A stretch of 64,000 nucleotides of DNA, taken from positions 140,269-204,268 of the forward strand of contig JBKEBX010000012.1 of the NCBI GenBank assembly GCA_047973385.1. Direction: 5' to 3'. The stretch's first letter is position 1, and each line of letters opens with the position of its first letter. The notes under the pieces are model-generated. The model did not search any database. It had not been told where the DNA came from and was given only the letters and a program-made list of their open reading frames with translations. This document shows, one piece after another, positions 1 to 64,000 of this stretch. Source of the DNA: Lachnospirales bacterium (lineage in GTDB: Bacteria > Bacillota > Clostridia > Lachnospirales > CAMZNU01). The translations under genes were made by a program, and so were the position numbers.

Positions 1-588
1 AATTCTCCAGCTAAAGTAATAAAACTTTGGTATGGTCCTGGTGTTCCACCACTAGATAGACGTGATGTTGTTTATAGAAAATATGAAGAAGAAGGTTTGA
101 TTGAAACAGTTGAGTTTATTGGTCCATCAACACTTGATGACGTACAAGGTGAAGTTACAACAAGAGTTGCAGCTGTTTTACCTAAATATGCAGAAGGTGA
201 AGTTGATGCTATGTGGGGTTCTTGGGATGAACTTGCCAAAGGTGGTTTAAATGCACTTAATGAAGCGAATAGAAAAGACATTAATTTAGTTTCAATTGAC
301 GTTTCTAACCAAGATATTAACTTTATGACAGAACCAGATAGTATTTGGAGTGCAACAGCAGCAGTTGACCCTACACTAATAGGTCAAGTTAATATGAGAA
401 TTCTTGCTAAGAAATTAAATGATGAAGAAACACCTGAAACTTATGACCTTGCAGCTCACTTAATTAAAGCTGAAGATTTATCAGAAGATACAACAATGGC
501 GAATTTAATTGATGTTGTACCTGGTTGGGGTGTAAGTGATGCGTTTAATGAACCATGGATGGACGAACTTAGAGAAGCTAACAAATAG
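1..588 (+). CDS. Sugar ABC transporter substrate-binding protein, C-terminal part (5' end lies upstream of the window)
   Basis: Frame 1 is open from base 1 (NSPAKVIKLWYGPG...) into the listed 97..588 ORF. The sequence is RbsB-like (type I periplasmic-binding fold). It sits directly before a matching ATPase and permease. Confidence 0.7.
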   Translation, partial: NSPAKVIKLWYGPGVPPLDRRDVVYRKYEEEGLIETVEFIGPSTLDDVQGEVTTRVAAVLPKYAEGEVDAMWGSWDELAKGGLNALNEANRKDINLVSIDVSNQDINFMTEPDSIWSATAAVDPTLIGQVNMRILAKKLNDEETPETYDLAAHLIKAEDLSEDTTMANLIDVVPGWGVSDAFNEPWMDELREANK

Positions 589-707
589 AAGTTAAGTTAG
601 CTAAACTACTTATAAATAACATAATGGGTATATTTGAGTTATTACTTACTGATTTTAAATATACCCATTTAATAACAGATAATATAAAAAAACAAGGGGG
701 TGTAGTG

Positions 708-2231
708 ATGACGGATAGTAAAAAATTTGATTTAGTAATGAAAAATATTTCTGTTGAGTTTCCCGGAGTAAAAGCTTTAGATAATGCGGAGTTTGAAATG
801 TGTAGAGGCGAAATTCAAGCTTTGATTGGAGCTAATGGTGCTGGTAAATCTACGCTTATGAAAGTTCTATCTGGAGTTAACTCTCATTATACTGGTGAAG
901 TATATTTAGATAATGAAATTATTAAATTAGATTCTCCTAAAGCTGCTAAATCTTATGGAATTGAGATAGTATATCAAGAAGTTGATACGGCTTTGATACC
1001 TTATTTCACAGTAGCTGAAAACATTTTGTTGAATAGCATTGTAAATAGTATGAGCAAAAAACAATTTGTAAATTGGAAAAGTATAAACACTAAGGCTAAA
1101 GAAACCTTAGATAGAATGAACGTGGATATAAATGTAAAAAAATTAGCTGGTGAGCTTTCTTTAGCAGAAAAACAAATGGTTCTTATAGCAAGGGCTGTAT
1201 GTGAGGAATGTAAGTATTTAATTTTAGATGAGCCGACAGCACCACTTAGCAACACTGAAACAAATGAATTGTTTAGAATTGTAAGAGATTTAGCTCAAAA
1301 TCATAATGTTGGCGTTGTATTTATTTCGCATAGAATTAATGAGCTGTTTGAAATATGCAAAGATATAACAATAATGAAAGACGGTAAGACGGTAGGCGTT
1401 AGAGAAATAGACGAGAATTTAACACAGAAAACTTTAGTTGAGCTTATGTTAGGTAGAAAACTAAATGATATGTATAATAAAATAGATATTGAAATTGGTG
1501 ATGTTTTACTAGAGGTGAAAGGACTAACTGAAAAGCAAAATACTGTGAAGAATATAGATTTAATTGTAAAAAAAGGTGAAATTGTTGGATTGTCTGGATT
1601 GGTTGGTGCTGGAAAAACAGAATTATGTAAAACCTTATTCGGTGCATTAAAGCATACAGAAGGTGATATTGTTTTAAATGGCAAGAAACTACAAATCAAT
1701 TCGCCCAATGATGCAGTTAAACAAGGCATGGCTCTTGTTCCAGAAGAACGAAGAAAAGAAGGGATTTTAGTAGGTGCTTCTGTCGTTAACAACTTATCAG
1801 TTGCAGCATTGTCGAAGTTCTCAAACAATTTTGGCTTTGTAAGTAAAAAAGATGAAAAAACTTCAGCTTTAAAATTGATAAAAGATATTGGTATAAAAAC
1901 ACCGAGTGAAAACCAACTTGTAAAGTATTTATCGGGGGGTAATCAACAAAAGGTTGCTGTTGGTAAATGGCTAGTTTCAGAAGCAGAAGTTTACATTTTT
2001 GATGAACCTACAAAGGGTGTTGATGTTGGTGCAAAAGAAGATATTTTTAATCTAATTGAAGAACTAGCAAAACAAGGTAAGGGAGTAATTTATGCGACTT
2101 GTGAATTTAGTGAAATATTAGGTATAACAGATAAAAGCTATGTTATGTATGATGGAGAAATAGTTAAAGAACTTGAAACATCAAAAACTAGCGAAGAGGA
2201 ATTATTGTATTATTCAACTGGAGGGAAGTGA
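708..2231 (+). CDS. Sugar ABC transporter ATP-binding protein with duplicated ATPase domains (RbsA/MglA type)
   Basis: Two Walker A motifs (GANGAGKST, GLVGAGKTE) and two signature motifs (LSLAEKQ, LSGGNQQK). Start moved to ATG 708, which follows the RBS AAGGGGG. Confidence 0.9.
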   Translation: MTDSKKFDLVMKNISVEFPGVKALDNAEFEMCRGEIQALIGANGAGKSTLMKVLSGVNSHYTGEVYLDNEIIKLDSPKAAKSYGIEIVYQEVDTALIPYFTVAENILLNSIVNSMSKKQFVNWKSINTKAKETLDRMNVDINVKKLAGELSLAEKQMVLIARAVCEECKYLILDEPTAPLSNTETNELFRIVRDLAQNHNVGVVFISHRINELFEICKDITIMKDGKTVGVREIDENLTQKTLVELMLGRKLNDMYNKIDIEIGDVLLEVKGLTEKQNTVKNIDLIVKKGEIVGLSGLVGAGKTELCKTLFGALKHTEGDIVLNGKKLQINSPNDAVKQGMALVPEERRKEGILVGASVVNNLSVAALSKFSNNFGFVSKKDEKTSALKLIKDIGIKTPSENQLVKYLSGGNQQKVAVGKWLVSEAEVYIFDEPTKGVDVGAKEDIFNLIEELAKQGKGVIYATCEFSEILGITDKSYVMYDGEIVKELETSKTSEEELLYYSTGGK

Positions 2232-2236
2232 TAAAA

Positions 2237-3214
2237 ATGTCAAATAATAAAATTAAGGGTTTTTTAGATTTTCTAAGTAAATGGGGTACAGTTATAACAC
2301 TGATACTTTTAATATTATTTTTTAGTGTAACTATGCCAGAAACTTTCTTTACAAAGAGTAATTTGATTACTATACTTAGAAGTATTTCTATTGTTACAGT
2401 AATTGCTATAGGTGTAACTATATCTTTGACAGTCAATGGATTTGATTTATCTGTTGGTTCAACAGCAACTTTTGGTGCATCTGTTGTTATGTCAATGTTT
2501 GTATGGCACAGCTTATCAACAGGGGTGTCTATTTTAATAACTATACTTTTAGTTAGTTTGATAGGTGTATTTAATGCATTTTTAATCACAAAATTACGTG
2601 TGCCGGATACATTAGCTACACTTGCAGCTATGTTTGTTTTTCAAGGTGTCGCTATGACTTATTCAGGTGGTGGTTCAATATCTGAAAACATGATTATGAA
2701 AAGTGGAGATATTGCAACAGGTGAAGTTCCAGACGCATTTCTAATGTTTGGTAAAGAACCGTGGATAATTATTATAATGTTAACGATTGTAATTTTAGTA
2801 CATATTTTCTTAACTTATACAAAACATGGTAGGTATATGTATACAGTGGGTGGAAATATAGAAGCTGCAAAGTTATCAGGAATAAATGTTAACAGATACA
2901 GAACTTTAGCTTATGTTTTATCAGCTGTTTTTGCAACAATTGGTGGTATGATGATTGTAGCTAGAATAGGTTCAGCACAAATTAACGCAGGGTCAGGTTA
3001 TTTGATGCCATCAGTTGCAGCTGCATATATAGGGTTCTCTTTTGCAGGTAGTGGTAAACCAAACGCAATTGGTACTTTGATAGGTGCATTTTTAGTTGGT
3101 GTTTTAGAAAATGGTTTAACAATGATGAGTGTGCCATATTACTCATTAGATATAGTTAAAGGTTTAGTTTTAGCTTTAGCACTTGCAAGTACATATTTTA
3201 GAAAGAAAGATTAG
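2237..3214 (+). CDS. Sugar ABC transporter permease (RbsC/BPD_transp_2 type)
   Basis: Polytopic hydrophobic protein of RbsC length, overlapping the ATPase stop. Start chosen at ATG 2237 after GGAGGG. Confidence 0.85.
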   Translation: MSNNKIKGFLDFLSKWGTVITLILLILFFSVTMPETFFTKSNLITILRSISIVTVIAIGVTISLTVNGFDLSVGSTATFGASVVMSMFVWHSLSTGVSILITILLVSLIGVFNAFLITKLRVPDTLATLAAMFVFQGVAMTYSGGGSISENMIMKSGDIATGEVPDAFLMFGKEPWIIIIMLTIVILVHIFLTYTKHGRYMYTVGGNIEAAKLSGINVNRYRTLAYVLSAVFATIGGMMIVARIGSAQINAGSGYLMPSVAAAYIGFSFAGSGKPNAIGTLIGAFLVGVLENGLTMMSVPYYSLDIVKGLVLALALASTYFRKKD

Positions 3215-3227
3215 GGGGAATTGCATT

Positions 3228-4448
3228 ATGAGTAATTATGAAACTTACTTTTTAATGAAAGAAAACGAAGTAGCAGAATATATTAAGTCTAAACTTGATT
3301 ATTTTGATAAAGATGCAAAGTTATCTGTTAAAGAAATAGGTGATGGTAACTTAAATTATGTTTTTAAAGTTTGGGATGAAAACAACAAGTCTATAATTGT
3401 AAAACAAGCAGGTGGTGAAGCTAGAATTTCAGCAGATATAAAACTCTCTACGGATAGAACTAGAATAGAATCTGAGATTTTGATACTTCAAGACCAACAT
3501 GCTAAAGGGCTTGTACCTAAGCTATTCTTATATGATAATGTTATGGCAACTTGTATTATGGAAGATTTATCAGATCACAAAATTATGAGGAAAGCTTTAA
3601 TGGACCATGAGATTTTCCCAGAATTTGCTGAACATATTTCAACATTTATGGTTGAAACAACTTTAAAAACAACGGATATTTGTTTAGACCATAAAGTTAA
3701 AAAAGCATATGTAAAAAGCTTTATAAATCCAGAATTATGCGATATATCAGAAGATTTAGTATTTACAGAACCATACAACAATATGCGTAATCGTAACAAT
3801 GTTTATGAACCTATAAAAGATTTTGTTGAAAAAGAGTTGTATTCCGATGAAAAACTACATTTAGAAGTTGCAAAGTGTAAATTCGATTTTATGAATAATG
3901 CCCAAGCTTTAATACATGGTGATTTACATACAGGTTCAATATTTATAAAAGAAAATTCAACAAAGGTTTTCGACCCAGAGTTTGCTTTCTTTGGTCCAAT
4001 TGGCTATGATGTAGGTAATGTTGTTGCAAATCTTATTTTTGCTTGGAATAATGGTAGGGCAGAAATAGAAGATGAAGCTAAGGAAAAAGAGTTTACAAAA
4101 TGGGTTGAAAGTGCAATAGCAGATACAATTGATTTATTTATAGAAAAATTCAATATAGTGTTTGATGAAAATGTAACCGACCCAATGGCAAAAACTAAAG
4201 GTTTTAAAGAATGGTATATAGATAGTATCTTAAGAGATACAGCAAGTGTTGCAGGACTCGAATTGATAAGAAGAATGGTAGGTCTTGCTAACGTTATAGA
4301 TATTACATCTATCAAAGATGAAAACAAAAGAGTTGTTGCTTCAAAAACTTGTATTTTAGTAGCTAAAGAATTTATTTTCAATAGAAATTCATATAAAACA
4401 GGGCAAAGTTTTGTAAATGCTATTCATGATGTTTATGATAAATTTTAG
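3228..4448 (+). CDS. mtnK: 5-methylthioribose / 5-deoxyribose kinase (MtnK/DrdK family)
   Basis: Translation has the N-terminal [14 protein letters not shown] nucleotide loop, [11 protein letters not shown] and the ~400-aa length typical of MtnK. Start at ATG 3228 after AGGGGGA. Confidence 0.85.
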
Positions 4449-4459
4449 GAGGACTTGTA

Positions 4460-5542
4460 ATGAGCGAAACAAAAATGAATTTTGAAACTGTTACTTTAGA
4501 AAATGATGAGTTAGTAATTATTAATCAAACAAAGTTACCATATGATATAGAAATTTTAAGACTTGTAGACCAAAAAGATATTTGGAATGCAATTTATAGA
4601 CTGGAAGTGCGTGGTGCTCCTGCTATTGGTATAGCTGGTGCTATCGGTGCATATCTAGGTGCTAAAGAAATTGACACAGAAGATTTCGATACTTTTTATA
4701 GTGAGTTTGTAAAAATAAAAGATAAACTAGATTCTGCTAGACCTACGGCAGTAAATTTATCTTGGGCTTTAAAAATAATGGAAAAAGTTGTTTTAGATAA
4801 TAAAGATAAAAGTACTTCTGAAATAAAAGAGCTTTTAAAGTTGAAGTGTATAGAAATAAAAGAAGAAGATACTTGGGTTTGTAAAACTATTGGTGAGTTT
4901 GGTTTAAGTCTTGTAGAAAAAAATGCGGGACTTTTAACACATTGTAATGCAGGCAGTCTAGCAACTTCTAAATACGGTACTGCCACAGCTCCTATGTATT
5001 TAGGACAAGAACGTGGATACAATTTTAAAGTGTTTGCAGACGAAACAAGACCTTTGCTACAAGGTGCCAGACTTACAGCTTTCGAATTGTTCTCAGCAGG
5101 TTTGGATGTTACTGTTATTTGTGATAACATGGCATCAATTGTAATGAAAAAAGGTTTAGTTGATGCTATCTTTGTTGGTTGTGATAGAGTAGCTAGAAAT
5201 GGTGATACGGCAAATAAAATCGGTACGTCAGGAGTTGCTATACTTGCAAAACATTATGGCATACCAGTTTATATATGTGCTCCAACATCTACGATTGATA
5301 TGGACTGTAAAACAGGTGATGATATTGAAATAGAAGAAAGACCAGGAGAAGAGATAACAGAAATGTGGTATAAAGAAAGAATGGCACCAAAAGGTGTTAA
5401 AACTTTTAACCCCGCATTTGATGTTACTGACAATGATTGTATTGCTGCTATAATTACTGAATATGGAATTGCAAGAGCACCTTTTGAACAATCATTTGAA
5501 GAAATATTTAAAAAGAAAGAAGAAGCTAAAAAAAATAAGTAG
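4460..5542 (+). CDS. mtnA: Methylthioribose-1-phosphate / 5-deoxyribose-1-phosphate isomerase (MtnA/DrdI, eIF-2B-related family)
   Basis: Contains [23 protein letters not shown] and [17 protein letters not shown], which are typical MtnA motifs. Confidence 0.85.
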
Positions 5543-5559
5543 GACTTCGGAGGAAAGAT

Positions 5560-6393
5560 ATGCTAGATATAAAAAAAGTGCATTATCCAACTGACTATGA
5601 AGCTAAGAAAAATATAATAGAAGTTGGTCGAAGAATGTACAATAAAGGCTTTGTTGCTGCAAATGATGGTAACATAAGCTGTAAAGTAGCAAAAGATGTT
5701 TTTTGGACAACACCAACAGGCGTTTCAAAAGGATTTATGAATAATAACATGCTAGTTAAAATGAAACTTGATGGTACTGTTCTATCAGGAACACATAAGC
5801 CGTCTTCAGAAGTTAAAATGCATATGAGAGTATATGAAGAAAATCCAAATGTTACAGCTGTTGTACACGCTCATCCACCTATAGCAACTTCTTTTGCAAT
5901 TGCAGGAATAAGTCTTGATAAGGCTATTTTACCTGAAGCTGTTGTAAATCTAGGTTCTGTGCCTGTTGCAAAATATGCAACTCCAGGTAGCCATGATGTA
6001 CCTGATTCAATCGCACCATACTGCAATAGCCATAATGCAGTTTTACTTGCAAATCATGGAGCTTTAGCTTGGGGGAAAGAATTGTTTGAAGCTTATTTTA
6101 GACTTGAATCCTTAGAATATTATGCAAATGTTTTAATGTACACAGGTAGGATTATAGGTCGTGCCAACGAACTTAGTTGTAATCAAGTCGAAGAACTTAT
6201 TGAAATTAGAACTAAGCTTGGTATTTCTAGTGGTGGAATACCACCTTGTGCACTTATAGCTAGTAATACGGAAGATGTAACAAGCTCAAAGGACATTGGT
6301 ACATGTAAATCAAAATGTAAATCTGATGAAATGTCAGCTATAACTGAACTTGTTACTAAAAAAGTAATTGAGGCTTTAAGTAATGAAAAATAG
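5560..6393 (+). CDS. Class II (metal-dependent) aldolase, probable 5-(methylthio/deoxy)ribulose-1-phosphate aldolase, with a ~60-aa C-terminal extension
   Basis: Has GNIS and TPTG phosphate motifs, the catalytic Glu (SSEVKMH), the H-x-H metal ligands (VVHAHPP) and the third His (LLANHGALAWG). The extra tail ends in the amphipathic helix MSAITELVTKKVIEALS. Confidence 0.75.
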   Translation: MLDIKKVHYPTDYEAKKNIIEVGRRMYNKGFVAANDGNISCKVAKDVFWTTPTGVSKGFMNNNMLVKMKLDGTVLSGTHKPSSEVKMHMRVYEENPNVTAVVHAHPPIATSFAIAGISLDKAILPEAVVNLGSVPVAKYATPGSHDVPDSIAPYCNSHNAVLLANHGALAWGKELFEAYFRLESLEYYANVLMYTGRIIGRANELSCNQVEELIEIRTKLGISSGGIPPCALIASNTEDVTSSKDIGTCKSKCKSDEMSAITELVTKKVIEALSNEK

Positions 6394-6437
6394 ATAGATA
6401 AAAAACAGTGTGTCTAAATAATGCAGAGGTGAAAATC

Positions 6438-6755
6438 ATGGCAGTTGGTTTTTTAGAAACGGCAGGTTATGGAGTTGCCATAGTTAGTATTGATAAAGCT
6501 TGTAAAGGGGCAAATGTTGAAATATTAGGCATTGATACTATAAATCCTAAAGATAAAAATGGGTTTATACCTTTATCTGTACAAGTTAAGTTTTCAGGTG
6601 AAATTTCTGAAGTTAAAATAGCTTTGGAAATAGCTAAGACTGAGGCTTTAAAGTATAACAAAGAAAATGAAATTGTTGCAAGGCTTATTGGTGATGCAAG
6701 TTCTCAAACTATTGAAATTTGTAAAATAAGCAAAGTGAGAATTAATCAGAGGTGA
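6438..6755 (+). CDS. Divergent BMC-H shell protein (single BMC domain, non-canonical pore loop)
   Basis: MAVGFLETAGYGVAIVSIDKACKGANVEI has BMC-domain topology. The canonical KIGSG loop is replaced by INPKDKNGFIPLS. Start at ATG 6438 after AGAGGTG. Confidence 0.7.
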   Translation: MAVGFLETAGYGVAIVSIDKACKGANVEILGIDTINPKDKNGFIPLSVQVKFSGEISEVKIALEIAKTEALKYNKENEIVARLIGDASSQTIEICKISKVRINQR

Positions 6756-6758
6756 TTT

Positions 6759-7031
6759 ATGGCATTAGGATTCATAGAAGCGATAGGGTTAACGGCATCA
6801 GTAGAAGCAGTCGACGCTATGATAAAAGCGGCAGATGTTGAGTTTATAGGTACAGAAAAAATAGGGTCTGGACTTGTTAGTGTTGTTGTAAAAGGCGAAG
6901 TTAGTGCAGTAGAGATAGCTGTGGAAGTTGGTTGTAAGGTTGTAGAAAATATAGGCGAGTTAGTAGCTTATAACGTTATGTCAAAGCCTGAGGATGTTAT
7001 AGAAAGTATTTTCAAAAATGGTAGTCTATGA
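6759..7031 (+). CDS. BMC-H shell protein (PduA/EutM-like hexamer)
   Basis: [51 protein letters not shown] matches the canonical PF00936-type pattern. Confidence 0.9.
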   Translation: MALGFIEAIGLTASVEAVDAMIKAADVEFIGTEKIGSGLVSVVVKGEVSAVEIAVEVGCKVVENIGELVAYNVMSKPEDVIESIFKNGSL

Positions 7032-7321
7032 TGAAAGAAAATTACAGTGCAATTGGCATTATTGATGTTAGTGCTTTTGTAAATGCAATTATAGTTATAG
7101 ATGAAGTTTTAAAATCCTCAAAGGTTGAAATAGTGTCTTGTGAAAAAAGACTTGGTGGTCGTCTAGTTACTATAATTATAGTAGGAAGCGTCTCTGATGT
7201 GAAATCGGGCATTGATGTAGCAAGAGCATCAAAGAAAACAATCGGAGAAAACAACCTGAAATTAGCAGAAGTTATATCCAATCCACATAGTGAAATTTTA
7301 AAAGTATTTAACTTAATTTAA
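7028..7321 (+). CDS. Divergent BMC-H shell protein with a basic pore loop
   Basis: BMC-domain pattern IGIIDVSAFVNAIIVIDEVLKSSKVEIV...RLGGRLVTIIIVGSVSDVKSGI. Start overlaps the previous stop (ATGA). Confidence 0.65.
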   Translation: MMKENYSAIGIIDVSAFVNAIIVIDEVLKSSKVEIVSCEKRLGGRLVTIIIVGSVSDVKSGIDVARASKKTIGENNLKLAEVISNPHSEILKVFNLI

Positions 7322-7351
7322 TATATTAAAATAATAGGAGGAACAAATTAT

Positions 7352-7624
7352 ATGAAAGCTATAGGAATGATTGAAACAAGAGGTTTAGTTGCAGCGATAG
7401 AAGCAGTTGATGCCATGTTAAAATCAGCAGATGTAGAGTTTGTTGGTACAGAGAAAATAGGCTCTGGACTTGTGACAGTAACAGTTCAAGGGGATGTTGG
7501 AGCAGTTAAAGCGGCAACAGAATCAGGTCAAGAAGCAGCTTCAAGACTTGGTGAAGTTATAGCAGTACACGTTATTCCACGTCCACACTTAGATGTTACA
7601 AAAATTATAGCGGCAATGAAGTAG
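7352..7624 (+). CDS. BMC-H shell protein (PduA/EutM-like hexamer)
   Basis: [55 protein letters not shown]...VHVIPRPH is the canonical sequence. Confidence 0.92.
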
Positions 7625-7633
7625 GTTGATGAT

Positions 7634-8287
7634 ATGGGAAATGAAGAGCTAGTTGAATACATATCCCAATTAGTCTTAAATGAACTTAAATCTTTAAACA
7701 ATGAAGCCGAACTTGTACCAGTAGGTGTATCGGCTAGACATGTGCATATTAGTGAAGAAGATTTTAAAGTATTGTTTGGCGAAAATGGTAAACTTACAGT
7801 TTATAAAGAGTTGTCACAGCCAAACCAATTTGCATCAGAACAAAAAGTTGATTTAGTTGGGAAAAAAGGAACTTTAAAAAATCTTAGAATTCTAGGACCT
7901 TTTAGAGATAAAACTCAAGTAGAGATTACTACTTCTGAATGTAGAATTTTAGGTTTTGAAAAAGTGCCAGTTAGGCAATCGGGTAATTTAAAAAATAGTT
8001 GTGGTGTAACCATAGTTGGACCATGTGGGAAAGTAACTTTAAAAGAGGGTGTTATAATTGCTGTTAGACATATACACGCTACAACAAAGGATGCTCTTAG
8101 GCTTGGGGTCAAAGACGGTGATGTTGTAGATGTAACTGTTGATGGTGATAAAGGCGGTGTTTTGTCAAATGTCATTGTTCGTGTAAATGATGCATATAAG
8201 CTAGAACTACACATTGATACTGATGATGCAAATGCTTTTAAAATTTTGAATGGGAAGAAGCTCAAGGTTGAGGTTGGAAAGAAGTAA
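7634..8287 (+). CDS. pduL: Phosphate acyltransferase PduL (phosphotransacylase)
   Basis: Two PduL repeats (GVSARHVHIS and AVRHIHAT) plus an N-terminal amphipathic helix, EELVEYISQLVLNELKSL. Confidence 0.88.
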   Translation: MGNEELVEYISQLVLNELKSLNNEAELVPVGVSARHVHISEEDFKVLFGENGKLTVYKELSQPNQFASEQKVDLVGKKGTLKNLRILGPFRDKTQVEITTSECRILGFEKVPVRQSGNLKNSCGVTIVGPCGKVTLKEGVIIAVRHIHATTKDALRLGVKDGDVVDVTVDGDKGGVLSNVIVRVNDAYKLELHIDTDDANAFKILNGKKLKVEVGKK

Positions 8288-8312
8288 TGTTAATTTGGGT
8301 AAGGAGGCAGTT

Positions 8313-9419
8313 ATGACTGATTTAAAAATTTTGGCTGTATCTGATCCTGCTGTTGATGTTTATGTAGATGATAAGTATGGTATTATCAAGGATTTTAACA
8401 TGGAAGATGTTAAAGTTTCATTTGATATAGTACCTTGGGCAGTTTATTCAACAAACCTTCAAAAATCTTTTGAAGGTTTGTTAGATTATGATATTGTTAT
8501 GATTGCAGGACATTTATGGTTAAAGGATTTTGTTGATAAGGGATATTTACATAGCTTTGAATATGATTTTTCTGATATTCCAAGTCGAATTGAAGAAGAA
8601 ATGAAAATAGATAATCAAACATTTTTATCACCATCTTTTTGTGATGGACATATGATTGTGTATAAAAAAGATTTGGTAAAAGATGATGTTAAAGAGATAT
8701 TAAATGTTGATGAGTACATAAAAATAGTTAAAAATATAGGAAAAAAAGGTAATACTAAGCCATTGGTTTTAAAAGGTCATGTTTCAGAGATTTTTTTAGA
8801 TGCACTTCCTTTTCTAAGAAGTAGCGATGAAAAAGATATTTTATATAAAGAAAAAGACAATGTTGTTTGTAATTTTGAGAATATGAAAGCAGGTTTAGAG
8901 AAATATCTAAGTTTGAAAACTTTTGCACATGAAAATAGTATCAATTTTGGTAACAATGAATTAATAGATGCTTTTTTAGAAAAAGATACTGCAATTTGCT
9001 CAATTTGGAGCGGACAGCTTGGTATCTTAAATTCAAAATATGAAAGTAAAGACAATTTAGGCTATGCTACTTTTGATACGGCTTGGAACGTTACTTGGTC
9101 TTTTGCGATAACAAAGAAGTGTAAAAATAAAAAGGTAGCTGAAAGTCTTTTAAGTTATTTAAGAGGAAAAGAGATAGATAAATTGGTAGGGGAATATTGT
9201 GGTTGTCCCATTAGAATAAGCAATTATAAAGAAAATTCTAAAGGATATGGTTGGTATGACCTACAATTAAAGATGATTGAAAATGCTAAACCAATTATTG
9301 ATTTATGTGATACAAGAGATAAACTTGACATAATTTATGGAGTAATTAATGAAACTTTCAAAGGCGATATAACAGTGGACGAAGCTATTGAAAAAGTCAA
9401 AAATAGCCAAAACGTTTAA
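8313..9419 (+). CDS. Leaderless homolog of ABC extracellular solute-binding protein (family 1, MalE-like fold); function unknown
   Basis: The overall pattern matches family-1 SBPs (LKILA..., DIVMIAGHLW, WNVTWSFAITKKCKNKKVAESLLSYL, C-terminal ITVDEAIEKV). There is no signal peptide or lipobox. Start at ATG 8313 after AAGGAGG; the listed 8250 start would overlap pduL. Confidence 0.55.
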   Translation: MTDLKILAVSDPAVDVYVDDKYGIIKDFNMEDVKVSFDIVPWAVYSTNLQKSFEGLLDYDIVMIAGHLWLKDFVDKGYLHSFEYDFSDIPSRIEEEMKIDNQTFLSPSFCDGHMIVYKKDLVKDDVKEILNVDEYIKIVKNIGKKGNTKPLVLKGHVSEIFLDALPFLRSSDEKDILYKEKDNVVCNFENMKAGLEKYLSLKTFAHENSINFGNNELIDAFLEKDTAICSIWSGQLGILNSKYESKDNLGYATFDTAWNVTWSFAITKKCKNKKVAESLLSYLRGKEIDKLVGEYCGCPIRISNYKENSKGYGWYDLQLKMIENAKPIIDLCDTRDKLDIIYGVINETFKGDITVDEAIEKVKNSQNV

Positions 9420-9457
9420 TGTTTTAAACATGCAATTTTAAAGGTGGTGAATGGTTT

Positions 9458-16549: not shown

Positions 16550-18962
16550 TTTTTTTCCTTTCATCAAAACAGTGAGGCAAAGCTTCTGTAACTTTTGAAA
16601 CAAAAACAACTTCAATGTCTTTTGTGATATAATCTTCTAAATCATAAAAATGGCTTTTGTTTTTGGAAGGTATGAGGAACTTGTGTATCCCATAGTTTTT
16701 ACCGGCAAGTATTTTTTCTTTTAATCCACCGATAGGCAAAACATTACCTTTCATTGAGATTTCTCCAGTCATTGCAATATTTGCATTGACTTTGGAGTTT
16801 GACAAGATAGAGTACAATCCCATTGTGATGGCAAGTCCTGCAGATGGTCCATCTTTAGGTGTAGCACCTTCAGGAACGTGAATACTAACATCAATTTTAC
16901 TAAAGTCTATTTTTTGGAAACCAAAAGTTTTGGCATTAGACTTTAAATAAGCCATTGATATTCTTGCACTTTCTCCCATAACTTTTCCTATGTTACCTGT
17001 GAAATCAATTTTGCCGTTACCGTTAAATATAGCAAATTCCATAGGTAGAACTGTACCACCGTAAGAAGTGTATGCAAGGCCGTTTACAACTCCAACAGTT
17101 TTTGTTTTTATATTTATTGTTTTAAGTTCACGTTTTGCACCTAAATAATTTACAATATTGTTTTTGTTTATACTTACTTTAGTAAAATTTTCATTAGTAA
17201 GTTTTTCTAAAACCACTTTTCTACATATTTTTCCAATAGATTTTTCCAAGTTTCTTACACCTGCTTCTAAAGTGTAGTTTTCAACAATAGTAGTTATAGC
17301 TGTAAGTGGAATTGATAAGTCCTTATTTGTTAGATTATGTTTTTTAAGTAATTTAGGTATAAGGAAACTTTTTGCGATGTTTCGCTTTTCCTCAAGTGTA
17401 TATGTGTTAAGGTTTATTATTTCCATTCTGTCTAAAAGTGGAGCAGGTATTTTACTTTGGTTGTTTGCAGTACAAACAAATAGGCAATTTGATAAGTCAA
17501 AATCTAGTTCTAGGTACGTATCTCTAAAAGCAATATTTTGCTCTGGGTCAAGTACTTCAAGCATTGCACTTGAAGGGTCTCCTCTAAAATCGCTACTCAT
17601 TTTATCAATTTCATCAAACAATATAAGTGGGTTATTACTTTTAGCTTTAATTAGAGATGAAATAATTCTACCGTGAGTAGAACTAAGGTAAGTTCTTCTA
17701 TGTCCTCGTATTTCAGTTTCATCACGAATACCTCCTAGCGACAACCTAACATAGTTGCGATTTGTTGCTTTTGCGATACTTTTGGCAATAGATGTTTTTC
17801 CAACTCCAGGAGGTCCAACAAGACAAATTATAGTTGGTATATGTTCATTTGAAAATTGCTCAACGGCTAAATGTTCAAGTATACGTTCCTTGACTTTAAC
17901 AAGCCCAAAATGGTCAGAATTAAGTGTTTTTTCAGCATTTTTTATATTGTTATTAACTTTAGTAACCTGATGGTTACCCCAAGGAATACTTAAAGTTCTA
18001 TCAATGTAATCCTTTATATTACCAATTTCTTGAGAATTAGGTGGTAAGCTTTCTAAACGTGAAAACTCATTTTCTATTTTTTCCACTACATAATCAGGTG
18101 GGAGAATTTCAGCAAGTTTTTTACGGCATTCCTCTAAATATGCATTTATACTGGTGCTATCCCCGAGTTCTTCTTGAACTACTTTAAGCTTCTCTCGAAG
18201 CATATAGTTTCTTTGGGCTTCGTTCATAGATTTTTTAACTTTTTCCATTACTTCTTTTTCGATATTATGGTTAATATTTTGCATTTCTAAAAGTTCAAGG
18301 AAACAAGTTATTCTATCTAAAGCACTTTTGTTTTTTAAAAGCTTATTTTTTTCTTCTTTGCTAAAATTACTTTCTGTAATTAGAATATTCAAATATGTAT
18401 GAGAATTTTTAAAATTGTAAAAATTCGACACAACTTTTGCACCAATATTAAAATATTCATCGAAATTTACATTAAAGTTATCTGCACCAATACTTTTAAG
18501 CATACTTATATATGCTTTTTCTTTAACAGAATCTTTTGTAACAGGATATGATATTTCTGTAAATTTACATGATATGTAATTTCTTTTATTTACTAGCTCC
18601 AAAATTTTTGCAGCGTGTATGCAATATAACTCGAGTTTATAAGAGTTGTCCGACTCTTTACAAGTTAAAATTTTACATTTAACTCCAATATCGTAAAGAA
18701 GATGTAAATCTTTATTACTGTTAACTTTATTTTTATGATTTTTTTTAGTAACTAAGAAAATTTCTTTTAAACTAGATGTAGAGGCTAAAATAGAGTTTTT
18801 AGAAGACTCTTTATCTACGTCAATAGTTACAAAGGTACAAGGAAAAACAGTTATACTGTTAAGTTGTAACAGTGGTATAGAAGTATCGTTTTTATCTATA
18901 ATTTCAGGAATAATATAATTTTCTTTTGGAAAAATTTTATTTTGGTTATTTTTACTTTCCAT
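16536..18962 (-). CDS. lon: ATP-dependent Lon protease (LonA type)
   Basis: Walker A GPPGVGKTS, AAA+ core, the catalytic serine motif PKDGPSAG, and an N-terminal LON substrate-binding domain. It is 808 aa long. Confidence 0.93.
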   Translation of the reverse strand: MESKNNQNKIFPKENYIIPEIIDKNDTSIPLLQLNSITVFPCTFVTIDVDKESSKNSILASTSSLKEIFLVTKKNHKNKVNSNKDLHLLYDIGVKCKILTCKESDNSYKLELYCIHAAKILELVNKRNYISCKFTEISYPVTKDSVKEKAYISMLKSIGADNFNVNFDEYFNIGAKVVSNFYNFKNSHTYLNILITESNFSKEEKNKLLKNKSALDRITCFLELLEMQNINHNIEKEVMEKVKKSMNEAQRNYMLREKLKVVQEELGDSTSINAYLEECRKKLAEILPPDYVVEKIENEFSRLESLPPNSQEIGNIKDYIDRTLSIPWGNHQVTKVNNNIKNAEKTLNSDHFGLVKVKERILEHLAVEQFSNEHIPTIICLVGPPGVGKTSIAKSIAKATNRNYVRLSLGGIRDETEIRGHRRTYLSSTHGRIISSLIKAKSNNPLILFDEIDKMSSDFRGDPSSAMLEVLDPEQNIAFRDTYLELDFDLSNCLFVCTANNQSKIPAPLLDRMEIINLNTYTLEEKRNIAKSFLIPKLLKKHNLTNKDLSIPLTAITTIVENYTLEAGVRNLEKSIGKICRKVVLEKLTNENFTKVSINKNNIVNYLGAKRELKTINIKTKTVGVVNGLAYTSYGGTVLPMEFAIFNGNGKIDFTGNIGKVMGESARISMAYLKSNAKTFGFQKIDFSKIDVSIHVPEGATPKDGPSAGLAITMGLYSILSNSKVNANIAMTGEISMKGNVLPIGGLKEKILAGKNYGIHKFLIPSKNKSHFYDLEDYITKDIEVVFVSKVTEALPHCFDERKKNESK

Positions 18963-19027
18963 AACCTACCTCTTTCTATTTTTTATTATTTATTAAGTAA
19001 ATATCTAAAAAATCGCTTATTTTAATC

Positions 19028-19118
19028 TATCATAAAGTAATTTTCATAGAAAATTACAATAATCTTAATGTGTAGCTGTATTTTATGTAGCTACGCATTT
19101 AGTTTATTATATCATAAA
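19028..19118. repeat. 91-bp structured intergenic repeat, an inverted copy of 24152..24242
   Basis: The reverse complement matches 24152..24242 at 89/91 positions by hand alignment. It holds two hairpins, GTAGCT..AGCTAC and GTAATTTTC-nnn-GAAAATTAC, plus TTTATGATATAAT-like boxes. Confidence 0.75.
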
Positions 19119-19402
19119 TTAAACAATGGAGTTTTTAGAGGTGACATTAAGATTTAATATATAATTTAGTAGCTTTTAAACTATACTTTAGATATTTATT
19201 ATATAAAGCTACTTAAAATACTATGTAATATTGAAATGTTTGTATTTCAAGGTTACCATATACTATTTTAAATGTTTTTGTAGAAAAAAACAAGTAAAAC
19301 TTTTAAGAGTAAATTTTTGTATACATTTTTAAAAAAAATTATTGAATTAATAGTTTGTATGATGTATAATAATTATGGGGATAAAAGTTACTAATTGAAG
19401 AG

Positions 19403-19801
19403 GTGTATATGTATAGAAAGTTTTTTATTTTTATAATTGTGTGTATAATGATTGTTACTTTTTTTATGATAAATAAAGAGTTTAGATTTTTTACCCTTGT
19501 AACAGATAATGATGATAGGTTAGTTTCTTCTTTCGCTGCATTTAATGGAGTTGAAAAAAGAGAGGTTTATGTTCCAAAGGATAATGTTTTAAATATATAT
19601 AGTGATGTTACTATAAGTAAAGGCGATGTTGATATTGCCGTTTACAATGAAAAAGGTAAAGAAATCACGAGAATTGGGGAAGGTATAGATGTAACATCTA
19701 TTCGTTCAGGTGTAGACCAAAATATTACAATATCTATTGAAGCTAAGTGGGCTACTGGTGATTTTGATGTGTATTGGAAAGTAAGTGAAGATGTTAACTA
19801 A
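19403..19801 (+). CDS. Hypothetical membrane-anchored protein (132 aa)
   Basis: N-terminal hydrophobic helix FFIFIIVCIMIVTFFMI. An upstream promoter-like TTGAAT-17-TATAAT is present, and a strong terminator follows. Confidence 0.55.
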   Translation: MYMYRKFFIFIIVCIMIVTFFMINKEFRFFTLVTDNDDRLVSSFAAFNGVEKREVYVPKDNVLNIYSDVTISKGDVDIAVYNEKGKEITRIGEGIDVTSIRSGVDQNITISIEAKWATGDFDVYWKVSEDVN

Positions 19802-19829
19802 AAAAAGCTAGTGCGTACTAGCTTTTTTT
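19801..19829. terminator. Bidirectional intrinsic terminator
   Basis: AAAAAAGCTAGT-gcgt-ACTAGCTTTTTTT sits directly after the 19403..19801 stop. It is also correctly placed for the convergent small ORF. Confidence 0.75.
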
Positions 19830-19892
19830 AGTTACATTATAAGAGAAGTTTAAAATCTTAAATGAATTTTTTACAAGGTATGGAAATATGTT

Positions 19893-20027
19893 TTAGAAAA
19901 TATCGTTTACTTTATTTTTTATTTTCTTAGCACTTTTCATAGCTTTCTTTTTATTTTTTCTTACAACTGCATATGTTGTAACACCAAGAGTTAAAGCTCC
20001 CATCATTGCACGTCTTTGCATATCCAT
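19893..20027 (-). CDS. Unlisted small ORF, 44 aa, a basic single-helix membrane peptide (MDMQRRAMMGALTLGVTTYAVVRKNKKKAMKSAKKIKNKVNDIF)
   Basis: Hand translation. A strong RBS, AGGTGGTGA, lies 5 nt upstream of the ATG. The ORF ends before the shared terminator and is below the 60-aa cut-off of the ORF track. Confidence 0.4.
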   Translation of the reverse strand: MDMQRRAMMGALTLGVTTYAVVRKNKKKAMKSAKKIKNKVNDIF

Positions 20028-20274
20028 AACTATCACCACCTATACTATTTGTTTTTGGTATATTGTTAAATTTTAAAGGAAAAATAAGGTACAGTTTTAA
20101 AGATAAGTAATACAGTACCAAAAATTACAAGAAATAAATTTGTGCAATCTTAAAAAAATCAAGTTTTTCAAAACAATTGATTTAAACTATATTGCTTTTA
20201 TAACTTGTAATATGTATTTTGTACAAAAAAATAAATTTTTATACAAAAATACTTTTTTAAATGTTGCAAAAGTA

Positions 20275-20318
20275 AAAAAGACTGTAAAAATCGCATTAGC
20301 GATTTTTACAGTCTTTTT
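20275..20318. terminator. Perfect 20-bp stem hairpin, probable terminator of the trkH-trkA-trmH-ppiB transcription unit
   Basis: AAAAAGACTGTAAAAATCGC-atta-GCGATTTTTACAGTCTTTTT. Confidence 0.7.
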
Positions 20319-20330
20319 CGAAAATAAATA

Positions 20331-20458
20331 GGCAACGTTGCAAAATTCGTTTTACCGAGGACATTAGCGTAAAACACATCTTTTTGTGTATTTATATATA
20401 CATGGCAAAGCTATACTTTAAGCCGTTCCTATAAAAATGAAAATTTTGAAACGTCTTG
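20331..20458. repeat. ~128-bp element with the same terminal motif as E4/E2 (GGCAACGTTGCAAAAT ... AATTTTGAAACGTCTTG); MITE-like family copy E3
   Basis: Terminal inverted repeats found by hand alignment. It lies between the ppiB stop and its terminator hairpin. Confidence 0.45.
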
Positions 20459-20507
20459 AATTTGTATTGCAAATTTTGGCATAATTGCACTTTGTTGATG
20501 ATACCAA

Positions 20508-21026
20508 TTACATAATTTCTGGTTCTTGGAGTTCATCATCAATTTGAGTAATTGTAACTTCTTCCATTACTATATCTTCTAAAGGTCTATCTTGCATACC
20601 TGTTTCACAAGTAGCAATTTCATCAACAACATTCATGCCCTCAATAACTTTACCAAAAGCGGAATATTCTCCGTCTAAATGAGGTGAATCTTTGTGCATA
20701 ACAAAAAATTGTGAACCTGCTGAGTTATATGCTTGTGAACGTGCCATTGAAAGAACGCCTGCTGTATGTTTTAAATCATTATCAAAGCCATTTGACAAGA
20801 ATTCCCCTTTAATTGCATAACCAGGGCCTCCCATACCAGTGCCATTTGGACAGCCACCTTGTATCATAAAGTTTTCGATAACTCTATGGAAGATTAAGCC
20901 ATCATAAAAACCATTATCTACGAGAGATAAGAAATTGTTAACAGTATTTGGTGCGATTTCTGGATAGAGTTCAACAACAAAGGATTTACCGTTACTTAAA
21001 TAGAATGTTACTTGTGGATTGCTCAT
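20508..21026 (-). CDS. ppiB: Peptidyl-prolyl cis-trans isomerase, cyclophilin type
   Basis: Contains FHRVIENFMIQGG, SMARSQAYNSAGSQFF and FGKVIEGM. Confidence 0.92.
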   Translation of the reverse strand: MSNPQVTFYLSNGKSFVVELYPEIAPNTVNNFLSLVDNGFYDGLIFHRVIENFMIQGGCPNGTGMGGPGYAIKGEFLSNGFDNDLKHTAGVLSMARSQAYNSAGSQFFVMHKDSPHLDGEYSAFGKVIEGMNVVDEIATCETGMQDRPLEDIVMEEVTITQIDDELQEPEIM

Positions 21027-21037
21027 ATAAATCTCCT

Positions 21038-21868
21038 TTATTTATGGTCAAAAGACCTTTTTTGACGTAAAATTTCATATATCATAATACTACCGGCTAC
21101 GCTTACATTTAAACTTTCAGCATTACCTATAATAGGTATTTTTATAAGTTCATCAACAAGAGTTACTGTGTCCATATCTAAGCCATTGCCTTCGTTTCCG
21201 AGAAGTAGGGCAGATTTATCAGAATATGTAACAGTATCATAAAAATTGTCTGTATGTAAATATGTACCATATGTAGTAATAGAATATTTTTTAAAAATAT
21301 TAATTAAATCTTTAGTGTCTTTATAAGTATAGCAAGGAATGTTTAAAATTGAACCTGCCGTACTTCTTATAGATTTTGGGCTAAATGGGTCAGTTGAGTT
21401 GCCTGTAAATATACATATATCAAAACCACCTGAATCTGCAGTTCTTATGAGTGTACCTGCATTTCCAGGGTCCTGTATATTTTCACAAACTAAAATAGAA
21501 ATATTTTTATAATCTTTATATTGATTTAAAATATTGTCCATATCAACGTTAAGTGAGTTAAACTCAAAAACACACATTACTCCTTGAGGTGTCTTAGTAT
21601 CAGAAATACTTTTATAAATTTCTTCGGACACAACTAAAATTTCCATAGTTAAATTCTGAAAAGTTTTAAGTAAATTTTCATTAGAGTTTATGTTATCAAG
21701 GGCTTGTTCAGTAAGTATAAGATACTTAGGGTTGTATAGTTTACTATAATTTATAAATCGGTAGCCCTCTATAATAAATAAGCTTTCTTTTATACGGCCT
21801 TTTTTTGTTTCAAGGGAACGGATAAGTTTAAGAGTCTTATTCTCCTTGCTCGTCACTGTTTTCAGCAT
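21038..21868 (-). CDS. TrmH/SpoU-family RNA 2'-O-methyltransferase
   Basis: The SpoU C-terminal motifs are LLLGNEGNGL and IPIIGNAESLNVSVAGSIMIYE. Start at ATG 21868 after GGGGAG; the listed TTG 21883 is an alternative. Confidence 0.85.
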   Translation of the reverse strand: MLKTVTSKENKTLKLIRSLETKKGRIKESLFIIEGYRFINYSKLYNPKYLILTEQALDNINSNENLLKTFQNLTMEILVVSEEIYKSISDTKTPQGVMCVFEFNSLNVDMDNILNQYKDYKNISILVCENIQDPGNAGTLIRTADSGGFDICIFTGNSTDPFSPKSIRSTAGSILNIPCYTYKDTKDLINIFKKYSITTYGTYLHTDNFYDTVTYSDKSALLLGNEGNGLDMDTVTLVDELIKIPIIGNAESLNVSVAGSIMIYEILRQKRSFDHK

Positions 21869-22526
21869 CGTATATCTCCCCAACTTTGTTAATGCTAGAG
21901 TTACTAGCCACTACAAGTAGAACATCATCTTTTTCGATAACTTCTGTTGCTGCAGGTGAAATAATAAGTTTTTTACCACGCTTAATAACGATTACATTTA
22001 TATTGTACTCATTTCTAAGGTCTGTATCAATTAAATTTTTTCCAACCCATTTACTTATAGGGGAAATTTCAGCAATTGTGTAATTCTCTGATAAGTTTAT
22101 GTATTCAACAACATTTTGGTTAAGTAATGATTGTGCTACTTTTGTACCCATTTCACGTTCAGGGGAAACAATTCTGTCTGCACCAACTTTTTTAAGTATA
22201 GTTTCATGAGTTTTGTTTTTTGCCTTAACAATTACTTGGCGTACACCTGCTTCTTTAGCAGACATTGTAGCCATAATCGTTGCCTCCATATCAGAAGCAG
22301 CAGCTATTATAACACAATCGAAGTTGTTAAGTCCAAGTGCGTTAAGTGTAGATTCGTCGCTTATATCGGCACGAACTACATGAGTTGCCACGTTAGATAG
22401 TTTCTGTACAATTTCAGGATTTTTATCACAAGCTAGAACATCTTTGCCATTTTCAGCAAGAGCATGTACGATACTTTCTCCAAATCTCCCAAGTCCAAGA
22501 ACTGCATATTGTTTGTTATTTGCCAT
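21837..22526 (-). CDS. trkA: Potassium uptake protein, NAD-binding subunit TrkA/KtrA
   Basis: Rossmann motif YAVLGLGRFGESI and a C-terminal RCK_C domain. It is adjacent to trkH. Confidence 0.9.
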   Translation of the reverse strand: MANNKQYAVLGLGRFGESIVHALAENGKDVLACDKNPEIVQKLSNVATHVVRADISDESTLNALGLNNFDCVIIAAASDMEATIMATMSAKEAGVRQVIVKAKNKTHETILKKVGADRIVSPEREMGTKVAQSLLNQNVVEYINLSENYTIAEISPISKWVGKNLIDTDLRNEYNINVIVIKRGKKLIISPAATEVIEKDDVLLVVASNSSINKVGEIYDAENSDEQGE

Positions 22527-22539
22527 AAAAAATTCCTTC

Positions 22540-23937
22540 CTAACCTACAAGTACATTTTCTTCTAGGTATTCCAATGAGTTATTTGTTTCTGTCATTTTA
22601 GCAGTTAAAGCTACACCAACAGAAATTGGACCAAGACGTCCTAAAAACATACAAATTATAATAATAATACGACTTAAAGTACTAAGGCTAGAAGTAAGAC
22701 CAGTTGAAAGACCAACTGTTCCTATTGCCGAAGCAACTTCAAAGGAAATATCAATAAATGAAAATCCTGATTCTTTTTCTATAACAAGTAGTAAAAAAGT
22801 TGCAAGGAAAAATACAATAATATAAATAGTTGTAACAGAAAGTGCTTTTCTAACTAAAGATGAAGGTATAGTTCTGTTAAAAACAATAGTTCTGCTTTGA
22901 CCTCGTATTACAGATACAACTGTAAGGATTACAATAGCTAGTGTAACAGTTTTAAGACCACCTGCAGTACCTCCAGGACTTCCTCCTATAATCATAAAGA
23001 ATATAGATACGAGTTTTGATGCGTCCGTTAAACCTCCCATAGATATTGTGTTAAAACCTGCTGTTCTAAGGGAAACAGAGTGGAATAGGGAAGTTAGGAT
23101 TTTACTACCAAAACTTAGATTTCCAATTGTTAAATCATTAGTATATTCTATTATAAAGAAGGCTACCCAACCAACTAAAATTAAAACGATTGATGCGTTA
23201 ATAGCTATTTTTGAGTGTAAAGTTAGTTTTTGGTATTTTTCTTTTAAAGTAGCTTTTTTGTTTTTAAACTTAAATTTTCTAACTCTGTTTACGTCTAACC
23301 AAAGTGCAAAACCTGCACCACCTGAAATTATAAGGAACATTAACACTAAATTTACAAGTAAGTGGTTATAGTATGGAGTTAAACTACTATCTCCTAAAAT
23401 ATCAAAACCTGCATTACAAAAAGCTGAAACAGCATGGAATATACCCATAAACAAACTTGTTCCAAAACTAACATCAAGGTCAATATAAAAAACAATTGTA
23501 AAAATTATAGCGGCAATACCTTCGAATATGAATGTACCTTTAATAGCTTTTGTTACAAGTTTTACCATTCCGTGAAAAGTTGGTTGGTTTAAGCTTTCTT
23601 GTATAACTAATCTTGATTTTAAAGAAACTTTTTTTCTGAAAACAAGATAAAACATTGTTATAATTGCCATAAATCCAAGACCACCGATTTGGATTAATAT
23701 AAGTATGACTACTTTTCCAAAAAAACTCCAGTGAGCAAGGGTGTTAACAACAACAAGACCTGTAACGCATACTGCTGAAGTTGAAGTGAACAGTGCTGTT
23801 AAAAAATCAGTTGGAGTACCTGCTTTACTTGAAACAGGAAGCATCAAAAGAATTGTTCCTAAAAAAATAATAGTTAGGAAACCTGTTATAATTATTTGTG
23901 TCGGTGTTGCATTTTTATAAATTTTTATGATATTCAT
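22540..23937 (-). CDS. trkH: Potassium transporter membrane subunit TrkH/KtrB
   Basis: Polytopic protein with repeated selectivity-filter-like segments (TAGFNT, CNAGFD, VGLSTG). Confidence 0.9.
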   Translation of the reverse strand: MNIIKIYKNATPTQIIITGFLTIIFLGTILLMLPVSSKAGTPTDFLTALFTSTSAVCVTGLVVVNTLAHWSFFGKVVILILIQIGGLGFMAIITMFYLVFRKKVSLKSRLVIQESLNQPTFHGMVKLVTKAIKGTFIFEGIAAIIFTIVFYIDLDVSFGTSLFMGIFHAVSAFCNAGFDILGDSSLTPYYNHLLVNLVLMFLIISGGAGFALWLDVNRVRKFKFKNKKATLKEKYQKLTLHSKIAINASIVLILVGWVAFFIIEYTNDLTIGNLSFGSKILTSLFHSVSLRTAGFNTISMGGLTDASKLVSIFFMIIGGSPGGTAGGLKTVTLAIVILTVVSVIRGQSRTIVFNRTIPSSLVRKALSVTTIYIIVFFLATFLLLVIEKESGFSFIDISFEVASAIGTVGLSTGLTSSLSTLSRIIIIICMFLGRLGPISVGVALTAKMTETNNSLEYLEENVLVG

Positions 23938-24091
23938 ATTTGCACCTTTTAATTTTCCTTTTATTCAAAATAATTATATCATAGAGGCTTTTTAAAAACA
24001 ACTATATTTTTATATATTTTAAACGTTTTTATATTTTTTGCAAGAAAAAAAGATTTGTAATATTTTTTGTAAGATGTTATAATAACCTAAA

Positions 24092-24246
24092 GTCGTAGCC
24101 ATGTATACGAGGCTACACATTAAGATTATTGTAATTTTTAAAGAAAATTACTTTATGATATAATAAACTAAATGCGTAGCTACATAAAATACAGCTACAC
24201 ATTAAGATTATTGTAATTTTCAAAGAAAATTACTTTATGATATAAT
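24092..24246. repeat. Two tandem copies (24092..24164 and 24165..24246) of the two-hairpin repeat unit, immediately upstream of lysA
   Basis: Each unit has hairpin 1 (GTAGCC..GGCTAC or GTAGCT..AGCTAC), then ACATTAAGATTATT, then hairpin 2 (GTAATTTTY-aaa-GAAAATTAC), then TTTATGATATAAT. A compensatory change is visible in the stem of hairpin 1. Confidence 0.75.
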
Positions 24247-24274
24247 ATTTATAAGCAATTAAGAGGAGTATAGT

Positions 24275-25537
24275 ATGGAGAAATTATCAAAGGAAATGAA
24301 TTTTTTTAAGAATAATAATGCGAATGAACTTATGGAGAAATATGGTTCTCCATTGTATGTATATAGTGAAGATATACTGCTTGAAAGAACTAGGGAAATA
24401 AAGCAACTTGTTGATTATGATAACTTTGTTGTAAATTATAGTGCTAAGGCAAATACAAGTCTTGGTATTTTACAGATAATTGAAAAAGAAGGCTTACACG
24501 TTGATGCTATGAGTCCAGGAGAAATTTTTGTTGAAATGGAAGCAGGTTTTACAAGTGATAGGATTTTTTATATAAGTAACAATGTAAATGAAGATGAATT
24601 GATTTTTGCTCTTGAAAAAGGCGTAATAGTAAGTATAGATAGTTTATCACAACTTGAAATGATAGGTAACATCCATAAGAAAGCTTTAGTTAAAGGTTTT
24701 GACGGTGGAGTTTGTGTTAGATTTAATAGTGGCGTTGGTGCAGGTCATCACGAAAAAGTTGTTACAGGTGGTAAAAAGACTAAATTTGGTATTAATAGCG
24801 AGTATCTTGAAGATGTAAAAACAATTGCTAAGGAATATGATTTGAAAATAATCGGTATAAATCAACATATTGGCTCTTTGTTTATGGACGGTGAAAGCTA
24901 TATTCAAGGTGCTAAAAATATGATTGACCTTGCGAAAGAATTTCCTTTAATTAAATTTGTGGATTTAGGTGGAGGCTTTGGTATTCCATATAATAGAAAA
25001 CATGGTGAAAAGGCTTTAGATTTAAAAGAACTTGGAGAAATACTCTCAAAATACATAAATGACTTTACAAAAGAACTGGGTAGAGAAATAATCTTTAAAG
25101 TAGAGCCGGGACGTTACATAGCTTGTGAATGTGGTGTTATACTTGGAAAGGTAACTTCCATAAAAGAAAATAGTGGAGTTAAGTATGTTGGTTGCGATAT
25201 AGGATTTAACGTGCTTCAAAGACCTGTTATGTATGATAGTTACCATGAAATTGAAATTGACAGTCAAGACGGTGAACTTGAAAAAGTTACCGTAGTAGGA
25301 AACATTTGCGAGAGTGGTGATGTTTTAGGCAAAGATAGAATATTGCCAAAGGCAAGTGTTGGCGATGTTGTAACAGTTTATGATGCAGGTGCTTATGGAT
25401 ATACTATGGCGTCAAATTACAACCAAAGATTACGTCCTGCTGAAGTGCTTATACGTTCGAATGGTGAAGTTGTTTTACTTAGAAAAAGGGATTCTTTTGA
25501 GAGTTTAATAGAAAATCAGTTTAAAATTAATGTATAA
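24275..25537 (+). CDS. lysA: Diaminopimelate decarboxylase
   Basis: PLP-dependent Orn/DAP/Arg decarboxylase pattern: YSAKAN, DLGGGFGIPY, EPGRY, CESGD. It is 420 aa long. Confidence 0.92.
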   Translation: MEKLSKEMNFFKNNNANELMEKYGSPLYVYSEDILLERTREIKQLVDYDNFVVNYSAKANTSLGILQIIEKEGLHVDAMSPGEIFVEMEAGFTSDRIFYISNNVNEDELIFALEKGVIVSIDSLSQLEMIGNIHKKALVKGFDGGVCVRFNSGVGAGHHEKVVTGGKKTKFGINSEYLEDVKTIAKEYDLKIIGINQHIGSLFMDGESYIQGAKNMIDLAKEFPLIKFVDLGGGFGIPYNRKHGEKALDLKELGEILSKYINDFTKELGREIIFKVEPGRYIACECGVILGKVTSIKENSGVKYVGCDIGFNVLQRPVMYDSYHEIEIDSQDGELEKVTVVGNICESGDVLGKDRILPKASVGDVVTVYDAGAYGYTMASNYNQRLRPAEVLIRSNGEVVLLRKRDSFESLIENQFKINV

Positions 25538-25558
25538 ACGTATTGAAGGTGCTGATAA

Positions 25559-26041
25559 ATGATAGAAAAAATAGTACTGCACAAATTAAATAGTATTTTG
25601 TCTAAAATTAAAGTAGCTACGCCTTCAGATGTAGATATTGTCACGAAAATTATGATAAAGTTATACGAGGGTACGGATTTTAATTTATTATATAGAGAAA
25701 ATAGAGAATTACTATCTGATAAAAAACAAAGAGTTTTTTTATGTGCAGATGAAGAAGATGTGATAATTGGATTTGCTCATTGTTCTATGCGTTATGAATA
25801 TGTTGAGGGAACAAGTGATGGCGTGAAAGGCTATTTAGAAGGAATATATGTTGAAAAAGAGTATAGAAGTCAAGGCATAGGCAAAGCTCTTGTCGATAAT
25901 TGTAAGTTTTGGTGCAAGGAAAATGGTGCGAAGGAGTTTGCAAGTGACTGTGAAATTAACAATGTTGAAAGTTATAAGTTTCATATGGAACTAGGATTTG
26001 AAGTGGCAAATAAAATTATTTGTTTTAAACAGACAATATAG
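25559..26041 (+). CDS. GNAT-family N-acetyltransferase (AAC(6')-like)
   Basis: Acetyl-CoA motif YVEKEYRSQGIGKALVD and a C-terminal FHMELGFE. Confidence 0.75.
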   Translation: MIEKIVLHKLNSILSKIKVATPSDVDIVTKIMIKLYEGTDFNLLYRENRELLSDKKQRVFLCADEEDVIIGFAHCSMRYEYVEGTSDGVKGYLEGIYVEKEYRSQGIGKALVDNCKFWCKENGAKEFASDCEINNVESYKFHMELGFEVANKIICFKQTI

Positions 26042-26054
26042 AAATGAGTTATTT

Positions 26055-26534
26055 ATGAGTAGAAATAAAATTTGCATTATTATATCTTGGGCATTAGTTA
26101 TACTTTGGTGTTTGCTTATTTTCCGATTTTCATCACAAGTTAGAGAAACCTCAAATACTTTAAGTACAGGCATAACTGAAATTATTAAAAACTTTTTAGA
26201 GTCTATTGCTCCAAATCAAGTTTTTGATTTAGAAAACTTAAACCACATAATTAGAAAGATGGCTCATTTTTGCGTATATCTTGGACTTGGTTTTTTGCTT
26301 TTAAATGCATTTTATGTATCTGATATGTATAGTTTTAAGTTTATTCTAATTACTTTGGGTTTATGTGTATTATACGCTATAAGTGATGAAATTCATCAAA
26401 TGTTTGTGCCTGGCCGAGGACCTCAAGTAAAAGATGTTTTTATAGATAGTGCAGGTTCTTTAACAGGTATTGCTATATATTGCTTTATAGTAATGTTATG
26501 GAATAAATTTTTTGACAAGAAAAATATAATATAA
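26055..26534 (+). CDS. VanZ-like family membrane protein
   Basis: Four predicted TM helices, with KMAHFCVYLGLG and DEIHQMFVPGRG motifs. Start at the internal ATG 26055. Confidence 0.7.
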   Translation: MSRNKICIIISWALVILWCLLIFRFSSQVRETSNTLSTGITEIIKNFLESIAPNQVFDLENLNHIIRKMAHFCVYLGLGFLLLNAFYVSDMYSFKFILITLGLCVLYAISDEIHQMFVPGRGPQVKDVFIDSAGSLTGIAIYCFIVMLWNKFFDKKNII

Positions 26535-26577
26535 TTTAACACATATAAAATCTATATATGGAAATACTAAATAAAAA

Positions 26578-26642
26578 GGTTACCTCTAAAAACTCAATTT
26601 GTTTAATCGAAAGATAAAAACAAGCGAGTGTATAGAGATTTC
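26578..26642. repeat. Imperfect long hairpin of the GGTTACCTCTAAAAACTCA repeat family
   Basis: GGTTACCTCTAAAAACTCAATTTGTTT ... AAACAAGCGAGTGTATAGAGATTTC. Related copies lie at 35058..35128 and 19119..19146. Confidence 0.45.
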
Positions 26643-26663
26643 TGAAAAAATTTATGAGGTATT

Positions 26664-28061
26664 ATGGAATTAGATTTTGTTGTGGAAAAAATTAAAAGTA
26701 AGTTAAATGTTGATAAAAGCTTTGATATTGTTGGTCGGGATATTTTTATTGGTGATAAAAAAGGATATTTTGTATTTGTCGATGGTTTTGCTAAAGACGA
26801 TGTTTTGTATTATTTACTTGAAAATATTCAAAAGGCTAAGCCTTTTAGTAATCTTGGAGATTTTCTTGCAAAAGAAATAGCATATATAGAAAGCGAAATA
26901 GTAAAAGACGACAATGAGTATGATAAATTAGTTTTATCGGTTTTATGTGGTATGTTTGCTTTAGTTATTGACGGATATGATGAATATATATTAATTGACT
27001 CCAGACAATACCCTATGCGTTCTGTAACAGAAAGCGAAGTTGAAAAAGTTATACGAGGTGCAAAGGATTCATTTGTTGAAACAATAGTTTTTAATACGGC
27101 ACTAATACGTAGAAGAATTAGGTCTGAAAAACTGATTTTTGAAATGGAGCAAATAGGTGAATATTCTAAAACTGATATAGCTATATCATACATTGATGGT
27201 TTAGTTGATGAAAAAGTATTAGAAGAAGTAAAATCAAGGATAAAAAGTATAAATACAAAGGCTGTTATTTTAGGAGCTGAATATATAGAAGATTTGTTAT
27301 TTAAGAAGAAATGGTATAATCCTTTGCCTCTTGTTAAATACACAGAGCGTCCTGATGTAGCTGCAGCTTATTTATCTGAAGGGCATATTTTACTTATAAT
27401 TGACACTTGTCCAGTAGGTATTGTGTTACCTATTACTATTTTGCAATTTGCCCAACATATTGGTGATTATAATGTAAAGTTTATAAACGGCACTATTGCA
27501 AAGATAATGCGTTTTGTTGCTATAATTTCTTCTGTTATCTTTATACCGATTTTTATTTATTTAGCAGAGAATACTAAGGTTTTTGAGGAACTATCAAAAA
27601 AAGGTGACACACCTGAAGAAATGCTTTTTTCTTTTTCTGTACAAATTATTATTTTAGAAATTGCATTTTTAAGTTTACAAATGTCATCGCTACACATACC
27701 TACACAAATTGCCCCTTTGTTTGCAATCGTGGGAGGTTTGCTTTTAAGTGATGTTGCTATAAAACTTGGTATAGTAAATCCTATAACCCTCATAGCTATG
27801 GCTATAACAGTTATAAACACTTATAGTATACCAAGTATAGAGTTTTCTGACGCAATAAGGATTTTTAGGTTTTTTATGATACTTATGACAGGCTTTTTTG
27901 GAATTGTAGGTTTACTTATTTCTTTGATAATTGTAATTGGTATAACTTATTCAACGGAAGTTGTTAAAGGAGCAAAAAAGTATACTTATCCGATTGTTCC
28001 CTTTAATTTTAACGACTTGAAAAGCTTGTTGTTTAGAGAAAATGCAAAGGATATGAAGTAG
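26664..28061 (+). CDS. Spore germination protein, GerA-family A subunit / SpoVAF-like
   Basis: GerA-family pattern: an N-terminal soluble domain, ESEVEKVIRGAKDSFVE, and C-terminal TM helices. It is 465 aa long. Confidence 0.8.
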   Translation: MELDFVVEKIKSKLNVDKSFDIVGRDIFIGDKKGYFVFVDGFAKDDVLYYLLENIQKAKPFSNLGDFLAKEIAYIESEIVKDDNEYDKLVLSVLCGMFALVIDGYDEYILIDSRQYPMRSVTESEVEKVIRGAKDSFVETIVFNTALIRRRIRSEKLIFEMEQIGEYSKTDIAISYIDGLVDEKVLEEVKSRIKSINTKAVILGAEYIEDLLFKKKWYNPLPLVKYTERPDVAAAYLSEGHILLIIDTCPVGIVLPITILQFAQHIGDYNVKFINGTIAKIMRFVAIISSVIFIPIFIYLAENTKVFEELSKKGDTPEEMLFSFSVQIIILEIAFLSLQMSSLHIPTQIAPLFAIVGGLLLSDVAIKLGIVNPITLIAMAITVINTYSIPSIEFSDAIRIFRFFMILMTGFFGIVGLLISLIIVIGITYSTEVVKGAKKYTYPIVPFNFNDLKSLLFRENAKDMK

Positions 28062-28086
28062 GTTACCGTAAAATAAGGAGATAAAT

Positions 28087-28650
28087 ATGATAATAACTAC
28101 TTCTGATTTTGGTTTTAAAACCATAGAGAACATGAAAATTCATGGGTTTTTTGAAAAAAGTTTAGATTTAGTAAATGAAGTTGATTGGGTTGCTACAAAG
28201 GATTTTAACAATATTGCTAAAAATCATTGTGGAGCAGTTGCTGTTACAAATATTATTATGTACTTAGATAAAAAGTATAGAGTTAAAGAAAAATCTAATA
28301 AACTGATTTTTAGGAAAGTTCACAAAACAATTGGCAACGGGCCTATATTTAACATAACTTATGGGCTTAAAGCATATTATAAATCTCTTGGGAAAGATTT
28401 GACTATTTATAAAGTTAAAAATGTTTCAGAGTATAAAAGAGCTATCCATAACAATATGCCTGTAGGTATCTTAGTTGCTAACGGTGTAAAAGGGTGGCAT
28501 TGGATTGTTGGTATAGGATATAGACAATATAAAAATGGTGAATTATACTTTATAGTAAAAGACGGTTGGAATAAAAAAGCAAATCGATATTACATGATAA
28601 ATAAAGGCTCTAGGTTGCTAACAGCTACTGCGTATGGAATGGCAACCTAA
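28087..28650 (+). CDS. Hypothetical protein, possibly a papain-fold (C39-like) cysteine peptidase
   Basis: Candidate Cys (KNHCGAVAVTNI) and His (GWHWIVGIGY) motifs only. This is a weak assignment. Confidence 0.4.
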   Translation: MIITTSDFGFKTIENMKIHGFFEKSLDLVNEVDWVATKDFNNIAKNHCGAVAVTNIIMYLDKKYRVKEKSNKLIFRKVHKTIGNGPIFNITYGLKAYYKSLGKDLTIYKVKNVSEYKRAIHNNMPVGILVANGVKGWHWIVGIGYRQYKNGELYFIVKDGWNKKANRYYMINKGSRLLTATAYGMAT

Positions 28651-28673
28651 AACAAGAAAATTTAGCAAAAAAC

Positions 28674-28716
28674 GAAGAAAGTAGCAAGGCTATGTTAAAA
28701 ACCTTACTACTTTCTT
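28674..28716. terminator. Hairpin between convergent genes (28087..28650 and kbl)
   Basis: GAAGAAAGTAGCAAGG ... CCTTACTACTTTCTT followed by a T run. Confidence 0.6.
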
Positions 28717-28755
28717 TTTATATTTGTTATTATTTAGGGACAATTTAAGGTAAAA

Positions 28756-29943
28756 TTACATAAGTTTATTTATAACATCAACAATAATATTAAATGCTTT
28801 ATCTAGTTCTTCATAACTTAAAGTATCAGATATTTGTAAGCGAACACGAGCTTCACCTTCAGGAACAACAGGGAAACCAAAACCAGTAGTATACAAGCCT
28901 TGCTCCATCATCATTTCAGCAGCTTTTATAGCAACGGCTGTTTCACCAACAATAATTGGTATAATAGCAGAATCACCGTCAAGAGGCTTAAGTCCAGCAT
29001 CTTTTAACTTTTTACGCATATATTCTGTTTTTTCTTTTAAAGATGAAACAATATTTGGGTTATCTCTTAAAAAGTCAATACTTGCACTACCTATTGCACA
29101 TAAAACAGGAGGAAGTGAATTGCTAAATAGATGAGGGCGGCTTTTTTGGATAAGAAGCTCTGTTACATCTTTTGTACTTGCTATAAAACCTCCACCTGCA
29201 CCACCAAGAGCTTTACCTAAGGTACCTGATACAAGGTCAACGCCCTCTGTAATATTATAATATTCCATAGTACCACGACCTGTTTTACCGATCACACCAG
29301 TGGAATGAGAATCATCAACCATAAGTATAGCATTATATTTTTTACAAAGTGCAATAATTTCAGGTAGCTTACAAATGTCACCTTCCATTGAAAATACGCC
29401 GTCAGTAACAACTAGGGCAACACCACAATCTTTTGTTTCAATAAGTCTTTCTTCAAGACTTTCCATATCAGAATGTTTATAAACTTTTTTAAGTACGCCC
29501 TTGCCGGCAAGTCTACAACCGTCAATTATAGATGCGTGGTTAAGTTCATCAGATATAATTACATCACCGTCATTTACAAGAGCAGGAATAACTGCATTGT
29601 TTGCTGAAAAACAAGATGTATAAGTAATTGAACTTTCAAAGCCTAAAAAATCGGCAATATTTTGTTCTAAAACTCTATGAATTTCAAAAGTTCCACATAT
29701 AAATCTTACAGAACTTGCACCACAGCCATAGTTGTCCAAAGCTTCTTTTGCTTTTTCAACTACATATGGATTATTACTCATACCAACATAGTTGTTACTA
29801 CACATAATTATACGTTCACCAAAGTTTTCAACAGTTGCTGTACTATTTAAAGGGCTTTGTAAGATATTAAGTTTTTTATAAGTACCATTTTTTAAATGGT
29901 TATCAAGAGTTTGTCTTGTTTCTTCATAAAAGTTTTTTCTCAT
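28756..29943 (-). CDS. kbl: 2-amino-3-ketobutyrate CoA ligase (glycine C-acetyltransferase)
   Basis: Alpha-oxoamine synthase pattern (DELNHASIIDG, DDSHSTG, SGTLGKALGG). It is directly downstream of tdh. Confidence 0.9.
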   Translation of the reverse strand: MRKNFYEETRQTLDNHLKNGTYKKLNILQSPLNSTATVENFGERIIMCSNNYVGMSNNPYVVEKAKEALDNYGCGASSVRFICGTFEIHRVLEQNIADFLGFESSITYTSCFSANNAVIPALVNDGDVIISDELNHASIIDGCRLAGKGVLKKVYKHSDMESLEERLIETKDCGVALVVTDGVFSMEGDICKLPEIIALCKKYNAILMVDDSHSTGVIGKTGRGTMEYYNITEGVDLVSGTLGKALGGAGGGFIASTKDVTELLIQKSRPHLFSNSLPPVLCAIGSASIDFLRDNPNIVSSLKEKTEYMRKKLKDAGLKPLDGDSAIIPIIVGETAVAIKAAEMMMEQGLYTTGFGFPVVPEGEARVRLQISDTLSYEELDKAFNIIVDVINKLM

Positions 29944-29944
29944 A

Positions 29945-31000
29945 TTATTTCTCCCATAAGTATTCTAAGTCTAAAACTACTTTACCACATTTACCAGCTA
30001 ACATAAGTTCAAATCCTTTTTCAAATTCTTCAAACTTAAATCTGTGAGTTATAATTTTTTCAAGTTCTAAGCCAGTATCAATAAGCATTTCCATTTTATA
30101 CCAAGTTTCGAACATTTCACGTCCGTATATACCTTTGATATGAAGGCATTTGAAAACAACATCATTCCAGTTAACACTTGCGTTAGTGTCTTGGATACCA
30201 AGCATGGCAATTTTTCCACCATGTTTCATGTTCGTAATCATATCTCTTAAAGCTATTTCGTTACCACTCATTTCAAGTCCCACATCAAAGCCCTCTCTCA
30301 TACCGAGTTCTTTTTGGTAATCTGCAAGAGCAACCTCTTTAGTATTTATAACATGTTTGATACCTATTTTTTTTGCAAGTGCAATACGTTCAGGATTAAC
30401 ATCTGTTAAAACTACATTTCTTGCTCTAATATGTTGGCATATCATAGCTGCCATTATACCAATTGGACCAGCACCAGTGACTAAAACATCTTCTCCCATA
30501 GTATCAAAGGAAAGTGCAGTATGGACAGCATTACCATATGGGTCATAAACTGAATACAACTCTTTTGGAACATTTTTCTTTGTTTTCCATATATTAACAG
30601 CAGGAACTTTAACATATTCGGCAAAACAACCGTTAATGTTAACTCCTATACCTCTTGTATCTTTACATAAATGATATCGACCAGCACGACAGTTTCTACA
30701 TTCACCACATACTAAGTGACCTTCACCAGTAACAATATCGCCGATCTTTAAAGCTTTGACATCGCTTCCGACTTCAACTATTTCTCCTACATATTCATGT
30801 CCCACAGTCATACCTACTTGAATAGTATTTTTAGCCCATTCATTCCATTCGTATATATGTACATCAGTACCACAAATGGCAGTTTTCATAACACGAACCA
30901 ATACCTCATTATTACTGATTTTTGGCACAGGAACTTCCTCTAGCCATAAACCTACTTTATCATGTTTTTTTGTTAAAGCTTTCATAGTTGTTGGTATCAT
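29945..31000 (-). CDS. tdh: L-threonine 3-dehydrogenase
   Basis: Zn-ADH family with ICGTDVHIY, GHEYVGEIVEVG and the CGECRNCRAGRYHLC structural Zn site. It is paired with kbl. Confidence 0.92.
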   Translation of the reverse strand: MIPTTMKALTKKHDKVGLWLEEVPVPKISNNEVLVRVMKTAICGTDVHIYEWNEWAKNTIQVGMTVGHEYVGEIVEVGSDVKALKIGDIVTGEGHLVCGECRNCRAGRYHLCKDTRGIGVNINGCFAEYVKVPAVNIWKTKKNVPKELYSVYDPYGNAVHTALSFDTMGEDVLVTGAGPIGIMAAMICQHIRARNVVLTDVNPERIALAKKIGIKHVINTKEVALADYQKELGMREGFDVGLEMSGNEIALRDMITNMKHGGKIAMLGIQDTNASVNWNDVVFKCLHIKGIYGREMFETWYKMEMLIDTGLELEKIITHRFKFEEFEKGFELMLAGKCGKVVLDLEYLWEK

Positions 31001-31192
31001 AAAGACCTCCTAAAAAATAATCATTTTTACACCTAAAGTATAACATTTATTGGCACTTGTGTAAACAGTGAAAAATAAACAAAAAAAAGTTTATACAGTT
31101 TAGACATATTTTGATAAAAGAAATATACATATTTACAACTATCTTGCAAAATTCTACATATTGTGGTATATTATTAAATTAGAGGTGATTGA

Positions 31193-32098
31193 ATGAAAAT
31201 GGAAGTTAGGGATTTGTGTAAATGCTTTAGCAACAAGGTTGTTCTTGACAACTTGAATTTTGAATTTGAAAGTGGTAAATGCATAGCTGTTTTAGGGAGA
31301 AACGGTGCAGGGAAGACTACTTTATTTAGAACAATACTTGGTATTATAAATCATGATTATGGTGAAATATTAATAGATGGAAAACCCATTGATAAAGATA
31401 AAATAAAGATTGGATATTTGCCTGAAGAAAGAGGTTTGTATTTAAAAAGAACTGTTTATGAACAAATGATGTATTTTGGTCGATTAAAAGGTTTATCTAA
31501 AGAAGTATGTAGTCAAGTTATTGATTTATTGTTGGAGAAACTTGAGGCAACAGAGTATAAGTTTAAACGACTTGAAACTTTATCTAAGGGTAACCAACAA
31601 AAAATTCAACTTGCTATTTCTGTTATAGATAATCCTGATATAATAATTTTTGATGAGCCTTTTTCGGGGCTTGACCTAGTAAGCGCAAAGATTTTAAAGG
31701 ATTTGATAGAAGATTTTGCAAGTAATGGGAAATTGGTTATTTTTTCTAGTCATGAAATTACATATCTAGAAGGGTTTTGTGAATATTTAGCTATTTTGCA
31801 CAATAATAAAATTGAGATAACAGGGAGTATCAGTGAAATTAAGAGTAACTACTCTAAAAATTTAATAAAGGTGTGCTTTAGTAATTATAATAGGGCTGAA
31901 CTTGCCGTTTATGATGCTGAAGTTTTATCGTTATGTAATAATGTTGATATTGATGGTAATGATGTGATTTTTGATTTAAAGGACATAAATTACAAGAATA
32001 AATTACAAAAAGTATTAATTGACAAATCGTGGTACTTTAATTATTTTGAAGTGCATACACCAACATTAGAGGAAATTTTCATTGATAAAGTGGGGTAG
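31193..32098 (+). CDS. ABC transporter ATP-binding protein (ABC-2/NatA-like exporter)
   Basis: Contains GRNGAGKTT, LSKGNQQK and IIIFDEPFSGLD. Confidence 0.88.
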   Translation: MKMEVRDLCKCFSNKVVLDNLNFEFESGKCIAVLGRNGAGKTTLFRTILGIINHDYGEILIDGKPIDKDKIKIGYLPEERGLYLKRTVYEQMMYFGRLKGLSKEVCSQVIDLLLEKLEATEYKFKRLETLSKGNQQKIQLAISVIDNPDIIIFDEPFSGLDLVSAKILKDLIEDFASNGKLVIFSSHEITYLEGFCEYLAILHNNKIEITGSISEIKSNYSKNLIKVCFSNYNRAELAVYDAEVLSLCNNVDIDGNDVIFDLKDINYKNKLQKVLIDKSWYFNYFEVHTPTLEEIFIDKVG

Positions 32099-32105
32099 AG
32101 TATAA

Positions 32106-33407
32106 ATGAGGAGTTTTTTTATTGTTCTAAGTTTTGAACTGTTAGGGTTTTTAAAACACAAAAAAAATTGGATAATTACAATGATTTCCGTTGCAGTTTT
32201 AGCTATTTTTTCAGTTATGCCGATTTTTGTTGATTATGTTAAAAGTAATATAGATGAAAAAAAGATAGGTATAATCATTGGTGACATAGAGTATATTGAT
32301 ATTGAATGTGAAGTTTTTAGTGGTTTTTATGATGACCCAACTATCCAAAGTGATTGTGTTATATATGAGGATTATAGTGAACTTAGGCGAGATTTAATAG
32401 ATGGAAAGTTAAAGGATTATTACTATTTTGATAATGATGAAATTCGTCATTACACTACATCTTATTATATTAACTCCACTAGTACAGATTATGTTGTGCA
32501 AATTTTTAGAAAGTACTATGTTACGGCTAAAATGGAAGAAGTGGGCATAATTGAGGCTCAAGTAGAAATAAACGAGTATTTCAATTCCCTTCGACCTGTT
32601 GAAGTTAGCGTTGGTACAAATAATATTATAGAAGAAGTAGACTTGAATGACGATACTGTTTTTATGGAGTTTGCAATTGGATATATTTTTATAACCTTTA
32701 TGTATATTTCAATTGCTCAGTATGGTTCATATGTAACAACTTCTGTTGCAAATGAGAAGCTAAGCAAGACTATGGAAAGTTTAATATCTTCTACAAAAAT
32801 TAAATATTTAATTACAGGTAAAGTAATCGGTGTTTTTTTTGGTGGGCTTATACAAATGGGAACTATACTTATAGCTACGCTTATATCTTTGCATTTTGGT
32901 GCTGTAAATGCACTTGATGTAACCAATGTAACAGGTATGTTGTCAGGTGATTCAAACATATATACTACATTAATATCAGGTTTAACAGCGAAATATGTGT
33001 TTAATTTTATATTTTTCTATTTATTTGGTTATTTGATTTATTTATTTATTTATGCTGCTTTTGCAGCTACTGTATCTAAAGCAGAAGATATATCAGCATC
33101 AGTTTCAATAGCAACATATACCTTTTTAATTGCACTTTTTTCTGCAATTTTTGTGCTTATGATAGGTGATAATACTATATTACGATTTATATCATATATA
33201 CCACCTTTTACGCCATTAACCATGTTTGCGAGGTATACTTTAGGCACGGCATCTAATATGGAAATGACTTATGCTTACTTTGCACTTGTGTTATTTTCTT
33301 GGTATAGTGCATATATAGCTATTCGTATTTATAAATTTGGTGTTTTAAATTATGGTAACAAGTTATCTTCATTTAGAGTTATACAAAAAAGTGTGTTTAA
33401 AAAATAA
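32106..33407 (+). CDS. ABC-2 family transporter permease (NatB-like)
   Basis: An N-terminal TM helix, a large extracytoplasmic loop and a C-terminal cluster of TM helices. It is adjacent to the ATPase. Confidence 0.7.
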   Translation: MRSFFIVLSFELLGFLKHKKNWIITMISVAVLAIFSVMPIFVDYVKSNIDEKKIGIIIGDIEYIDIECEVFSGFYDDPTIQSDCVIYEDYSELRRDLIDGKLKDYYYFDNDEIRHYTTSYYINSTSTDYVVQIFRKYYVTAKMEEVGIIEAQVEINEYFNSLRPVEVSVGTNNIIEEVDLNDDTVFMEFAIGYIFITFMYISIAQYGSYVTTSVANEKLSKTMESLISSTKIKYLITGKVIGVFFGGLIQMGTILIATLISLHFGAVNALDVTNVTGMLSGDSNIYTTLISGLTAKYVFNFIFFYLFGYLIYLFIYAAFAATVSKAEDISASVSIATYTFLIALFSAIFVLMIGDNTILRFISYIPPFTPLTMFARYTLGTASNMEMTYAYFALVLFSWYSAYIAIRIYKFGVLNYGNKLSSFRVIQKSVFKK

Positions 33408-33649
33408 ATAATTTCGTTAAACTTTAAAAAAGCGTTAATTACATATATTTGAAAATTACTCTTAAATCCTTTATTTAAGCAAGTAAATAAAGTTTGTTAA
33501 AAAGTGACAATCTAAGGCTTAGTATATAAAATGTACAAAAAATAAATAATTTTTATTGCAATATTTACAATTTGTATATTCTTTCATTAATGTGATACTA
33601 AATTTTAGTCATAGTTTTATGGATAAAATTTGTAAAATTTTATGTAAGC

Positions 33650-33678
33650 TTGACGATTTTCGATAAATATTATAAAAT
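33650..33678 (+). promoter_or_regulatory. Sigma-A-like promoter upstream of glnA (TTGACG - 17 nt - TAAAAT)
   Basis: Read directly from the sequence, about 45 nt upstream of the glnA ATG. Confidence 0.4.
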
Positions 33679-33721
33679 TAGTTGAACATATCATTTAAAA
33701 CTTATTGGAGGGCTAGTAATT

Positions 33722-35050
33722 ATGAAAACGAAACAAGATATTTTTAATTTAGTTGAGGAACATGATGTAAAGTTTATTAGATTGATGTTTACGGACATTT
33801 TTGGTCAGGGTAAAAATGTTGCTATAACTGCAAACCAGCTTGAAGATGCTTTGAATAACAAGGTGTTTTTTGATGGTAGTTCTATTCAAGGTTTCGCAAG
33901 AATTGAAGAAAGCGATATGGTTTTACACCCAGATATAGAAACGTTTATGTTATTACCTTGGAAACCACAAAAAGGTAGAGAAGCTAGAATAATTTGTGAT
34001 GTATACACAACAGATGGAAAACCATTTATGGGTGATCCAAGAAATATATTGAAAAAAGTGCTTAAAGAGGCTGATGAGTTAGGTTATACTTTCCATGTTG
34101 GCCCAGAGTGTGAGTTTTTTATTTTCCAATCTGATGACGAGGGAGAACCAACAACAATTACTCATGATAAAGCAGGATACTTTGACTTAGGTCATATTGA
34201 TAATGGTGAAAACTTAAGACGTGAAATTGCATTGACTCTTGAAGAAATGGGCTTTGAAATAGAGGCAAGTCACCATGAATGTGCTGACGGTCAACATGAA
34301 ATTGATTTTAAATATGGCGAAGCACTTCTTACAGCTGATAGAATTATGACTTTTAAACTTGTTGTAAAAACTTTAGCTAGAAGTAACAATTTACATGCGA
34401 CATTTATGCCAAAACCAGTATTTGGAATACATGGTTCAGGTATGCATATAAATATGTCATTATCGGATAAAGATGGTAACAATGTGTTTTATGATGAGTC
34501 ATCAAGTGATGGTTTAAGTTCCATAGCAAATAGTTATATAGCAGGTATTTTAGAACATATTAAAGAAATGACTGCAGTTACAAACCCACTTGTAAACTCA
34601 TACAAGCGTCTTGTACCAGGTTATGAAGCTCCAATTTATATTGCTTGGAGTAGCTCCAACAGAACTCCACTTGTGCGTATACCAGCAAGTCGTGGGGCAG
34701 GTACAAGAGTTGAGCTTAGATGCCCAGATCCGTCAGCTAACCCATATTTAGCACTTGCTTGTTGTCTTGCTTCAGGGCTTGACGGTATAAAAAGAGGCTT
34801 AAAAGCTCCTGATTCAGTAGATGAAAATATTTATCATATGTCAAGTGATGAACTTGATGAAAAAGGTGTTGAAAGTTTACCTCGTGACTTAGGTCAAGCG
34901 GCGAAAATGTTTGCTGAAAGTGAATTCATTAAAGAAGTTGTTGGTGAGCATTTACACAAAACTTATGCGAAAGCTAAGAAAAAAGAATATAAAGAATATA
35001 CGAGACAAGTTTCTAAATGGGAAGTTGATGAGTATTTAGGAATATACTAA
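33722..35050 (+). CDS. glnA: Glutamine synthetase type I
   Basis: Contains FDGSSIQGF, GPECEFF, HHECADGQHEIDF, MPKPVFGIHGSGMH and NRTPLVRIP. Confidence 0.95.
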   Translation: MKTKQDIFNLVEEHDVKFIRLMFTDIFGQGKNVAITANQLEDALNNKVFFDGSSIQGFARIEESDMVLHPDIETFMLLPWKPQKGREARIICDVYTTDGKPFMGDPRNILKKVLKEADELGYTFHVGPECEFFIFQSDDEGEPTTITHDKAGYFDLGHIDNGENLRREIALTLEEMGFEIEASHHECADGQHEIDFKYGEALLTADRIMTFKLVVKTLARSNNLHATFMPKPVFGIHGSGMHINMSLSDKDGNNVFYDESSSDGLSSIANSYIAGILEHIKEMTAVTNPLVNSYKRLVPGYEAPIYIAWSSSNRTPLVRIPASRGAGTRVELRCPDPSANPYLALACCLASGLDGIKRGLKAPDSVDENIYHMSSDELDEKGVESLPRDLGQAAKMFAESEFIKEVVGEHLHKTYAKAKKKEYKEYTRQVSKWEVDEYLGIY

Positions 35051-35057
35051 TATTTAT

Positions 35058-35128
35058 GGTTACCTTTAAAAATTCAGTTTGTTTTTATTTACAAGATAAT
35101 TTAAATTGGTGAGTTTTTAGAGTTTACC
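35058..35128. repeat. Long imperfect hairpin of the GGTTACC...TAAAAA..TCA family between glnA and dapF
   Basis: GGTTACCTTTAAAAATTCA ... TGAGTTTTTAGAGTTTACC. It is placed to act as the glnA terminator. Confidence 0.5.
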
Positions 35129-35150
35129 TTATATACAAAGCGAGGTAATT

Positions 35151-36008
35151 ATGGATTTTTGGAAGATGAATGGTATAGGAAACGATTATGTTTATGTACT
35201 TGATCTTAAAAAGGAAATTAACAACGAAAAAGAACTATCTATAAAAGTTAGTAATAGAAATTTTGGTATTGGCAGTGACGGATTGGTATTAATTAGAAAT
35301 CCACAAAATACTAATTCTAGTGCCGATTTTAGAATGGATATGTATAATGCTGATGGTTCACAATCTGAAATGTGTGGAAACGCAATTAGATGTGTTGGTA
35401 AGTTTGTTTACGATAGTAATTTAACTACAAAAAAAGAAATAATTATTGAAACCCTTGCAGGAGATAAAGTTTTAAAATTAAATGTACTTGAAACTGACAA
35501 TAAGGTTTTAAGTGTTAAAGTGAATATGGGTGAGCCGATTTTACAAGGCTCACTTATTCCTGTATCTAAGGATTTAGATAGAGTTTTTGATGAAGAAATT
35601 ACTGTTTTAGATAAGAAATATTTAGCCAATTGTGTTTCTATGGGTAACCCACATAATGTTATATACTTAGAGAAAGGTGAAGTTGCAAAACTTGACCTTT
35701 TAAGTATAGGTAAATATTTTGAAAATCATGAGCTTTTTCCGAAAAAAGTAAATACAGAGTTTGTGGAAATTATTGATAGAGATAACCTTAAAATGCGTGT
35801 TTACGAAAGAGGTTCGGGGGAAACTTTAGCTTGTGGAACTGGAGCTTGTGCAGTTGCTGTTGTTTCAATTTTAAAGGGTTTATGTAATGAAAAAGTAAAT
35901 ATACATTTACTTGGTGGAGTTTTAGAAATTGAGTATAATCCAAAGGATAATTTTGTATATATGACTGGTAGTTGCGATGTACAGTTTATTGGTAAATACT
36001 TAGGATAA
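35151..36008 (+). CDS. dapF: Diaminopimelate epimerase
   Basis: Contains GNDYV, the first catalytic Cys ([10 protein letters not shown]) and the second ([11 protein letters not shown]). Confidence 0.92.
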
Positions 36009-36028
36009 AATATAAAAAGGAGAAGGTT

Positions 36029-37216
36029 ATGGCAAAAATTAATAAAAACTTTTTAGATTTAAAGGCTAGTTATTTGTTTATTGAAATTGCGAAAAGAGTT
36101 CGTGAGTATGAGGAAGCAAATCCTGATAAAGAAATAATTAGACTTGGTATTGGTGATGTTACACGTCCACTTATTCCTAAAGTTGTAGAAACTTTAAAGG
36201 AAGCAAGTGATGATATGGGAACTTTTGAGGGGTTTAAAGGTTATGGCCCAGAACAAGGCTATGCTTTTTTAAGAGAACTTATATCAGAACATGAATATGG
36301 TAAGCTAGGTGTGAATATTGGTGCTGATGAAGTGTTTATTTCAGATGGAGCAAAATCTGATTGTGGTAATATAGGCGATATATTTGCAGTTGACAACACA
36401 GTGGGAATTTGTGACCCAGTTTATCCAGTATATAACGATACTAATATAATGGGTGGACGTGGTAAAAATATGGTGTTTTTAAAGTGTAATGAAGAAAACG
36501 GCTTCTTACCTGAAATTCCAGAAGAAAAGCTAGATTTAATTTATCTTTGTTTCCCAAACAACCCAACGGGTGTTGTAGGTTCAAAAGAATATCTTAAACA
36601 ATGGGTTGATTATGCAAATAAAAACGGTTCAGTTATTTTATTCGATAGTGCATATGAGTCTTTTATTACTGATGAAAATTTACCGAGAAGTATATTTGAA
36701 ATTGAGGGTGCAAAAACTTGTGCTGTCGAATTTAGATCATATTCTAAAACAGCAGGATTTACAGGTGTCAGATGTGCTTACACAGTTATACCAAATGATT
36801 TAGTTGTTGATGGTGTCAAGCTTAACACATTGTGGAATAGACGACAAGGTACAAAATTTAATGGTACTTCATATGTTGTTCAAAGAGCTGCAGCTGCTAT
36901 TTACACAGAAGAAGGCCAAAAACAAATCAAAGAAAATATCGACTATTATTTAAGAAATGCTAAACACATGAAAGATACGCTACAAAGTGTCGGACTTGAA
37001 GTTTTTGGTGGTGATCATGCACCATATGTGTGGTGTAAAACTCCTAAAGGAATGAAGTCGTGGGAATATTTTGATTTCCTACTTGAAAAATGTCAAATAG
37101 TTGCAACACCAGGTAGTGGTTTTGGTGATTGTGGTGAAGGTTATATACGTTTTTCAGCCTTTGGGGATTTCGAAAAAACAAAGATAGCTATGTTAAGAGT
37201 TAAAGCTAATTTATAA
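36029..37216 (+). CDS. dapL: LL-diaminopimelate aminotransferase
   Basis: Class I aminotransferase with the PLP lysine region [12 protein letters not shown] and a DapL-like N-terminus ([13 protein letters not shown]). It is adjacent to dapF. Confidence 0.88.
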
Positions 37217-37225
37217 AAAATTTTT

Positions 37226-37248
37226 AAAAAAGGGCTATGCCCTTTTTT
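37226..37248 (+). terminator. Intrinsic terminator after dapL
   Basis: AAAAAAGGGC-tat-GCCCTTTTTT. Confidence 0.75.
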
Positions 37249-37391
37249 GTTGGTATGATTTTTTGTATAAAAAGCATTTTTTTTAGTTAAAACTATGGAA
37301 ATAATATTTTTTATATGTTATAATAAAGAGAATGTTTTTTTATATTAATATAAAATGCTCAATTTGAATTATAAAACTAGGAGGAACATAA

Positions 37392-38675
37392 ATGTCTGTT
37401 AAGGTAGAAAATCTAGAGGCGAATATAGTAAAGTTAACTTTTGATGTGCCTAAGAAAACTTTTGAAGAAGGTATAGAAGTAGCTTATAAAAAAATTAGAG
37501 GTCAAGTTAATATCCAAGGATTTAGAAAAGGTAAAGCACCTAAGCAAATGATTATTTCTCAATATGGTAAAGAAGTATTTCATGAGGAAGCTTTAAACCA
37601 TTTTATGCCAGACTTATTAATGGAAGCTGTTGATGAACATAAACTTGAAGTTGTTTCAAGACCATATACTAAGATAACTGAAGAAAACGAAGAAAATGTT
37701 TTAGTTGAAGTACAAGTTTTTGTTAAACCTGAAGTTAATGTTGAAAACTACAAAGGTGTAGAAGTTCCTAAAACTGACTTAGAAGTTTCTGATGAAGAAG
37801 TTATGGAAAATATCTTAAAAGAACAAGAAAAATCAGCAAGACATGTTGATGCAAGTGATAAAGCTATTGAAGATGGCAACCTTGTAACACTTGACTTTGA
37901 AGGATTTAAAGACGGAGTTGCTTTTGAAGGTGGAAAAGGTGAAGACTACGATTTAATTATTGGTAGCCATACATTTATTGATACTTTTGAAGAACAACTT
38001 ATTGGACTTAAAGTTGATGAGGAAAAAACTTTAACGGTTACTTTCCCAGAAAATTATGGTCAAGCAGAATTAGCAGGTCAACCAGCTGACTTTAAAGTTA
38101 AAATTAAAGATGTTAAAGCTCGTGAATTACCAGAGATTGATGATGAATTTGCTAAAGATGTTAGTGAGTTTGATACATTAGATGAATATAAAGCATCTAT
38201 TAAAGAAGAATTAGCTAAAAACAAAGAAACTTCTGCTAAATCTAAAAAAGAAAATGATGTTGTTGAAAAATTAATAGAAGAAACTAAGTTTGATGTACCA
38301 CTTGTTATGGTTGAAAATCAAATTGATAATCAAGTGCGTTCTTTTGAACAACAAGTTAAGCAACAAGGTATTGAACTTGAACAATACTTAGAGTTTATGG
38401 GACAAACGGTACAATCTCTAAGAGATGTATACAGAGAACAATCTGAAAAGCAAGTTCGTGGTAGATTGATTTTAGAAGATATTGCTAAAAAAGAAGCTTT
38501 TGAAATTTCAGAAGGTGAAGTTGATGAAGAAGTTCAAAGAATAGCTGATATGTATCAAATACCAGTTGAAAATGTAAAAACATCTATGCAACCTCAAGAC
38601 GTTGAGAGTTTGAAAAATGATTTATCTGTTCAAAAAGCACTCAAGTTTATTGTGGAAAATGCAGTAGAAGTATAA
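37392..38675 (+). CDS. tig: Trigger factor
   Basis: The ribosome-binding motif GFRKGKAP, a central FKBP domain, and a length of 427 aa. Confidence 0.93.
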   Translation: MSVKVENLEANIVKLTFDVPKKTFEEGIEVAYKKIRGQVNIQGFRKGKAPKQMIISQYGKEVFHEEALNHFMPDLLMEAVDEHKLEVVSRPYTKITEENEENVLVEVQVFVKPEVNVENYKGVEVPKTDLEVSDEEVMENILKEQEKSARHVDASDKAIEDGNLVTLDFEGFKDGVAFEGGKGEDYDLIIGSHTFIDTFEEQLIGLKVDEEKTLTVTFPENYGQAELAGQPADFKVKIKDVKARELPEIDDEFAKDVSEFDTLDEYKASIKEELAKNKETSAKSKKENDVVEKLIEETKFDVPLVMVENQIDNQVRSFEQQVKQQGIELEQYLEFMGQTVQSLRDVYREQSEKQVRGRLILEDIAKKEAFEISEGEVDEEVQRIADMYQIPVENVKTSMQPQDVESLKNDLSVQKALKFIVENAVEV

Positions 38676-38686
38676 ATAACAAACTT

Positions 38687-38708
38687 AAAGGGGTGAAAAC
38701 CCCTTTTT
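38687..38708 (+). terminator. Intrinsic terminator after tig
   Basis: AAAGGGG-tgaaaa-CCCCTTTTT. Confidence 0.75.
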
Positions 38709-38774
38709 CTAATATGTATATTTGGTAAAAAATTGGATATAATATTTTATATTAAAAAGAAAGTGGTGAAAAAT

Positions 38775-39356
38775 ATGCCTTTAGTACCTTATGTAATTGA
38801 ACAAACAGGTCATGGTGAACGTTCCTATGATATTTATTCTAGACTTTTAAAAGATAGAATTATTTTTTTAGCTGATGAAGTAAACGATACAACTGCAAGC
38901 GTTATCATTGCACAATTATTGTTTTTAGCAGCACAAGATTCTGAAAAAGATATAAGTTTTTATATAAACAGCCCTGGAGGCTCTATTTCGGCAGGTCTTG
39001 CTATTTATGACACTATGCAATATATAAAGCCAGATGTTTCAACGATTTGCGTTGGTATGGCGGCATCTATGGGTGCCTTTTTATTGGCAGGTGGAACAAA
39101 GGGAAAAAGACTTGCATTACCTAACTCTGAAGTTATGATACATCAGCCACTTGGTGGTGCAAAAGGTCAAGCAACAGATGTTTTGATATACGCAGATAGA
39201 CTTAAAAAATCTAAAGAGAAGATGAATAAAATGTTAAGTGAGTTTACGGGTCAACCTCTTGAAGTTGTTCAAAGAGATACAGAGAGAGATAATTTTTTAA
39301 GCTCAGATGAAGCTTTAGAATATGGACTTATTGATAAGGTTGTAACAAAACCGTAA
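38775..39356 (+). CDS. clpP: ATP-dependent Clp protease proteolytic subunit
   Basis: [32 protein letters not shown], the catalytic Ser (GMAASMGAF) and MIHQP. Start at ATG 38775. Confidence 0.95.
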
Positions 39357-39380
39357 ATGGTTGTATATGGAGGATATTAA

Positions 39381-40856
39381 ATGAGTAATGACTTTGGCGC
39401 AGGAAAAAATATACATTGTAATTTTTGTGGTAAAGGCAAAACAGAAGTAGATGTTATTGTTGCAGGGCAAAATGCCTTTGTTTGTAACGAATGTATATAT
39501 ATTTTAAGTAAAATAGAAGAAGTGTTTAATGTTAATTTAGAACTGTTTTTGAAGTACGACAGTGATCCTTTTTTTGATTTACTCGATGAGGGAGCTATAT
39601 CAAAAACTGATATATATGAAAAACTTCAAAAAATGGGTGAATTGCTCGAAAATGAGGGCTTTGATTATGAAGGCTTTTTAGATGAAAACAGTGAAGAAAA
39701 CAGTGAAAGCGATGAAATGTTTACGTTGCCAACGCCTAAAGATATGAAGAATTTTCTTGATGAATATGTTATTGGTCAAGAAAATGCCAAGAAAACTTTA
39801 GCTGTTGCAGTGTATAACCACTACAAGAGAATTGGCGTTGGAAATGCTGAAGAAACTGATGTAGATGTTCAAAAATCTAATGTGTTACTTATAGGTTCAA
39901 CTGGTTCTGGTAAAACTTATTTAGCACAAACTTTAGCTAAATATTTAAATGTACCTTTCGCAATTGCTGATGCTACAACACTTACAGAAGCAGGTTATGT
40001 AGGTGAAGATGTTGAGAATATTTTATTAAAACTTTTACAAAGTTGTGATTTCGATGTAGAAAGAGCAGAAAAAGGTATTATTTATATAGATGAAATTGAT
40101 AAGATTTCTAGAAAATCAGAAACAGTTTCTATAACTCGTGATGTTTCAGGTGAAGGTGTTCAACAGGCTATTTTAAAGATTTTAGAAGGTACTGTTGCAA
40201 GTGTTCCACCTCAAGGTGGCAGAAAACACCCTAATCAAGAAATGATTTCAGTTGACACTAAAAACATTTTGTTTATTTGTGGTGGCTCTTTTGCAGGAAT
40301 AGAAAAAGTTGTAGATAAAAGACTTAACAAAAAAGTAATTGGTTTTAATACTGATAATGATAAGGACACTAGCTTAGATGAAAGTAAAGGGGTACTTAGA
40401 AATGTAATTGGTAAAGACTTGCAAAAGTTCGGTATAATTCCTGAACTTGTAGGTCGTTTGCCTGTTATAGTATCTTTAGAGGACTTAGACGAAGAAAGTT
40501 TAGTACGCATTTTATCTGAACCTAAAAATTCTATAATTAAACAATATAAATATTTGTTTGGTTTAGAAGGTGTGGAACTTGAGTTTGATGAAAATAGTCT
40601 ACGTGCAATTGCTAAGAAAACTATTGAAAGATCAACAGGTGCAAGAGGTTTAAGAGCTATTTTAGAAAGTATTATGGGTGATGTTATGTATGAAATACCA
40701 TCAAATCCTAATATTAAGAAAATAATTTTCCATGAGGGGACTATAACAAACAATGAACCTCCGGAGATCGTTAATGACGAGAGTATTACGGAAAAAGAGC
40801 CTATTATTATAAAAATGCGACAAAAACCTATTAAGAAAAAATCAAGATGGGCATAA
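39381..40856 (+). CDS. clpX: ATP-dependent Clp protease ATP-binding subunit ClpX (with an unusually long acidic linker and a basic C-terminal tail)
   Basis: Zn-finger CNFCGK...CNEC, Walker [18 protein letters not shown], and the pore loop GYVGEDV. Confidence 0.93.
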
Positions 40857-40975
40857 ACGAAAAAGGTAAATGCCGTATTAATGGCATTGTCAATTAAGTT
40901 AATTAAAATATAAAGGGGCTGTAAGGAAATCTCACATTATATGAGTTGCCTTTCAGCCCTTTGTGTGCCATTATT

Positions 40976-43696
40976 TCAATTTTGCAACGTTTCCATATAC
41001 GTTTCATAGTCTTTGTAAATATTATTATTTATACTATCATAGAAAAGATTTGTATTTTCGGAAATAGTATAAATTCTTGATGAGTTAATAGATATAGAGT
41101 ATTGTAAAGAAACCTCTTTAATAAGGTCAAAAACATCAATACATTTGATTTTATTTTGTTCAAGGAAAAATTCAAGGAGTTCATCAAGCTTAATATTTTT
41201 TTTACCTTTAACAAGAACCTTATTGCCTCCAACTCTTAAGTATGAAAACAAATCACGAGCCTCTATTAAAATTGAAGTAAAGAACCAATCAGGAAAATCA
41301 AATTTATGTAGTCTATGATGGAAGCCTGATTTTAGTAGACTGTATACGGTGAAATAATCGTTGGAAACATTATTGTAAACATAATTAACATAGGTTTTTA
41401 TATCATTTTTATCTATATTATATTTTTTTGTAAGGGTTTCTATATTAATATATTTTTTGGGGAAATATTCTATAACTTCATAGTCCAATTTTAGTTTATT
41501 TATACAGGACACATATGAAACGATTGTAGTTATTTCTTTTGGAAAAGTTAAGGTTTCAAAATAATCATACTTTAAAATATAATTATTGAAAAAATCAAAG
41601 GCTGTAGGGTATTTTTCACTAATTATGTAGTTAGAATATACTTTAAATCCAATGGATTTCATTGTATAAGTATTCAAATATTTTTGGCTACTTTGAGAAA
41701 AAGCTTCTAAAAATATTTTTTCTACTTCATAAAAAAAGTAGAAATCCTTTACAAGTAATCCTTGTAGTTTTTTTTCAAATTCCTCACTTAGCTCGGGAAA
41801 ATCCACCTTATAGTAATCGTCATAAAAATACACATCAATAGTATCTAAACAGTTTGAAAGTACAGTTTTATAAGAAACTCCAAACTCTTCTTGATAGGCT
41901 TTTGCAAAATTATATTTAGTGATTGGAGCAAGTTTTATAAGCAAATCTAAAACTTGTTTATCAATATCAGGTGTACCAAACTCAATACTTGGCATTCTTG
42001 CAAAGCTTAGGGTTGGGTATTCTTCCTTTGTACAAATTTTTTTAAGTAAATTATGCAGTTCATATTCATCAACTATATCGTATTCCTTCATAAGTTCAGG
42101 ATACATCTTAAAAAATTTATTTGTCGAATATTTCGTATTTTGATATTGATTTGAGTTAAGATTTAAAGTGCTTAGAAAATCAGAAAAATCGTATAGAGTT
42201 GTGTCATAATATCTAAAACGCTTACCATATTTCCACAAAGCATATGGACTTGCAGAAAGCTTATTTTCATAGCTTCTATCAAGAGGGGTTAATTTTTCGT
42301 TATTTGAAAGCCCTGAAGTTTTTAACAGGTCACAATATATGTTAACAAATTCCTTAAATGTAACACTATCTTTAGTATAATTTCTTAAAACATAGTTAGA
42401 TAAATCATTTTTAGTACAAGGTATATACTTTTTATCTATTTTAACATAATTTTTATAGATTGCTTTTTCTAAAGTTGTTTTTACACTTTTAGGAATGGTA
42501 TGGTCATTTAAAATATCATTTAAAGGACGTTTATTAGGGTTGTTTTTAACTTTTCGTATGTATAGATAGTTATATGTTGTATTTGAACCGAAAACTAGTT
42601 TAAAGTCCTCAGAAAAAATATTATAATTGTCATATATTTCTCTATACAAGTCCTCACGAAATTTCAACTTGTTTTTATCAAAATATTTAAAAATATCTTT
42701 TTCTATTTGTCGAATTCGCTCACGAGTTAGTCCTAAATTCTTCCCAACAGTTTCTAAAGTTTGCCCCTTCAATCGACTTTCTAAAATGTTAAGCTTTTTT
42801 GTGTTTAGAAAATTTGGTGCAACTGTTTTAATGGGAGGAGAGTATATAATATATCTGTTTTCTTCTAACAATTCCAATCTGTTTTCTCTACATAAATTAT
42901 TTAAAATAAAATTTATGTATGCATAACTATTGAAATATTTTGGCATAATATTCAAAATATCACTTGTAGTTAAGCCGTATGGCTGGTTGTATATAATATT
43001 TAACAAATAATTTTCAAAGATATTTTGTAAATAAACACTTTTATATAAAAACTCATTAAACTCATCACTATTTAAAAAATCATATTTATCTACATAAGAA
43101 TTTTTTTTAATATTGCTTATAAATTTGCCTAAAGTTTTAGTTTTTTGTTTATAAAAACTTAGCTTAGATATGTCAATATATTTTGTAATTTCTCTAGCGA
43201 GTTCAACACAAACTTTTTCTGTAAAATTAGAAATCAATATATTACTTGAGTATAAAGTGAAATCAGTGTTATTTTTTATATATTCAATCTCATTTATAAC
43301 TCTTGTACCAAGTGTTGAATTTTTCTTTAGGTTTTGTGTTTCAAAAGTTAAAATATCAGAAAAATATAAAATATTATTTTCTTTTAATGAATTATATGTG
43401 TTTATGCTCATTTTAATATTTTTAATAGAAATATCAATACAAATTTCATCTTTATTATTAATAAAAAGTTTTTTGCTTTCGTTAAAAAGACTAGGGTATT
43501 TAACTTTAAGATTGTCTATACAATCTAAAATTTCCCGAAGGCTTTTATCGCCTATATTTTTCATTTGATAAATTTCCATATAGGTAAGCTTAGACAAATC
43601 TTCATATGTATTGTGATTAGCTTCCTTTAGGGCGTTTTTAGAACGTGAAGAAATTGGTAAATCAGTTATTGATTTTTGTGCAATATCTCTTTTCAT
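40976..43696 (-). CDS. Large (906 aa) hypothetical DNA-binding protein with two RpoA-C-terminal-domain-like HhH modules, a sigma-70 region-4-like HTH and a ~550-aa uncharacterised C-terminal region
   Basis: The first module is LPISSRSKNALKEANHNTYEDLSKLTYMEIYQMKNIGDKSLREILDCI (alpha-CTD pattern). A second, weaker copy is MSINTYNSLKENNILYFSDIL...LGTRVINEI. The HTH is GQTLETVGKNLGLTRERIRQIEKDIFKYF. Codon usage is very AT-rich. Confidence 0.6.
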   Translation of the reverse strand: MKRDIAQKSITDLPISSRSKNALKEANHNTYEDLSKLTYMEIYQMKNIGDKSLREILDCIDNLKVKYPSLFNESKKLFINNKDEICIDISIKNIKMSINTYNSLKENNILYFSDILTFETQNLKKNSTLGTRVINEIEYIKNNTDFTLYSSNILISNFTEKVCVELAREITKYIDISKLSFYKQKTKTLGKFISNIKKNSYVDKYDFLNSDEFNEFLYKSVYLQNIFENYLLNIIYNQPYGLTTSDILNIMPKYFNSYAYINFILNNLCRENRLELLEENRYIIYSPPIKTVAPNFLNTKKLNILESRLKGQTLETVGKNLGLTRERIRQIEKDIFKYFDKNKLKFREDLYREIYDNYNIFSEDFKLVFGSNTTYNYLYIRKVKNNPNKRPLNDILNDHTIPKSVKTTLEKAIYKNYVKIDKKYIPCTKNDLSNYVLRNYTKDSVTFKEFVNIYCDLLKTSGLSNNEKLTPLDRSYENKLSASPYALWKYGKRFRYYDTTLYDFSDFLSTLNLNSNQYQNTKYSTNKFFKMYPELMKEYDIVDEYELHNLLKKICTKEEYPTLSFARMPSIEFGTPDIDKQVLDLLIKLAPITKYNFAKAYQEEFGVSYKTVLSNCLDTIDVYFYDDYYKVDFPELSEEFEKKLQGLLVKDFYFFYEVEKIFLEAFSQSSQKYLNTYTMKSIGFKVYSNYIISEKYPTAFDFFNNYILKYDYFETLTFPKEITTIVSYVSCINKLKLDYEVIEYFPKKYINIETLTKKYNIDKNDIKTYVNYVYNNVSNDYFTVYSLLKSGFHHRLHKFDFPDWFFTSILIEARDLFSYLRVGGNKVLVKGKKNIKLDELLEFFLEQNKIKCIDVFDLIKEVSLQYSISINSSRIYTISENTNLFYDSINNNIYKDYETYMETLQN

Positions 43697-43769
43697 AAAT
43701 TACTCTCCTAAATTATATTTAAAATTTACAATTTATATTGAATATCTTTTATGTTATTTACTTGTTATA

Positions 43770-44747
43770 TTAAAAAAAATCAGAATAGTACTTTAGCTTA
43801 GTATATGCAAGAGGATAATGTTGTAAAACATCATAGCAAAACTCATCAACAAAGCATTGATTTCTTTTGTGTTTAGCGTGTAAAATAGCTTTTATGCCAA
43901 TACATATAGCAGGTTCTACATTGTTTATTTCTTCTGCGTATGTAATCTTAAACAATATCTTATATGATGTTTCTAAATCATAGGAAAAATCATTTTCTAT
44001 ACAAAAGTTAATCAGTGATTGACATATTTCTTTGGCAAAAATATAATTACCTTTTTCTAAATATAGACTAGCCAAGCTATTGTTAGCTATTATATAATTT
44101 CTGTATACAGACATAGGTATCATAAAACAAGGTATAGTTTCACTAGAATAATGTGATCGCATAGAGTTTATTATAAGATCTAAAAGTGTTTTACTATTTT
44201 TATATTTTGATTTTTTTGCATAGATGACTGCCATTAAGTTAAAAACAGCATATGAAGATTCATAGCCTAAAAAGCTTTCTTTGTGAGCTTTTTCAAAATC
44301 ATATTCCGTAGTGTTAAGGGCGTAAAAACAATAGTCCAAAGCTTTGTTATCCTCATTGTTACCATAAAAAGCAATATATGCTTTTCCTAAAAAAATGATT
44401 TGTTTGTATGCAGAATAATCTAGAGATAGAATTTTTTCATCGCTAGATTTTGAAAGTAGTGTTTTGAGCTTAGATATATTTTTATGCTCAATATAGCGTT
44501 TTATTTCTTGGTATCTTTTATACTGTTCTTTTGAGTTAAAATGAATAATAACATCAGCATATGAACCAACATAAATCTTTAAAGACTTACATAAAGCAGA
44601 TATAGTGTTGATATTTGACTTGTATGTATTATTATCAATTCTGTGAATTTGCCGACTTGAAATGTTTGATAGTGCTTCAATTTGGCTAACAGTATACTTT
44701 TTTTCATCTCTAAAATATTTTAGGATATCTCCTATTTCAGTACTCAT
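43770..44747 (-). CDS. XRE-HTH plus TPR-like repeat transcriptional regulator (Rgg/PlcR-type, RNPP-like)
   Basis: N-terminal HTH (KYTVSQIEALSNISSRQIHRIDN) followed by ~260 aa of helical repeat-like sequence. The 325-aa length is typical of Rgg/PlcR-type peptide-sensing regulators. Confidence 0.65.
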   Translation of the reverse strand: MSTEIGDILKYFRDEKKYTVSQIEALSNISSRQIHRIDNNTYKSNINTISALCKSLKIYVGSYADVIIHFNSKEQYKRYQEIKRYIEHKNISKLKTLLSKSSDEKILSLDYSAYKQIIFLGKAYIAFYGNNEDNKALDYCFYALNTTEYDFEKAHKESFLGYESSYAVFNLMAVIYAKKSKYKNSKTLLDLIINSMRSHYSSETIPCFMIPMSVYRNYIIANNSLASLYLEKGNYIFAKEICQSLINFCIENDFSYDLETSYKILFKITYAEEINNVEPAICIGIKAILHAKHKRNQCFVDEFCYDVLQHYPLAYTKLKYYSDFF

Positions 44748-44793
44748 ATAAATTACCTCATTACTTTTAAAAAATACAAAATCAACAATACTA

Positions 44794-44822
44794 TTGTAAA
44801 TTAATTGGTTTTATATTATAAT
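44794..44822 (+). promoter_or_regulatory. Near-consensus sigma-A promoter (TTGTAA - 17 nt - TATAAT) driving the 17-codon ORF, with the overlapping palindrome ACAATA-c-TATTGT (44785..44797)
   Basis: Read directly from the sequence. It is divergent from the regulator gene. Confidence 0.45.
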
Positions 44823-44838
44823 ATTACTTGGTTAGAAA

Positions 44839-44892
44839 ATGAAAATAATTTATATTTTACTTTTCGAGAACAATTGTGAAGGATTGTTCTAA
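44839..44892 (+). CDS. Unlisted 17-codon ORF MKIIYILLFENNCEGLF, a candidate short hydrophobic signalling pro-peptide
   Basis: Hand translation. It has its own promoter upstream and a hairpin directly after the stop. It is divergent from the Rgg/RNPP-like regulator. The RBS is weak. Confidence 0.35.
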   Translation: MKIIYILLFENNCEGLF

Positions 44893-44933
44893 AAAATGTT
44901 ATAATTCGTTATATACAAATTATAACATTTTTT
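44891..44933 (+). terminator. Perfect 16-bp AT-rich inverted repeat followed by a T run (terminator or operator)
   Basis: AAAAAATGTTATAATT-cgttatataca-AATTATAACATTTTTT then TTT. Confidence 0.5.
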
Positions 44934-45067
44934 TTGTAAAAATACAAATATAAATATGTTGTTTTATATATATTTGCAATTTACCATAAATTATATAGTA
45001 TACTATCCTACAAAATGAAGAAAATATATGTATAAGTGAAACTCACTAAAATTCTTCGGAGGTATGT

Positions 45068-45850
45068 ATGTATAGTAATAGGGTAGAAATTTGTGGTATA
45101 GATACGAGTAAACTACCGCTTTTATCATCGAAGGAAAAAAAAGAACTGTTAGAAAAAGCTGTAAATGGAGATATAGACGCAAGGGAGAAATTTATATTTT
45201 CAAATCTTAGGCTTGTGCTTAGTCTAATTCAAAAATATATTCATAGGGCTGACAAAAGTAATATAGATGACATTTTTCAAGTAGGTTGCATAGGTTTAAT
45301 TAAAGCTTTAGATAACTTTGATTTAAGTCAAGGTGTGCAGTTTTCAACTTATGCCTGTCCAATGATTATTGGTGAAATAAAAAGATTTTTAAGAGATAAT
45401 TCACCTATACGCATTTCAAGGTCCATTAGGGAAACGGCTTTTAAAGCACTTGAGGAAAAGGAAAAGCTTACAAGAACATTAAACAGAGAGCCTACAATTG
45501 AAGAAATAGGAGAGGGTTTAAACATGAGTAAAAAAGATGTTGCCTATGCTCTTGAAAGTATAGTTACACCTATTTCTTTATATGAGCCTATTTTTAATGA
45601 TAATGGTGACAGTATGTTTGTTTTAGAACAAATTAAAGATGATAAAAACACTGATGCACTTTGGATAGAAAATATGTCAATAAAAGAGGGGATTGAAAAC
45701 TTAAATTTTAAAGAAAAAGAAATAATAAATTTAAGATATTTTATTGGTAGAACCCAATGTGAAGTTGCAGAAGAAATTGGTATAAGTCAAGCTCAAGTTT
45801 CAAGACTTGAAAAGGTTGCTTTAAAAAATATTAAAAAGTATTTAAACTAA
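45068..45850 (+). CDS. sigG: Sporulation sigma factor SigG
   Basis: Contains NRVEICGIDTSKLPLL, NLRLVLSLIQKY, FSTYACPMIIGEIKRFLRDNSPIRISRS and EIGISQAQVSRLEK. It is closest to the SigG pattern, not SigF. Confidence 0.9.
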   Translation: MYSNRVEICGIDTSKLPLLSSKEKKELLEKAVNGDIDAREKFIFSNLRLVLSLIQKYIHRADKSNIDDIFQVGCIGLIKALDNFDLSQGVQFSTYACPMIIGEIKRFLRDNSPIRISRSIRETAFKALEEKEKLTRTLNREPTIEEIGEGLNMSKKDVAYALESIVTPISLYEPIFNDNGDSMFVLEQIKDDKNTDALWIENMSIKEGIENLNFKEKEIINLRYFIGRTQCEVAEEIGISQAQVSRLEKVALKNIKKYLN

Positions 45851-45861
45851 AAGGAGTTACA

Positions 45862-46287
45862 ATGGAAAAAGAATTGTTAAACTATGTATATAAAAATGCT
45901 CAGATGGGCGTAGAAACACTTTCGGGACTTATAAACATTACAGAAGATAAAAGCTTCAAAAATGAGCTTAAAAGTCAATTTGAAGAATATTCATCAATTT
46001 TAGATGAAACAAAGATGCTTATATCTAAAAATGATGAAGATGAAGAAGGTTTAAGTCTATTTGAAAAAATTGAAAGCTATATTACACTTAATATCAAAAC
46101 TTTAAAGGATAAAAGTTCTTCTAATATTTCTGAAATGTTGATAATCGGTAGTACTATGGGAACTATACAAGCTACAAGGTCAATAAACAAGTATAAGGGT
46201 AAATGTTTTGAGGAAGAAATCAAGCTTATGGAAAAGTTGTTGGACACTGAAGAAAACAATATTAAAGAATTGAAAAAATATTTATAA
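45862..46287 (+). CDS. Hypothetical helical protein (141 aa) downstream of sigG
   Basis: Good RBS and tight spacing after sigG. No motif recognised. Confidence 0.5.
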   Translation: MEKELLNYVYKNAQMGVETLSGLINITEDKSFKNELKSQFEEYSSILDETKMLISKNDEDEEGLSLFEKIESYITLNIKTLKDKSSSNISEMLIIGSTMGTIQATRSINKYKGKCFEEEIKLMEKLLDTEENNIKELKKYL

Positions 46288-46290
46288 AAC

Positions 46291-46467
46291 ATATGGCGAC
46301 CTTGCAAAATATAGAAAAATCCATTTTCATAACAAAACAACGGCTGCTTTTGACAAAACCCAAGGGAATAGCATAAAGTCGCTATTTACTAAGTTTGTCA
46401 AAAGTATGAAAATTTGCTTTTTCTTTTGTAATGTGCCCTCATTTTAATTTTGCAACGTTTCCATATA
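46291..46467. repeat. ~176-bp element bounded by inverted terminal motifs (ATATGGCGACCTTGCAAAATA ... AATTTTGCAACGTTTCCATATA); MITE-like family copy E2
   Basis: The termini are reverse complements at about 17/21 positions by hand alignment. An internal inverted repeat is CTTTTGACAAAAC ... GTTTGTCAAAAG. The right end is identical over 22 nt to 40978..40999. Confidence 0.5.
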
Positions 46468-46560
46468 TAATCTAAAGTTATGTTTATACAAAAATAGTAT
46501 ATTCATAGCTTTTTATATTGCAAGAAAACTAACAAAAAATAAAAAAAATGTGAAATACTC

Positions 46561-46589
46561 TTGACAAAACGCTATAAAAGTAATATACT
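46561..46589 (+). promoter_or_regulatory. Sigma-A promoter of the fab operon (TTGACA - 17 nt - TATACT)
   Basis: Read directly from the sequence, about 30 nt upstream of the fabH RBS. Confidence 0.5.
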
Positions 46590-46621
46590 TTGAGTGTCAA
46601 AATAAAATTTTAGGAGAGATT

Positions 46622-47581
46622 ATGAAAGTTTTAGGAGTAGGTTCATATGTGCCTGGTAAAGTTTTAATAAATAAAGACTTTGAAAGTATAGTTGATACAA
46701 GTGATGAGTGGATTGTTTCTAGAACTGGAATTGAAAAGCGTCATATAGTAGTTGATGAAAAGACTTCAGATATGGCTATAAAGGCGAGTAAAAGCTTACT
46801 TGAAAATTATAATATTGACCCATTGACTATTGATATGGTGATTTTATCAACTGTTACACCTGATTATTTAACACCAGCAACAGCTTCCATTGTACAGGAG
46901 GCTATTGGGGCAAAAAATGCTTTTTCTTTTGATATATCTTCTGCTTGTGCTGGATTTGTTTCTGCAATGAGTATAGCTAATAGTTTTCTATCTTCAAAAA
47001 TAAATAGGATTTTAGTTATTTCTGCTGAAACCCTTTCGAAGATTACTAATTTTGATGATAGAAACACATGTGTGCTTTTTGGTGATGGTGCAGGTTGTAT
47101 GTTAGTTGAAAATGGTGGAGAAGAATTTTATAATAATATGAAAACAGAAAGTTCAAAAGTTGCTTCTTTATATGGACACCCAATCAAAAATAATAGTCCA
47201 TTTTCTAAGGAAAATATAACTGACGACGAGTTTTTACACATGAATGGTCGTGATGTTTTTGAGCTTGTTACAAAACTTGTACCCCTTAATATAACTGAGC
47301 TTTTAGAGGATAGCAAGATTAATCTTGAGGATATTTATAAAATAATTCCTCATCAAGCGAATAAAAGACTTATTGAAGCTTTGGCGAAAAAGTTGTATAA
47401 TAGTATGGAGAATGTTTTTGTAAACATTCAAAACTATGGTAACACTTCATCAGCGAGTATTCCGATTGCATTTGATGATTTAGTAAAATCTAAAAACTTA
47501 GCTCTTGGCTCTGGTGAGAAAGTACTTATTGTTGGCTATGGTGCTGGCTTCACATATGGAAGTGGCATCTTAACTATATAA
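46622..47581 (+). CDS. fabH: 3-oxoacyl-ACP synthase III
   Basis: Active-site Cys (DISSACAGF), then HQANKRL and GNTSSASIP. Confidence 0.93.
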   Translation: MKVLGVGSYVPGKVLINKDFESIVDTSDEWIVSRTGIEKRHIVVDEKTSDMAIKASKSLLENYNIDPLTIDMVILSTVTPDYLTPATASIVQEAIGAKNAFSFDISSACAGFVSAMSIANSFLSSKINRILVISAETLSKITNFDDRNTCVLFGDGAGCMLVENGGEEFYNNMKTESSKVASLYGHPIKNNSPFSKENITDDEFLHMNGRDVFELVTKLVPLNITELLEDSKINLEDIYKIIPHQANKRLIEALAKKLYNSMENVFVNIQNYGNTSSASIPIAFDDLVKSKNLALGSGEKVLIVGYGAGFTYGSGILTI

Positions 47582-47606
47582 AATATAATAAACGGAGGAA
47601 TTTTTT

Positions 47607-47819
47607 ATGTTTGAAGAGATTAGAGATATGGTTGCAGAGCAACTAGGAATTGACCCAGAGGAAATCAAGATTGATACTGATTTAATGGAAGAACTTGACT
47701 GTGATAGTCTTGACTTATTCCAACTTGTAAGTGATGCTGAAGATAAGTATGAAGTTAAGTTTGAAGATTTAGAAAATCTTAAAACTATTGGCGACCTTAT
47801 CAAAGTAATCGAAGGTTAA
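47607..47819 (+). CDS. acpP: Acyl carrier protein
   Basis: 70 aa, with the phosphopantetheine site LDCDSLDLFQLV. Confidence 0.9.
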   Translation: MFEEIRDMVAEQLGIDPEEIKIDTDLMEELDCDSLDLFQLVSDAEDKYEVKFEDLENLKTIGDLIKVIEG

Positions 47820-47897
47820 TCAGTCATCTAATAAAGTTGGTGGAGATTTTATTCCATCAACTTTATTTGTAAAGAATTTCAATATGGAAGGTGAATT

Positions 47898-48836
47898 ATG
47901 GAAAATAATGCAATATGTAAGTTGTTAGGTATAAAGTATCCAATTACTCAAGGTGCTATGGCTTGGATATCTGAAAGTAGTTTAGCTAGTGCTGTTTCAA
48001 ATGCAGGTGGACTTGGTATAATAGCAAGTGGAAACGCTCCAAAGGAATTTGTTGTTGAAGAAATACGAAAATGTAAAAAACTTACAGATAAACCATTTGC
48101 TGTTAACATTATGCTCCTTTCGCCCTTTGTTGATGATATAGTTGATGCAGTTTGTGAAGAAGGTGTGCAAGTTGTTACAACAGGTGCTGGAAACCCTGCT
48201 AAATATATGGAAAAATTTAAAAATGCAAATATAAAAGTTTTGCCTGTTGTTCCCTCTGTGGCTATTGCTAAAAAAATGGAAAGTATCGGAGCTGATGCTG
48301 TTATAGCTGAAGGTATGGAAGCAGGTGGGCATATTGGAAAACTTACAACTATGGCACTTTTGCCTCAAGTCGTGTCAAATGTAAATATACCTGTTATTGG
48401 TGCAGGTGGCGTTGGTGACGGTCGTGGAGTTGCTGCTATGTTCTGTCTTGGAGCTGATGGCATTCAAGTTGGTACAAGATTTTTACTTGCAGATGAGTGT
48501 ATTGTTCACGAAAATTATAAAGATAAAGTAGCAAAAGCTACAGATATAGATTCAGTTATTACAGGGAACATAACAGGTCACCCTGTTAGAGTTTTAAAAA
48601 ATCCTTTGGCAACTAAGTTTTTGAGAATTGAAAAAGAATTGTATAAAGAAGATAAACCAGACTTCACTAAGATTGAAGAACTTGGTGCTGGTGCTTTAAG
48701 ACTTGCTGTTGTTGACGGAGATATAAAAAATGGCTCTGTTATGGCAGGTCAAATTGCAGGACTTGTGGATAAAAGACAAAGTTGTAAGGATATTATAGAA
48801 GAATTGTTTGAAGAGTGTGATAAAATATTAAAATAA
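47898..48836 (+). CDS. fabK: Enoyl-ACP reductase II (FMN-dependent, nitronate monooxygenase family)
   Basis: Contains YPITQGAMAWIS, AEGMEAGGHIG and GAGGVGDGRG, in a fab cluster context. Confidence 0.88.
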   Translation: MENNAICKLLGIKYPITQGAMAWISESSLASAVSNAGGLGIIASGNAPKEFVVEEIRKCKKLTDKPFAVNIMLLSPFVDDIVDAVCEEGVQVVTTGAGNPAKYMEKFKNANIKVLPVVPSVAIAKKMESIGADAVIAEGMEAGGHIGKLTTMALLPQVVSNVNIPVIGAGGVGDGRGVAAMFCLGADGIQVGTRFLLADECIVHENYKDKVAKATDIDSVITGNITGHPVRVLKNPLATKFLRIEKELYKEDKPDFTKIEELGAGALRLAVVDGDIKNGSVMAGQIAGLVDKRQSCKDIIEELFEECDKILK

Positions 48837-48846
48837 AGGGGAACTT

Positions 48847-49728
48847 ATGATAGGTATTATGTTTTCAGGGCAAGGTGCTCAAAAAGCTGGAATGGGTAAA
48901 GCTTTTTATGATAAATATGAATTTGTAAAAGAAATATATGCAAAGGCAAGTGAAATTTGTGGCTTTGATATGCCAAAAATGTGCTTTGAAGAAAATGAAG
49001 ATTTGCATAGAACACAGTATGCACAGCCTTGTATATATACAACAAATTATGCTATCTATAAGGTTATAGAAGAAAAGTTTAAAGGTGATTATTTTCTTGG
49101 GCTTAGCCTTGGTGAATATAACGCTTTTGGAGTTTCAGGTGCATATTCCTTTGAAGACGGCTTAAGACTTGTTAAAAAACGTGGTGAAATCATGGAAAAA
49201 GCCTTTGATGATGATAACTATGGTATGATTGCAGTTTTAAAATGTGCCTATGATGACTTAAAAGAACATATTACAAATAGTGGCTTGGAAATCTATATTG
49301 CAAACTATAACACACATAATCAAATAGTTGTATCAGGACTTGAAAAAGCTTTAGAAGATTTTGCCTTATATTTAAAAGATTTTAAAATCCGAACTATTAA
49401 ACTAAATGTTAAAGGTGCTTTCCATAGTCCATATTTAGATAAAGTTGCTGTGTATTTAGCAGAAGAATTTGATAAAATCGAGATAAATGCGGTAGATAAA
49501 AAAGTTGTTTCAAACTATACTGCAAAAGTAGAAACAAAGGTTAAAGAAACACTTTTAAATCAACTTGTAAGCGAAGTTAAGTTTTGTGAAAGTATTGAAT
49601 TTCTTATAAATGAAGGTGTTACAACTTTTGTTGAAGTTGGTACAGGTAAAACATTAACTAATTTTGTTAAAAAGATTAATAAAGAAGTTGAAGTTATAAA
49701 TGTAGAGGAGTTACAAATAAATGGATAA
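48847..49728 (+). CDS. fabD: Malonyl CoA-ACP transacylase
   Basis: Contains FSGQGAQ, GLSLGEY and the GAFHS motif. Confidence 0.9.
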   Translation: MIGIMFSGQGAQKAGMGKAFYDKYEFVKEIYAKASEICGFDMPKMCFEENEDLHRTQYAQPCIYTTNYAIYKVIEEKFKGDYFLGLSLGEYNAFGVSGAYSFEDGLRLVKKRGEIMEKAFDDDNYGMIAVLKCAYDDLKEHITNSGLEIYIANYNTHNQIVVSGLEKALEDFALYLKDFKIRTIKLNVKGAFHSPYLDKVAVYLAEEFDKIEINAVDKKVVSNYTAKVETKVKETLLNQLVSEVKFCESIEFLINEGVTTFVEVGTGKTLTNFVKKINKEVEVINVEELQING

Positions 49729-50443
49729 AAAAACAGTTATAGTTACAGGTGGTGCAAAGGGCATAGGACGTGGTATTGCTGAAAAATTCGCAGAAAAAGG
49801 ATACAATGTTGTTATAAATTATCATACAAATATAGATGAAAATTTCCTTGAAGAAATAAGTTCAAAAACTGAAGTTTTAGCAGTTAAGGGAGATGTAACG
49901 GTTCATTCTGATTGCAAAAATTTGATTGATAAAGCTATCGAAAAGTTCGGAAAAATCGATGTTCTTGTAAATAATGCTGGTGTTACAGCTGACACACTTA
50001 TTTTAAGAATGACAGAAGAACAGTTTGATAAGGTTTTAAATACAAATCTTAAAGGTGCATTTAATACTACACAATGTATATCAGGTATTTTAGCTAAGCA
50101 AAGAAGTGGATCTATTATTAATATTTCTTCAGTTATAGGTATCGCAGGTAATGCAGGTCAAAGCAACTATGCTGCGTCTAAGGCTGGATTGATTGGATTT
50201 ACAAAGTCCATTGCTAAGGAACTAGGTAAACGAAACATACGTTGTAATGCTGTTGCCCCAGGGTTTATTGAAACTGATATGACAAATGGGTTGAATGATA
50301 AGTTGCGTGATTTGTCTTTACAAAATATTGCACTTGGTAGATTTGGAAAGTGCGAAGAAGTTGCGGAAACTGTTTACTTTTTAGCTGAAACAACTTATAT
50401 AACAGGTCAAGTTATAAACGTATGTGGTGGAATGTTGATGTAG
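49721..50443 (+). CDS. fabG: 3-oxoacyl-ACP reductase
   Basis: SDR motifs TGGAKGIG, NNAG and YAASK. Confidence 0.92.
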   Translation: MDKKTVIVTGGAKGIGRGIAEKFAEKGYNVVINYHTNIDENFLEEISSKTEVLAVKGDVTVHSDCKNLIDKAIEKFGKIDVLVNNAGVTADTLILRMTEEQFDKVLNTNLKGAFNTTQCISGILAKQRSGSIINISSVIGIAGNAGQSNYAASKAGLIGFTKSIAKELGKRNIRCNAVAPGFIETDMTNGLNDKLRDLSLQNIALGRFGKCEEVAETVYFLAETTYITGQVINVCGGMLM

Positions 50444-50456
50444 GAGGTATGTTATA

Positions 50457-51689
50457 TTGAATAGAGTTGTTGTTACAGGATATGGGGTTGTTTCTGCTGT
50501 TGGAAACAATGTAAATGATTTTTGGGAGAATGTAAAAAAAGGTACTTGTGGTATTGATGAAATTAAATCAATTGATGTTTCAGAGTATGATGTGAAACTT
50601 GCTGGGGAAATAAAAGATTTTGACCCAAAGTACGTAGATAGAAAAGAGAAAAAACGTTTAGCAGAATTTTGCCAATATGCTCTTGAGGCTAGTGGTGAGG
50701 CTGTTACAATGAGTGGTATAGACCTTGAAAAAATAGACCAAGATGAGTTTGGTGTGTTTATAGGCTCTGGTATTGGTGGACTTGATGTTATAGAAGAAAA
50801 CCATAAAAAATTACTTGAGATTGGTCCAAATAAAGTTGAAGTTTTAACTATACCAAAATGTATTTCAAATATGGCAAGTGGATATGTTGCTATTAAATAT
50901 GGTGCTAAGGGTACGGCGATAGCTTCTGTTACGGCTTGTGCATCAGGTACAAACAGTATTGGGGAAGCATATAGAAGTATAAAACATGGATATCATAAAT
51001 ACATACTTGCAGGAGGTACTGAAAATGTACTTACCAATGTTGGTATAGTGGGCTTTTCGAACCTTAAAGCTATATCTAAAAGCGATGATAAAAATCGAGC
51101 ATCTATACCTTTTGATAAAGAAAGAAATGGCTTTGTAATGGGTGATGGTGCAGGGGTTATGTTTCTTGAAGAAATGGAACACGCTGTACAAAGAGGTGCG
51201 AATATTTTAGGTGAAGTTGTTGGATATGGCTCAACTTGTGATGCCTATCACATGACAAGTCCAGACCCTGAAGGCATAGGACCTATGAAAGCTATGGAAA
51301 AGGCTATAAAAGAGGCAGGAATTCAAAAGGAAGAGGTAGGCTATGTAAACGCACATGGTACATCAACGCCTTTAAATGACAAGATAGAAACTCTTGCGAT
51401 TAAAAAAGTGTTTGGTGAACACGCATATGATTTAAACATTTCTTCATCTAAATCCATGTTTGGACACTGTTTAGGTGCAGCAGGTGGAATTGAAGGTATT
51501 TTAACTTTACTTTCTTTAAAAGAAGGGGTTGTTACACCTACAATTAATCTTAAGGTGAGAGATGATGAATTAGATTTAAATTATACACCTGAATTAGTTG
51601 AAAAAGATATAAAATATGCATTATCTAATTCTCTTGGTTTTGGTGGTCATAATGCTGTAATTTGCTTGAAAAAGTGGGAGGGTAAATAA
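50457..51689 (+). CDS. fabF: 3-oxoacyl-ACP synthase II
   Basis: TTG start after GGAGG. Contains Cys (TACASGT), HGTSTP and GHCLGAAG. Confidence 0.92.
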   Translation: MNRVVVTGYGVVSAVGNNVNDFWENVKKGTCGIDEIKSIDVSEYDVKLAGEIKDFDPKYVDRKEKKRLAEFCQYALEASGEAVTMSGIDLEKIDQDEFGVFIGSGIGGLDVIEENHKKLLEIGPNKVEVLTIPKCISNMASGYVAIKYGAKGTAIASVTACASGTNSIGEAYRSIKHGYHKYILAGGTENVLTNVGIVGFSNLKAISKSDDKNRASIPFDKERNGFVMGDGAGVMFLEEMEHAVQRGANILGEVVGYGSTCDAYHMTSPDPEGIGPMKAMEKAIKEAGIQKEEVGYVNAHGTSTPLNDKIETLAIKKVFGEHAYDLNISSSKSMFGHCLGAAGGIEGILTLLSLKEGVVTPTINLKVRDDELDLNYTPELVEKDIKYALSNSLGFGGHNAVICLKKWEGK

Positions 51690-52141
51690 TGAAATACAAT
51701 GAAGTATTAAACTTAATTGATAAAATAGAAAAATCAAAATTTACGACTTTCAAATTAAAATATGAAAATGTTGAACTTGAACTTGGTAAAAATAATGTTG
51801 CAACTAAGGAACAAGTAGTTAGCAAAGGTTATGAATATATTGATGATGAAGAAACAGATAGTCTAGATTTATTTGATGATGTTCAAGAAAATGACGATTT
51901 AACAGGCTTACATGAAATTGTATCACCGATTGTTGGAGTGTATTATTCTAAACCGGCACCTGACAAAGAGCCTTTTGTAGAAGTTGGTGATGTTGTTCAA
52001 AAAGGTGATGTTTTATGTATTATTGAGGCTATGAAAGTTTTAAACGAGATTAAAGCTGATAGAGATGGTAAAATAGCTAAGATTATTATAGAAAATGAAA
52101 ATATTGTTGAGTTTGGTCAACCTATTATGTATATATTATAA
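51689..52141 (+). CDS. accB: Biotin carboxyl carrier protein of acetyl-CoA carboxylase
   Basis: Biotinyl-lysine motif IIEAMKVLNEI. Confidence 0.9.
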   Translation: MKYNEVLNLIDKIEKSKFTTFKLKYENVELELGKNNVATKEQVVSKGYEYIDDEETDSLDLFDDVQENDDLTGLHEIVSPIVGVYYSKPAPDKEPFVEVGDVVQKGDVLCIIEAMKVLNEIKADRDGKIAKIIIENENIVEFGQPIMYIL

Positions 52142-52151
52142 GAGGTGAAAT

Positions 52152-52592
52152 ATGATAGAAATGAATGAAGTTAACATAGAAATAAAAGAGATAATGGACA
52201 TTTTACCTCATAAATATCCGTTTTTACTTATTGATAGAATAACAGGTTTAAAACCTGGTGAATGTTGTCGTGCAATTAAAAATGTTACTATTAATGAACC
52301 TTTTTTTCAAGGGCATTTTCCTATTGAACCCGTTATGCCAGGTGTTCTGATTATTGAGGCTCTTGCTCAAGTTGGAGCATATTGTGTTTTATCTATGGAA
52401 GAAAACAAGGGAAAGATTGCTTTTTTTGCAGGACTTGATAAAGTTAAGTTTAGAAAAAAAGTAATTCCTGGCGACACATTGACACTTGAAATGAAACTTG
52501 TTAAACTTAAAAAGAATGCAGGTATAGGTGAAGGTGTTGCATATGTTGATGGCAAAGTAGTTGCTCAAGGAACATTTACTTTTATGTTTTAA
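52152..52592 (+). CDS. fabZ: 3-hydroxyacyl-ACP dehydratase
   Basis: Contains LPHKYPFLLIDR and FFQGHFPIEPVMPGVL. Confidence 0.92.
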   Translation: MIEMNEVNIEIKEIMDILPHKYPFLLIDRITGLKPGECCRAIKNVTINEPFFQGHFPIEPVMPGVLIIEALAQVGAYCVLSMEENKGKIAFFAGLDKVKFRKKVIPGDTLTLEMKLVKLKKNAGIGEGVAYVDGKVVAQGTFTFMF

Positions 52593-52619
52593 ACTTTTTT
52601 AGAAATATGGAGATTTCAA

Positions 52620-53978
52620 ATGTTTAATAAAATTTTAATTGTTAATAGAGGAGAAATAGCTGTAAGAATTATTCGTGCTTGTCGTGAAATGGGTATAAAG
52701 ACCGTTGCAGTGTATTCAACTGCTGATGAAGATGCACTTCATACACAGTTAGCTGATGAGGCTATTTGTATAGGTAGTGCAAAAAGTTCTGATAGCTATT
52801 TGAATATGACAAATATTTTGTCTGCTTGTATTGTTACAAAGGCAGAAGCTATACACCCAGGTTTTGGTTTTTTATCAGAAAATAAAACTTTCGCAAGGTT
52901 GTGCGAAGAGTGTAATATTGAATTTATCGGTCCGTCAGCTGATTTGATTGAGCTAATGGGTGACAAATCTAATGCTAGAGAAACCATGATTAAAGCAGGT
53001 GTGCCTGTTGTTCCTGGAAGTGATGGAGTTGTTGAAGATGTTTCAACAATCCATGATTTTTGTGAAAAATTTGGTTTTCCAATTTTGATTAAAGCCTCAA
53101 GTGGTGGAGGCGGTAAAGGAATTAGACTTGTTAATAACTTTGATGAAATAGATAATAATTTTTATTCTGCTAAACAAGAAGCAAAACTTGCATTTGGTGA
53201 TGATAGTGTATATATTGAACGTGTTGTAACAAATGCTAGACATATTGAAGTGCAAATTTTAGGTGATAAACATGGTAATATATGTCATCTTTATGAACGA
53301 GATTGCTCACTACAAAGACGTAATCAAAAGGTAATTGAAGAAGCTCCAGCTTTTATTTTATCTGATGAAAAACGTGAGGAAATTTGCGACTTAGCTGTAA
53401 AGGCAGGAAAAGCTGTTGGCTATGAAAACGCTGGAACAATAGAGTTTTTATATGAGCCGAAATCTAAAAATATTTACTTTATGGAGATGAACACAAGAAT
53501 ACAAGTTGAACACCCTATAACTGAACTAGTTACAGGTATTGATATAGTTCAAGAACAGTTAAAAGTTGCATTTGGACTACCTTTGTCTTTTAAACAAGAA
53601 GATATTAAAATCGACGGTTTTGCCATTGAATGTAGGGTTAATGCTGAAGACCCCTTTAACAATTTTCAGGCAGAGGCTGGTACTATACAAATATATTTAT
53701 CTCCATCTGGTCCAAATGTTAGAGTTGATTCTTGTGCATATCAAGGGTACAAAATACCTCCTTTTTATGATAGTATGATAGCTAAAATCATTGTTAAAGG
53801 TAAGACCCGTGATGAAGCGATAATGCGTATGAGAAGGGCTTTATATGAATGTGTTGTAGAGGGTGTAAAAACAAATATTGATTTTCATAACATAATTTTA
53901 GATGATGAAAACTACTTAAAATGTGACTTTGATACTAAATATTTAGAACGTGAGATTTTACCAAAGCTTTCTGAATAA
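52620..53978 (+). CDS. accC: Acetyl-CoA carboxylase biotin carboxylase subunit
   Basis: ATP-grasp pattern: ILIVNRGEIAVRIIRA, GGGGKGIR, EMNTRIQVEH. Confidence 0.94.
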   Translation: MFNKILIVNRGEIAVRIIRACREMGIKTVAVYSTADEDALHTQLADEAICIGSAKSSDSYLNMTNILSACIVTKAEAIHPGFGFLSENKTFARLCEECNIEFIGPSADLIELMGDKSNARETMIKAGVPVVPGSDGVVEDVSTIHDFCEKFGFPILIKASSGGGGKGIRLVNNFDEIDNNFYSAKQEAKLAFGDDSVYIERVVTNARHIEVQILGDKHGNICHLYERDCSLQRRNQKVIEEAPAFILSDEKREEICDLAVKAGKAVGYENAGTIEFLYEPKSKNIYFMEMNTRIQVEHPITELVTGIDIVQEQLKVAFGLPLSFKQEDIKIDGFAIECRVNAEDPFNNFQAEAGTIQIYLSPSGPNVRVDSCAYQGYKIPPFYDSMIAKIIVKGKTRDEAIMRMRRALYECVVEGVKTNIDFHNIILDDENYLKCDFDTKYLEREILPKLSE

Positions 53979-54000
53979 ATAACTAAGAAACGGTGATTGT

Positions 54001-54861
54001 TTGAATTTATTTAAGAAAAAATCGTATGCTACTTTAACCATAGCAAATGATGATTTTAGAAAAAAAGAGCTAGTTCCCAATATACCTGATGGTAAATGGG
54101 TTAAGTGCAAACATTGTAGTAATATTTTGCATAAAGATTTAATTTCCGAAATGCAAATATGCGTAAAATGTAATGGATATTTTAGATTATCAGCAAGAGA
54201 ACGTTTATCTATTGTTATAGATGAAGGTTCTTTTGATGAATTTGATGTATATATGAGTTCCAACAATCCCTTAGACTTTCCTAACTATAAAGAAAAGACT
54301 AAGTATTTACATAAAAAACTTGGTATAAGAGATGCAGTACTTACAGGAAAGTGTAAAATTGATGGAAACGAAACTTGCATAGGGGTTATGGATAGCAACT
54401 TTATTATGGGCTCTATGGGTAGCGTCGTTGGTGAAAAACTTACAAGGCTATTTGAAAAAGCTAAAGATGAGAAATTGCCGGTTGTTTTATTTTCTTGTTC
54501 AGGTGGAGCTAGAATGCAAGAGGGAATAATATCCCTTATGCAAATGGCTAAGGTTTCTGCTGCTGTTAAAAGGCATAGTGATGCAGGGCTTTTGTATATA
54601 TCTTTTTTTACAGACCCCACAACAGGTGGCGTTACAGCAAGTTTTGCATCATTAGGTGATATTATTTTAGCTGAACCAAATTCTTTAATTGGATTTGCGG
54701 GTAGACGTGTAATTGAGCAAACTACAAAGGAAAAGTTGCCAGATAATTTCCAAAAAGCAGAACATTTAACTGAATGCGGTTTTATTGATAAAATTGTTGA
54801 AAGAGAAAATATCAAAAGTACCTTAAGTGATATTTTAGTATTACATCAAAGTAAGGTATAA
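54001..54861 (+). CDS. accD: Acetyl-CoA carboxylase carboxyltransferase beta subunit
   Basis: Zn-ribbon CKHC...CVKC, then GGARMQEG. TTG start. Confidence 0.9.
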   Translation: MNLFKKKSYATLTIANDDFRKKELVPNIPDGKWVKCKHCSNILHKDLISEMQICVKCNGYFRLSARERLSIVIDEGSFDEFDVYMSSNNPLDFPNYKEKTKYLHKKLGIRDAVLTGKCKIDGNETCIGVMDSNFIMGSMGSVVGEKLTRLFEKAKDEKLPVVLFSCSGGARMQEGIISLMQMAKVSAAVKRHSDAGLLYISFFTDPTTGGVTASFASLGDIILAEPNSLIGFAGRRVIEQTTKEKLPDNFQKAEHLTECGFIDKIVERENIKSTLSDILVLHQSKV

Positions 54862-54876
54862 AATAAAGGAGTCTAT

Positions 54877-55650
54877 ATGGAAAATATTATGGAAGTGGTA
54901 AGTAAGGCTAGAAGTCTTGAAAAACCTACGTCCCTTGAGATAATAAACAATATAACAGATATCTTTTATGAGTTTTCAGGTGATAGACAAAGTAAAGATG
55001 ATAAAGCTTTAGTTGGTGGTGTAGGTATGCTTATAGATATGCCAGTAACTGTTATAGGTATCCAAAAGGGTAAAGACTTAGATGATAACATATATAGAAA
55101 TTTTGGGCAAGTTTCTCCTGAGGGTTATAGAAAATCTCTAAGACTTATGAAACAAGCCGAGAAGTTTAACCGTCCAATATTGTGTCTAGTAAATACTTCA
55201 GGTGCATATTGTGGAGTTAATGCTGAGGAAAAAGGACAAGGTGAGGCAATTGCTAAAAATCTATATGAAATGAGCAACTTAAAAGTGCCTATTTTGTCTA
55301 TAATCTTAGGAGAAGGTGGAAGTGGTGGAGCTTTAGCACTTGCCGTTGCTGATGAGGTTTGGATTTTTCAAAACGCTATGTACTCTGTTTTAAGCCCAGA
55401 GGGATTTGCTAGTATTTTATGGAAAGATAGTAAACGTACGGAAGAAGCAGGTAAGCTTATGAAACTTACTCCAAATGATTTGCTTAAAAGCGAAATTGTA
55501 GATAAAATAATTGATGAAGACAATTTTTCATATGAAAGTTTGAAAAATGAGATATATGAAAAGTTTAAGGAATTACAGAGCAAAAATATATCTGATGTGC
55601 AAGATGCAAGATACGAAAGATACAGAAAATATGGAGATTTTTCGGAGTGA
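54877..55650 (+). CDS. accA: Acetyl-CoA carboxylase carboxyltransferase alpha subunit
   Basis: Contains PEGYRKSLRLMKQAEKF and GEGGSGGALA. Confidence 0.9.
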   Translation: MENIMEVVSKARSLEKPTSLEIINNITDIFYEFSGDRQSKDDKALVGGVGMLIDMPVTVIGIQKGKDLDDNIYRNFGQVSPEGYRKSLRLMKQAEKFNRPILCLVNTSGAYCGVNAEEKGQGEAIAKNLYEMSNLKVPILSIILGEGGSGGALALAVADEVWIFQNAMYSVLSPEGFASILWKDSKRTEEAGKLMKLTPNDLLKSEIVDKIIDEDNFSYESLKNEIYEKFKELQSKNISDVQDARYERYRKYGDFSE

Positions 55651-55732
55651 TTTTTAAATGCTAGAGAATTGAGATAATGGCACAATGCAAAGTAGCTGTT
55701 GTTTAATAATGAAATCATTTTGCTATAACTAA

Positions 55733-55771
55733 AAAAAACAGTAAGGAATTTTTAAAATTCTTTACTGTTTT
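55733..55771. terminator. Bidirectional terminator between accA and glgD
   Basis: AAAAAACAGTAAGGAATTT-ttaa-AATTCTTTACTGTTTTT. Confidence 0.75.
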
Positions 55772-55776
55772 TAAAT

Positions 55777-56892
55777 TTATACTTTTCTATTTTTATCTAA
55801 AATTTTAATATCGTCTTCTGAACCAATATATTTTGTAAAGTTTGATATTTTAACATTTTTATCAATAATAACATATTCCAAATGGCAATCTTCCCCTACA
55901 ACGCTACCTTCCATAATAATACAGTTTTTAACAATAGCATTCTCTCCAATTTTAACAGACCTAAAGAGAGTAGACCCCTCTACATGACCATCTATTATAC
56001 AGCCATTACCAATCAGAGAATTTTTAACTGTTGCCTTATAGTTATATTTTGCAGGTGGAACATCTTTGTTTTTTGTCATTATGTATGGGAAAGTGTTAAA
56101 CATACTATCTCTAAAATCATTATTTAAAAACAATTTACTAATTTCAAAGTAAGAGTTTACACTGTTTAAAGCCATCCAATAATCATTAAATTTATATGCA
56201 GAAAGTTTCATGTGTCTTCTATATCTAAGAACGATATCGTTAACAAAGTCAAAACGTCCTTCGGAAACAACAGTTTTAACAAGGTCAATAAGAAGTTCAC
56301 GTTCCATAACGTATACACCAATGGACAAAGTGTTTGAAATTTTTTCCAATGGTTTTTCTTCAAATTCAAGTATATTATTATTTTCATCAACGATAACATT
56401 ACCGTATTTTGTAGCATCAACTTCATCTTCTTGGAACTCTTTTACAGCCACTGTAATGTCTGCATTATTATTTATATGCGAATTAATAATATCGTTATAA
56501 TCCATTTTATAAATTCCATCGCCATTTACGATTACAACATATTTGTTATGGCTACGTTCAAGGAAGTTTAAATTTTGATAAATCGAGTCAGCAGTACCTC
56601 TATACCAAGGCTGGTTATGGTCGGTTGCGTATGGTGTAAAAACAAATATACCACTATTTTTACGTCCAATATTCCACCATTTAGAGCTGTTTATATGGTC
56701 GTTTAAAGACCTTGAGTTATACTGTGTTACAACAGCTATTTTATTTATACCAGAGTTTGACATATTTGACAATGCAAAATCGATAGCTCTATAAGAACAA
56801 GCAACAGGCATAGCAGAGTTTGTTCTTGTTTTTATAAGTGAACCAAGTTTGTTATTTGAGCCACCAGCTAATATAATTCCACAGGCATGCAT
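55777..56892 (-). CDS. glgD: Glucose-1-phosphate adenylyltransferase, GlgD subunit
   Basis: GlgC paralog with a degenerate N-terminal motif (GIILAGGSNNKLGSL). It follows glgC with an overlapping stop/start. Confidence 0.88.
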   Translation of the reverse strand: MHACGIILAGGSNNKLGSLIKTRTNSAMPVACSYRAIDFALSNMSNSGINKIAVVTQYNSRSLNDHINSSKWWNIGRKNSGIFVFTPYATDHNQPWYRGTADSIYQNLNFLERSHNKYVVIVNGDGIYKMDYNDIINSHINNNADITVAVKEFQEDEVDATKYGNVIVDENNNILEFEEKPLEKISNTLSIGVYVMERELLIDLVKTVVSEGRFDFVNDIVLRYRRHMKLSAYKFNDYWMALNSVNSYFEISKLFLNNDFRDSMFNTFPYIMTKNKDVPPAKYNYKATVKNSLIGNGCIIDGHVEGSTLFRSVKIGENAIVKNCIIMEGSVVGEDCHLEYVIIDKNVKISNFTKYIGSEDDIKILDKNRKV

Positions 56893-58184
56893 TACTTACC
56901 ACCTCTCTTTGCGTTTGTATTTACGATAAGTGTTTTACCACTTTCAAGGAAGTTGTTTTCAAAGTCTTCATGGTCAATATCCCCCATAAGTACACAGTTT
57001 TTACCTATTATAACTTCTGATGGTACATTTGACTTTTCGCCAATAACAGTAATTCCAGTATTGTAAATACTAGGTTTTTCTTCGTTTGGAATATTATCTC
57101 CAATACCTATTTTTACACCGTCACATATAATGGATTTTTCGTCAATTATAGTACGTTCTATAACACAATTTTCTCCGATGATTGTATCGCCTAGTATAAT
57201 ACTATCTTTGATAATTGAGTTTTTGCCTATTGTAACCTTTGAACCGATTATACTATTGTATAGTTCTCCAAAAATTTCACAACCATCAGATACAAGAGAA
57301 GCATGAACTGTTGCATCTTCTGAAATATAGTGTGGACTTTGACTAAGCATTTCAGTATAGATTTGTAAATTTTCTTCAAACAAGTTAAGGTCAGGTACAA
57401 TTTTAATTAAATCCATATTTGCTTGCCAGTAACTTTCAATCGTACCAACATCACGCCAATATGTATCAAAAGTATATGTGAACAACTTTTTCTCATCAGC
57501 AAGCATTTTTGGTATAATATGCTTACCAAAGTCAGAATCAGCATTTTCTTCATTATCAGAAATTAAGTATTTTCTAAGGGTTTTCCATGTAAAAATATAA
57601 ATCCCCATAGAAGCTAAGTTGCTTTTAGGATTTTCAGGTTTTTCCTCAAACTCATAAACTTCACCAGTTTCAGTAGTATTCATTATACCAAAACGTGATG
57701 CTTCTTCAATGGGTACTTCTAAAACGGCTATTGTAGCATCAGCACTACTTTTTTTATGTTTTCTTAGCATTTCAGAATAATCCATTTTATAAATATGATC
57801 ACCAGATAAAACTAAAATATATTTTGGGTTATAGCTATCAATGTAGTTTATATTTTGATATATAGCGTTTGCAGTACCTGTGTACCAAGACGAGTCAGTT
57901 TCACCTTTCACATATGGTGCAAGTACGGTTACGCCTCCATTTGGTTTATCTAAATCCCATGGTATACCTATACCGATGTGTTTATTAAGTGTAAGTGGTT
58001 CGTATTGCGTTAAAACACCGACAGTATCAACTCCAGAGTTAACACAGTTACTAAGTGGGAAATCAATAATTCTGTACATACCACCAAAAGCTACACCTGG
58101 TTTTGCTTTGTTTTTAGTAAGGATGCCAAGTCTACTTCCTTGTCCACCAGCAAGTAACATAGCTATCATTTCTTTTCTGCGCAT
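56892..58184 (-). CDS. glgC: Glucose-1-phosphate adenylyltransferase
   Basis: Contains [12 protein letters not shown] and [11 protein letters not shown], plus a left-handed beta-helix C-terminus. Confidence 0.92.
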
Positions 58185-58560
58185 TTTGCACCTCCCTAAC
58201 TTTATATCATATTATAATTATAGCATAAATATTACATAAAAGATATACAATATTCCTAAAAAAATCTACAATTATTAATTTAAGAGTTGTAAGATTAATT
58301 AATAAAATGTCATAATTAGTAATTTTATTAAGATTTGTGTATAAAATTATTAAAAATATACTAAAATTTTGGTTTATATGATATGGTTTGAAGTGTTTTT
58401 ACTAAAAAAATTCAAATTATATACAAAAATTAAATTTAAAATCTACATATTTTTAAGGTTGAAACGTTACTTCTTCTTTACTTCTTATAGTAACTATTGA
58501 AAATTTATTGTTTTCATAGTATAATTATATATTGAATATTATAATTAAAAAGGGTGAATT

Positions 58561-59919
58561 ATGAGAATGCGAAATATAAAAAAAATATACTTCTATGGTA
58601 TTGGTGGCGTTAGTATGGCTGGATTTGCTGAATTACTTAAAAGTAAGGGTATAGATGTATCCGGATATGACTCGAAGGAAAGTAGTATAACGAAAAAATT
58701 AGTAAGTTTAGGAATTGAAGTTGTTTACAAAGTTTCTGATATTAATCTTGATAAAGTTGAGCTTGTGGTTTATTCTTCGGCAATTGGCGAAAACTCTCTA
58801 GAAATGCAAAAATTAAAGGAAACAGATATAAAAAGCATTTCAAGAGGTGAGTTTATTGGTGAGATTTTAAAGGATTATGAAAAGCCTATTTGCATTAGTG
58901 GAACTCATGGAAAAACAACAACAACGGCACTTGTATCGACTATATTTTTAGAGGCAGATAAAAACCCTACAATTTCTGTTGGAGGGCATTTACCTATAAT
59001 AAATGGTGTTTTTAAAATTGGAGGACATGAATATTTTATTTTAGAAGCTTGTGAGTATAAAAATAATTTTTTAAACTTTAAAGGCACAACATCACTTATT
59101 ATGAATGTTGAAATGGATCATAGTGATTTTTTTAAAGATGTTAAAGAAATCAGAAAATCTTTCAATGATTTTGCGAAGTTATCAAAGGAAAAAGTTATAA
59201 TTAACAAAGAGATTGATGGAATTGATGAGATTTTAGATGGGGTTACAAATGAGATTATAACTTATTCTTTAAAGGATATAGATGCAACATATTACATTGG
59301 CGATGTTGAAAATAAAGATAATTTAGTTCTTTTTAAGCTGTTTAAAAGAGGTGAGTTTTTAGGAGATTTTGAAAGTACATTACTTGGAAATCACAACTTG
59401 TATAATATTTTGTCTGCATTATCTGTTTCACTAGAAAATGGTGTGTCAGTTGAAAAATGCAAAAGTGGTCTTATGAAGTTTTCGGGGATAAATCGTAGAT
59501 TTCAATATAAGGGAGAGAAAAATGGGGTAGTTGTGTATGACGACTATGCTCATCACCCTACGGCTTGTGTAGAAATTTTAAAATCTATAAAAAAATTAAC
59601 TAATTCAAAAGTTTATGCAGTTTTTCAGCCTCACACATTTTCAAGAACTATAAGCTTGTTTGACGATTTTTCTAAAGCTTTTTATGATGCAAGTGAGATA
59701 ATTTTAGTAGATATTTTCCCAGCTCGTGAAACTGATGAAGGAATTATAAATTCTGAAAAACTTGTTGAAGAAATTAATAAAAATAGTTATAATAGTAAGT
59801 ATGAAGAATCTTTTGAAAGTTGTCTTAGTTATTTGGAGAAAAAAGTTGAAAGAGGAGATATTATTTTAACAATTGGTGCAGGTGATGTTTATAAGATTGG
59901 AGAATCGTTTTTAAGCTAG
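58561..59919 (+). CDS. murC: UDP-N-acetylmuramate--L-alanine ligase
   Basis: Contains YFYGIGGVSMAG, GTHGKTTTT and DDYAHHP. Confidence 0.92.
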   Translation: MRMRNIKKIYFYGIGGVSMAGFAELLKSKGIDVSGYDSKESSITKKLVSLGIEVVYKVSDINLDKVELVVYSSAIGENSLEMQKLKETDIKSISRGEFIGEILKDYEKPICISGTHGKTTTTALVSTIFLEADKNPTISVGGHLPIINGVFKIGGHEYFILEACEYKNNFLNFKGTTSLIMNVEMDHSDFFKDVKEIRKSFNDFAKLSKEKVIINKEIDGIDEILDGVTNEIITYSLKDIDATYYIGDVENKDNLVLFKLFKRGEFLGDFESTLLGNHNLYNILSALSVSLENGVSVEKCKSGLMKFSGINRRFQYKGEKNGVVVYDDYAHHPTACVEILKSIKKLTNSKVYAVFQPHTFSRTISLFDDFSKAFYDASEIILVDIFPARETDEGIINSEKLVEEINKNSYNSKYEESFESCLSYLEKKVERGDIILTIGAGDVYKIGESFLS

Positions 59920-59968
59920 TTGTAAAAGTATAGAAACACAGAGGGATAAAGGAAAGAAAGGTACACAA

Positions 59969-60958
59969 ATGACGAAAATATATCTGTCGAACAATTTGAA
60001 GTCGGCAAAACTAAATGAGTTTTTAATAGGGAATGTGTTTAATTATCCAGCTACTTATGTTGCGATTTTTTTACACTTAAATGCTTTAGTGAAAAAAGAG
60101 GAGTTTGTTGAATTAGAAAGTGTTGCTAAGAAGTTTAACGTAGTTTGTACTGATGTTTTTTTAATGTTGGAACGCTTTAATGAGGCTGGTTTACTCTTTT
60201 TTGCGAAAAAGGATAGTGATATACATATATCTTTTTCAGAACCAGTTTCTTTTGATGTTGCAAAGCCTATACAACAGCCATATGCCGAAAGTATACAAGT
60301 AAGTTCATATTACTCACCTGAGGATATAAAGGAGCTAATTAAAAGTGATAGAGGACTTGAAAAGTTTTATCAAGATGCTAAAAGTTATTTTGATTATGAA
60401 TTTTCTCATAGTGATTATGAAAAATTATTAACTTTACATGATGTTTATAAATTACCTCTTAAAACTATTTTGTTTTCAATTAATCATTGTAAATGTGAAA
60501 ATAGACTTTCTATGGGCGAACTTGAAAGAACATGTAAGTTTTTAAATAGCAATGATGCATATACAGAAGAAGAAGCAAAACAGTTTTTGAGAGTTTCTGG
60601 GGATAAATATACATCAATTTTAAATGCCCTTGGGATTAAAGGTAAGCTTAAACCTGTTCAAGAAAATACTATAAATTCATGGTATGAAGATTTTGCATAC
60701 TCAATGGATATAATTTTAGAAGCTTGTGATAAGGCTGTTATAAACACAAATAATCCTAACATAAATTATGTGGGAGGTATACTTAAAAATTGGTATAATG
60801 CAGGAGTTACCTCTGTTTCGGATATTGCCGAACATGAAAAAAACTTTGCAAAGGGAAATCAAAAAACAAATGCAAAAACAAAAAATTCCTTTTCGAACTT
60901 TACAGAAAAACAAAACGATTATGATGCAATAGAAAATTTGGAACGAAAGTTTGGATAA
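59969..60958 (+). CDS. dnaB: Replication initiation/membrane attachment protein (Firmicute DnaB, DnaD-domain protein)
   Basis: C-terminal DnaD-domain motif NYVGGILKNWYNAGVTSVSDI. It sits directly upstream of dnaI. Confidence 0.7.
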   Translation: MTKIYLSNNLKSAKLNEFLIGNVFNYPATYVAIFLHLNALVKKEEFVELESVAKKFNVVCTDVFLMLERFNEAGLLFFAKKDSDIHISFSEPVSFDVAKPIQQPYAESIQVSSYYSPEDIKELIKSDRGLEKFYQDAKSYFDYEFSHSDYEKLLTLHDVYKLPLKTILFSINHCKCENRLSMGELERTCKFLNSNDAYTEEEAKQFLRVSGDKYTSILNALGIKGKLKPVQENTINSWYEDFAYSMDIILEACDKAVINTNNPNINYVGGILKNWYNAGVTSVSDIAEHEKNFAKGNQKTNAKTKNSFSNFTEKQNDYDAIENLERKFG

Positions 60959-61006
60959 TTATAAACACTATTTGCAAAAGATAAAAACTTTATATAGGTA
61001 GGTTTT

Positions 61007-62041
61007 ATGCTAAAAAAAATACATAGAGAAGTTCAAGAACAACTAAGAGAGATAAGATTTTATAATAGTGAAGTTTTAAGAAATAGAAAAATTAAAATAT
61101 ATGAGGAGCTAAAGGAATATAAGGATTTAAGCATTAGCTCTAAAGAAGAAATAATTAAATATTCTCGTGATATTCTTTCTAAAAATTCTCTTTTGCAAAA
61201 AATGTCGAAAGAGGAAAGAGAAAAGCAAATTGCTATACGCGAGAAACAGGTTAAACAAGATTATGCCTTTGCTCTTTCACGAGAAAAGGAAATTTTAGTT
61301 AAAAATGGTTATGACGAAGATTTTTTGGCTTTAAAGTATAATTGTGATGTATGTAAGGATAGTGGAATAAAAGAAAGTGGAAAAACTTGCGATTGTTATA
61401 ACTTTATGGTTTCTAAAAAGTTAGTTGAGTTATCTAATTTAGATAAAAAAATTTACATGGAGAATTTTGATAATTTTGATATGAGTTTGTACTCAAAGGA
61501 AAAAAATCCCAATAGTGGGTATGTTCCCTATGACGAAATGACAAATTATGTTTTAGATATAAAAAGTAGGTTAAATGAAAATGTATTGCCTATGAATTTA
61601 TATATTTATGGTGACACTGGAACAGGAAAAACTTATCTTTTAAACTGTATTTTAAACGAGTTTCTAAAGAAAAGTAAATCTTTTATATATCAAACAGCAC
61701 CAGATTTTTCTAACATTTTAAATGATTATATTTTTAAAAATGATAACCCACTTGCAACAAACAGTTATTATAATTTTTTGAAAAATTGTGATTTGTTATT
61801 TATTGATGATTTAGGAACGGAAGTTTTTACAACACCTATTTTATCGGAAATTTATAATATTATTGATTATAGAATTAGGACAAATAAGTCAACGATTATA
61901 ACAAGTAACTTGAACCTTAAAAATGTTGATGAAAGATACACTCCACGAGTTGCAACAAGACTTGTTGGACATTACAAATTGATTAATACAATTAATGATA
62001 AAAATATTAGATTTAAGAAAAAGTATGATTTGAGTAGTTAA
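61007..62041 (+). CDS. dnaI: Primosomal helicase loader DnaI (DnaC/IstB-like AAA+)
   Basis: Zn-binding CDVCKDSG...CDC, Walker A GDTGTGKTYL and Walker B LLFIDDLG. Confidence 0.85.
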   Translation: MLKKIHREVQEQLREIRFYNSEVLRNRKIKIYEELKEYKDLSISSKEEIIKYSRDILSKNSLLQKMSKEEREKQIAIREKQVKQDYAFALSREKEILVKNGYDEDFLALKYNCDVCKDSGIKESGKTCDCYNFMVSKKLVELSNLDKKIYMENFDNFDMSLYSKEKNPNSGYVPYDEMTNYVLDIKSRLNENVLPMNLYIYGDTGTGKTYLLNCILNEFLKKSKSFIYQTAPDFSNILNDYIFKNDNPLATNSYYNFLKNCDLLFIDDLGTEVFTTPILSEIYNIIDYRIRTNKSTIITSNLNLKNVDERYTPRVATRLVGHYKLINTINDKNIRFKKKYDLSS

Positions 62042-62104
62042 ACTTAAACTTTAATTTTATTTTATCGTATATAGTTATATAATATTATTAAAGGGGTGTT
62101 TGCA

Positions 62105-62773
62105 ATGTTTTCGAATAGAATTAAACGTACATTTAAATATACAGTCATATTAAGTTGTTTAATCACTTTTTTGTTATTCATAGTTTTATTGATTTTAAAA
62201 GGATTTTTATATTCTACTACAATAACCATTGTTACTTGTATTCCAATTTTCGTTTGGATTTTTGTTTTAGTGTATTTTATGCTAGGTAACAAAGATAGAA
62301 CAGGTAATAAGAAAAATTTACAGCCAAAGCCTGAAATGACAGAGTTTGACTTTAAAATACGAAGTACAAAAGAAAATCTTGTTAAAATCAAAGCTAAATC
62401 TAAAAAAATCAATAATCCAGAGCTAAGTTCTAAAGTGGACAAGTTCATTGTTTCTACTGCTAAAGTTATTGAACTTGCTGAAGAAGATGATTTAGACGGA
62501 CTTAATAATTTGTTTGAATATTGTGTTCCTACTGTTTATGAACTTGTTTCAGAATATTATAAATTTGTTGATTTGAACATTGAAAGTGACGAAGTAACTT
62601 ACTTTAAAGAAAAAGTTGTAACTTCAATTGATGAGATAACGGATATAATTGAAAATCTTAAAGATGCTTGTATAAAAAGAAGAAATAAGGATAGTTATGT
62701 TGATATAAAAACTGTTAAAACCGTTATGGAATATGATACTTTAGATATGGATATTGACGGCGATAAAAAATAA
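62105..62773 (+). CDS. xpaC: XpaC-like membrane protein (5-bromo-4-chloroindolyl phosphate hydrolysis protein family)
   Basis: Two N-terminal TM helices plus a helical C-terminal domain. It is adjacent to a TelA-family gene, as in Bacillus xpaC-yaaN. Start at ATG 62105 after AAGGGG. Confidence 0.5.
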   Translation: MFSNRIKRTFKYTVILSCLITFLLFIVLLILKGFLYSTTITIVTCIPIFVWIFVLVYFMLGNKDRTGNKKNLQPKPEMTEFDFKIRSTKENLVKIKAKSKKINNPELSSKVDKFIVSTAKVIELAEEDDLDGLNNLFEYCVPTVYELVSEYYKFVDLNIESDEVTYFKEKVVTSIDEITDIIENLKDACIKRRNKDSYVDIKTVKTVMEYDTLDMDIDGDKK

Positions 62774-62797
62774 TAAAAACAAAAGATGAGGTATAAT

Positions 62798-64000
62798 ATG
62801 AGTGAATTAAATTTGGAATTTGACGGTACAAAGGTAGAAACCGATAGTGGTTCAGAAAATATTTTAGAACTTGATAGTAACCCAAAATCAGGTAACGTTA
62901 AAACTTCTTTAGAATTTGGAAACGAAGATTTAGCAACAAATGTTTTAAAAAATGAAGCCGATAACTATGAAGTTGAAGATGATTTCAAAATAGAAAAGTT
63001 GCCACCTGAAGAACAAAAAATTGTTTCTGATTTCGTTGAGAAAATAAACTTAGATGATACTGCTTCTGTTGTTGTTTATGGTCAAAAATCTCAAAAAAAT
63101 ATAAGTAACATGTCTAGTAATATGCTAAAAGAGGTTAGAACTCGTAATTCTGGTATAGTTGGGGACAACATTACAAAACTTGTAAAAGAGTTAAAAGGTA
63201 TGGGTGAAGTTGAAGAAGAAAAAAGCTTTTTAGGGTTCTTAAAGCCAAAAGCTATAAAAAATAAAACAGATGTATATAAAATACAATATAAATCAATTGA
63301 TGCAAATATAAATACTGTTGTTACGGAAATGGACGGACATAAAGTTAAGCTTATTCGTGATATTCATAACCTTGATAATTTGTATGAAACAAATAAGGAA
63401 CAATATAAGGAACTTACTTTGTATATTATTGCAGGTGAAGAAAGACTTAGACGTTTTTATGATAATGAAGTTGCGACAAAAAGAAATCAAGCTACACAAA
63501 CAGGCGACCAAATCCACGCACAAGAGTTACAAGATTTGTTAAATCAAGCACAGAGATTTGAAAAAAGATTACATGACTTAAAGCTTACTAGAGTTGTATG
63601 TATCCAATTTGCTCCACAAATTAGATTAATTCAAAACAATGATTCTGAATTACTTGAAAAAATACAAAATACTATAAGTAATGCTATTCCTATTTGGCGT
63701 TCAAATATGGTCATATCAATGGGGCTTGAAAACAGTAGACGTGCTTTAGAAGCTCAAAAAGCAATTACTGACATGACAAACGATTTGTTAAAGCAAAACT
63801 CTGAAATGCTTAAAAACAGTACAATAGAAATTGCTAAAGAGGCTGAACGTGGCATAATCGACCTTGATACTATACAAACAATAAATAGCAACTTAATTGC
63901 AACCCTTGACGAAGTTGTAAATATTCAACGTGGTGGCATATCCCAAAGACAAAATACTGAACGTGAAATTGTTAAAATTGAATCTGATTTGAAAAATAAT
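62798..64000 (+). CDS. telA: TelA/KlaA-family toxic anion resistance protein (3' end beyond the window)
   Basis: Hand translation of frame 2 from ATG 62798 is open to the window edge. It reads MSELNLEFDG...KLPPEEQKIVSDFVEKINLDD...YGQKSQKNIS...RFEKRLHDLKLTR, a TelA-like pattern. It is missing from the ORF track because it has no stop in the window. Confidence 0.75.
   Translation, partial: MSELNLEFDGTKVETDSGSENILELDSNPKSGNVKTSLEFGNEDLATNVLKNEADNYEVEDDFKIEKLPPEEQKIVSDFVEKINLDDTASVVVYGQKSQKNISNMSSNMLKEVRTRNSGIVGDNITKLVKELKGMGEVEEEKSFLGFLKPKAIKNKTDVYKIQYKSIDANINTVVTEMDGHKVKLIRDIHNLDNLYETNKEQYKELTLYIIAGEERLRRFYDNEVATKRNQATQTGDQIHAQELQDLLNQAQRFEKRLHDLKLTRVVCIQFAPQIRLIQNNDSELLEKIQNTISNAIPIWRSNMVISMGLENSRRALEAQKAITDMTNDLLKQNSEMLKNSTIEIAKEAERGIIDLDTIQTINSNLIATLDEVVNIQRGGISQRQNTEREIVKIESDLKNN

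Follow-up and report, generated by a model that had tools for sequence, protein, structure and literature searches.

The 64,000-nt window analysed here (the whole stretch of DNA, from an uncultured Lachnospirales bacterium, numbered from its first letter) carries lon and lysA, pointing away from each other, on either side of a 5-kb block. The gene content proposed in the earlier note was found unchanged and comprised lon, a 130-aa membrane protein, a 44-aa ORF, a PPIase, a SpoU/TrmH-family methyltransferase, trkA, trkH and lysA (Table 1). Pairwise comparison of the reverse complement of 19028–19118 with 24152–24242 recomputed the inverted match claimed for the borders of this block, with 89 of 91 positions identical and both mismatches (19048 and 19046) inside the 3-nt loop of hairpin 2 (TAT in one copy, AAA in the other). 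The exact core of the inverted repeat was 70 nt long (19049–19118, equal to the reverse complement of 24152–24221), and the arms reached 100 nt at 95% identity (19023–19122 and 24148–24247). The repeat is real and was reproducible in an independent assembly: Logan contigs of sample SRR30067236 contained unit 1, the inner junctions and the lysA-proximal end at 99.8%–99.95% identity. These contigs, built with k = 31, cannot resolve the orientation of the 5-kb block, and they ended within the repeat, which is explained by its three known copies. A 27-mer core occurred three times in the window and in none of 100 shuffles. The 98% identity between the inverted copies probably reflects recent copying or gene conversion, rather than a constraint on every base.

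Table 1. Features of the repeat and its flanking genes in the window (a dot marks features without an assigned strand).
Feature	Position	Strand	Remark
lon (endopeptidase La), TIGR00763	16536..18962	-	downstream of the lon-side unit
Lon-side cassette copy, 100-nt inverted-repeat arm	19023..19122	-	points at lon; 95% over 100 nt
P2' TTTATGATAGATT, degenerate extended -10 (TGnTAGATT)	19024..19036	-	about 60 nt 5' of the lon ATG
Hairpin 2/palindrome GTAATTTTC-TAT-GAAAATTAC, lon unit	19037..19057	.	covers the -35 region of P2'
Hairpin 1, lon unit	19067..19099	.	core GTAGCT-N11-AGCTAC at 19072-19094
P1' TTTATGATATAAT, TRTGnTATAAT-type extended -10, upstream end of the lon unit	19106..19118	-	consensus match
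Bracketed block	19123..24054	.	130-aa membrane protein (+); 44-aa ORF, PPIase, SpoU-family methyltransferase, trkA, trkH (all -)
Extra inverted repeat AGTAGCTTT-N28-AAAGCTACT	19168..19213	.	just inside the lon unit; GTAGC/GCTAC arms shared
P0 TTGTAA-17-TATAAT, TG at -15/-14	24055..24083	+	candidate promoter of diverged unit 1; aligns to P1
Hairpin 1a GTAGCC-N10-GGCTAC	24095..24116	+	compensatory T-A to C-G pair; loop unrelated
Palindrome 2a GTAATTTTT-AAA-GAAAATTAC	24131..24151	.	one half-site change; G-U in + strand RNA
P1 TTTATGATATAAT	24152..24164	+	consensus match
Hairpin 1b, core 24176-24198	24171..24203	.	identical to the lon copy; -8.8 kcal/mol on +, -14.5 on -
Palindrome 2b GTAATTTTC-AAA-GAAAATTAC	24213..24233	.	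covers the -35 region of P2
P2 TTTATGATATAAT	24234..24246	+	28 nt 5' of the lysA ATG (24275)
lysA (diaminopimelate decarboxylase), TIGR01048	24275..25537	+	downstream of the tandem units

The repeat is built from a module with a period of 82 bp. In each module an extended −10 box (TRTGnTATAAT) comes first, hairpin 1 (GTAGCY/RGCTAC) begins about 11 nt 3′ of it, and after a linker of 14 nt comes a perfect 9+3+9 palindrome (hairpin 2), positioned over the −35/spacer region of the following −10 box. About 2.5 tandem modules precede lysA and one precedes lon. All are directed at the gene, which bore out the outward direction previously assigned to the units (toward lon on the − strand and lysA on the + strand). 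The claim that every unit ends in TGnTATAAT did not extend to the lon unit, which has TTTATGATATAAT at its start and the degenerate TTTATGATAGATT at its end. Hairpins of the GTAGC..GCTAC type numbered five in the window against 0.34 expected, four of them at the lon and lysA loci. The extra inverted repeat at 19168–19213, the fold of which is not stable, is possibly a decayed fragment of a unit.

At lysA, the tandem extra unit reported earlier was present with the 82-nt period, but its homology starts at about 24074, not at 24092. In this unit (unit 1), the 3′ 54 nt matched with a single mismatch and the 5′ half had diverged; it has its own TGnTATAAT box (24075–24083), and a further, more decayed partial unit lies at about 24045–24073. 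The tandem array at lysA would represent successive decay stages of promoter copies. Two substitutions described before were found again in unit 1, namely the change of the hairpin 1 stem from GTAGCT/AGCTAC to GTAGCC/GGCTAC and a C-to-T change, the latter at the loop-closing pair of hairpin 2. The 6-bp stem of hairpin 1 was kept in all three units, although the loop of unit 1 is unrelated and of different length, and the three palindrome copies were identical apart from the 3 nt at the centre and the innermost position of the arm. The earlier argument that covariation indicates selection on the hairpins nevertheless failed: with three sequences, two of them near-identical, the evidence from a single compensatory pair was not significant, and the one compensatory pair plus one G-U change were equalled by 168 of 500 shuffles. 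A covariation-supported structured RNA was rejected on this count.

By their sequence, the outward boxes resemble true sigma-A extended −10 promoters. The motif TRTGNTATAAT occurred nine times in the window (1.2 expected), with other copies in the correct orientation upstream of trkH (23973, −) and of the genes at 37392 and 58184. In a promoter scan, P0, P1 and P2 each scored 10/12 against the consensus and had the TG extension, and P2 was the sole promoter candidate proximal to lysA, with only an SD sequence between it and the ATG. The palindromes span the −35 hexamers called for P1 and P2. The earlier suggestion of a leader RNA or protein-binding element common to unrelated genes is, given the −10 boxes and P2, reasonable in the form of a promoter, leader or operator.

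The search for additional units proposed in the earlier note returned none in the window, where a covariance model run with filters off detected the two sites only, and none in public collections. Within this genome the search covered the 64 kb, and dispersed copies may exist outside them. Exact-core scans with two patterns gave no match in 185,579 GTDB species genomes, and the core had no match in viral contigs. The JGI metagenomes yielded just two chance matches within coding sequence, and nothing significant was found in plasmids and phages, where the lone match was 45 nt on a plasmid (E = 1e-3). No Rfam family, including the lysine riboswitch, reached its gathering score in the 64 kb, and matches in 18900–24400 were at chance level (E ≥ 1). 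Among the collections searched, the cassette is neither a described nor a widespread family. Two relatives, with Lon about 55% identical, keep the synteny trkH-trkA-SpoU-PPIase-small ORF / hyp / lon-engB, and the order and orientation of the block relative to lon are conserved in both. The unit is absent from their hyp–lon spacer, which measures 170–181 nt compared with 446 nt here, and three lysA loci of relatives also lack it.

Judged from these sequence features, we hold with moderate confidence that the repeat represents a sigma-A promoter/5′-leader cassette with an 82-bp period, which is lineage-specific, was duplicated recently and belongs to the class of 'putative mobile promoters'. Tandem duplication would have left lysA with two to three stacked promoters (P0, P1 and P2), and one cassette copy in the opposite orientation would now drive lon (P1′ and P2′). 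Transcription might start about 7 nt past each −10 box, and hairpin 1 would form a stem-loop at the very 5′ end of the leader RNA. Palindrome 2 could serve as the operator of a dimeric DNA-binding repressor co-regulating both genes. The cassette probably puts lon and lysA under one operator; no regulator gene was found near the units among the annotated neighbouring genes. If true, this arrangement would be a clean natural example of regulatory rewiring via promoter duplication, in which two genes, one for a protease and one for amino-acid biosynthesis, each received a complete promoter with its operator-like palindrome, and it predicts their co-regulation.

Promoter reuse through putative mobile promoters (PMPs) has been described previously (Matus-Garcia, Nijveen & van Passel 2012; commentary PMC3575422). 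PMPs are recognised by ≥ 80% identity over ≥ 50 nt within −150 to −50 of the start codons of unrelated genes in one genome (PMC3575422). Here, 19045–19112 and 24158–24225 fall in both of these intervals with 66 of 68 positions identical. The downstream genes are unrelated in the sense of that definition, as Lon and LysA are not paralogous, and the homology of the two loci stops before the SD sequences. The cassette resembles PMPs in that a highly similar segment of ≥ 50 nt precedes two non-homologous genes of the same genome, and also in forming a pair, the commonest PMP family size, in having neither a known IS nor an Rfam match, and in a high identity that could stem from either recent copying or selection. 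It differs in that its copies are inverted and 5 kb apart, that the units at one site stand in tandem and are graded in divergence, and that two defined dyad symmetries occur in it, one over the −35 region. The repeat is real but local, and probably a case of promoter reuse rather than a new RNA family or an inversion switch; it opens no new class of element, and its regulatory logic is a prediction.

A CodY-like protein is one candidate for the repressor, because the palindrome arms hold exact CodY half-sites (AATTTTC and GAAAATT), spaced by 3 nt and not by 1. The palindrome also overlaps the candidate promoter of an amino-acid biosynthesis gene, lysA, which is the usual repressor geometry. 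The CodY box consensus AATTTTCWGAAAATT is a 15-nt palindrome with a 1-nt centre, and tolerance of other spacers between AT-rich arms has been reported for CodY-like proteins of Synergistetes (PMC9318921). A canonical CodY operator was rejected, as the arrangement here is AATTTTC-N3-GAAAATT, with four to five mismatches to the 15-mer in either register by our own count, and no canonical box with ≤ 2 mismatches was found at the lon and lysA loci. In addition, lon is not a classical CodY target. Neither the palindrome nor the canonical box was enriched elsewhere in the window, and no codY gene was seen in it.

It is ambiguous which strand of hairpin 1 would be functional, since the opposite strand folds into a helix of 15 bp that has a U-rich tail. 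Read inward, hairpin 1 forms 15 contiguous base pairs, three of them G-U (−14.5 kcal/mol, against −8.8 kcal/mol outward), followed in the lon unit (+ strand) by TAGTTTATTA, and this better fold and tail hint at an RNA read inward. The −10 boxes are near-symmetric and could fire on the opposite strand too (reverse complements TATTAT and TATCAT), giving a divergent RNA of about 70 nt (palindrome 2, linker, 15-bp hairpin 1 and U-rich tail) perfectly antisense to the lon and lysA leaders; alternatively, the hairpin might insulate hyp and trkH from divergent transcription. A terminator scan flagged both 15-pair copies with their TAGTTTATTA tails, at 19067–19099 (+) and 24203–24171 (−), with a fold comparable to that of the hyp gene terminator (−13.5 kcal/mol). 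All three non-Watson–Crick positions are G-U inward and A-C outward, and an A-rich 5′ flank with a U-rich 3′ flank gives terminator polarity in the inward direction only. However, no gene upstream ends at these hairpins, and the promoter scan found no promoter preceding the units inward, the inward −10-like hexamers lacking TG and −35 elements. Unit 1 keeps the 6-bp core only, with the extended helix and tail not conserved; the C-to-T change of palindrome 2a gives G-U outward but A-C inward; and three G-U pairs on one strand correspond to p of about 0.05 by our own estimate. We therefore regard an inward small RNA or terminator as unlikely. Similarly doubtful is a more elaborate reading, in which the cassette would be a hitherto undescribed, lineage-restricted copy-and-paste regulatory device coupling Lon proteolysis to lysine biosynthesis, either as a two-hairpin leader whose bidirectional promoter and built-in antisense terminator yield a cis-antisense RNA pair, or as the operator set of a nutrient-sensing repressor.

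Tandem multi-copy sRNA genes are known from Listeria (LhrC1-4) and Pseudomonas (PrrF1/2). The cassette resembles these in its head-to-tail units of < 100 nt, each with its own promoter, and in one extra copy at a second locus. It could accordingly comprise three outward small-RNA genes, one at lon and a tandem pair at lysA, with hairpin 2 and UUUAU as a weak terminator and lon and lysA transcribed by read-through. In support, the arrangement is tandem, every unit begins with a strong extended −10 box and contains two hairpins, z-scores were −4.7 to −5.5 for the two near-identical units and −3.4 for unit 1, and hairpin 2 is followed by UUUAUGAU. Nevertheless, the cassette differs from LhrC and PrrF in having no convincing terminator in the promoter sense: hairpin 2 is weak outward (−5.2 kcal/mol, two G-C pairs) and failed the terminator scan, and its tail belongs to the next promoter. 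The last unit runs directly into the ribosome-binding site of lysA, and since P2 sits directly on the SD sequence and ATG of lysA, this unit cannot be a separate sRNA gene. No homologue was found in Rfam or any of the collections searched, and outward small-RNA genes are improbable.

A miniature non-autonomous mobile element (MITE-, Correia- or REP-like) with an outward promoter, inserted upstream of lon and lysA, was judged equally improbable. Near-identical copies before unrelated genes, the unit-free spacer in two syntenic relatives, TTTATGATA at both ends of every unit, a hairpin starting with GTAG as in the REP 'head' and the breaks of the Logan contigs within the repeat would fit such an element. 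The short intergenic repeat, outward promoter elements and stem-loop in the 5′ UTR of unrelated genes also recall Correia elements (Neisseria MITEs) and ERIC/REPIN sequences. However, members of those families are bounded by terminal inverted repeats or built of paired REPs, come with target duplications and number in the tens to hundreds per genome, and none of these traits was seen in the 64 kb. The absence of terminal inverted repeats makes MITE/Correia membership unlikely: the ends of the unit are in direct orientation (TTTATGATA...TTTATGATA), and its two internal dyads form separate hairpins. The 'flanking' TTTATGATA does not differ between the two loci and is accounted for by the 82-nt period. 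REP/BIME/REPIN elements were rejected despite the GTAG start, as neither inverted pairs of like hairpins nor a transposase among the annotated genes was found, and no RAYT gene was present in the annotated regions of the window. Palindromes derived from IS200/IS605 were likewise rejected, as hairpin 1 (GTAGCT...) and hairpin 2 (GTAATTTTC...) are dissimilar and unrelated to each other, unlike IS200/605-derived ends. Finally, only two sites occur in 64 kb and none in the public collections searched, and the contig breaks are accounted for by the three known copies.

RecA can recombine repeats of such lengths at low frequency. The earlier suggestion that the copies are a substrate for inversion was formally correct, given the inverted repeat (70 nt exact, 100 nt at 95%) around 19123–24147. 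It is nevertheless highly improbable that the copies serve to invert the 5-kb segment between them as a phase or orientation switch. Neither the block nor the genes next to it encode a recombinase, and inversion would not rewire lon or lysA, because the two candidate promoters are contained in the repeats and directed outward; the two repeat-free relatives show the same block orientation relative to lon. The sole effect of a flip at these loci would be to shift the extra tandem unit to the lon side. In practice, short-k assemblies break at this exact inverted repeat of 70 nt, and mis-oriented scaffolds can result.

The inverted near-identity described in the earlier note was recomputed at 89 of 91 positions (reverse complement of 19028-19118 against 24152-24242), and the two mismatches both fell in the loop of the second dyad, whose 3 nt read TAT in one copy and AAA in the other. 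The inverted arms extended over 100 nt at 95% identity (19023-19122 and 24148-24247) around an exact core of 70 nt, and a 27-nt core had three occurrences in the window against none in 100 shuffles. The extra tandem unit upstream of lysA was likewise present: units follow one another head to tail at a period of 82 nt, and the upstream copy (unit 1) differs from the lysA-proximal copy (unit 2) at one position over the 3' 54 nt, the 5' half having diverged. A weaker partial unit lies just 5' of these, at ~24045-24073. The unit ends had been only partly placed correctly; TTTATGATATAAT does start the lon copy, but that copy ends instead in TTTATGATAGATT. The window was taken from a MAG of 30% G+C, that of an uncultured 'Lachnospirales bacterium'. 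An assembly artefact was rejected because three Logan contigs from an independent assembly of SRR30067236 reproduced unit 1 and all junction flanks, each contig ending within the repeat. Two of these contigs also abut at 20446-20449, where the window has no repeat; this break could stem from locally low coverage or from strain variation.

Features of the unit and its surroundings (window positions)
Feature	Position	Description
Unit element 1 (gene-ward)		Extended -10 box, Gram-positive TRTGnTATAAT type
Unit element 2		Hairpin 1, 11 nt after the -10 box; GTAGCT-N11-AGCTAC (unit 1: GTAGCC-N10-GGCTAC)
Unit element 3		Linker ACATTAAGATTATT
Unit element 4		Perfect palindrome GTAATTTTC-NNN-GAAAATTAC (palindrome 2, hairpin 2), followed immediately by the next TTTATGATATAAT
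Predicted promoter P0	24055-24083	10/12 with TG extension, promoter scan
Predicted promoter P1	24137-24164	10/12 with TG extension, promoter scan
Predicted promoter P2	24217-24246	10/12 with TG extension, promoter scan
Extra inverted repeat	19168-19213	AGTAGCTTT-N28-AAAGCTACT, 50 nt inside the lon unit; arms GTAGC/GCTAC as in hairpin 1
Logan contig, SRR30067236	24169 to 20449	Window match 99.8-99.95%
Logan contig, SRR30067236	19091 to 20446	Window match 99.8-99.95%
Logan contig, SRR30067236	24218 to 31537	Window match 99.8-99.95%
Gene order		lon-engB (-); 130-aa membrane protein (+); 44-aa ORF, PPIase, SpoU-family methyltransferase, trkA, trkH (all -); lysA (+)

Each repeat site lies in an intergenic region between divergent genes, with the units on the lon and lysA sides and directed at those genes. 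The promoter scan placed the -35 hexamers of P1 and P2 inside the palindrome. The motif TRTGNTATAAT was found nine times in the window against 1.2 expected and, beyond the three unit copies, stood correctly oriented just 5' of trkH (23973) and of the genes starting at 37392 and 58184. Given this excess and placement, the motif appears to behave as the strong-promoter signature of this genome. Since only a ribosome-binding site lies between P2 and the lysA ATG, the outward orientation is almost certainly functional as the predicted lysA promoter. A leader peptide, considered for a 14-codon ORF starting at an ATG in unit 2, was rejected, as this ORF has no SD and its frame is not kept in unit 1.

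The simplest account, which we regard as moderately likely, would be promoter reuse. A complete promoter region of ~82 bp would have been duplicated in tandem at lysA and copied in inverted orientation before lon, or in the reverse direction, either recently enough or with gene conversion frequent enough to leave 98% identity. With 66 of 68 positions identical between the segments before lon and lysA, the pair falls under the operational definition of a 'putative mobile promoter', which asks for stretches of 50 nt or more that are 80% or more identical and lie in the -150..-50 regions of unrelated genes (PMC3575422). More than 4000 such families have been reported, most of them pairs that have no known mobile element or Rfam match (PMC3575422). 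Read as promoter reuse, the feature is a further example of a known event, promoter duplication, with a tidy architecture. The perfect 9-3-9 palindrome over the -35 could serve as a candidate operator; its three copies vary solely at the 3 nt of the centre and at the arm base next to it, a pattern that would suit a dimeric repressor and a stem equally. Its arms contain the CodY half-sites AATTTTC/GAAAATT, whereas its centre measures 3 nt rather than the 1 nt of the CodY box (consensus PMC9318921); because this centre fails the CodY-box definition, CodY is only a lead as the possible regulator. Transcripts started at the preceding promoter would carry hairpin 1 right at their 5' end. Known 5' stabilising stem-loops of Firmicutes occupy the same place. 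The variable loop length (10, 11 and 28 nt) argues against hairpin 1 being a fixed-spacing protein site.

Every unit folded better than shuffles on both strands (z -3.4 to -5.5). Covariation had been taken as a sign of selected structure; the two helices were indeed 100% paired across the three units, but with a single pair changed on both sides and one changed to G-U, and 168 of 500 shuffles equalled the covariation score of the alignment, so that this argument is anecdotal. Some extra support for the GTAGC/GCTAC hairpin came from the recurrence of its dyad in the window (five versus 0.34 expected; four of the five at the lon and lysA unit loci). The extra inverted repeat, which is one of these dyads, did not fold stably or with thermodynamic significance, and may be a decayed or rearranged unit. 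Its loop carries TTTATATAATAAAT on the - strand, which resembles the unit -10 box. A second ACATTAAGATT at 19144, considered as a sign of a reversed unit, was discounted because the unit with its flanks (24148-24262) has 39 other exact 11-mer matches in the AT-rich window.

The two strands of hairpin 1 are not equivalent. On the opposite strand of the two near-identical copies it folds into an unbroken helix of 15 bp, three of them G-U, and then a U-rich tail (-14.5 versus -8.8 kcal/mol), which the terminator scan flagged; this extended helix is not retained in unit 1. Such asymmetry favours an RNA read inward, into the 5-kb block between the inverted copies. The promoters point instead to the outward strand, as does the G-U pair in the unit 1 copy of palindrome 2. 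An inward antisense RNA or terminator is thus backed by the asymmetry, but has no promoter evidence, and we consider it unlikely. As an RNA fold, hairpin 2 has little stability (-5.2 kcal/mol) and is unlikely to be a terminator. Tandem small RNA genes read outward are likewise an unlikely explanation, as a credible terminator is absent and the lysA ribosome-binding site directly adjoins the last unit. Within the block, arms of 20 bp pair perfectly around a 4-nt loop at 20275-20318 (-26.3 kcal/mol, z = -10, A5 and T5 flanks). This inverted repeat, in the spacer that precedes the 3' end of the PPIase gene, looks like a bidirectional terminator.

No further copies of the unit came to light in the collections searched. 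Searches of the window with nhmmer, mismatch patterns and a covariance model with filters off returned the three units only, the best other match (46357-46434) being unrelated on inspection. Neither the 22-mer core nor a gapped pattern of hairpin 1 plus linker had an exact match in GTDB genomes (one per species), none was returned from viral contigs, and blastn against plasmids and phages gave no significant match. Two matches in JGI metagenomes both lay within coding sequence and had no flanking similarity. The translated open inward frame shared no words with 5.8 billion proteins. Rfam yielded no match at gathering thresholds on the whole window or at permissive thresholds on 18.9-24.4 kb, where a weak CRISPR-DR63 match (E=1.9) was dismissed as chance. 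Compared by eye, preQ1, mini-ykkC, the LysR T-N11-A box and the TnrA, Zur and Rex boxes did not fit in spacing or sequence; for the RNA motifs among them, Rfam was also negative. A MITE- or REP-like element is similarly improbable, given the absence of terminal inverted repeats, an end 'duplication' identical at both loci, two hairpins unlike each other and only two sites in the 64-kb window.

Sampling of this lineage is sparse: the closest LysA is 73% identical and the closest Lon 56%. No unit was found at the lysA loci of three relatives, where the lysA neighbours differ, or at the lon loci of two relatives, where Smith-Waterman scores did not exceed shuffles. The latter two keep trkH-trkA-SpoU-PPIase-small ORF, the oppositely oriented hypothetical gene and lon-engB in exactly the window order, with a spacer between the hypothetical gene and lon of 170-181 nt versus 446 nt in the window; one of them has a gene other than lysA upstream of trkH. 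Because both syntenic relatives share this order and are unit-free, the cassette before lon was either acquired in this lineage or lost from both relatives, and the orientation of the block relative to lon is ancestral. Upstream of lon in one relative (L010, 5083-5097) lies ATAGTAAACTAAAT, identical to the unit -10/+1 stretch ATAATAAACTAAAT at 13 of 14 nt; this match was not significant against shuffles, and no homology is claimed. The inverted copies had also been proposed to allow inversion of the 5-kb segment, but a role as an invertible segment is very improbable, as there is no recombinase in or beside the block, the predicted promoters lie inside the repeats and the relatives have the block in the same orientation. 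The earlier observation holds, and its interpretation holds in part: a promoter element shared by unrelated genes is a plausible reading, and the covariation argument finds no support.

Several other features of the window were recorded. The usual Firmicutes cluster tig-clpP-clpX-lon-engB is split here, with tig-clpP-clpX (37392-40856, +) ~18 kb from lon-engB (15953-18962, -); the split is old, because in two relatives, too, lon is preceded by the trkH block rather than by clpX. lysA (24275-25537), dapF and LL-DAP aminotransferase (35151-37216) are present, and a lysine riboswitch is absent from the 64-kb window. Directly 3' of lysA, a GNAT gene (25559-26041) matched the NCBIfam for aminoglycoside 6'-N-acetyltransferase group E (150.4 bits, cut-off 140). 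A 906-aa ORF (40976-43696, -) has an unusual architecture: its N-terminal ~66 residues match the RpoA (RNA polymerase alpha) C-terminal domain, and beyond them there is no NCBIfam match at E <= 1e-10. Finally, a microcompartment-type cluster (5560-14764) encodes two class II aldolases, phosphate propanoyltransferase (PTAC), aldehyde dehydrogenase, a BMC-domain shell protein, Fe-alcohol dehydrogenase and 3-hydroxyacyl-CoA dehydrogenase.

What the first reader, a model, noticed from the sequence alone, without database searches (positions are those of the whole stretch)
40976..44933. AT-rich insert after clpX: Rgg/RNPP-like regulator, divergent 17-codon peptide gene and a 906-aa RpoA-CTD/sigma-r4 protein, a possible peptide-signalling cassette of unknown output
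Seen: on the - strand, an XRE-HTH plus helical-repeat regulator (325 aa) is followed after 73 nt by the 906-aa gene. A tiny ORF with its own promoter and terminator lies divergent from the regulator. The segment sits where lon-engB would normally follow clpX, and it is visibly more AT-rich than its neighbours. Established: Rgg, PlcR, ComR and other RNPP-family regulators are HTH plus TPR-like proteins controlled by short exported and re-imported peptides. Those peptides are encoded next to the regulator, often divergently as for SHP peptides. Inference: this is a quorum-sensing-type switch whose regulated cargo is the large putative DNA- or RNA-polymerase-interacting protein. I do not recognise this pairing as a described system. 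Its position next to sigG raises the possibility of a link to sporulation timing, but nothing in the sequence proves that.
Basis: partly seen in the sequence, partly recalled or inferred. Interest (0 to 1): 0.75.

Follow-up and report, generated by a model that had tools for sequence, protein, structure and literature searches.

The report
Peptide-receptor regulator with orphan defence-type DNA binder
A PlcR-like peptide-sensing regulator sits just upstream of, and is probably co-transcribed with, a stand-alone copy of a large DNA-binding protein that elsewhere leads a three-gene nuclease-helicase operon of defence islands; the proposed 17-codon pheromone gene is not convincing and the pairing is seen nowhere else.

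Summary
The ORFs, spacing and domains are as described. The 325-aa protein is a PlcR-like RRNPP receptor: its family profile matches PlcR end to end (E 3e-19), and its confident AF2 model matches PlcR-PapR-DNA best (TM 0.72/0.82). All four of its nearest homologues with visible upstream DNA have a divergent propeptide gene. Those genes have a signal-peptide-like N-terminus and strong ribosome-binding sites, and three carry 4-12 tandem pheromone repeats. The window's 17-codon ORF has none of these: its Shine-Dalgarno pairing is at background level, its length is at chance level (P = 0.49), and its AUG lies partly in a hairpin.

The 906-aa protein (two alpha-CTD domains, sigma region 4, then about eight winged helices, no enzyme domain) belongs to a family that normally leads an unnamed A-B-C operon. 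C is a PLD/HKD-SNF2 helicase, and the operon sits in defence islands and on plasmids. Here B and C are absent. None of about 110 other A loci has an RNPP regulator, and none of the regulator's relatives has A as cargo.

The AT-richness reflects amino-acid composition, because GC3 equals the host's. No sporulation link is visible.

Verdict: a real RRNPP receptor probably co-transcribed with an orphan defence-type DNA-binding protein. This is a one-off arrangement of moderate interest. The A-B-C family itself is the more interesting lead.

The parts
40976..43696 (-). 906-aa 'A-family' DNA-binding protein (NCBI MFV0440398.1). Layout: alpha-CTD 1 (aa ~3-66), alpha-CTD 2 (aa ~88-145, key Arg replaced by Asn99), winged helix (aa ~244-284), sigma-70 region 4 HTH (aa ~295-340), then about eight winged-helix-like units to aa 906. 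No catalytic domain.
   Evidence: ORF. Pfam RNA_pol_A_CTD x2 at E 3e-20 and Sigma70_r4 at E 1.3e-6. AF2 pLDDT 85. Foldseek gives alpha-CTD matches at rmsd 1.3-1.8 A and 33-36% identity, sigma r4, and weak tandem-WH matches. The family profile hits only RpoA CTD and RpoD/SigA r4 in the PDB. The protein keeps 85% of strongly conserved family positions and 12/12 in sigma r4. Accession.
40916..40959 (-). Terminator-like hairpin (GGGCUG...CAGCCC) followed by a U-rich tract, 17 nt after the stop of the 906-aa gene. A second, weaker terminator-like site lies at 40869-40888. Likely end of the regulator-A transcription unit, shared with convergent clpX.
   Evidence: RNA fold of 40857-40980 (-): -30.9 kcal/mol, z = -4.5, 0 of 200 shuffles as stable. 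Terminator scan hit at 40888..40869.
43697..43769 (-). 73-nt spacer between the regulator and the 906-aa gene. It carries a good Shine-Dalgarno (AGGAG), has no hairpin and no promoter match of 9/12 or better, so co-transcription is likely.
   Evidence: Sequence. SD duplex -7.8 kcal/mol. Fold z = -0.06. No promoter-like site in the spacer.
43770..44747 (-). 325-aa PlcR-like RRNPP-type receptor/transcription factor (NCBI MFV0440399.1): N-terminal XRE-type HTH (aa ~5-60) plus an all-helical TPR-like domain.
   Evidence: Family profile against the PDB: PlcR 2qfc E 2.9e-19 over profile positions 1-305 and PlcR residues 1-283; also Rgg2, RapF and the ComR HTH. Of 34 homologues, 20 hit TPR_2 and 3 hit RNPP_C. 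AF2 pLDDT 91.9, pTM 0.85. Foldseek top hit is PlcR-PapR7-DNA 3u3w_A (TM 0.72/0.82), then NrpR, Rgg2, PrgX, ComR and NprR.
44771..44800 (-). Promoter-like site TTTACA-18-TATTTT, placed correctly to drive the regulator-A operon. This is a consensus match only.
   Evidence: 9/12 match. Position relative to the SD and ATG at 44747.
44785..44797 (.). Perfect 13-bp palindrome ACAATAcTATTGT, unique in the 64-kb window. It overlaps the -35 regions of both divergent promoter-like sites and is the candidate operator of the dimeric HTH regulator (inferred).
   Evidence: the only zero-mismatch match in the window, and no copy near the 906-aa gene. Overlap with the promoter-like sites.
44794..44822 (+). 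Promoter-like site TTGTAA-17-TATAAT upstream of the 17-codon ORF. It would leave only about a 10-nt leader.
   Evidence: 10/12. The number of such matches in the region is not above shuffles.
44839..44892 (+). 17-codon ORF MKIIYILLFENNCEGLF. It occupies the position of the propeptide gene in homologous loci but has no Shine-Dalgarno, no Sec-type signal peptide and no repeats, and its AUG lies partly in a stem. Either vestigial or a non-canonical SHP/PrgQ-like peptide.
   Evidence: chance P = 0.49. SD -2.7 against -9.3 to -13.4 kcal/mol in the four homologous propeptide genes; hairpin 44835-44865 covers the start codon.
44867..44933 (+). Two adjacent hairpins: 44867-44890 inside the ORF's 3' end, and 44891-44933 (19-nt arms, 95% complementary, A-run before and U-run after, so bidirectional terminator-like). 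They end any plus-strand transcript before the sigG promoter region.
   Evidence: repeat I4.: -26.9 kcal/mol, z = -4.8, 0 of 200 shuffles as stable. No Rfam family.
44019..44047 (+). Perfect sigma-70 consensus TTGACA-17-TATAAT, antisense inside the regulator gene. It is the only 12/12 match in the window and a possible antisense promoter reading towards the 17-codon ORF and the hairpins.
   Evidence: one match in 64 kb; 1.8% of dinucleotide shuffles of the 4.5-kb region contain at least one.

Best explanation
The locus is a minus-strand two-gene unit. It is bounded by a divergent promoter region (44748-44838) and a strong terminator hairpin just after the 906-aa gene.

**Gene 1: the regulator.** It is a PlcR-like member of the RRNPP family, that is, a cytoplasmic receptor with an HTH and a TPR-like domain. 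This is shown by sequence profile and by structure.

**Gene 2: the A protein.** It is a stand-alone copy of 'A', the non-enzymatic DNA-binding first subunit of an unnamed A-B-C operon. B is an unknown protein of about 404 aa. C is a PLD/HKD nuclease fused to an SNF2 helicase. That operon lives in defence islands and on plasmids of Bacillota. Family membership and the absence of B and C from this window are shown.

**Most likely mode of action (inferred).**
- The regulator dimer binds the unique 13-bp palindrome, which overlaps both -35 regions.
- It thereby sets transcription of its own operon, and so of A, which has no terminator or separate operator in front of it.
- The same binding also sets transcription of a short plus-strand transcript.

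**What A can do here (inferred).** A binds DNA through an alpha-CTD (minor-groove, A/T tracts), a sigma region 4.2 helix almost identical to that of primary sigma factors (reads -35-like TTGACA), and a chain of winged helices. Without B and C it can only act as a DNA-binding, occluding or regulatory protein, or it serves partners encoded elsewhere.

**The ligand.** By homology the ligand is an imported oligopeptide. A canonical cognate propeptide gene is missing here. The 17-codon ORF is most likely a vestige of one or is not translated. The receptor is then an orphan that responds to a peptide made elsewhere, or acts without a peptide like other orphan RRNPP regulators.
For: **Regulator is RRNPP.**
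- The profile matches PlcR at E 2.9e-19, full length.
- The AF2 model has pLDDT 91.9, and its top structural hits are all RRNPP receptors, led by PlcR-PapR-DNA at TM 0.72/0.82.
- Homologues carry TPR and RNPP_C Pfam hits.

**The module layout recurs in relatives.**
- Divergent propeptide genes lie 115-200 nt upstream in L013, L015, L032 and L034.
- An MFS cargo gene lies 66-75 nt downstream of the regulator in L013 and L032/L033.
- Three relatives share a palindromic GTGAC-N6-GTCAC box in the same intergenic position, so a palindromic operator there is expected.
- The window has its own unique palindrome at 44785-44797.

**Co-transcription of the regulator and A.**
- The 73-nt spacer is unstructured (z = -0.06) and has no promoter-like site.
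- A strong hairpin follows A (z = -4.5).

**Identity of A.**
- A matches its family at 99% coverage and up to 41% identity.
- A-B-C operons were found for P0004, P0007, P0008, P0010, P0020 and P0027 and in 28 or more metagenome loci.
- Neighbours include R-M systems, Cas9, a JetD-like gene, a KAP NTPase, an SLFN/AlbA gene, toxin-antitoxin pairs and IS elements.
- C matches the PbeA N-terminus at 1e-64 to 1e-72, and also DrmD, BrxH and ZorD helicase models.

**A is intact.** It keeps 85% of conserved positions, within the 79-88% range of distant operon-embedded members, and sigma r4 is kept 12/12.

**No B or C in the window**.

**The ORF is a weak propeptide candidate**.
Against: - There are no expression data. 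The promoters and the operator are consensus or uniqueness arguments only, and promoter-like matches in this AT-rich region are at chance frequency.
- The palindrome is unrelated to the GTGAC-N6-GTCAC box of the relatives and to the PlcR box. Its role as operator is unproven.
- Only 64 kb of a 242-kb contig, and of a whole MAG, was visible. B, C or a propeptide gene could lie elsewhere.
- The window's A retains fewer conserved positions (85%) than comparably distant operon-embedded members such as P0018 and P0021 (93-94%). It has also lost the key Arg of the second alpha-CTD. Both are compatible with relaxed or changed constraint.
- The pairing is a single occurrence. It could be a fortuitous juxtaposition.
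Confidence: 0.45

Rival explanations
1. This is the first reader's model: a complete quorum-sensing cassette. The 17-codon ORF encodes a short SHP/ComS/PrgQ-like pheromone precursor. It is exported without a Sec signal, for example by PptAB/Eep, and is re-imported. It then binds the receptor, which switches on the 906-aa gene at high cell density.
For: - The ORF sits where the propeptide gene sits in all four informative relatives: divergent, and 91 nt from the regulator against 115-200 nt there.
- It starts MK + hydrophobic stretch, like their signal peptides.
- Its 17 aa is within the 10-100 aa range used for RRNPP propeptides, and SHP and PrgQ propeptides lack Sec signals (PMC10075063).
- It has a promoter-like site next to the palindrome and a strong terminator-like hairpin.
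Against: - There is no Shine-Dalgarno: -2.7 kcal/mol equals the background of all ATGs, whereas the four homologous propeptide genes have -9.3 to -13.4 and the window's genes average -8.0.
- The AUG lies in a predicted stem.
- The ORF length is at chance level (P = 0.49).
- K/I/L/F/Y/N-rich peptides are what AT-rich sequence encodes in any frame.
- There is no similarity to the xxMW pheromone repeats of the relatives.
- The regulator has no Rgg-specific (TIGR01716) match.
- No homologous locus exists in which to test conservation.
Confidence: 0.2
2. Decaying remnant. A piece of a former mobile or defence island was stranded at a rearrangement breakpoint. The receptor has lost its propeptide gene and A has lost B and C. 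The two genes have no joint function and are on their way to loss.
For: - B and C are absent and no canonical propeptide is present.
- The locus lies exactly where the conserved clpX-lon linkage was broken.
- The pairing is unique among about 110 A loci and the regulator's relatives.
- The window's A shows somewhat lower retention of conserved residues and has lost Arg99.
Against: - Both ORFs are full length (99% family coverage for A; end-to-end alignment to PlcR for the regulator), with good SDs.
- All 49 invariant family positions of A are kept.
- GC3 is fully host-like, which implies long residence without decay.
- Clean terminators flank the unit.
- Stand-alone A genes recur in other genomes, such as P0026/L012 and L105 among housekeeping genes. 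This suggests A can be useful alone.
Confidence: 0.25
3. The plus-strand element is not a peptide gene. It is a regulatory or insulating RNA feature. A strong antisense promoter inside the regulator gene (44019-44047), the promoter-like site at 44794, or both, drive a non-coding transcript. That transcript overlaps the regulator's 5' end, in a prgQ/prgX-like antisense layout, and is stopped by the double hairpin. The hairpin also protects the compartment-specific sigG gene from read-through.
For: - The only perfect sigma-70 consensus in 64 kb lies antisense in the regulator gene (P = 0.018).
- The region 44825-44945 is unusually structured (z = -4.8).
- The hairpin is bidirectional and sits between the island and sigG.
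- The ORF lacks translation signals.
Against: - No Rfam family matches.
- No homologous sequences are available for covariation.
- A single consensus match can still be chance in 25%-GC DNA.
- This reading is compatible with the best explanation rather than exclusive of it.
Confidence: 0.2
4. Sporulation-timing link. The cassette modulates sigG or forespore gene expression, for example by read-through into sigG or by A acting on RNA polymerase.
For: - The locus is adjacent to sigG.
- Some clostridial RRNPP systems affect sporulation (titles and abstracts of PMC7376267, PMC7206700 and PMC6414698, seen).
- A carries RNAP-derived domains.
Against: - A strong terminator lies between the cassette and sigG, and sigG keeps about 130 nt of its own upstream region.
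- A-family genes elsewhere sit in defence islands and on plasmids, not in sporulation loci.
- The adjacency coincides with a genome rearrangement.
- Regulator relatives sit in unrelated contexts.
Confidence: 0.04

Closest known systems
PlcR-PapR of the Bacillus cereus group (RRNPP family)
   Same: - Same overall fold and length: an N-terminal XRE HTH plus a TPR-like helical domain.
- Best sequence-profile match (E 2.9e-19, end to end) and best structural match (3u3w_A, TM 0.72/0.82).
- Relatives of the window's regulator use secreted propeptides and a palindromic box next to the propeptide promoter.
   Different: - Identity is only about 10-16%.
- papR lies downstream and co-directional; here, and in the relatives, the peptide gene position is upstream and divergent.
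- No PlcR box (TATGNAN4TNCATA) occurs near the locus.
- No canonical propeptide is present in the window.
Rgg/SHP, ComR/ComS and PrgX/PrgQ systems
   Same: - RRNPP receptors with short propeptides of about 17-25 aa that lack Sec signals and are often divergently encoded.
- Rgg2, ComR and PrgX are among the top structural matches.
- The prgQ/prgX-like idea of overlapping antisense transcription is echoed by the antisense consensus promoter.
   Different: - No Rgg C-terminal (TIGR01716) match.
- The 17-codon ORF has no ribosome-binding site.
- The closest relatives use propeptides with a signal-peptide-like N-terminus, three of them with tandem repeats, not SHP-type peptides.
Orphan RRNPP regulators without a known adjacent peptide gene (e.g. 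RstA of Clostridioides difficile; PMC6414698, title and abstract seen)
   Same: An HTH-TPR receptor in a clostridial-type organism with no convincing adjacent propeptide gene.
   Different: No detectable sequence relationship was tested or found. The target genes are unrelated.
Tandemly duplicated RRNPPA pheromone propeptides (PMC11343458)
   Same: Three relatives of the window's regulator (L013, L015, L032) encode propeptides with 4-12 tandem copies of the presumed pheromone.
   Different: The window itself has no such gene.
C-terminal half of PglW (type-2 BREX) and BrxA
   Same: - PglW is described as having an RNAP alpha-CTD-like helical domain followed by three wHTH modules. This is interpreted as a DNA-binding and sensing hub (PMC12839542).
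- A-family proteins give weak PADLOC PglW hits on exactly that segment.
- One A-fusion gene is followed directly by a full-length BrxP gene (E 5e-237).
   Different: - A has two alpha-CTDs plus a sigma-70 r4 HTH and about eight winged helices.
- A has no kinase, NERD nuclease or iSTAND domain.
- Its usual partners are B and a PLD-SNF2 protein, not BREX core genes.
PbeA (HKD nuclease + SF2 helicase of Dnd-associated PbeABCD) and DISARM DrmD / BREX BrxH / Zorya ZorD helicases
   Same: The C partner of A in other genomes has the same PLD/HKD + SNF2 architecture (PbeA N-terminus 1e-64 to 1e-72; PMC10853773).
   Different: - No PbeB, PbeC or PbeD partners, and no Dnd genes.
- No such gene exists in this window at all.
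Azaca (ZacABC) and MZA (MzaA)
   Same: Azaca is a three-gene defence system that includes a PLD-like nuclease and an SF2 helicase. MzaA is a sigma-70-family protein within a defence system.
   Different: - ZacA is a DUF6361 protein. Neither A, B nor C hits any Zac model in PADLOC.
- The MzaA match is only a 27-residue stretch of the region-4 HTH (E 7e-5 against a cut-off of 800 bits).

Membership tests
RRNPP quorum-sensing receptor-propeptide pair (signature of PMC10075063) | Receptor of 250-500 aa | tested here: met
   325 aa.
RRNPP quorum-sensing receptor-propeptide pair (signature of PMC10075063) | Receptor carries a TPR-type peptide-binding domain (with an N-terminal HTH in the transcription-factor members) | tested here: met
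   - The query alone gives only sub-threshold HTH_26 (20.8 bits against a 22-bit cut-off) and no TPR Pfam hit.
- The family profile aligns end to end with PlcR (E 2.9e-19).
- Of 34 homologues, 20 hit TPR_2 and 3 hit RNPP_C.
- The AF2 model (pLDDT 91.9) superposes on PlcR-PapR-DNA at TM 0.72/0.82.
RRNPP quorum-sensing receptor-propeptide pair (signature of PMC10075063) | Adjacent small ORF (10-100 aa) encoding the propeptide | tested here: inconclusive
   A 17-codon ORF is adjacent and divergent. An ORF of that size occurs by chance in 49% of shuffles.
RRNPP quorum-sensing receptor-propeptide pair (signature of PMC10075063) | Propeptide has a credible ribosome-binding site and a secretion signal (Sec, or SHP/PrgQ-type for PptAB) | tested here: not met
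   - SD duplex is -2.7 kcal/mol, which is background level. The homologous propeptide genes have -9.3 to -13.4.
- The hydrophobic stretch is only 7 residues and there are no repeats.
- No SHP HMM was available, so the SHP-type option could not be scored.
- No other small ORF with an SD exists in the intergenic regions, apart from a 10-codon ORF inside a terminator hairpin.
RRNPP quorum-sensing receptor-propeptide pair (signature of PMC10075063) | Peptide binds the receptor and changes its activity | not testable with these tools
   This needs binding assays or a complex prediction.
Rgg/SHP subfamily | Rgg-type C-terminal domain (TIGR01716) | tested here: not met
   The NCBIfam scan of the regulator returned only PRK04140 at E 0.014.
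PlcR regulon-type control | PlcR box TATGNAN4TNCATA at target promoters | tested here: not met
   Six one-mismatch matches in 64 kb, none within 40857-45067; 6.4 are expected by chance.
A-B-C operon family (alpha-CTD/sigma-r4/winged-helix protein + B + PLD-SNF2 helicase; unnamed) | A protein homologous over its full length | tested here: met
   99% coverage, up to 41% identity, E down to 6e-201. All 49 invariant columns of a 20-sequence alignment are kept.
A-B-C operon family (alpha-CTD/sigma-r4/winged-helix protein + B + PLD-SNF2 helicase; unnamed) | B (~404 aa) and C (PLD/HKD + SNF2) genes immediately downstream of A | tested here: not met
   Convergent clpX begins 120 nt after A. tblastn of B and C against the whole window finds nothing (best E 1.6).
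Bacterial RNA polymerase alpha subunit (RpoA) | N-terminal dimerisation/assembly domain plus one CTD | tested here: not met
   Only the CTD part of the rpoA models matches (model positions ~232-313), at 61 bits against a 277-bit cut-off. Two CTD copies are present and no NTD.
Sigma-70 family sigma factor | Region 2 (core binding and -10 recognition) together with region 4 | tested here: not met
   Only Sigma70_r4 matches (aa 308-336). No r2 or r3 match.
Known defence systems in PADLOC v2 (incl. Azaca, MZA, BREX, DISARM, Zorya) | Significant full-length match of the 906-aa protein or the regulator to a system component | tested here: not met
   - A: only the MzaA r4 stretch (E 0.0033).
- Regulator: only generic HTH models (HTH_VI, RmrA, CapH N-termini).

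The most novel reading that the evidence does not exclude
A-family proteins carry a copy of the promoter-upstream reading head of RNA polymerase: two alpha-CTDs plus sigma region 4.2, with the DNA-contact residues kept. They may act either as decoys for phage factors that hijack alpha-CTD or sigma r4, or as readers of strong foreign promoters, and in either case license a PLD-SNF2 nuclease-helicase. In this genome a stand-alone A would have been captured by a peptide-sensing RRNPP receptor. An immune-type DNA sensor, or a transcriptional competitor of RNAP at UP/-35 elements, would then be expressed as a function of cell-cell signalling. That would be the first RRNPP-gated member of an undescribed defence family.
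Probability: 0.08. Interest if true: 0.8.

Novelty: new variant of a known kind. Interest (0 to 1): 0.45.

Why it matters
RRNPP receptors are common, and one more would be routine. Two things lift this case a little.

- **An unusual cargo.** If the co-transcription inference is right, a peptide-sensing regulator would control a protein whose relatives belong to mobile-element and anti-phage conflict systems. That would add a case of signalling-dependent control of defence-type genes in anaerobic gut-type Bacillota.
- **An undescribed operon family.** Following the cargo uncovered a sizeable A-B-C operon family. Its lead protein combines RNAP alpha-CTD and sigma r4 modules with a winged-helix array. 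I found no description of it in PADLOC v2, NCBIfam 20 or the searchable literature. It is a testable candidate defence system, and it raises the question of why a defence sensor would copy the promoter-recognition parts of RNA polymerase.

The analysis also documents an RRNPP subfamily with divergent propeptide genes, three of four carrying highly repeated (4-12 copies) pheromone units.

Tried and rejected
- **Word-indexed homologue search with the regulator.** It returned only the regulator itself. The exhaustive HMMER search was needed.
- **Locus scans with alignments.**
  - The genome-contig scan with the A alignment was swamped by the sigma r4 pattern and gave only four local r4 hits.
A3 ran on viral contigs but confirmed no relative.
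- **Phage and plasmid collections.** There is no regulator homologue in either and no A homologue in phages.
- **Azaca identity for A-B-C.** Rejected. ZacA is a DUF6361 protein and there are no Zac HMM hits.
- **MzaA, RpoA or sigma-factor identity for A.** Rejected, because the matches are to local domains only.
- **PlcR box and the relatives' GTGAC-N6-GTCAC box.** Neither occurs at the locus.
- **Second copy of the palindrome in front of A.** None found.
- **Known RNA family for the structured plus-strand element.** None.
- **Flanking direct repeats or a tRNA as insertion signatures.** None.
- **Foreign codon usage.** Rejected, because GC3 equals the host value.
- **A repeat-type propeptide gene elsewhere in the window.** None found by TRF or by the small-ORF/SD scan.
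- **An Opp permease at 624-6393.** Rejected; those ORFs encode a sugar-type ABC transporter and methylthioribose-salvage-like genes.
- **Remote homologue for B.** No PDB or Pfam match.
- **AFDB fold search for A.** The library was unavailable.
- **Remnant of B or C at the other rearrangement junction (18963-20507).** Nothing there.

Full report
**1. What is in the sequence**

The two minus-strand ORFs are as described. A 906-aa ORF lies at 40976..43696 and a 325-aa ORF at 43770..44747, 73 nt apart. They lie between tig-clpP-clpX on the plus strand (ClpX 617 bits) and sigG on the plus strand (NF006071, 388 bits). The source is a Lachnospirales MAG; the proteins are MFV0440398.1 and MFV0440399.1 on a 242-kb contig.

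The intergenic region 44748-45067 holds an ATG ORF of 17 codons, MKIIYILLFENNCEGLF, at 44839..44892 on the plus strand. It is followed directly by a hairpin with 19-nt arms (44891-44933), preceded by an A-run and followed by a U-run.

lon and engB/ysxC are not after clpX. They are in the window at 16536-18962 and 15953-16615 on the minus strand. The usual clpX-lon linkage has therefore been broken by a rearrangement whose junction is at this locus.

The two genes are more AT-rich than their neighbours: 25.1% and 27.1% GC against 31.6 +/- 2.5%. Their GC3 (19.4% and 19.9%) equals the host value of 18.3 +/- 2.1%. The difference is one of amino-acid composition, not of foreign codon usage. I found no flanking repeats and no tRNA.

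**2. The regulator**

On its own the protein gives only sub-threshold HTH hits. It has no relatives in the word-indexed search. An exhaustive HMMER search found 43 relatives, the nearest at 33% identity.

- A profile of 34 of these relatives aligns end to end with PlcR (2qfc, E 2.9e-19). It also hits Rgg2, RapF and the ComR HTH.
- Twenty of the 34 relatives hit TPR_2 and three hit RNPP_C.
- The AF2 model is confident (pLDDT 91.9, pTM 0.85).
- Its best PDB match is PlcR-PapR7-DNA (3u3w_A, TM 0.72/0.82 over 303 columns). NrpR, Rgg2, PrgX, ComR and NprR follow.

The closest known relative is PlcR rather than Rgg, and there is no TIGR01716 match.

**3. Is a divergent peptide gene conserved next to homologous regulators?**

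Yes, but not of the kind present here. Four relatives had readable upstream DNA:

| Locus | Divergent ORF | Distance from regulator |
|---|---|---|
| L013 | 65 aa: MKKLLLLSALTLAIGGVV + 4 x APSTLDHAMWTL | 194 nt |
| L015 | 58 aa: MMKKIILTSALSLVVFMGVNT + 4 x HEQMIWAKDA-type units | ~116 nt |
| L032 | 179 aa: signal-peptide-like N-terminus + 12 x PETFEHEMWASNxVA | 200 nt |
| L034 | 42 aa with a signal-like N-terminus, no repeats | 138 nt |

All four have strong Shine-Dalgarno sites, with duplex energies of -9.3 to -13.4 kcal/mol. Tandemly duplicated RRNPPA propeptides are a described phenomenon (PMC11343458).

The window's ORF is in the right place, 91 nt away and divergent, and it begins MK + hydrophobic residues. 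Everything else argues against it:

- Its SD pairing is -2.7 kcal/mol. That is the 48th percentile of all ATGs in the window, against a mean of -8.0 for real genes.
- Its AUG lies partly in a predicted stem.
- It has no Sec-length hydrophobic core and no repeats.
- An ATG ORF of at least 17 codons appears in 49% of shuffles of the same 320 nt.
- No other small ORF with an SD exists in the three intergenic regions, apart from a 10-codon ORF inside a terminator hairpin.
- TRF finds no repeat-type gene in the window.

By the published RRNPP signature (PMC10075063) the receptor criteria are met and the propeptide criteria are not.

**4. Regulatory anatomy**

- Three relatives share a palindromic GTGAC-N6-GTCAC box between the propeptide gene and the regulator. 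The window lacks this box and also lacks a PlcR box.
- The window has its own perfect 13-bp palindrome, ACAATAcTATTGT, at 44785-44797. It is unique in the 64 kb. It overlaps the -35 hexamers of both divergent promoter-like sites. Promoter-like matches as such are not enriched here (40 found against 35 +/- 6.5 expected).
- No second copy of the palindrome precedes the 906-aa gene.
- The 73-nt spacer is unstructured (z = -0.06) and has no promoter-like site. The 906-aa gene has a good SD.
- A strong hairpin with a U-tract follows its stop codon (40916-40959; z = -4.5).

The simplest reading is one regulator-A transcript that is autoregulated at the palindrome. This is an inference.

On the plus strand, 44825-44945 is unusually structured (z = -4.8), and no Rfam family matches it. 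The only perfect sigma-70 consensus of the whole window lies at 44019-44047, antisense inside the regulator gene (P = 0.018). A transcript from there would cross the regulator's 5' end and the small ORF, and it would stop at the hairpins before sigG.

**5. The 906-aa protein**

*Domains and fold.*
- Pfam finds two alpha-CTD domains and sigma-70 region 4.
- The AF2 model has pLDDT 85 but pTM only 0.42, so the relative arrangement of the domains is uncertain. Its secondary structure shows the two alpha-CTDs, a winged helix, the r4 HTH and about eight further winged-helix-like units, with no enzymatic fold.
- Foldseek gives alpha-CTD matches at rmsd 1.3-1.8 A and 33-36% identity. It also gives sigma r4 and weak matches to tandem-WH proteins.
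- The family profile hits only RpoA CTD and RpoD/SigA r4 in the PDB.
- The family consensus keeps the alpha-CTD DNA-contact motif (R..N ... G.KS). It also keeps a region 4.2 helix (TLEEVG....VTRERIRQIEAKA) close to that of primary sigma factors. The comparison with E. coli residues is from my own knowledge.
- In the window's copy the second alpha-CTD has Asn in place of the key Arg, while r4 is intact.

*Genomic context of homologues.*
- Six homologues with long contigs (P0004, P0007, P0008, P0010, P0020, P0027) all lead an operon A-B-C with overlapping or abutting genes. B is about 404 aa with no Pfam, NCBIfam, PADLOC or PDB match. C is a PLD/HKD + SNF2 helicase of about 856 aa.
- C matches the PbeA N-terminus at 1e-64 to 1e-72 and, more weakly, DrmD, BrxH, ZorD and DpdE.
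- Neighbours of these operons include a Dcm/MutH/Mrr/Vsr R-M cluster, Cas9, a JetD-like gene, a KAP NTPase, an SLFN/AlbA gene, a GIY-YIG gene, recombinases and conjugation genes.
- Forty-eight Enterococcus plasmid records carry a shorter A' (no alpha-CTD) with B' and a helicase.
- One IMG/VR contig has an A fusion next to a full-length BrxP gene (E 5e-237).
- A pattern scan of metagenomes for the invariant YELHNLLKK returned 120 loci, 101 of them with an A gene of at least 400 aa. Of 81 interpretable loci, 52 have B adjacent (28 with full A-B-C) and 29 lack the B-type partner. Some of the 29 have other partner genes, and some are true orphans among housekeeping genes, such as L105.
- None of these loci contains a relative of the regulator.

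*This window.* It has no B or C anywhere. Its A keeps all 49 invariant positions and 85% of the strongly conserved positions. Distant operon-embedded members keep 79-88%, while comparably distant ones keep 93-94%. The gene is intact, perhaps under altered constraint.

*Closest described architecture.* This is the C-terminal half of PglW of type-2 BREX: an alpha-CTD-like domain followed by three wHTH modules, read as a DNA-binding and sensing hub (PMC12839542). It is consistent with the weak PglW hits. A-B-C is not Azaca, because ZacA is a DUF6361 protein and there are no Zac HMM hits. I found no paper describing it.

**6. Interpretation**

*Shown.*
- The regulator is a bona fide PlcR-like RRNPP receptor.
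- The second gene is an intact stand-alone member of a defence-island and plasmid A family.
- They form a compact two-gene unit with clean ends.
- No canonical propeptide gene is present.
- The pairing is unique among all loci examined.

*Inferred.* The regulator is co-transcribed with A and autoregulates the operon at the palindrome. A acts as a DNA-binding protein without its nuclease-helicase partner. The 17-codon ORF is vestigial or untranslated.

*Rivals.*
Its support is position and the precedent of Sec-less SHP, ComS and PrgQ peptides.
- A decaying-remnant reading (about 0.25) is supported by the missing partners and the rearrangement junction. Intact ORFs, host-like GC3 and recurrent stand-alone A genes elsewhere argue against it.
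- A non-coding, antisense or insulator role for the plus-strand element (about 0.2) is compatible with the main model.
- A sporulation link has no support beyond adjacency (about 0.04).

**7. Verdict**

As a system this is a new variant of a known kind: an RRNPP receptor with an unusual, defence-type cargo and no canonical pheromone gene. Interest is moderate at 0.45. The apparently undescribed A-B-C family, met in passing, is the stronger lead.

Noticed in passing
L001, L002, L004, L010, L011, L035-L038; L039/L040 (Enterococcus plasmids); 28 or more of L041-L160: An apparently unnamed three-gene operon recurs in defence islands, conjugative elements and plasmids of Bacillota.
- A: alpha-CTD x2 + sigma r4 + winged-helix array.
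- B: about 404 aa. Its consensus contains VVLxDGRIIDGNRRFTCLR, which by eye looks like a ParB/Srx/DGQHR-type motif. It has no Pfam, NCBIfam, PADLOC or PDB match.
- C: PLD/HKD + SNF2 helicase.

The operon is not covered by PADLOC v2 or NCBIfam 20, and I found no paper describing it.
   Followed up: partly
L016:5971-12737: On an IMG/VR contig, a 1449-aa A-family fusion protein is followed directly by a full-length BrxP gene (the PAPS-reductase of type-4 BREX, E 5e-237). No other BREX core genes lie in the next 2 kb.
   Followed up: partly
L013:4609-4806(-), L015:3709-3885(-), L032:1538-2077(-): This subfamily of PlcR-like receptors has divergent propeptide genes that encode a signal-peptide-like N-terminus followed by 4, 4 and 12 tandem copies of a unit ending in xxMW(A/T/I) (DHAMW, EQMIWA, EHEMWA). 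A shared GTGAC-N6-GTCAC box lies in the intergenic region. The cargo in L013 and L032/L033 is an MFS transporter.
   Followed up: partly
window 44019-44047 (+): The only perfect TTGACA-17-TATAAT in the 64-kb window lies antisense inside the regulator gene, pointing towards the small ORF, the hairpins and sigG. Only 1.8% of shuffles of the 4.5-kb region contain such a site.
   Followed up: partly
window 15953-18962 (-) versus 37392-40856 (+): lon and engB/ysxC are inverted and lie about 22 kb from tig-clpP-clpX. An inversion has split the usual clpX-lon-engB cluster, and one junction coincides with the regulator-A unit.
   Followed up: partly
window 40903-40935 (-): A 10-codon GTG ORF, MRFPYSPFIF, with a moderate SD (-7.2 kcal/mol) lies inside the terminator hairpin downstream of the 906-aa gene. 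It is probably chance.
   Followed up: no
L012 (Pseudobutyrivibrio sp. 49) and L105 (fermentation metagenome): Other stand-alone A genes lack B and C.
- In L012 the gene lies beside an IS110 transposase and a type I R-M system with a TIR protein.
- In L105 it lies among what look like housekeeping genes (judged by eye from ORF translations).

The orphan state is therefore recurrent.
   Followed up: partly
window 45862-46287 (+): A 141-aa ORF lies immediately after sigG, 11 nt downstream. It has no family match in Pfam or NCBIfam.
   Followed up: no

Follow-up and report, generated by a model that had tools for sequence, protein, structure and literature searches.

The locus described here raises the question of whether a 17-codon open reading frame (ORF), located beside the gene of a regulator, encodes the pheromone of that regulator. 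In the 64,000-nucleotide stretch of DNA that was analyzed (hereafter the window), sequence reading placed the ORF in a 320-nt spacer with 19% G+C, which separates the regulator gene on the left (− strand) from a SigG-like sporulation sigma factor gene on the right (+ strand). An initial annotation had described positions 44785–44933 as a self-contained mini-gene with operator, promoter, ORF, and hairpin, and had proposed the ORF product as a candidate pheromone precursor in an autoinduction loop. All of these elements are present at the positions given, but the ORF, the promoter, and the operator each stand at chance level when taken alone. The spacer is best explained as a control region between the divergent PlcR-type receptor gene and the SigG-like gene. 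We favor, with a probability of about 0.45, the reading that the slot lacks a canonical propeptide gene, that the ORF is a remnant or a chance frame, and that a 43-bp palindrome adjoining it serves mainly as a face-to-face promoter/operator module.

The regulator is a PlcR-like peptide-pheromone receptor

The regulator gene (43770..44747, − strand) encodes a protein of 325 aa with an N-terminal XRE-type helix-turn-helix (HTH) and TPR-like helical repeats. Pfam applied to this protein alone gave a weak HTH_26 match and no TPR HMM. Forty-three distant homologues of about 310–340 aa each were found, and the family members P0002–P0043 share 20–33% identity with the regulator. Among the 26 members that were aligned, HTH_3 was present in 24, and up to 16 matched any single TPR model. 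The family profile matched PlcR (2qfc) over positions 1–306 (E=1e-17), and Rgg2 over positions 1–203 only (E=1e-6). An alignment-based AF2 model of the regulator (pLDDT 90.5) gave the PlcR-PapR7-DNA structure 3u3w_A as its top Foldseek match (TM 0.73/0.83), followed in order by NrpR, ComR, Rgg2, PrgX, and NprR, while the sequence identity to PlcR is only 10–11%. The signature of the RRNPP class includes a receptor length of 250–500 aa (PMC10075063), a range that covers the 325 aa of the regulator. TPR-type repeats and an HTH were likewise found, as judged from the family HMM matches, the profile, and the AF2 model. These results place the regulator among the RRNPP receptors, which sense peptide pheromones in the cytoplasm, and within that class make it PlcR-like; the profile and the AF2/Foldseek comparison thus uphold the initial view of it as a pheromone receptor. 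The Rgg- or ComR-like receptor that was implied by an analogy with SHP and XIP was not borne out. No Rgg family match was found in NCBIfam or Pfam, the Rgg C-terminal model TIGR01716 was not hit, and the analogy rests only on peptide length and orientation.

Neither the regulator nor the locus had an orthologue in searches of 15 billion proteins, 185,579 species genomes, and metagenome contigs, and 5.8 billion clusters and 1.84 billion representatives contained no relative of the regulator above about 33% identity. On the other side of the spacer, the SigG-like gene (45068..45850, + strand) encodes a protein with Sigma70 regions r2, r3, and r4 (Pfam), which scored 387.9 bits against NCBIfam NF006071 SigG (cutoff 372) and fell under the cutoff of TIGR02850. 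Its closest relative in a scan of 185,579 species genomes has 61% identity. The scan gave 80 SigG-like loci (up to 61% identity), and in their vicinity the regulator, the 906-aa gene, clpX, the 141-aa gene, and fabH were all missing, as was any member of the regulator's family. A role of the neighboring genes in a defense system was rejected, as PADLOC returned weak HTH matches only. An Rfam search of 43500–46700 yielded nothing meaningful.

Homologous loci encode secreted propeptides in the divergent slot

Eleven homologous loci could be assessed for the content of the divergent slot directly upstream of the regulator. A secreted propeptide was encoded there in 7 of the 11 (L001, L003, L005, L006, L008, L009, and L011), and therefore the initial annotation had picked the right slot. 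In L010 the propeptide gene lies one gene further from the regulator. In 3 of the 11 loci it is missing, and so receptors without an adjacent propeptide gene (orphans) do occur in this PlcR-like family. The regulator is a member of a so far unnamed PlcR-like RRNPP subfamily with divergent propeptide genes, some of which hold 4–11 tandem copies.

The propeptides of the relatives range from 39 to 179 aa, and three of them contain the tandem pheromone repeats (4–11 copies). A GGAGG ribosome-binding site is used by all 8 family propeptide genes, and all 8 products have an MKK signal-peptide start, with a full-length signal peptide in 7 of the 8. The uncharged run comprises 13–17 residues in 7 of the 8; in L008 the hydrophobic run is short, at 8 residues, and Glu comes next. 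Several of the propeptides terminate in DH or HxMW-type motifs. Their leaders are about 30–40 nt long, the spacer between regulator and propeptide gene measures 116–200 nt, and a GC-containing palindrome of 16–20 bp (GACA-N4-TGTC-type) is found upstream of the propeptide promoter in L001, L003, L005, L009, and L011. The gene order of the relatives (regulator, divergent promoter, small unit, stem-loop) is also that of the window, and the −35 ATTGTAA of the propeptide promoters in L001, L008, and L009 is present at the + strand promoter-like site of the window as well. The cassette in the window looks orphan or degenerate.

The 17-codon ORF lacks the traits of the family propeptide genes

The ORF (MKIIYILLFENNCEGLF) extends on the + strand from the ATG at 44839 through 17 codons to the TAA at 44890–44892 (44839..44892 including the stop), exactly as first read, and its ATG is about 91–92 nt away from the divergent start codon of the regulator gene. 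The RRNPP signature calls for a small ORF of 10–100 aa directly adjacent to the receptor gene (PMC10075063). The 17-aa frame lies within that range, though a frame of this size is expected by chance here: when the 320-nt spacer was shuffled, 72% of the shuffles contained an ATG-ORF of at least 17 codons. The spacer also has another such ORF, of 20 codons, at 44956–45018.

The initial annotation had itself pointed to a poor Shine-Dalgarno sequence and a very short leader, and both were confirmed. Shine-Dalgarno pairing of the ORF is −2.2 kcal/mol, compared with a median of −8.25 for 42 real genes in the window, and is at background level; 44% of all ATGs in the window pair at least as well. The high-confidence ribosome-binding site that the RRNPP signature asks of an unannotated peptide (PMC10075063) was not found. 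Because the ATG stands only 16 nt past the −10 box, the leader would be about 9 nt long. In the predicted RNA fold, the start codon is enclosed in a weak hairpin (44835–44865), and in the MFE structure of 44828–44945 a 9-bp hairpin (AGAACAAUU / GAUUGUUCU; 44867..44890, + strand) is formed within codons 10–17 of the ORF. The latter hairpin, the one around the start codon, and the extended −10 boxes in the palindrome arms described below had all been missed in the initial annotation.

For the propeptide, the RRNPP signature asks for either a Sec/SPI signal peptide or a match to the SHP profile (PMC10075063). The peptide has an uncharged, hydrophobic run of 7 residues, and 17 aa with a run of this length are too small for a Sec/SPI signal peptide together with a mature part. 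The GGAGG site, the MKK signal peptide, and the length of at least 39 aa that characterize the divergent propeptide family are all absent. A type I toxin was considered and rejected, on the reasoning that a hydrophobic stretch of 7 residues is too short for a membrane span. A degenerate back-translation of the 17-aa peptide found no match in metagenome contigs. No other propeptide, in the sense of a small ORF that combines a signal-like N-terminus with a ribosome-binding site, was detected near the regulator, and the single such small ORF in the 64 kb (20579–20632) lies about 24 kb from it.

From these features we infer that the ORF most likely goes untranslated, and we take it for a remnant or a chance frame within a control region as the most probable reading. 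It may be the decayed stump of a former propeptide gene, in which an MK-plus-hydrophobic start would remain with nothing behind it; alternatively, it may be a chance frame in very AT-rich DNA. The receptor would then be an orphan, or would use a peptide encoded elsewhere in the genome.

Some observations count against this reading of the ORF. The propeptide units of the relatives show the same succession of promoter, short ORF, hairpin, and T-run, and share the −35 ATTGTAA. The N-terminus of the ORF ranked 35th of 653 random small ORFs, i.e. in the top 5%, for likeness to the family signal-peptide start, as scored with a matrix built from the 8 family propeptides. L008, too, has a short hydrophobic run (8 residues) and then Glu. 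Finally, Sec-independent pheromones of 17–26 aa, with an internal Glu or Asp as the cleavage point, are known for other RRNPP receptors (PMC3679016; PMC10075063).

The promoter-like sites and the 13-bp palindrome are at chance level

An AT-rich palindrome of 13 bp (ACAATAcTATTGT, 44785..44797) is a candidate operator. Two divergent promoter-like sites have −35 hexamers that overlap with it. The + strand site, TTGTAA-17-TATAAT (44794..44822), consists of TTGTAA at 44794–44799 and TATAAT at 44817–44822, with 10 of 12 matches and no TG extension; the palindrome ACAATA-c-TATTGT overlaps its −35 just as had been described. Facing the regulator gene on the − strand is TTTACA-18-TATTTT (44771..44800), with 9 of 12 matches, which is chance level, and with a −35 that overlaps that of the + strand site. 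Promoter-like sites in 43500–45300 numbered 15, compared with 13.6 ± 4.2 in shuffles.

The proposal that the 13-bp palindrome is the binding site of the regulator found no statistical support. Palindromes of the ACAAT..ATTGT form occur 8 times in the window against 4.5 expected, a count reached by 7 of 100 shuffles, and the operator 15-mer has no further copies beyond chance. The palindrome is unlike the GACA-N4-TGTC-type, GC-containing palindromes of the homologous spacers, and a site of that type was absent from the spacer of the window even with one mismatch allowed. At 19% G+C, the presence of a promoter together with a short ORF and a small palindrome is no evidence of a gene, and the chance level of such elements matters for the weighing of first-stage calls of the same kind.

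The 43-bp palindrome presents two opposed extended −10 boxes

The sole element clearly above chance is a near-perfect palindrome of 43 bp (44891..44933), the 19-nt arms of which (44891–44909 and 44915–44933) are 95% complementary. The perfect 16-bp hairpin followed by Ts that was first reported is real and does overlap the stop codon of the ORF, but is longer than had been claimed. A run of eight Ts (44928–44935) overlaps the palindrome and then extends past it. The RNA fold z-score was −7.1 for the hairpin alone and −4.8 for 44828–44945, with 0 of 200 shuffles as good. The palindrome is not repeated elsewhere in the window. A repeat or mobile element was rejected as the origin of the mini-gene, which has no second copy within the 64 kb.

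As RNA, the palindrome forms a 19-bp AU-rich hairpin before a U-run, and as DNA it presents two opposed extended −10 boxes. The box on the + strand (TGTTATAAT, 44897..44905) points toward the SigG-like gene, 163 nt downstream, and the same box on the − strand (44919..44927) points toward the regulator gene, 172 nt downstream, so that both arms carry the extended −10 sigma-A motif (TGnTATAAT) in the correct orientation upstream of a gene. The motif TGNTATAAT occurs 27 times in the window against 8.55 expected, a three-fold excess that 0 of 100 shuffles reached, and 9 of its 10 intergenic copies, both palindrome arms included, are located within 200 nt upstream of a same-strand gene. Weak −35 hexamers, as found here, are likewise seen at the other extended −10 promoters in the window. 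In unrelated metagenome loci, where TTGACA promoters lie between MarR-like and MATE genes, a sequence identical to the arm forms their −10; as homologous loci these matches were rejected, their flanks being unrelated.

Because both arms are perfect extended −10 boxes, each directed at a different flanking gene, we read the palindrome mainly as a promoter/operator module. One arm would be the promoter of the regulator gene, and the other possibly that of the sigma gene; in place of the eye-catching "terminator" there may be two extended −10 promoters set face to face. A rightward transcript from the TTGTAA-17-TATAAT site would stop at the palindrome, since the latter folds in RNA and is followed by U residues. 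Which of these promoters fire, and any binding of the receptor in the spacer, we infer from the sequence. As mirror images of each other, the two −10 boxes count as one observation rather than two. A sigma-A-type promoter would be unusual for a forespore sigma gene, and this counts against the palindrome as a promoter module, as does the match of its A6 and T8 flanks to the terminator style of the genome.

The latter match bears on the alternative that the palindrome is a plain intrinsic (bidirectional) terminator, which would insulate the sigma gene from transcription of the region to its left. The −10 boxes would then be a by-product of an AT-rich stem, and 44785–44892 would be otherwise functionless beyond the promoter of the regulator. 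The A6 ... T8 flanks and the long stem do resemble four terminators in the window (14786–14832, 20274–20319, 28675–28716, and 55737–55769), and the hairpin is stable on the − strand (−18.4 kcal/mol). The initial annotation had closed its unit with the hairpin and the Ts that follow, but this element is equally readable as a pair of extended −10 promoters that face each other, one for each flanking gene. The stem, however, has only 2 G-C pairs, and the hairpin is not called by the terminator scan. Clear bidirectional terminators in the window have 5–6 G-C pairs and lie between convergent genes, whereas the palindrome lies between divergent genes, where there is nothing to terminate unless a short unit exists. 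Chance alone should also seldom place a perfect TGNTATAAT in an arm of 16–19 nt, and in this genome the motif is a genuine promoter signal. We consider a plain terminator unlikely.

Alternative functions of the ORF and its transcript

That the ORF is a functional pheromone gene appears to us improbable. Its product would be a short, Sec-independent precursor of the SHP/XIP-like kind, which a dedicated transporter would export. Cleavage at Glu10 would release ENNCEGLF, or a C-terminal peptide shorter than that, for re-import and binding to the receptor, and action of the receptor at ACAATAcTATTGT would then autoinduce the mini-gene. The RRNPP type of the receptor is in favor of such a function, as are the slot and orientation shared with the cognate propeptide genes of 7 of 11 relatives, the −35 ATTGTAA common to their promoters, the rank of the N-terminus among random small ORFs, and the lack of a better candidate peptide in the 64 kb. 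The hairpin and U-run would make the unit self-contained. The 17 aa fit the 10–100-aa range of the RRNPP signature (PMC10075063), and the peptide has the MK start, hydrophobic stretch, and internal Glu (residue 10) of SHPs (PMC3679016). However, the Shine-Dalgarno pairing at background level, the leader of about 9 nt, and the paired start codon all speak against such a function, while GGAGG and an MKK signal-peptide start are used by all 8 family propeptides. The length is below that of the listed SHPs (22–26 aa), and the putative mature part, ENNCEGLF, is polar, in contrast to the hydrophobic cores of SHPs (PMC3679016). The receptor is PlcR-like rather than Rgg or ComR, with TIGR01716 not hit, and neither the ORF nor the promoter nor the 13-bp palindrome rises above chance by itself. 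At best, the ORF falls outside the 'loose' tier of RRNPP_detector, which demands a high-confidence ribosome-binding site (PMC10075063). The original proposal of a candidate pheromone precursor was thus right about the slot and the receptor class, but the ribosome-binding site, the full signal peptide, and the family length are missing. Were the ORF to work as a signal, no earlier case of an SHP-style leaderless pheromone paired with a PlcR-like receptor would be known outside Bacilli and streptococci. Its place beside a sporulation-type sigma gene would then make it truly interesting for the study of quorum sensing in gut Clostridia.

Just as improbable, in our estimate, is a non-coding RNA of about 105 nt with three hairpins, which would begin near 44830 and end at the U-run. 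The receptor could control this RNA in the way that AimR of the arbitrium system controls aimX; the RNA could also be antisense to a long leader of the regulator mRNA, if that mRNA starts at the right arm of the palindrome. The − strand extended −10 box (44919–44927) would in fact give a regulator leader of 165 nt that overlaps the unit. Three hairpins in 44828–44945 with a z-score of −4.8, unequaled in 200 shuffles, are consistent with a structured RNA, and so are the perfect −10 box 16 nt before the ATG, the terminal hairpin with its U-run, and the poor ribosome-binding site. Most of the fold energy, however, is supplied by the single palindrome, the promoter is at chance level, and there was no match in Rfam. 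Pairing of the RNA with the translation starts of the regulator, the sigma, or the 141-aa gene was at shuffle level (z = 0.3 to 0.8).

A broader proposal, which we regard as a long shot, is that the PlcR-like receptor of this uncultured Lachnospirales bacterium has swapped a Sec-exported propeptide for a 17-aa Sec-independent pheromone (roughly ENNCEGLF or CEGLF), and that the pair gates the SigG-like gene via read-through or promoter competition at the palindrome. If true, it would link cell density to a sporulation-type sigma factor. Least probable is an attenuator of the SigG-like gene that senses translation of the ORF as a leader peptide (uORF) and in which a ribosome at the stop codon (44890–44892) would cover the left arm and allow read-through: the stop codon does abut the left arm of the hairpin, a U-run follows, and the sigma gene begins 135 nt downstream on the same strand, but the poor ribosome-binding site would leave little translation to sense, the fold shows no alternative anti-terminator pairing, and 0 of 80 SigG loci had a comparable upstream arrangement or the same neighbors.

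Comparison with known systems

The palindrome recalls extended −10 (TGnTATAAT) promoters with palindromic operators, such as those of MarR type, in that both of its arms are TGTTATAAT. Gut metagenomes contain the same 12-nt arms, set around an 11-nt center, between MarR-like and MATE genes, and there one arm serves as the −10 of a TTGACA-17/18 promoter. In the window, by contrast, no MarR gene is near the palindrome, the −35 hexamers are weak, though this is usual for the genome, and the A/T-tract flanks make the palindrome terminator-like.

With the Rgg/SHP systems the locus shares the divergent orientation of the ORF relative to the receptor gene, as in SHP groups I and II. The features held in common with both Rgg/SHP and ComR/XIP are a very short peptide, basic and then hydrophobic at its N-terminus, with an acidic residue inside it of the kind at which mature SHPs start (PMC3679016), a presumed need for Sec-independent export, as for PptAB substrates (PMC10075063), and the RRNPP fold of the receptor, which is common to Rgg2 and ComR. 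The window receptor is nevertheless closer to PlcR, the Rgg profile match covering positions 1–203 only, and the ORF lacks a ribosome-binding site. Listed SHPs have 22–26 aa and hydrophobic C-terminal cores such as DILIIVGG and EGIIVIVVG (PMC3679016), whereas the C-terminal half of the window peptide (ENNCEGLF) is polar.

PlcR-PapR of the Bacillus cereus group has the same receptor architecture and fold, with an N-terminal HTH and TPR-like repeats. The relatives of the window receptor resemble it further in having an adjacent small gene for a Sec-exported propeptide, with a palindromic box upstream of its promoter. The propeptide gene of these relatives is divergent and upstream, whereas papR lies downstream of plcR on the same strand. 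The slot in the window differs from PlcR-PapR in holding a 17-aa ORF without signal peptide or ribosome-binding site, and in having neither a PlcR-box-like nor a family-type palindrome. In comparison with its own family (P0002–P0043), the window lacks the long MKK propeptide, GGAGG, the leader of 30–40 nt, the GACA-N4-TGTC palindrome, and the DH or HxMW-type end, and its spacer from regulator to ORF is about 91 nt rather than 116–200 nt. The regulator itself is a full-length member of this PlcR-like family, with 20–33% identity and the same gene order.

A PlcR-like receptor and its neighbours

Taken by itself, the 325-aa regulator (43770–44747, − strand) gave only a weak HTH_26 match and no NCBIfam family match. 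In a database of 5.8 billion clusters it matched only itself, annotated as a Lachnospirales MAG, and no protein in the databases exceeded about 33% identity to it. An exhaustive HMMER search yielded 43 distant relatives with 20–33% identity, mostly 305–345 aa long. Among 26 aligned relatives, HTH_3 was present in 24, and any one TPR model in at most 16 (TPR_2 in 16, TPR_12 in 15). The alignment profile matched PlcR (2qfc) over positions 1–306 (E = 1e-17) and, partially, Rgg2, ComR, and RapF. An AlphaFold model built with this alignment (pLDDT 90.5, pTM 0.83) had PlcR-PapR7-DNA (3u3w_A) as its top PDB match (TM 0.73/0.83), and NrpR, ComR, Rgg2, PrgX, and NprR were among the lower-ranked ones. 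On the basis of the profile and model matches, the regulator is a PlcR-like RRNPP peptide receptor, in agreement with the adjacent peptide-sensing regulator presumed in the initial annotation. The receptor is new and isolated, yet of a known kind.

Downstream of the regulator, at 73 nt, a same-strand gene (40976–43696, −) encodes a 906-aa protein, and therefore the two may form one operon. Residues 3–66 of this protein resemble the RNA polymerase alpha C-terminal domain, with a possible second copy (two stretches were reported), and a sigma-70 region-4 HTH occupies residues 308–336; the remaining ~570 residues had no match in Pfam, NCBIfam, PADLOC, or PDB sequences. To the right, the SigG-like sigma factor gene (45068–45850, +), whose product scored above the NF006071 cutoff and below that of TIGR02850, is located between the receptor and the fab operon (fabH 46622, fabK 47898). 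The next gene (45862–46287, +) encodes a protein of 141 aa for which no family match was found. Among 185,579 species genomes, the best relative of the SigG-like protein was 61% identical, and none of the best 80 SigG loci carried any window neighbour gene or a member of the regulator family.

Propeptide genes upstream of the regulator's relatives

Genomic context was retrieved for 12 regulator relatives, with usable upstream DNA in 11. A divergent small gene was found directly upstream of the regulator in seven of the 11 loci, in every case with MKK at the start and a ribosome-binding site of the GGAGG type. After MKK, the hydrophobic signal segment is complete in six and only 8 residues long in L008. 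Three of the products consist of a signal peptide and tandem units: four of APSTLDHAMWT(L) in L001 (65 aa; 2609–2806, −), four of (H/R)EQMIWAKD in L005 (57 aa; 2709–2882, −), and APETFEHEMWASNxV units in L006 (179 aa; 1538–2077, −). These units are near-identical, with a common core H/Q-x-M-(I)-W. The others are those of L003 (39 aa, ...GPIVIVELR), L008 (42 aa, ...ELNDHIPNA), L009 (40 aa, ...TRDHACDA), and L011 (39 aa, ...TTHDQAHHS). In L010, a similar 39-aa gene is set apart by one intervening gene, and no propeptide gene was seen in L012, L013, and L014, making 3 of 11 receptors orphans. GC-containing palindromes of the GACA-N4-TGTC type were present in the spacers of L001, L003, L005, L009, and L011, 83–102 nt 5' of the propeptide ATG. 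Several propeptide promoters have ATTGTAA at −35, as in the window, and L001 and L003 each have a canonical stem-loop terminator 3' of the propeptide gene. The relatives constitute an RRNPP subfamily with divergent, predicted Sec-exported propeptides.

In L013, a 125-aa gene (1160–1537, −) adjoins the regulator relative, and the double-glycine-type leader of its product (…MDEEEMQDVNGG) suggests a bacteriocin-like target. Proteins of ~400 aa directly adjoin three relatives (L001:4074–5282, L006:3336–4532, L014:9–1217); those in L006 and L014 are MFS transporters, the L001 one had no Pfam match, and a link with the export or import of peptides is possible.

A palindrome in an AT-rich spacer

The intergenic spacer between the flanking genes (44748–45067) is 320 nt long with 19% G+C. 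Direct reading of the sequence recovered every element that had been described: the candidate operator ACAATAcTATTGT (44785–44797), a promoter-like site (TTGTAA 44794–44799, 17 nt, TATAAT 44817–44822, +), the ORF MKIIYILLFENNCEGLF (ATG 44839, TAA 44890–44892, +), and the hairpin, whose arms (44891–44909 and 44915–44933) are longer than noted, 19 nt each and 95% complementary. Most of these are expected by chance in DNA of 19% G+C. Promoter-like sites in 43500–45300 did not exceed shuffles (15 versus 13.6 ± 4.2), ACAAT-N-ATTGT palindromes were not significantly enriched (8 versus 4.5; 7 of 100 shuffles attained 8), and the 15-mer around the candidate operator had no additional copies. Of the spacer shuffles, 72% contained an ATG-ORF with 17 codons or more, and the real spacer holds a second one of 20 codons. 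Another tiny frame, MKKIYV-stop (45015–45035, +), lies 33 nt 5' of the SigG-like start codon; it starts like the 17-aa ORF (MK, then I/K-I-Y), has no ribosome-binding site, and is probably chance in AT-rich DNA. The sole clearly non-random element is the 43-bp palindrome (44891–44933), which alone folded with z = −7.1.

The palindrome as promoter, operator, or terminator

The arm sequence TGTTATAAT is a perfect extended −10 box. The window contains 27 copies of TGNTATAAT (expected 8.55 ± 2.9; 0 of 100 shuffles attained 27). Ten of the 27 copies fall within intergenic DNA, which makes up 11.6% of the window, and nine of these ten lie at most 200 nt upstream of a same-strand gene; the window's TGNTATAAT promoters mostly have weak −35 hexamers. 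The box in arm 1 points towards the SigG-like gene at a distance of 163 nt, and that in arm 2 towards the regulator gene at 172 nt, with both predicted start sites at ~44912, about the spacer centre. Elsewhere, two nearly identical tandem promoter modules, cacattaagattattgtaatttt[t/c]aaagaaaattacttta TGATATAAT, are located upstream of the gene at 24275 (24116–24164 and 24198–24246, +). An exact copy of the 20 nt (aaactaaatgcgtagctaca) that follow the box at 24156 stands after the box at 19106–19114 on the other strand (19086–19114, −), and this may be a shared leader element.

In metagenomes, the stem sequence was found in 23 stretches of ~7 contexts, which were rejected as homologues of the window locus because the contexts are unrelated. 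The palindrome AATGTTATAATT-N11-AATTATAACATT recurs in gut-metagenome contigs (L095–L116, e.g. L103:6753–6787, L097:3346–3380), most commonly in the spacer from which a MarR-like regulator gene (146 aa) and a MATE-type transporter gene diverge. In this context, one of the two arms serves as the −10 in a TTGACA-17/18-TATAAT promoter, so the palindrome of these spacers is probably a MarR operator.

Four clear bidirectional terminators of the window (14786–14832, 20274–20319, 28675–28716, 55737–55769) show this genome's typical terminator style: long A/T-flanked hairpins (17–22 bp) with 5–6 G-C pairs, three of them between convergent genes. With 2 G-C pairs and a position between divergent genes, the 43-bp palindrome differs from these, so a promoter/operator role is considered no less likely than that of a terminator. 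The roles are compatible; any RNA initiated at the promoter-like site would include a U-run besides both arms, and would be prone to end at the palindrome. A plain terminator, with nothing else functional in the segment, would agree with the T8 run (44928–44935) and is doubtful in view of the arm boxes. The most likely reading (probability about 0.45) is that the segment is a control region. The ORF would then be untranslated, either a chance frame or what remains of a former propeptide gene, and the receptor would be an orphan or be served by a peptide encoded elsewhere.

The 17-codon ORF as a propeptide gene

The ORF has the slot and orientation of the relatives' propeptide genes, and its promoter resembles theirs. 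It differs in its length (17 aa versus at least 39 aa), its uncharged run (7 residues versus 13–17 in 7 of 8 relatives and 8 in L008), its lack of a ribosome-binding site, and its distance to the regulator gene (91 nt versus 116–200 nt); the family-type operator is absent at the window's locus. Shine-Dalgarno pairing of the ORF was −2.2 kcal/mol, against a median of −8.25 for 42 window genes, and 44% of all ATGs pair at least as strongly. The −10 box ends 16 nt 5' of the start codon, which would give a leader of ~9 nt. With a position matrix made from eight family propeptide N-termini, the ORF ranked 35th of 653 random small window ORFs, a suggestive rather than decisive result, and scored lower than 7 of the 8 true propeptides. 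Near the regulator there was no further small ORF combining a ribosome-binding site with a signal-like N-terminus, and the only one in the 64 kb is ~24 kb off. No metagenome contig matched the back-translated peptide.

This comparison makes it unlikely that the ORF encodes the pheromone of the adjacent regulator, as the initial annotation had proposed, and the mini-gene is itself unproven. Equally unlikely is a non-coding or antisense RNA; it would fit the fold of 44828–44945, which gave three hairpins (z = −4.8), one including the start codon (44835–44865), one inside codons 10–17 (44867–44890), and the palindrome (44891–44933), and would depend on a promoter of a kind found at shuffle level. 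Less probable still is a Sec-independent 17-aa pheromone for the PlcR-like receptor wired to the SigG-like sigma factor. That the ORF is a uORF attenuator for the sigma gene is very improbable, given its weak Shine-Dalgarno pairing.

Comparison with known peptide systems

The proposed analogy to SHP and XIP precursors holds for the orientation, the basic-then-hydrophobic start, and the internal Glu (PMC3679016), and fails for the ribosome-binding site, the receptor, which is not of the Rgg or ComR type, and the C-terminal half, ENNCEGLF, which is polar. RRNPP_detector demands a strong ribosome-binding site for a peptide like that of the ORF (PMC10075063). The regulator's subfamily matches the published five-criterion RRNPP signature (PMC10075063). 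This PlcR-like subfamily appears to be unnamed so far. Multi-copy propeptides are already known in Rap-Phr systems, where up to 8 copies are reported (PMC11343458), and the L006 propeptide exceeds these with 11 tandem units.
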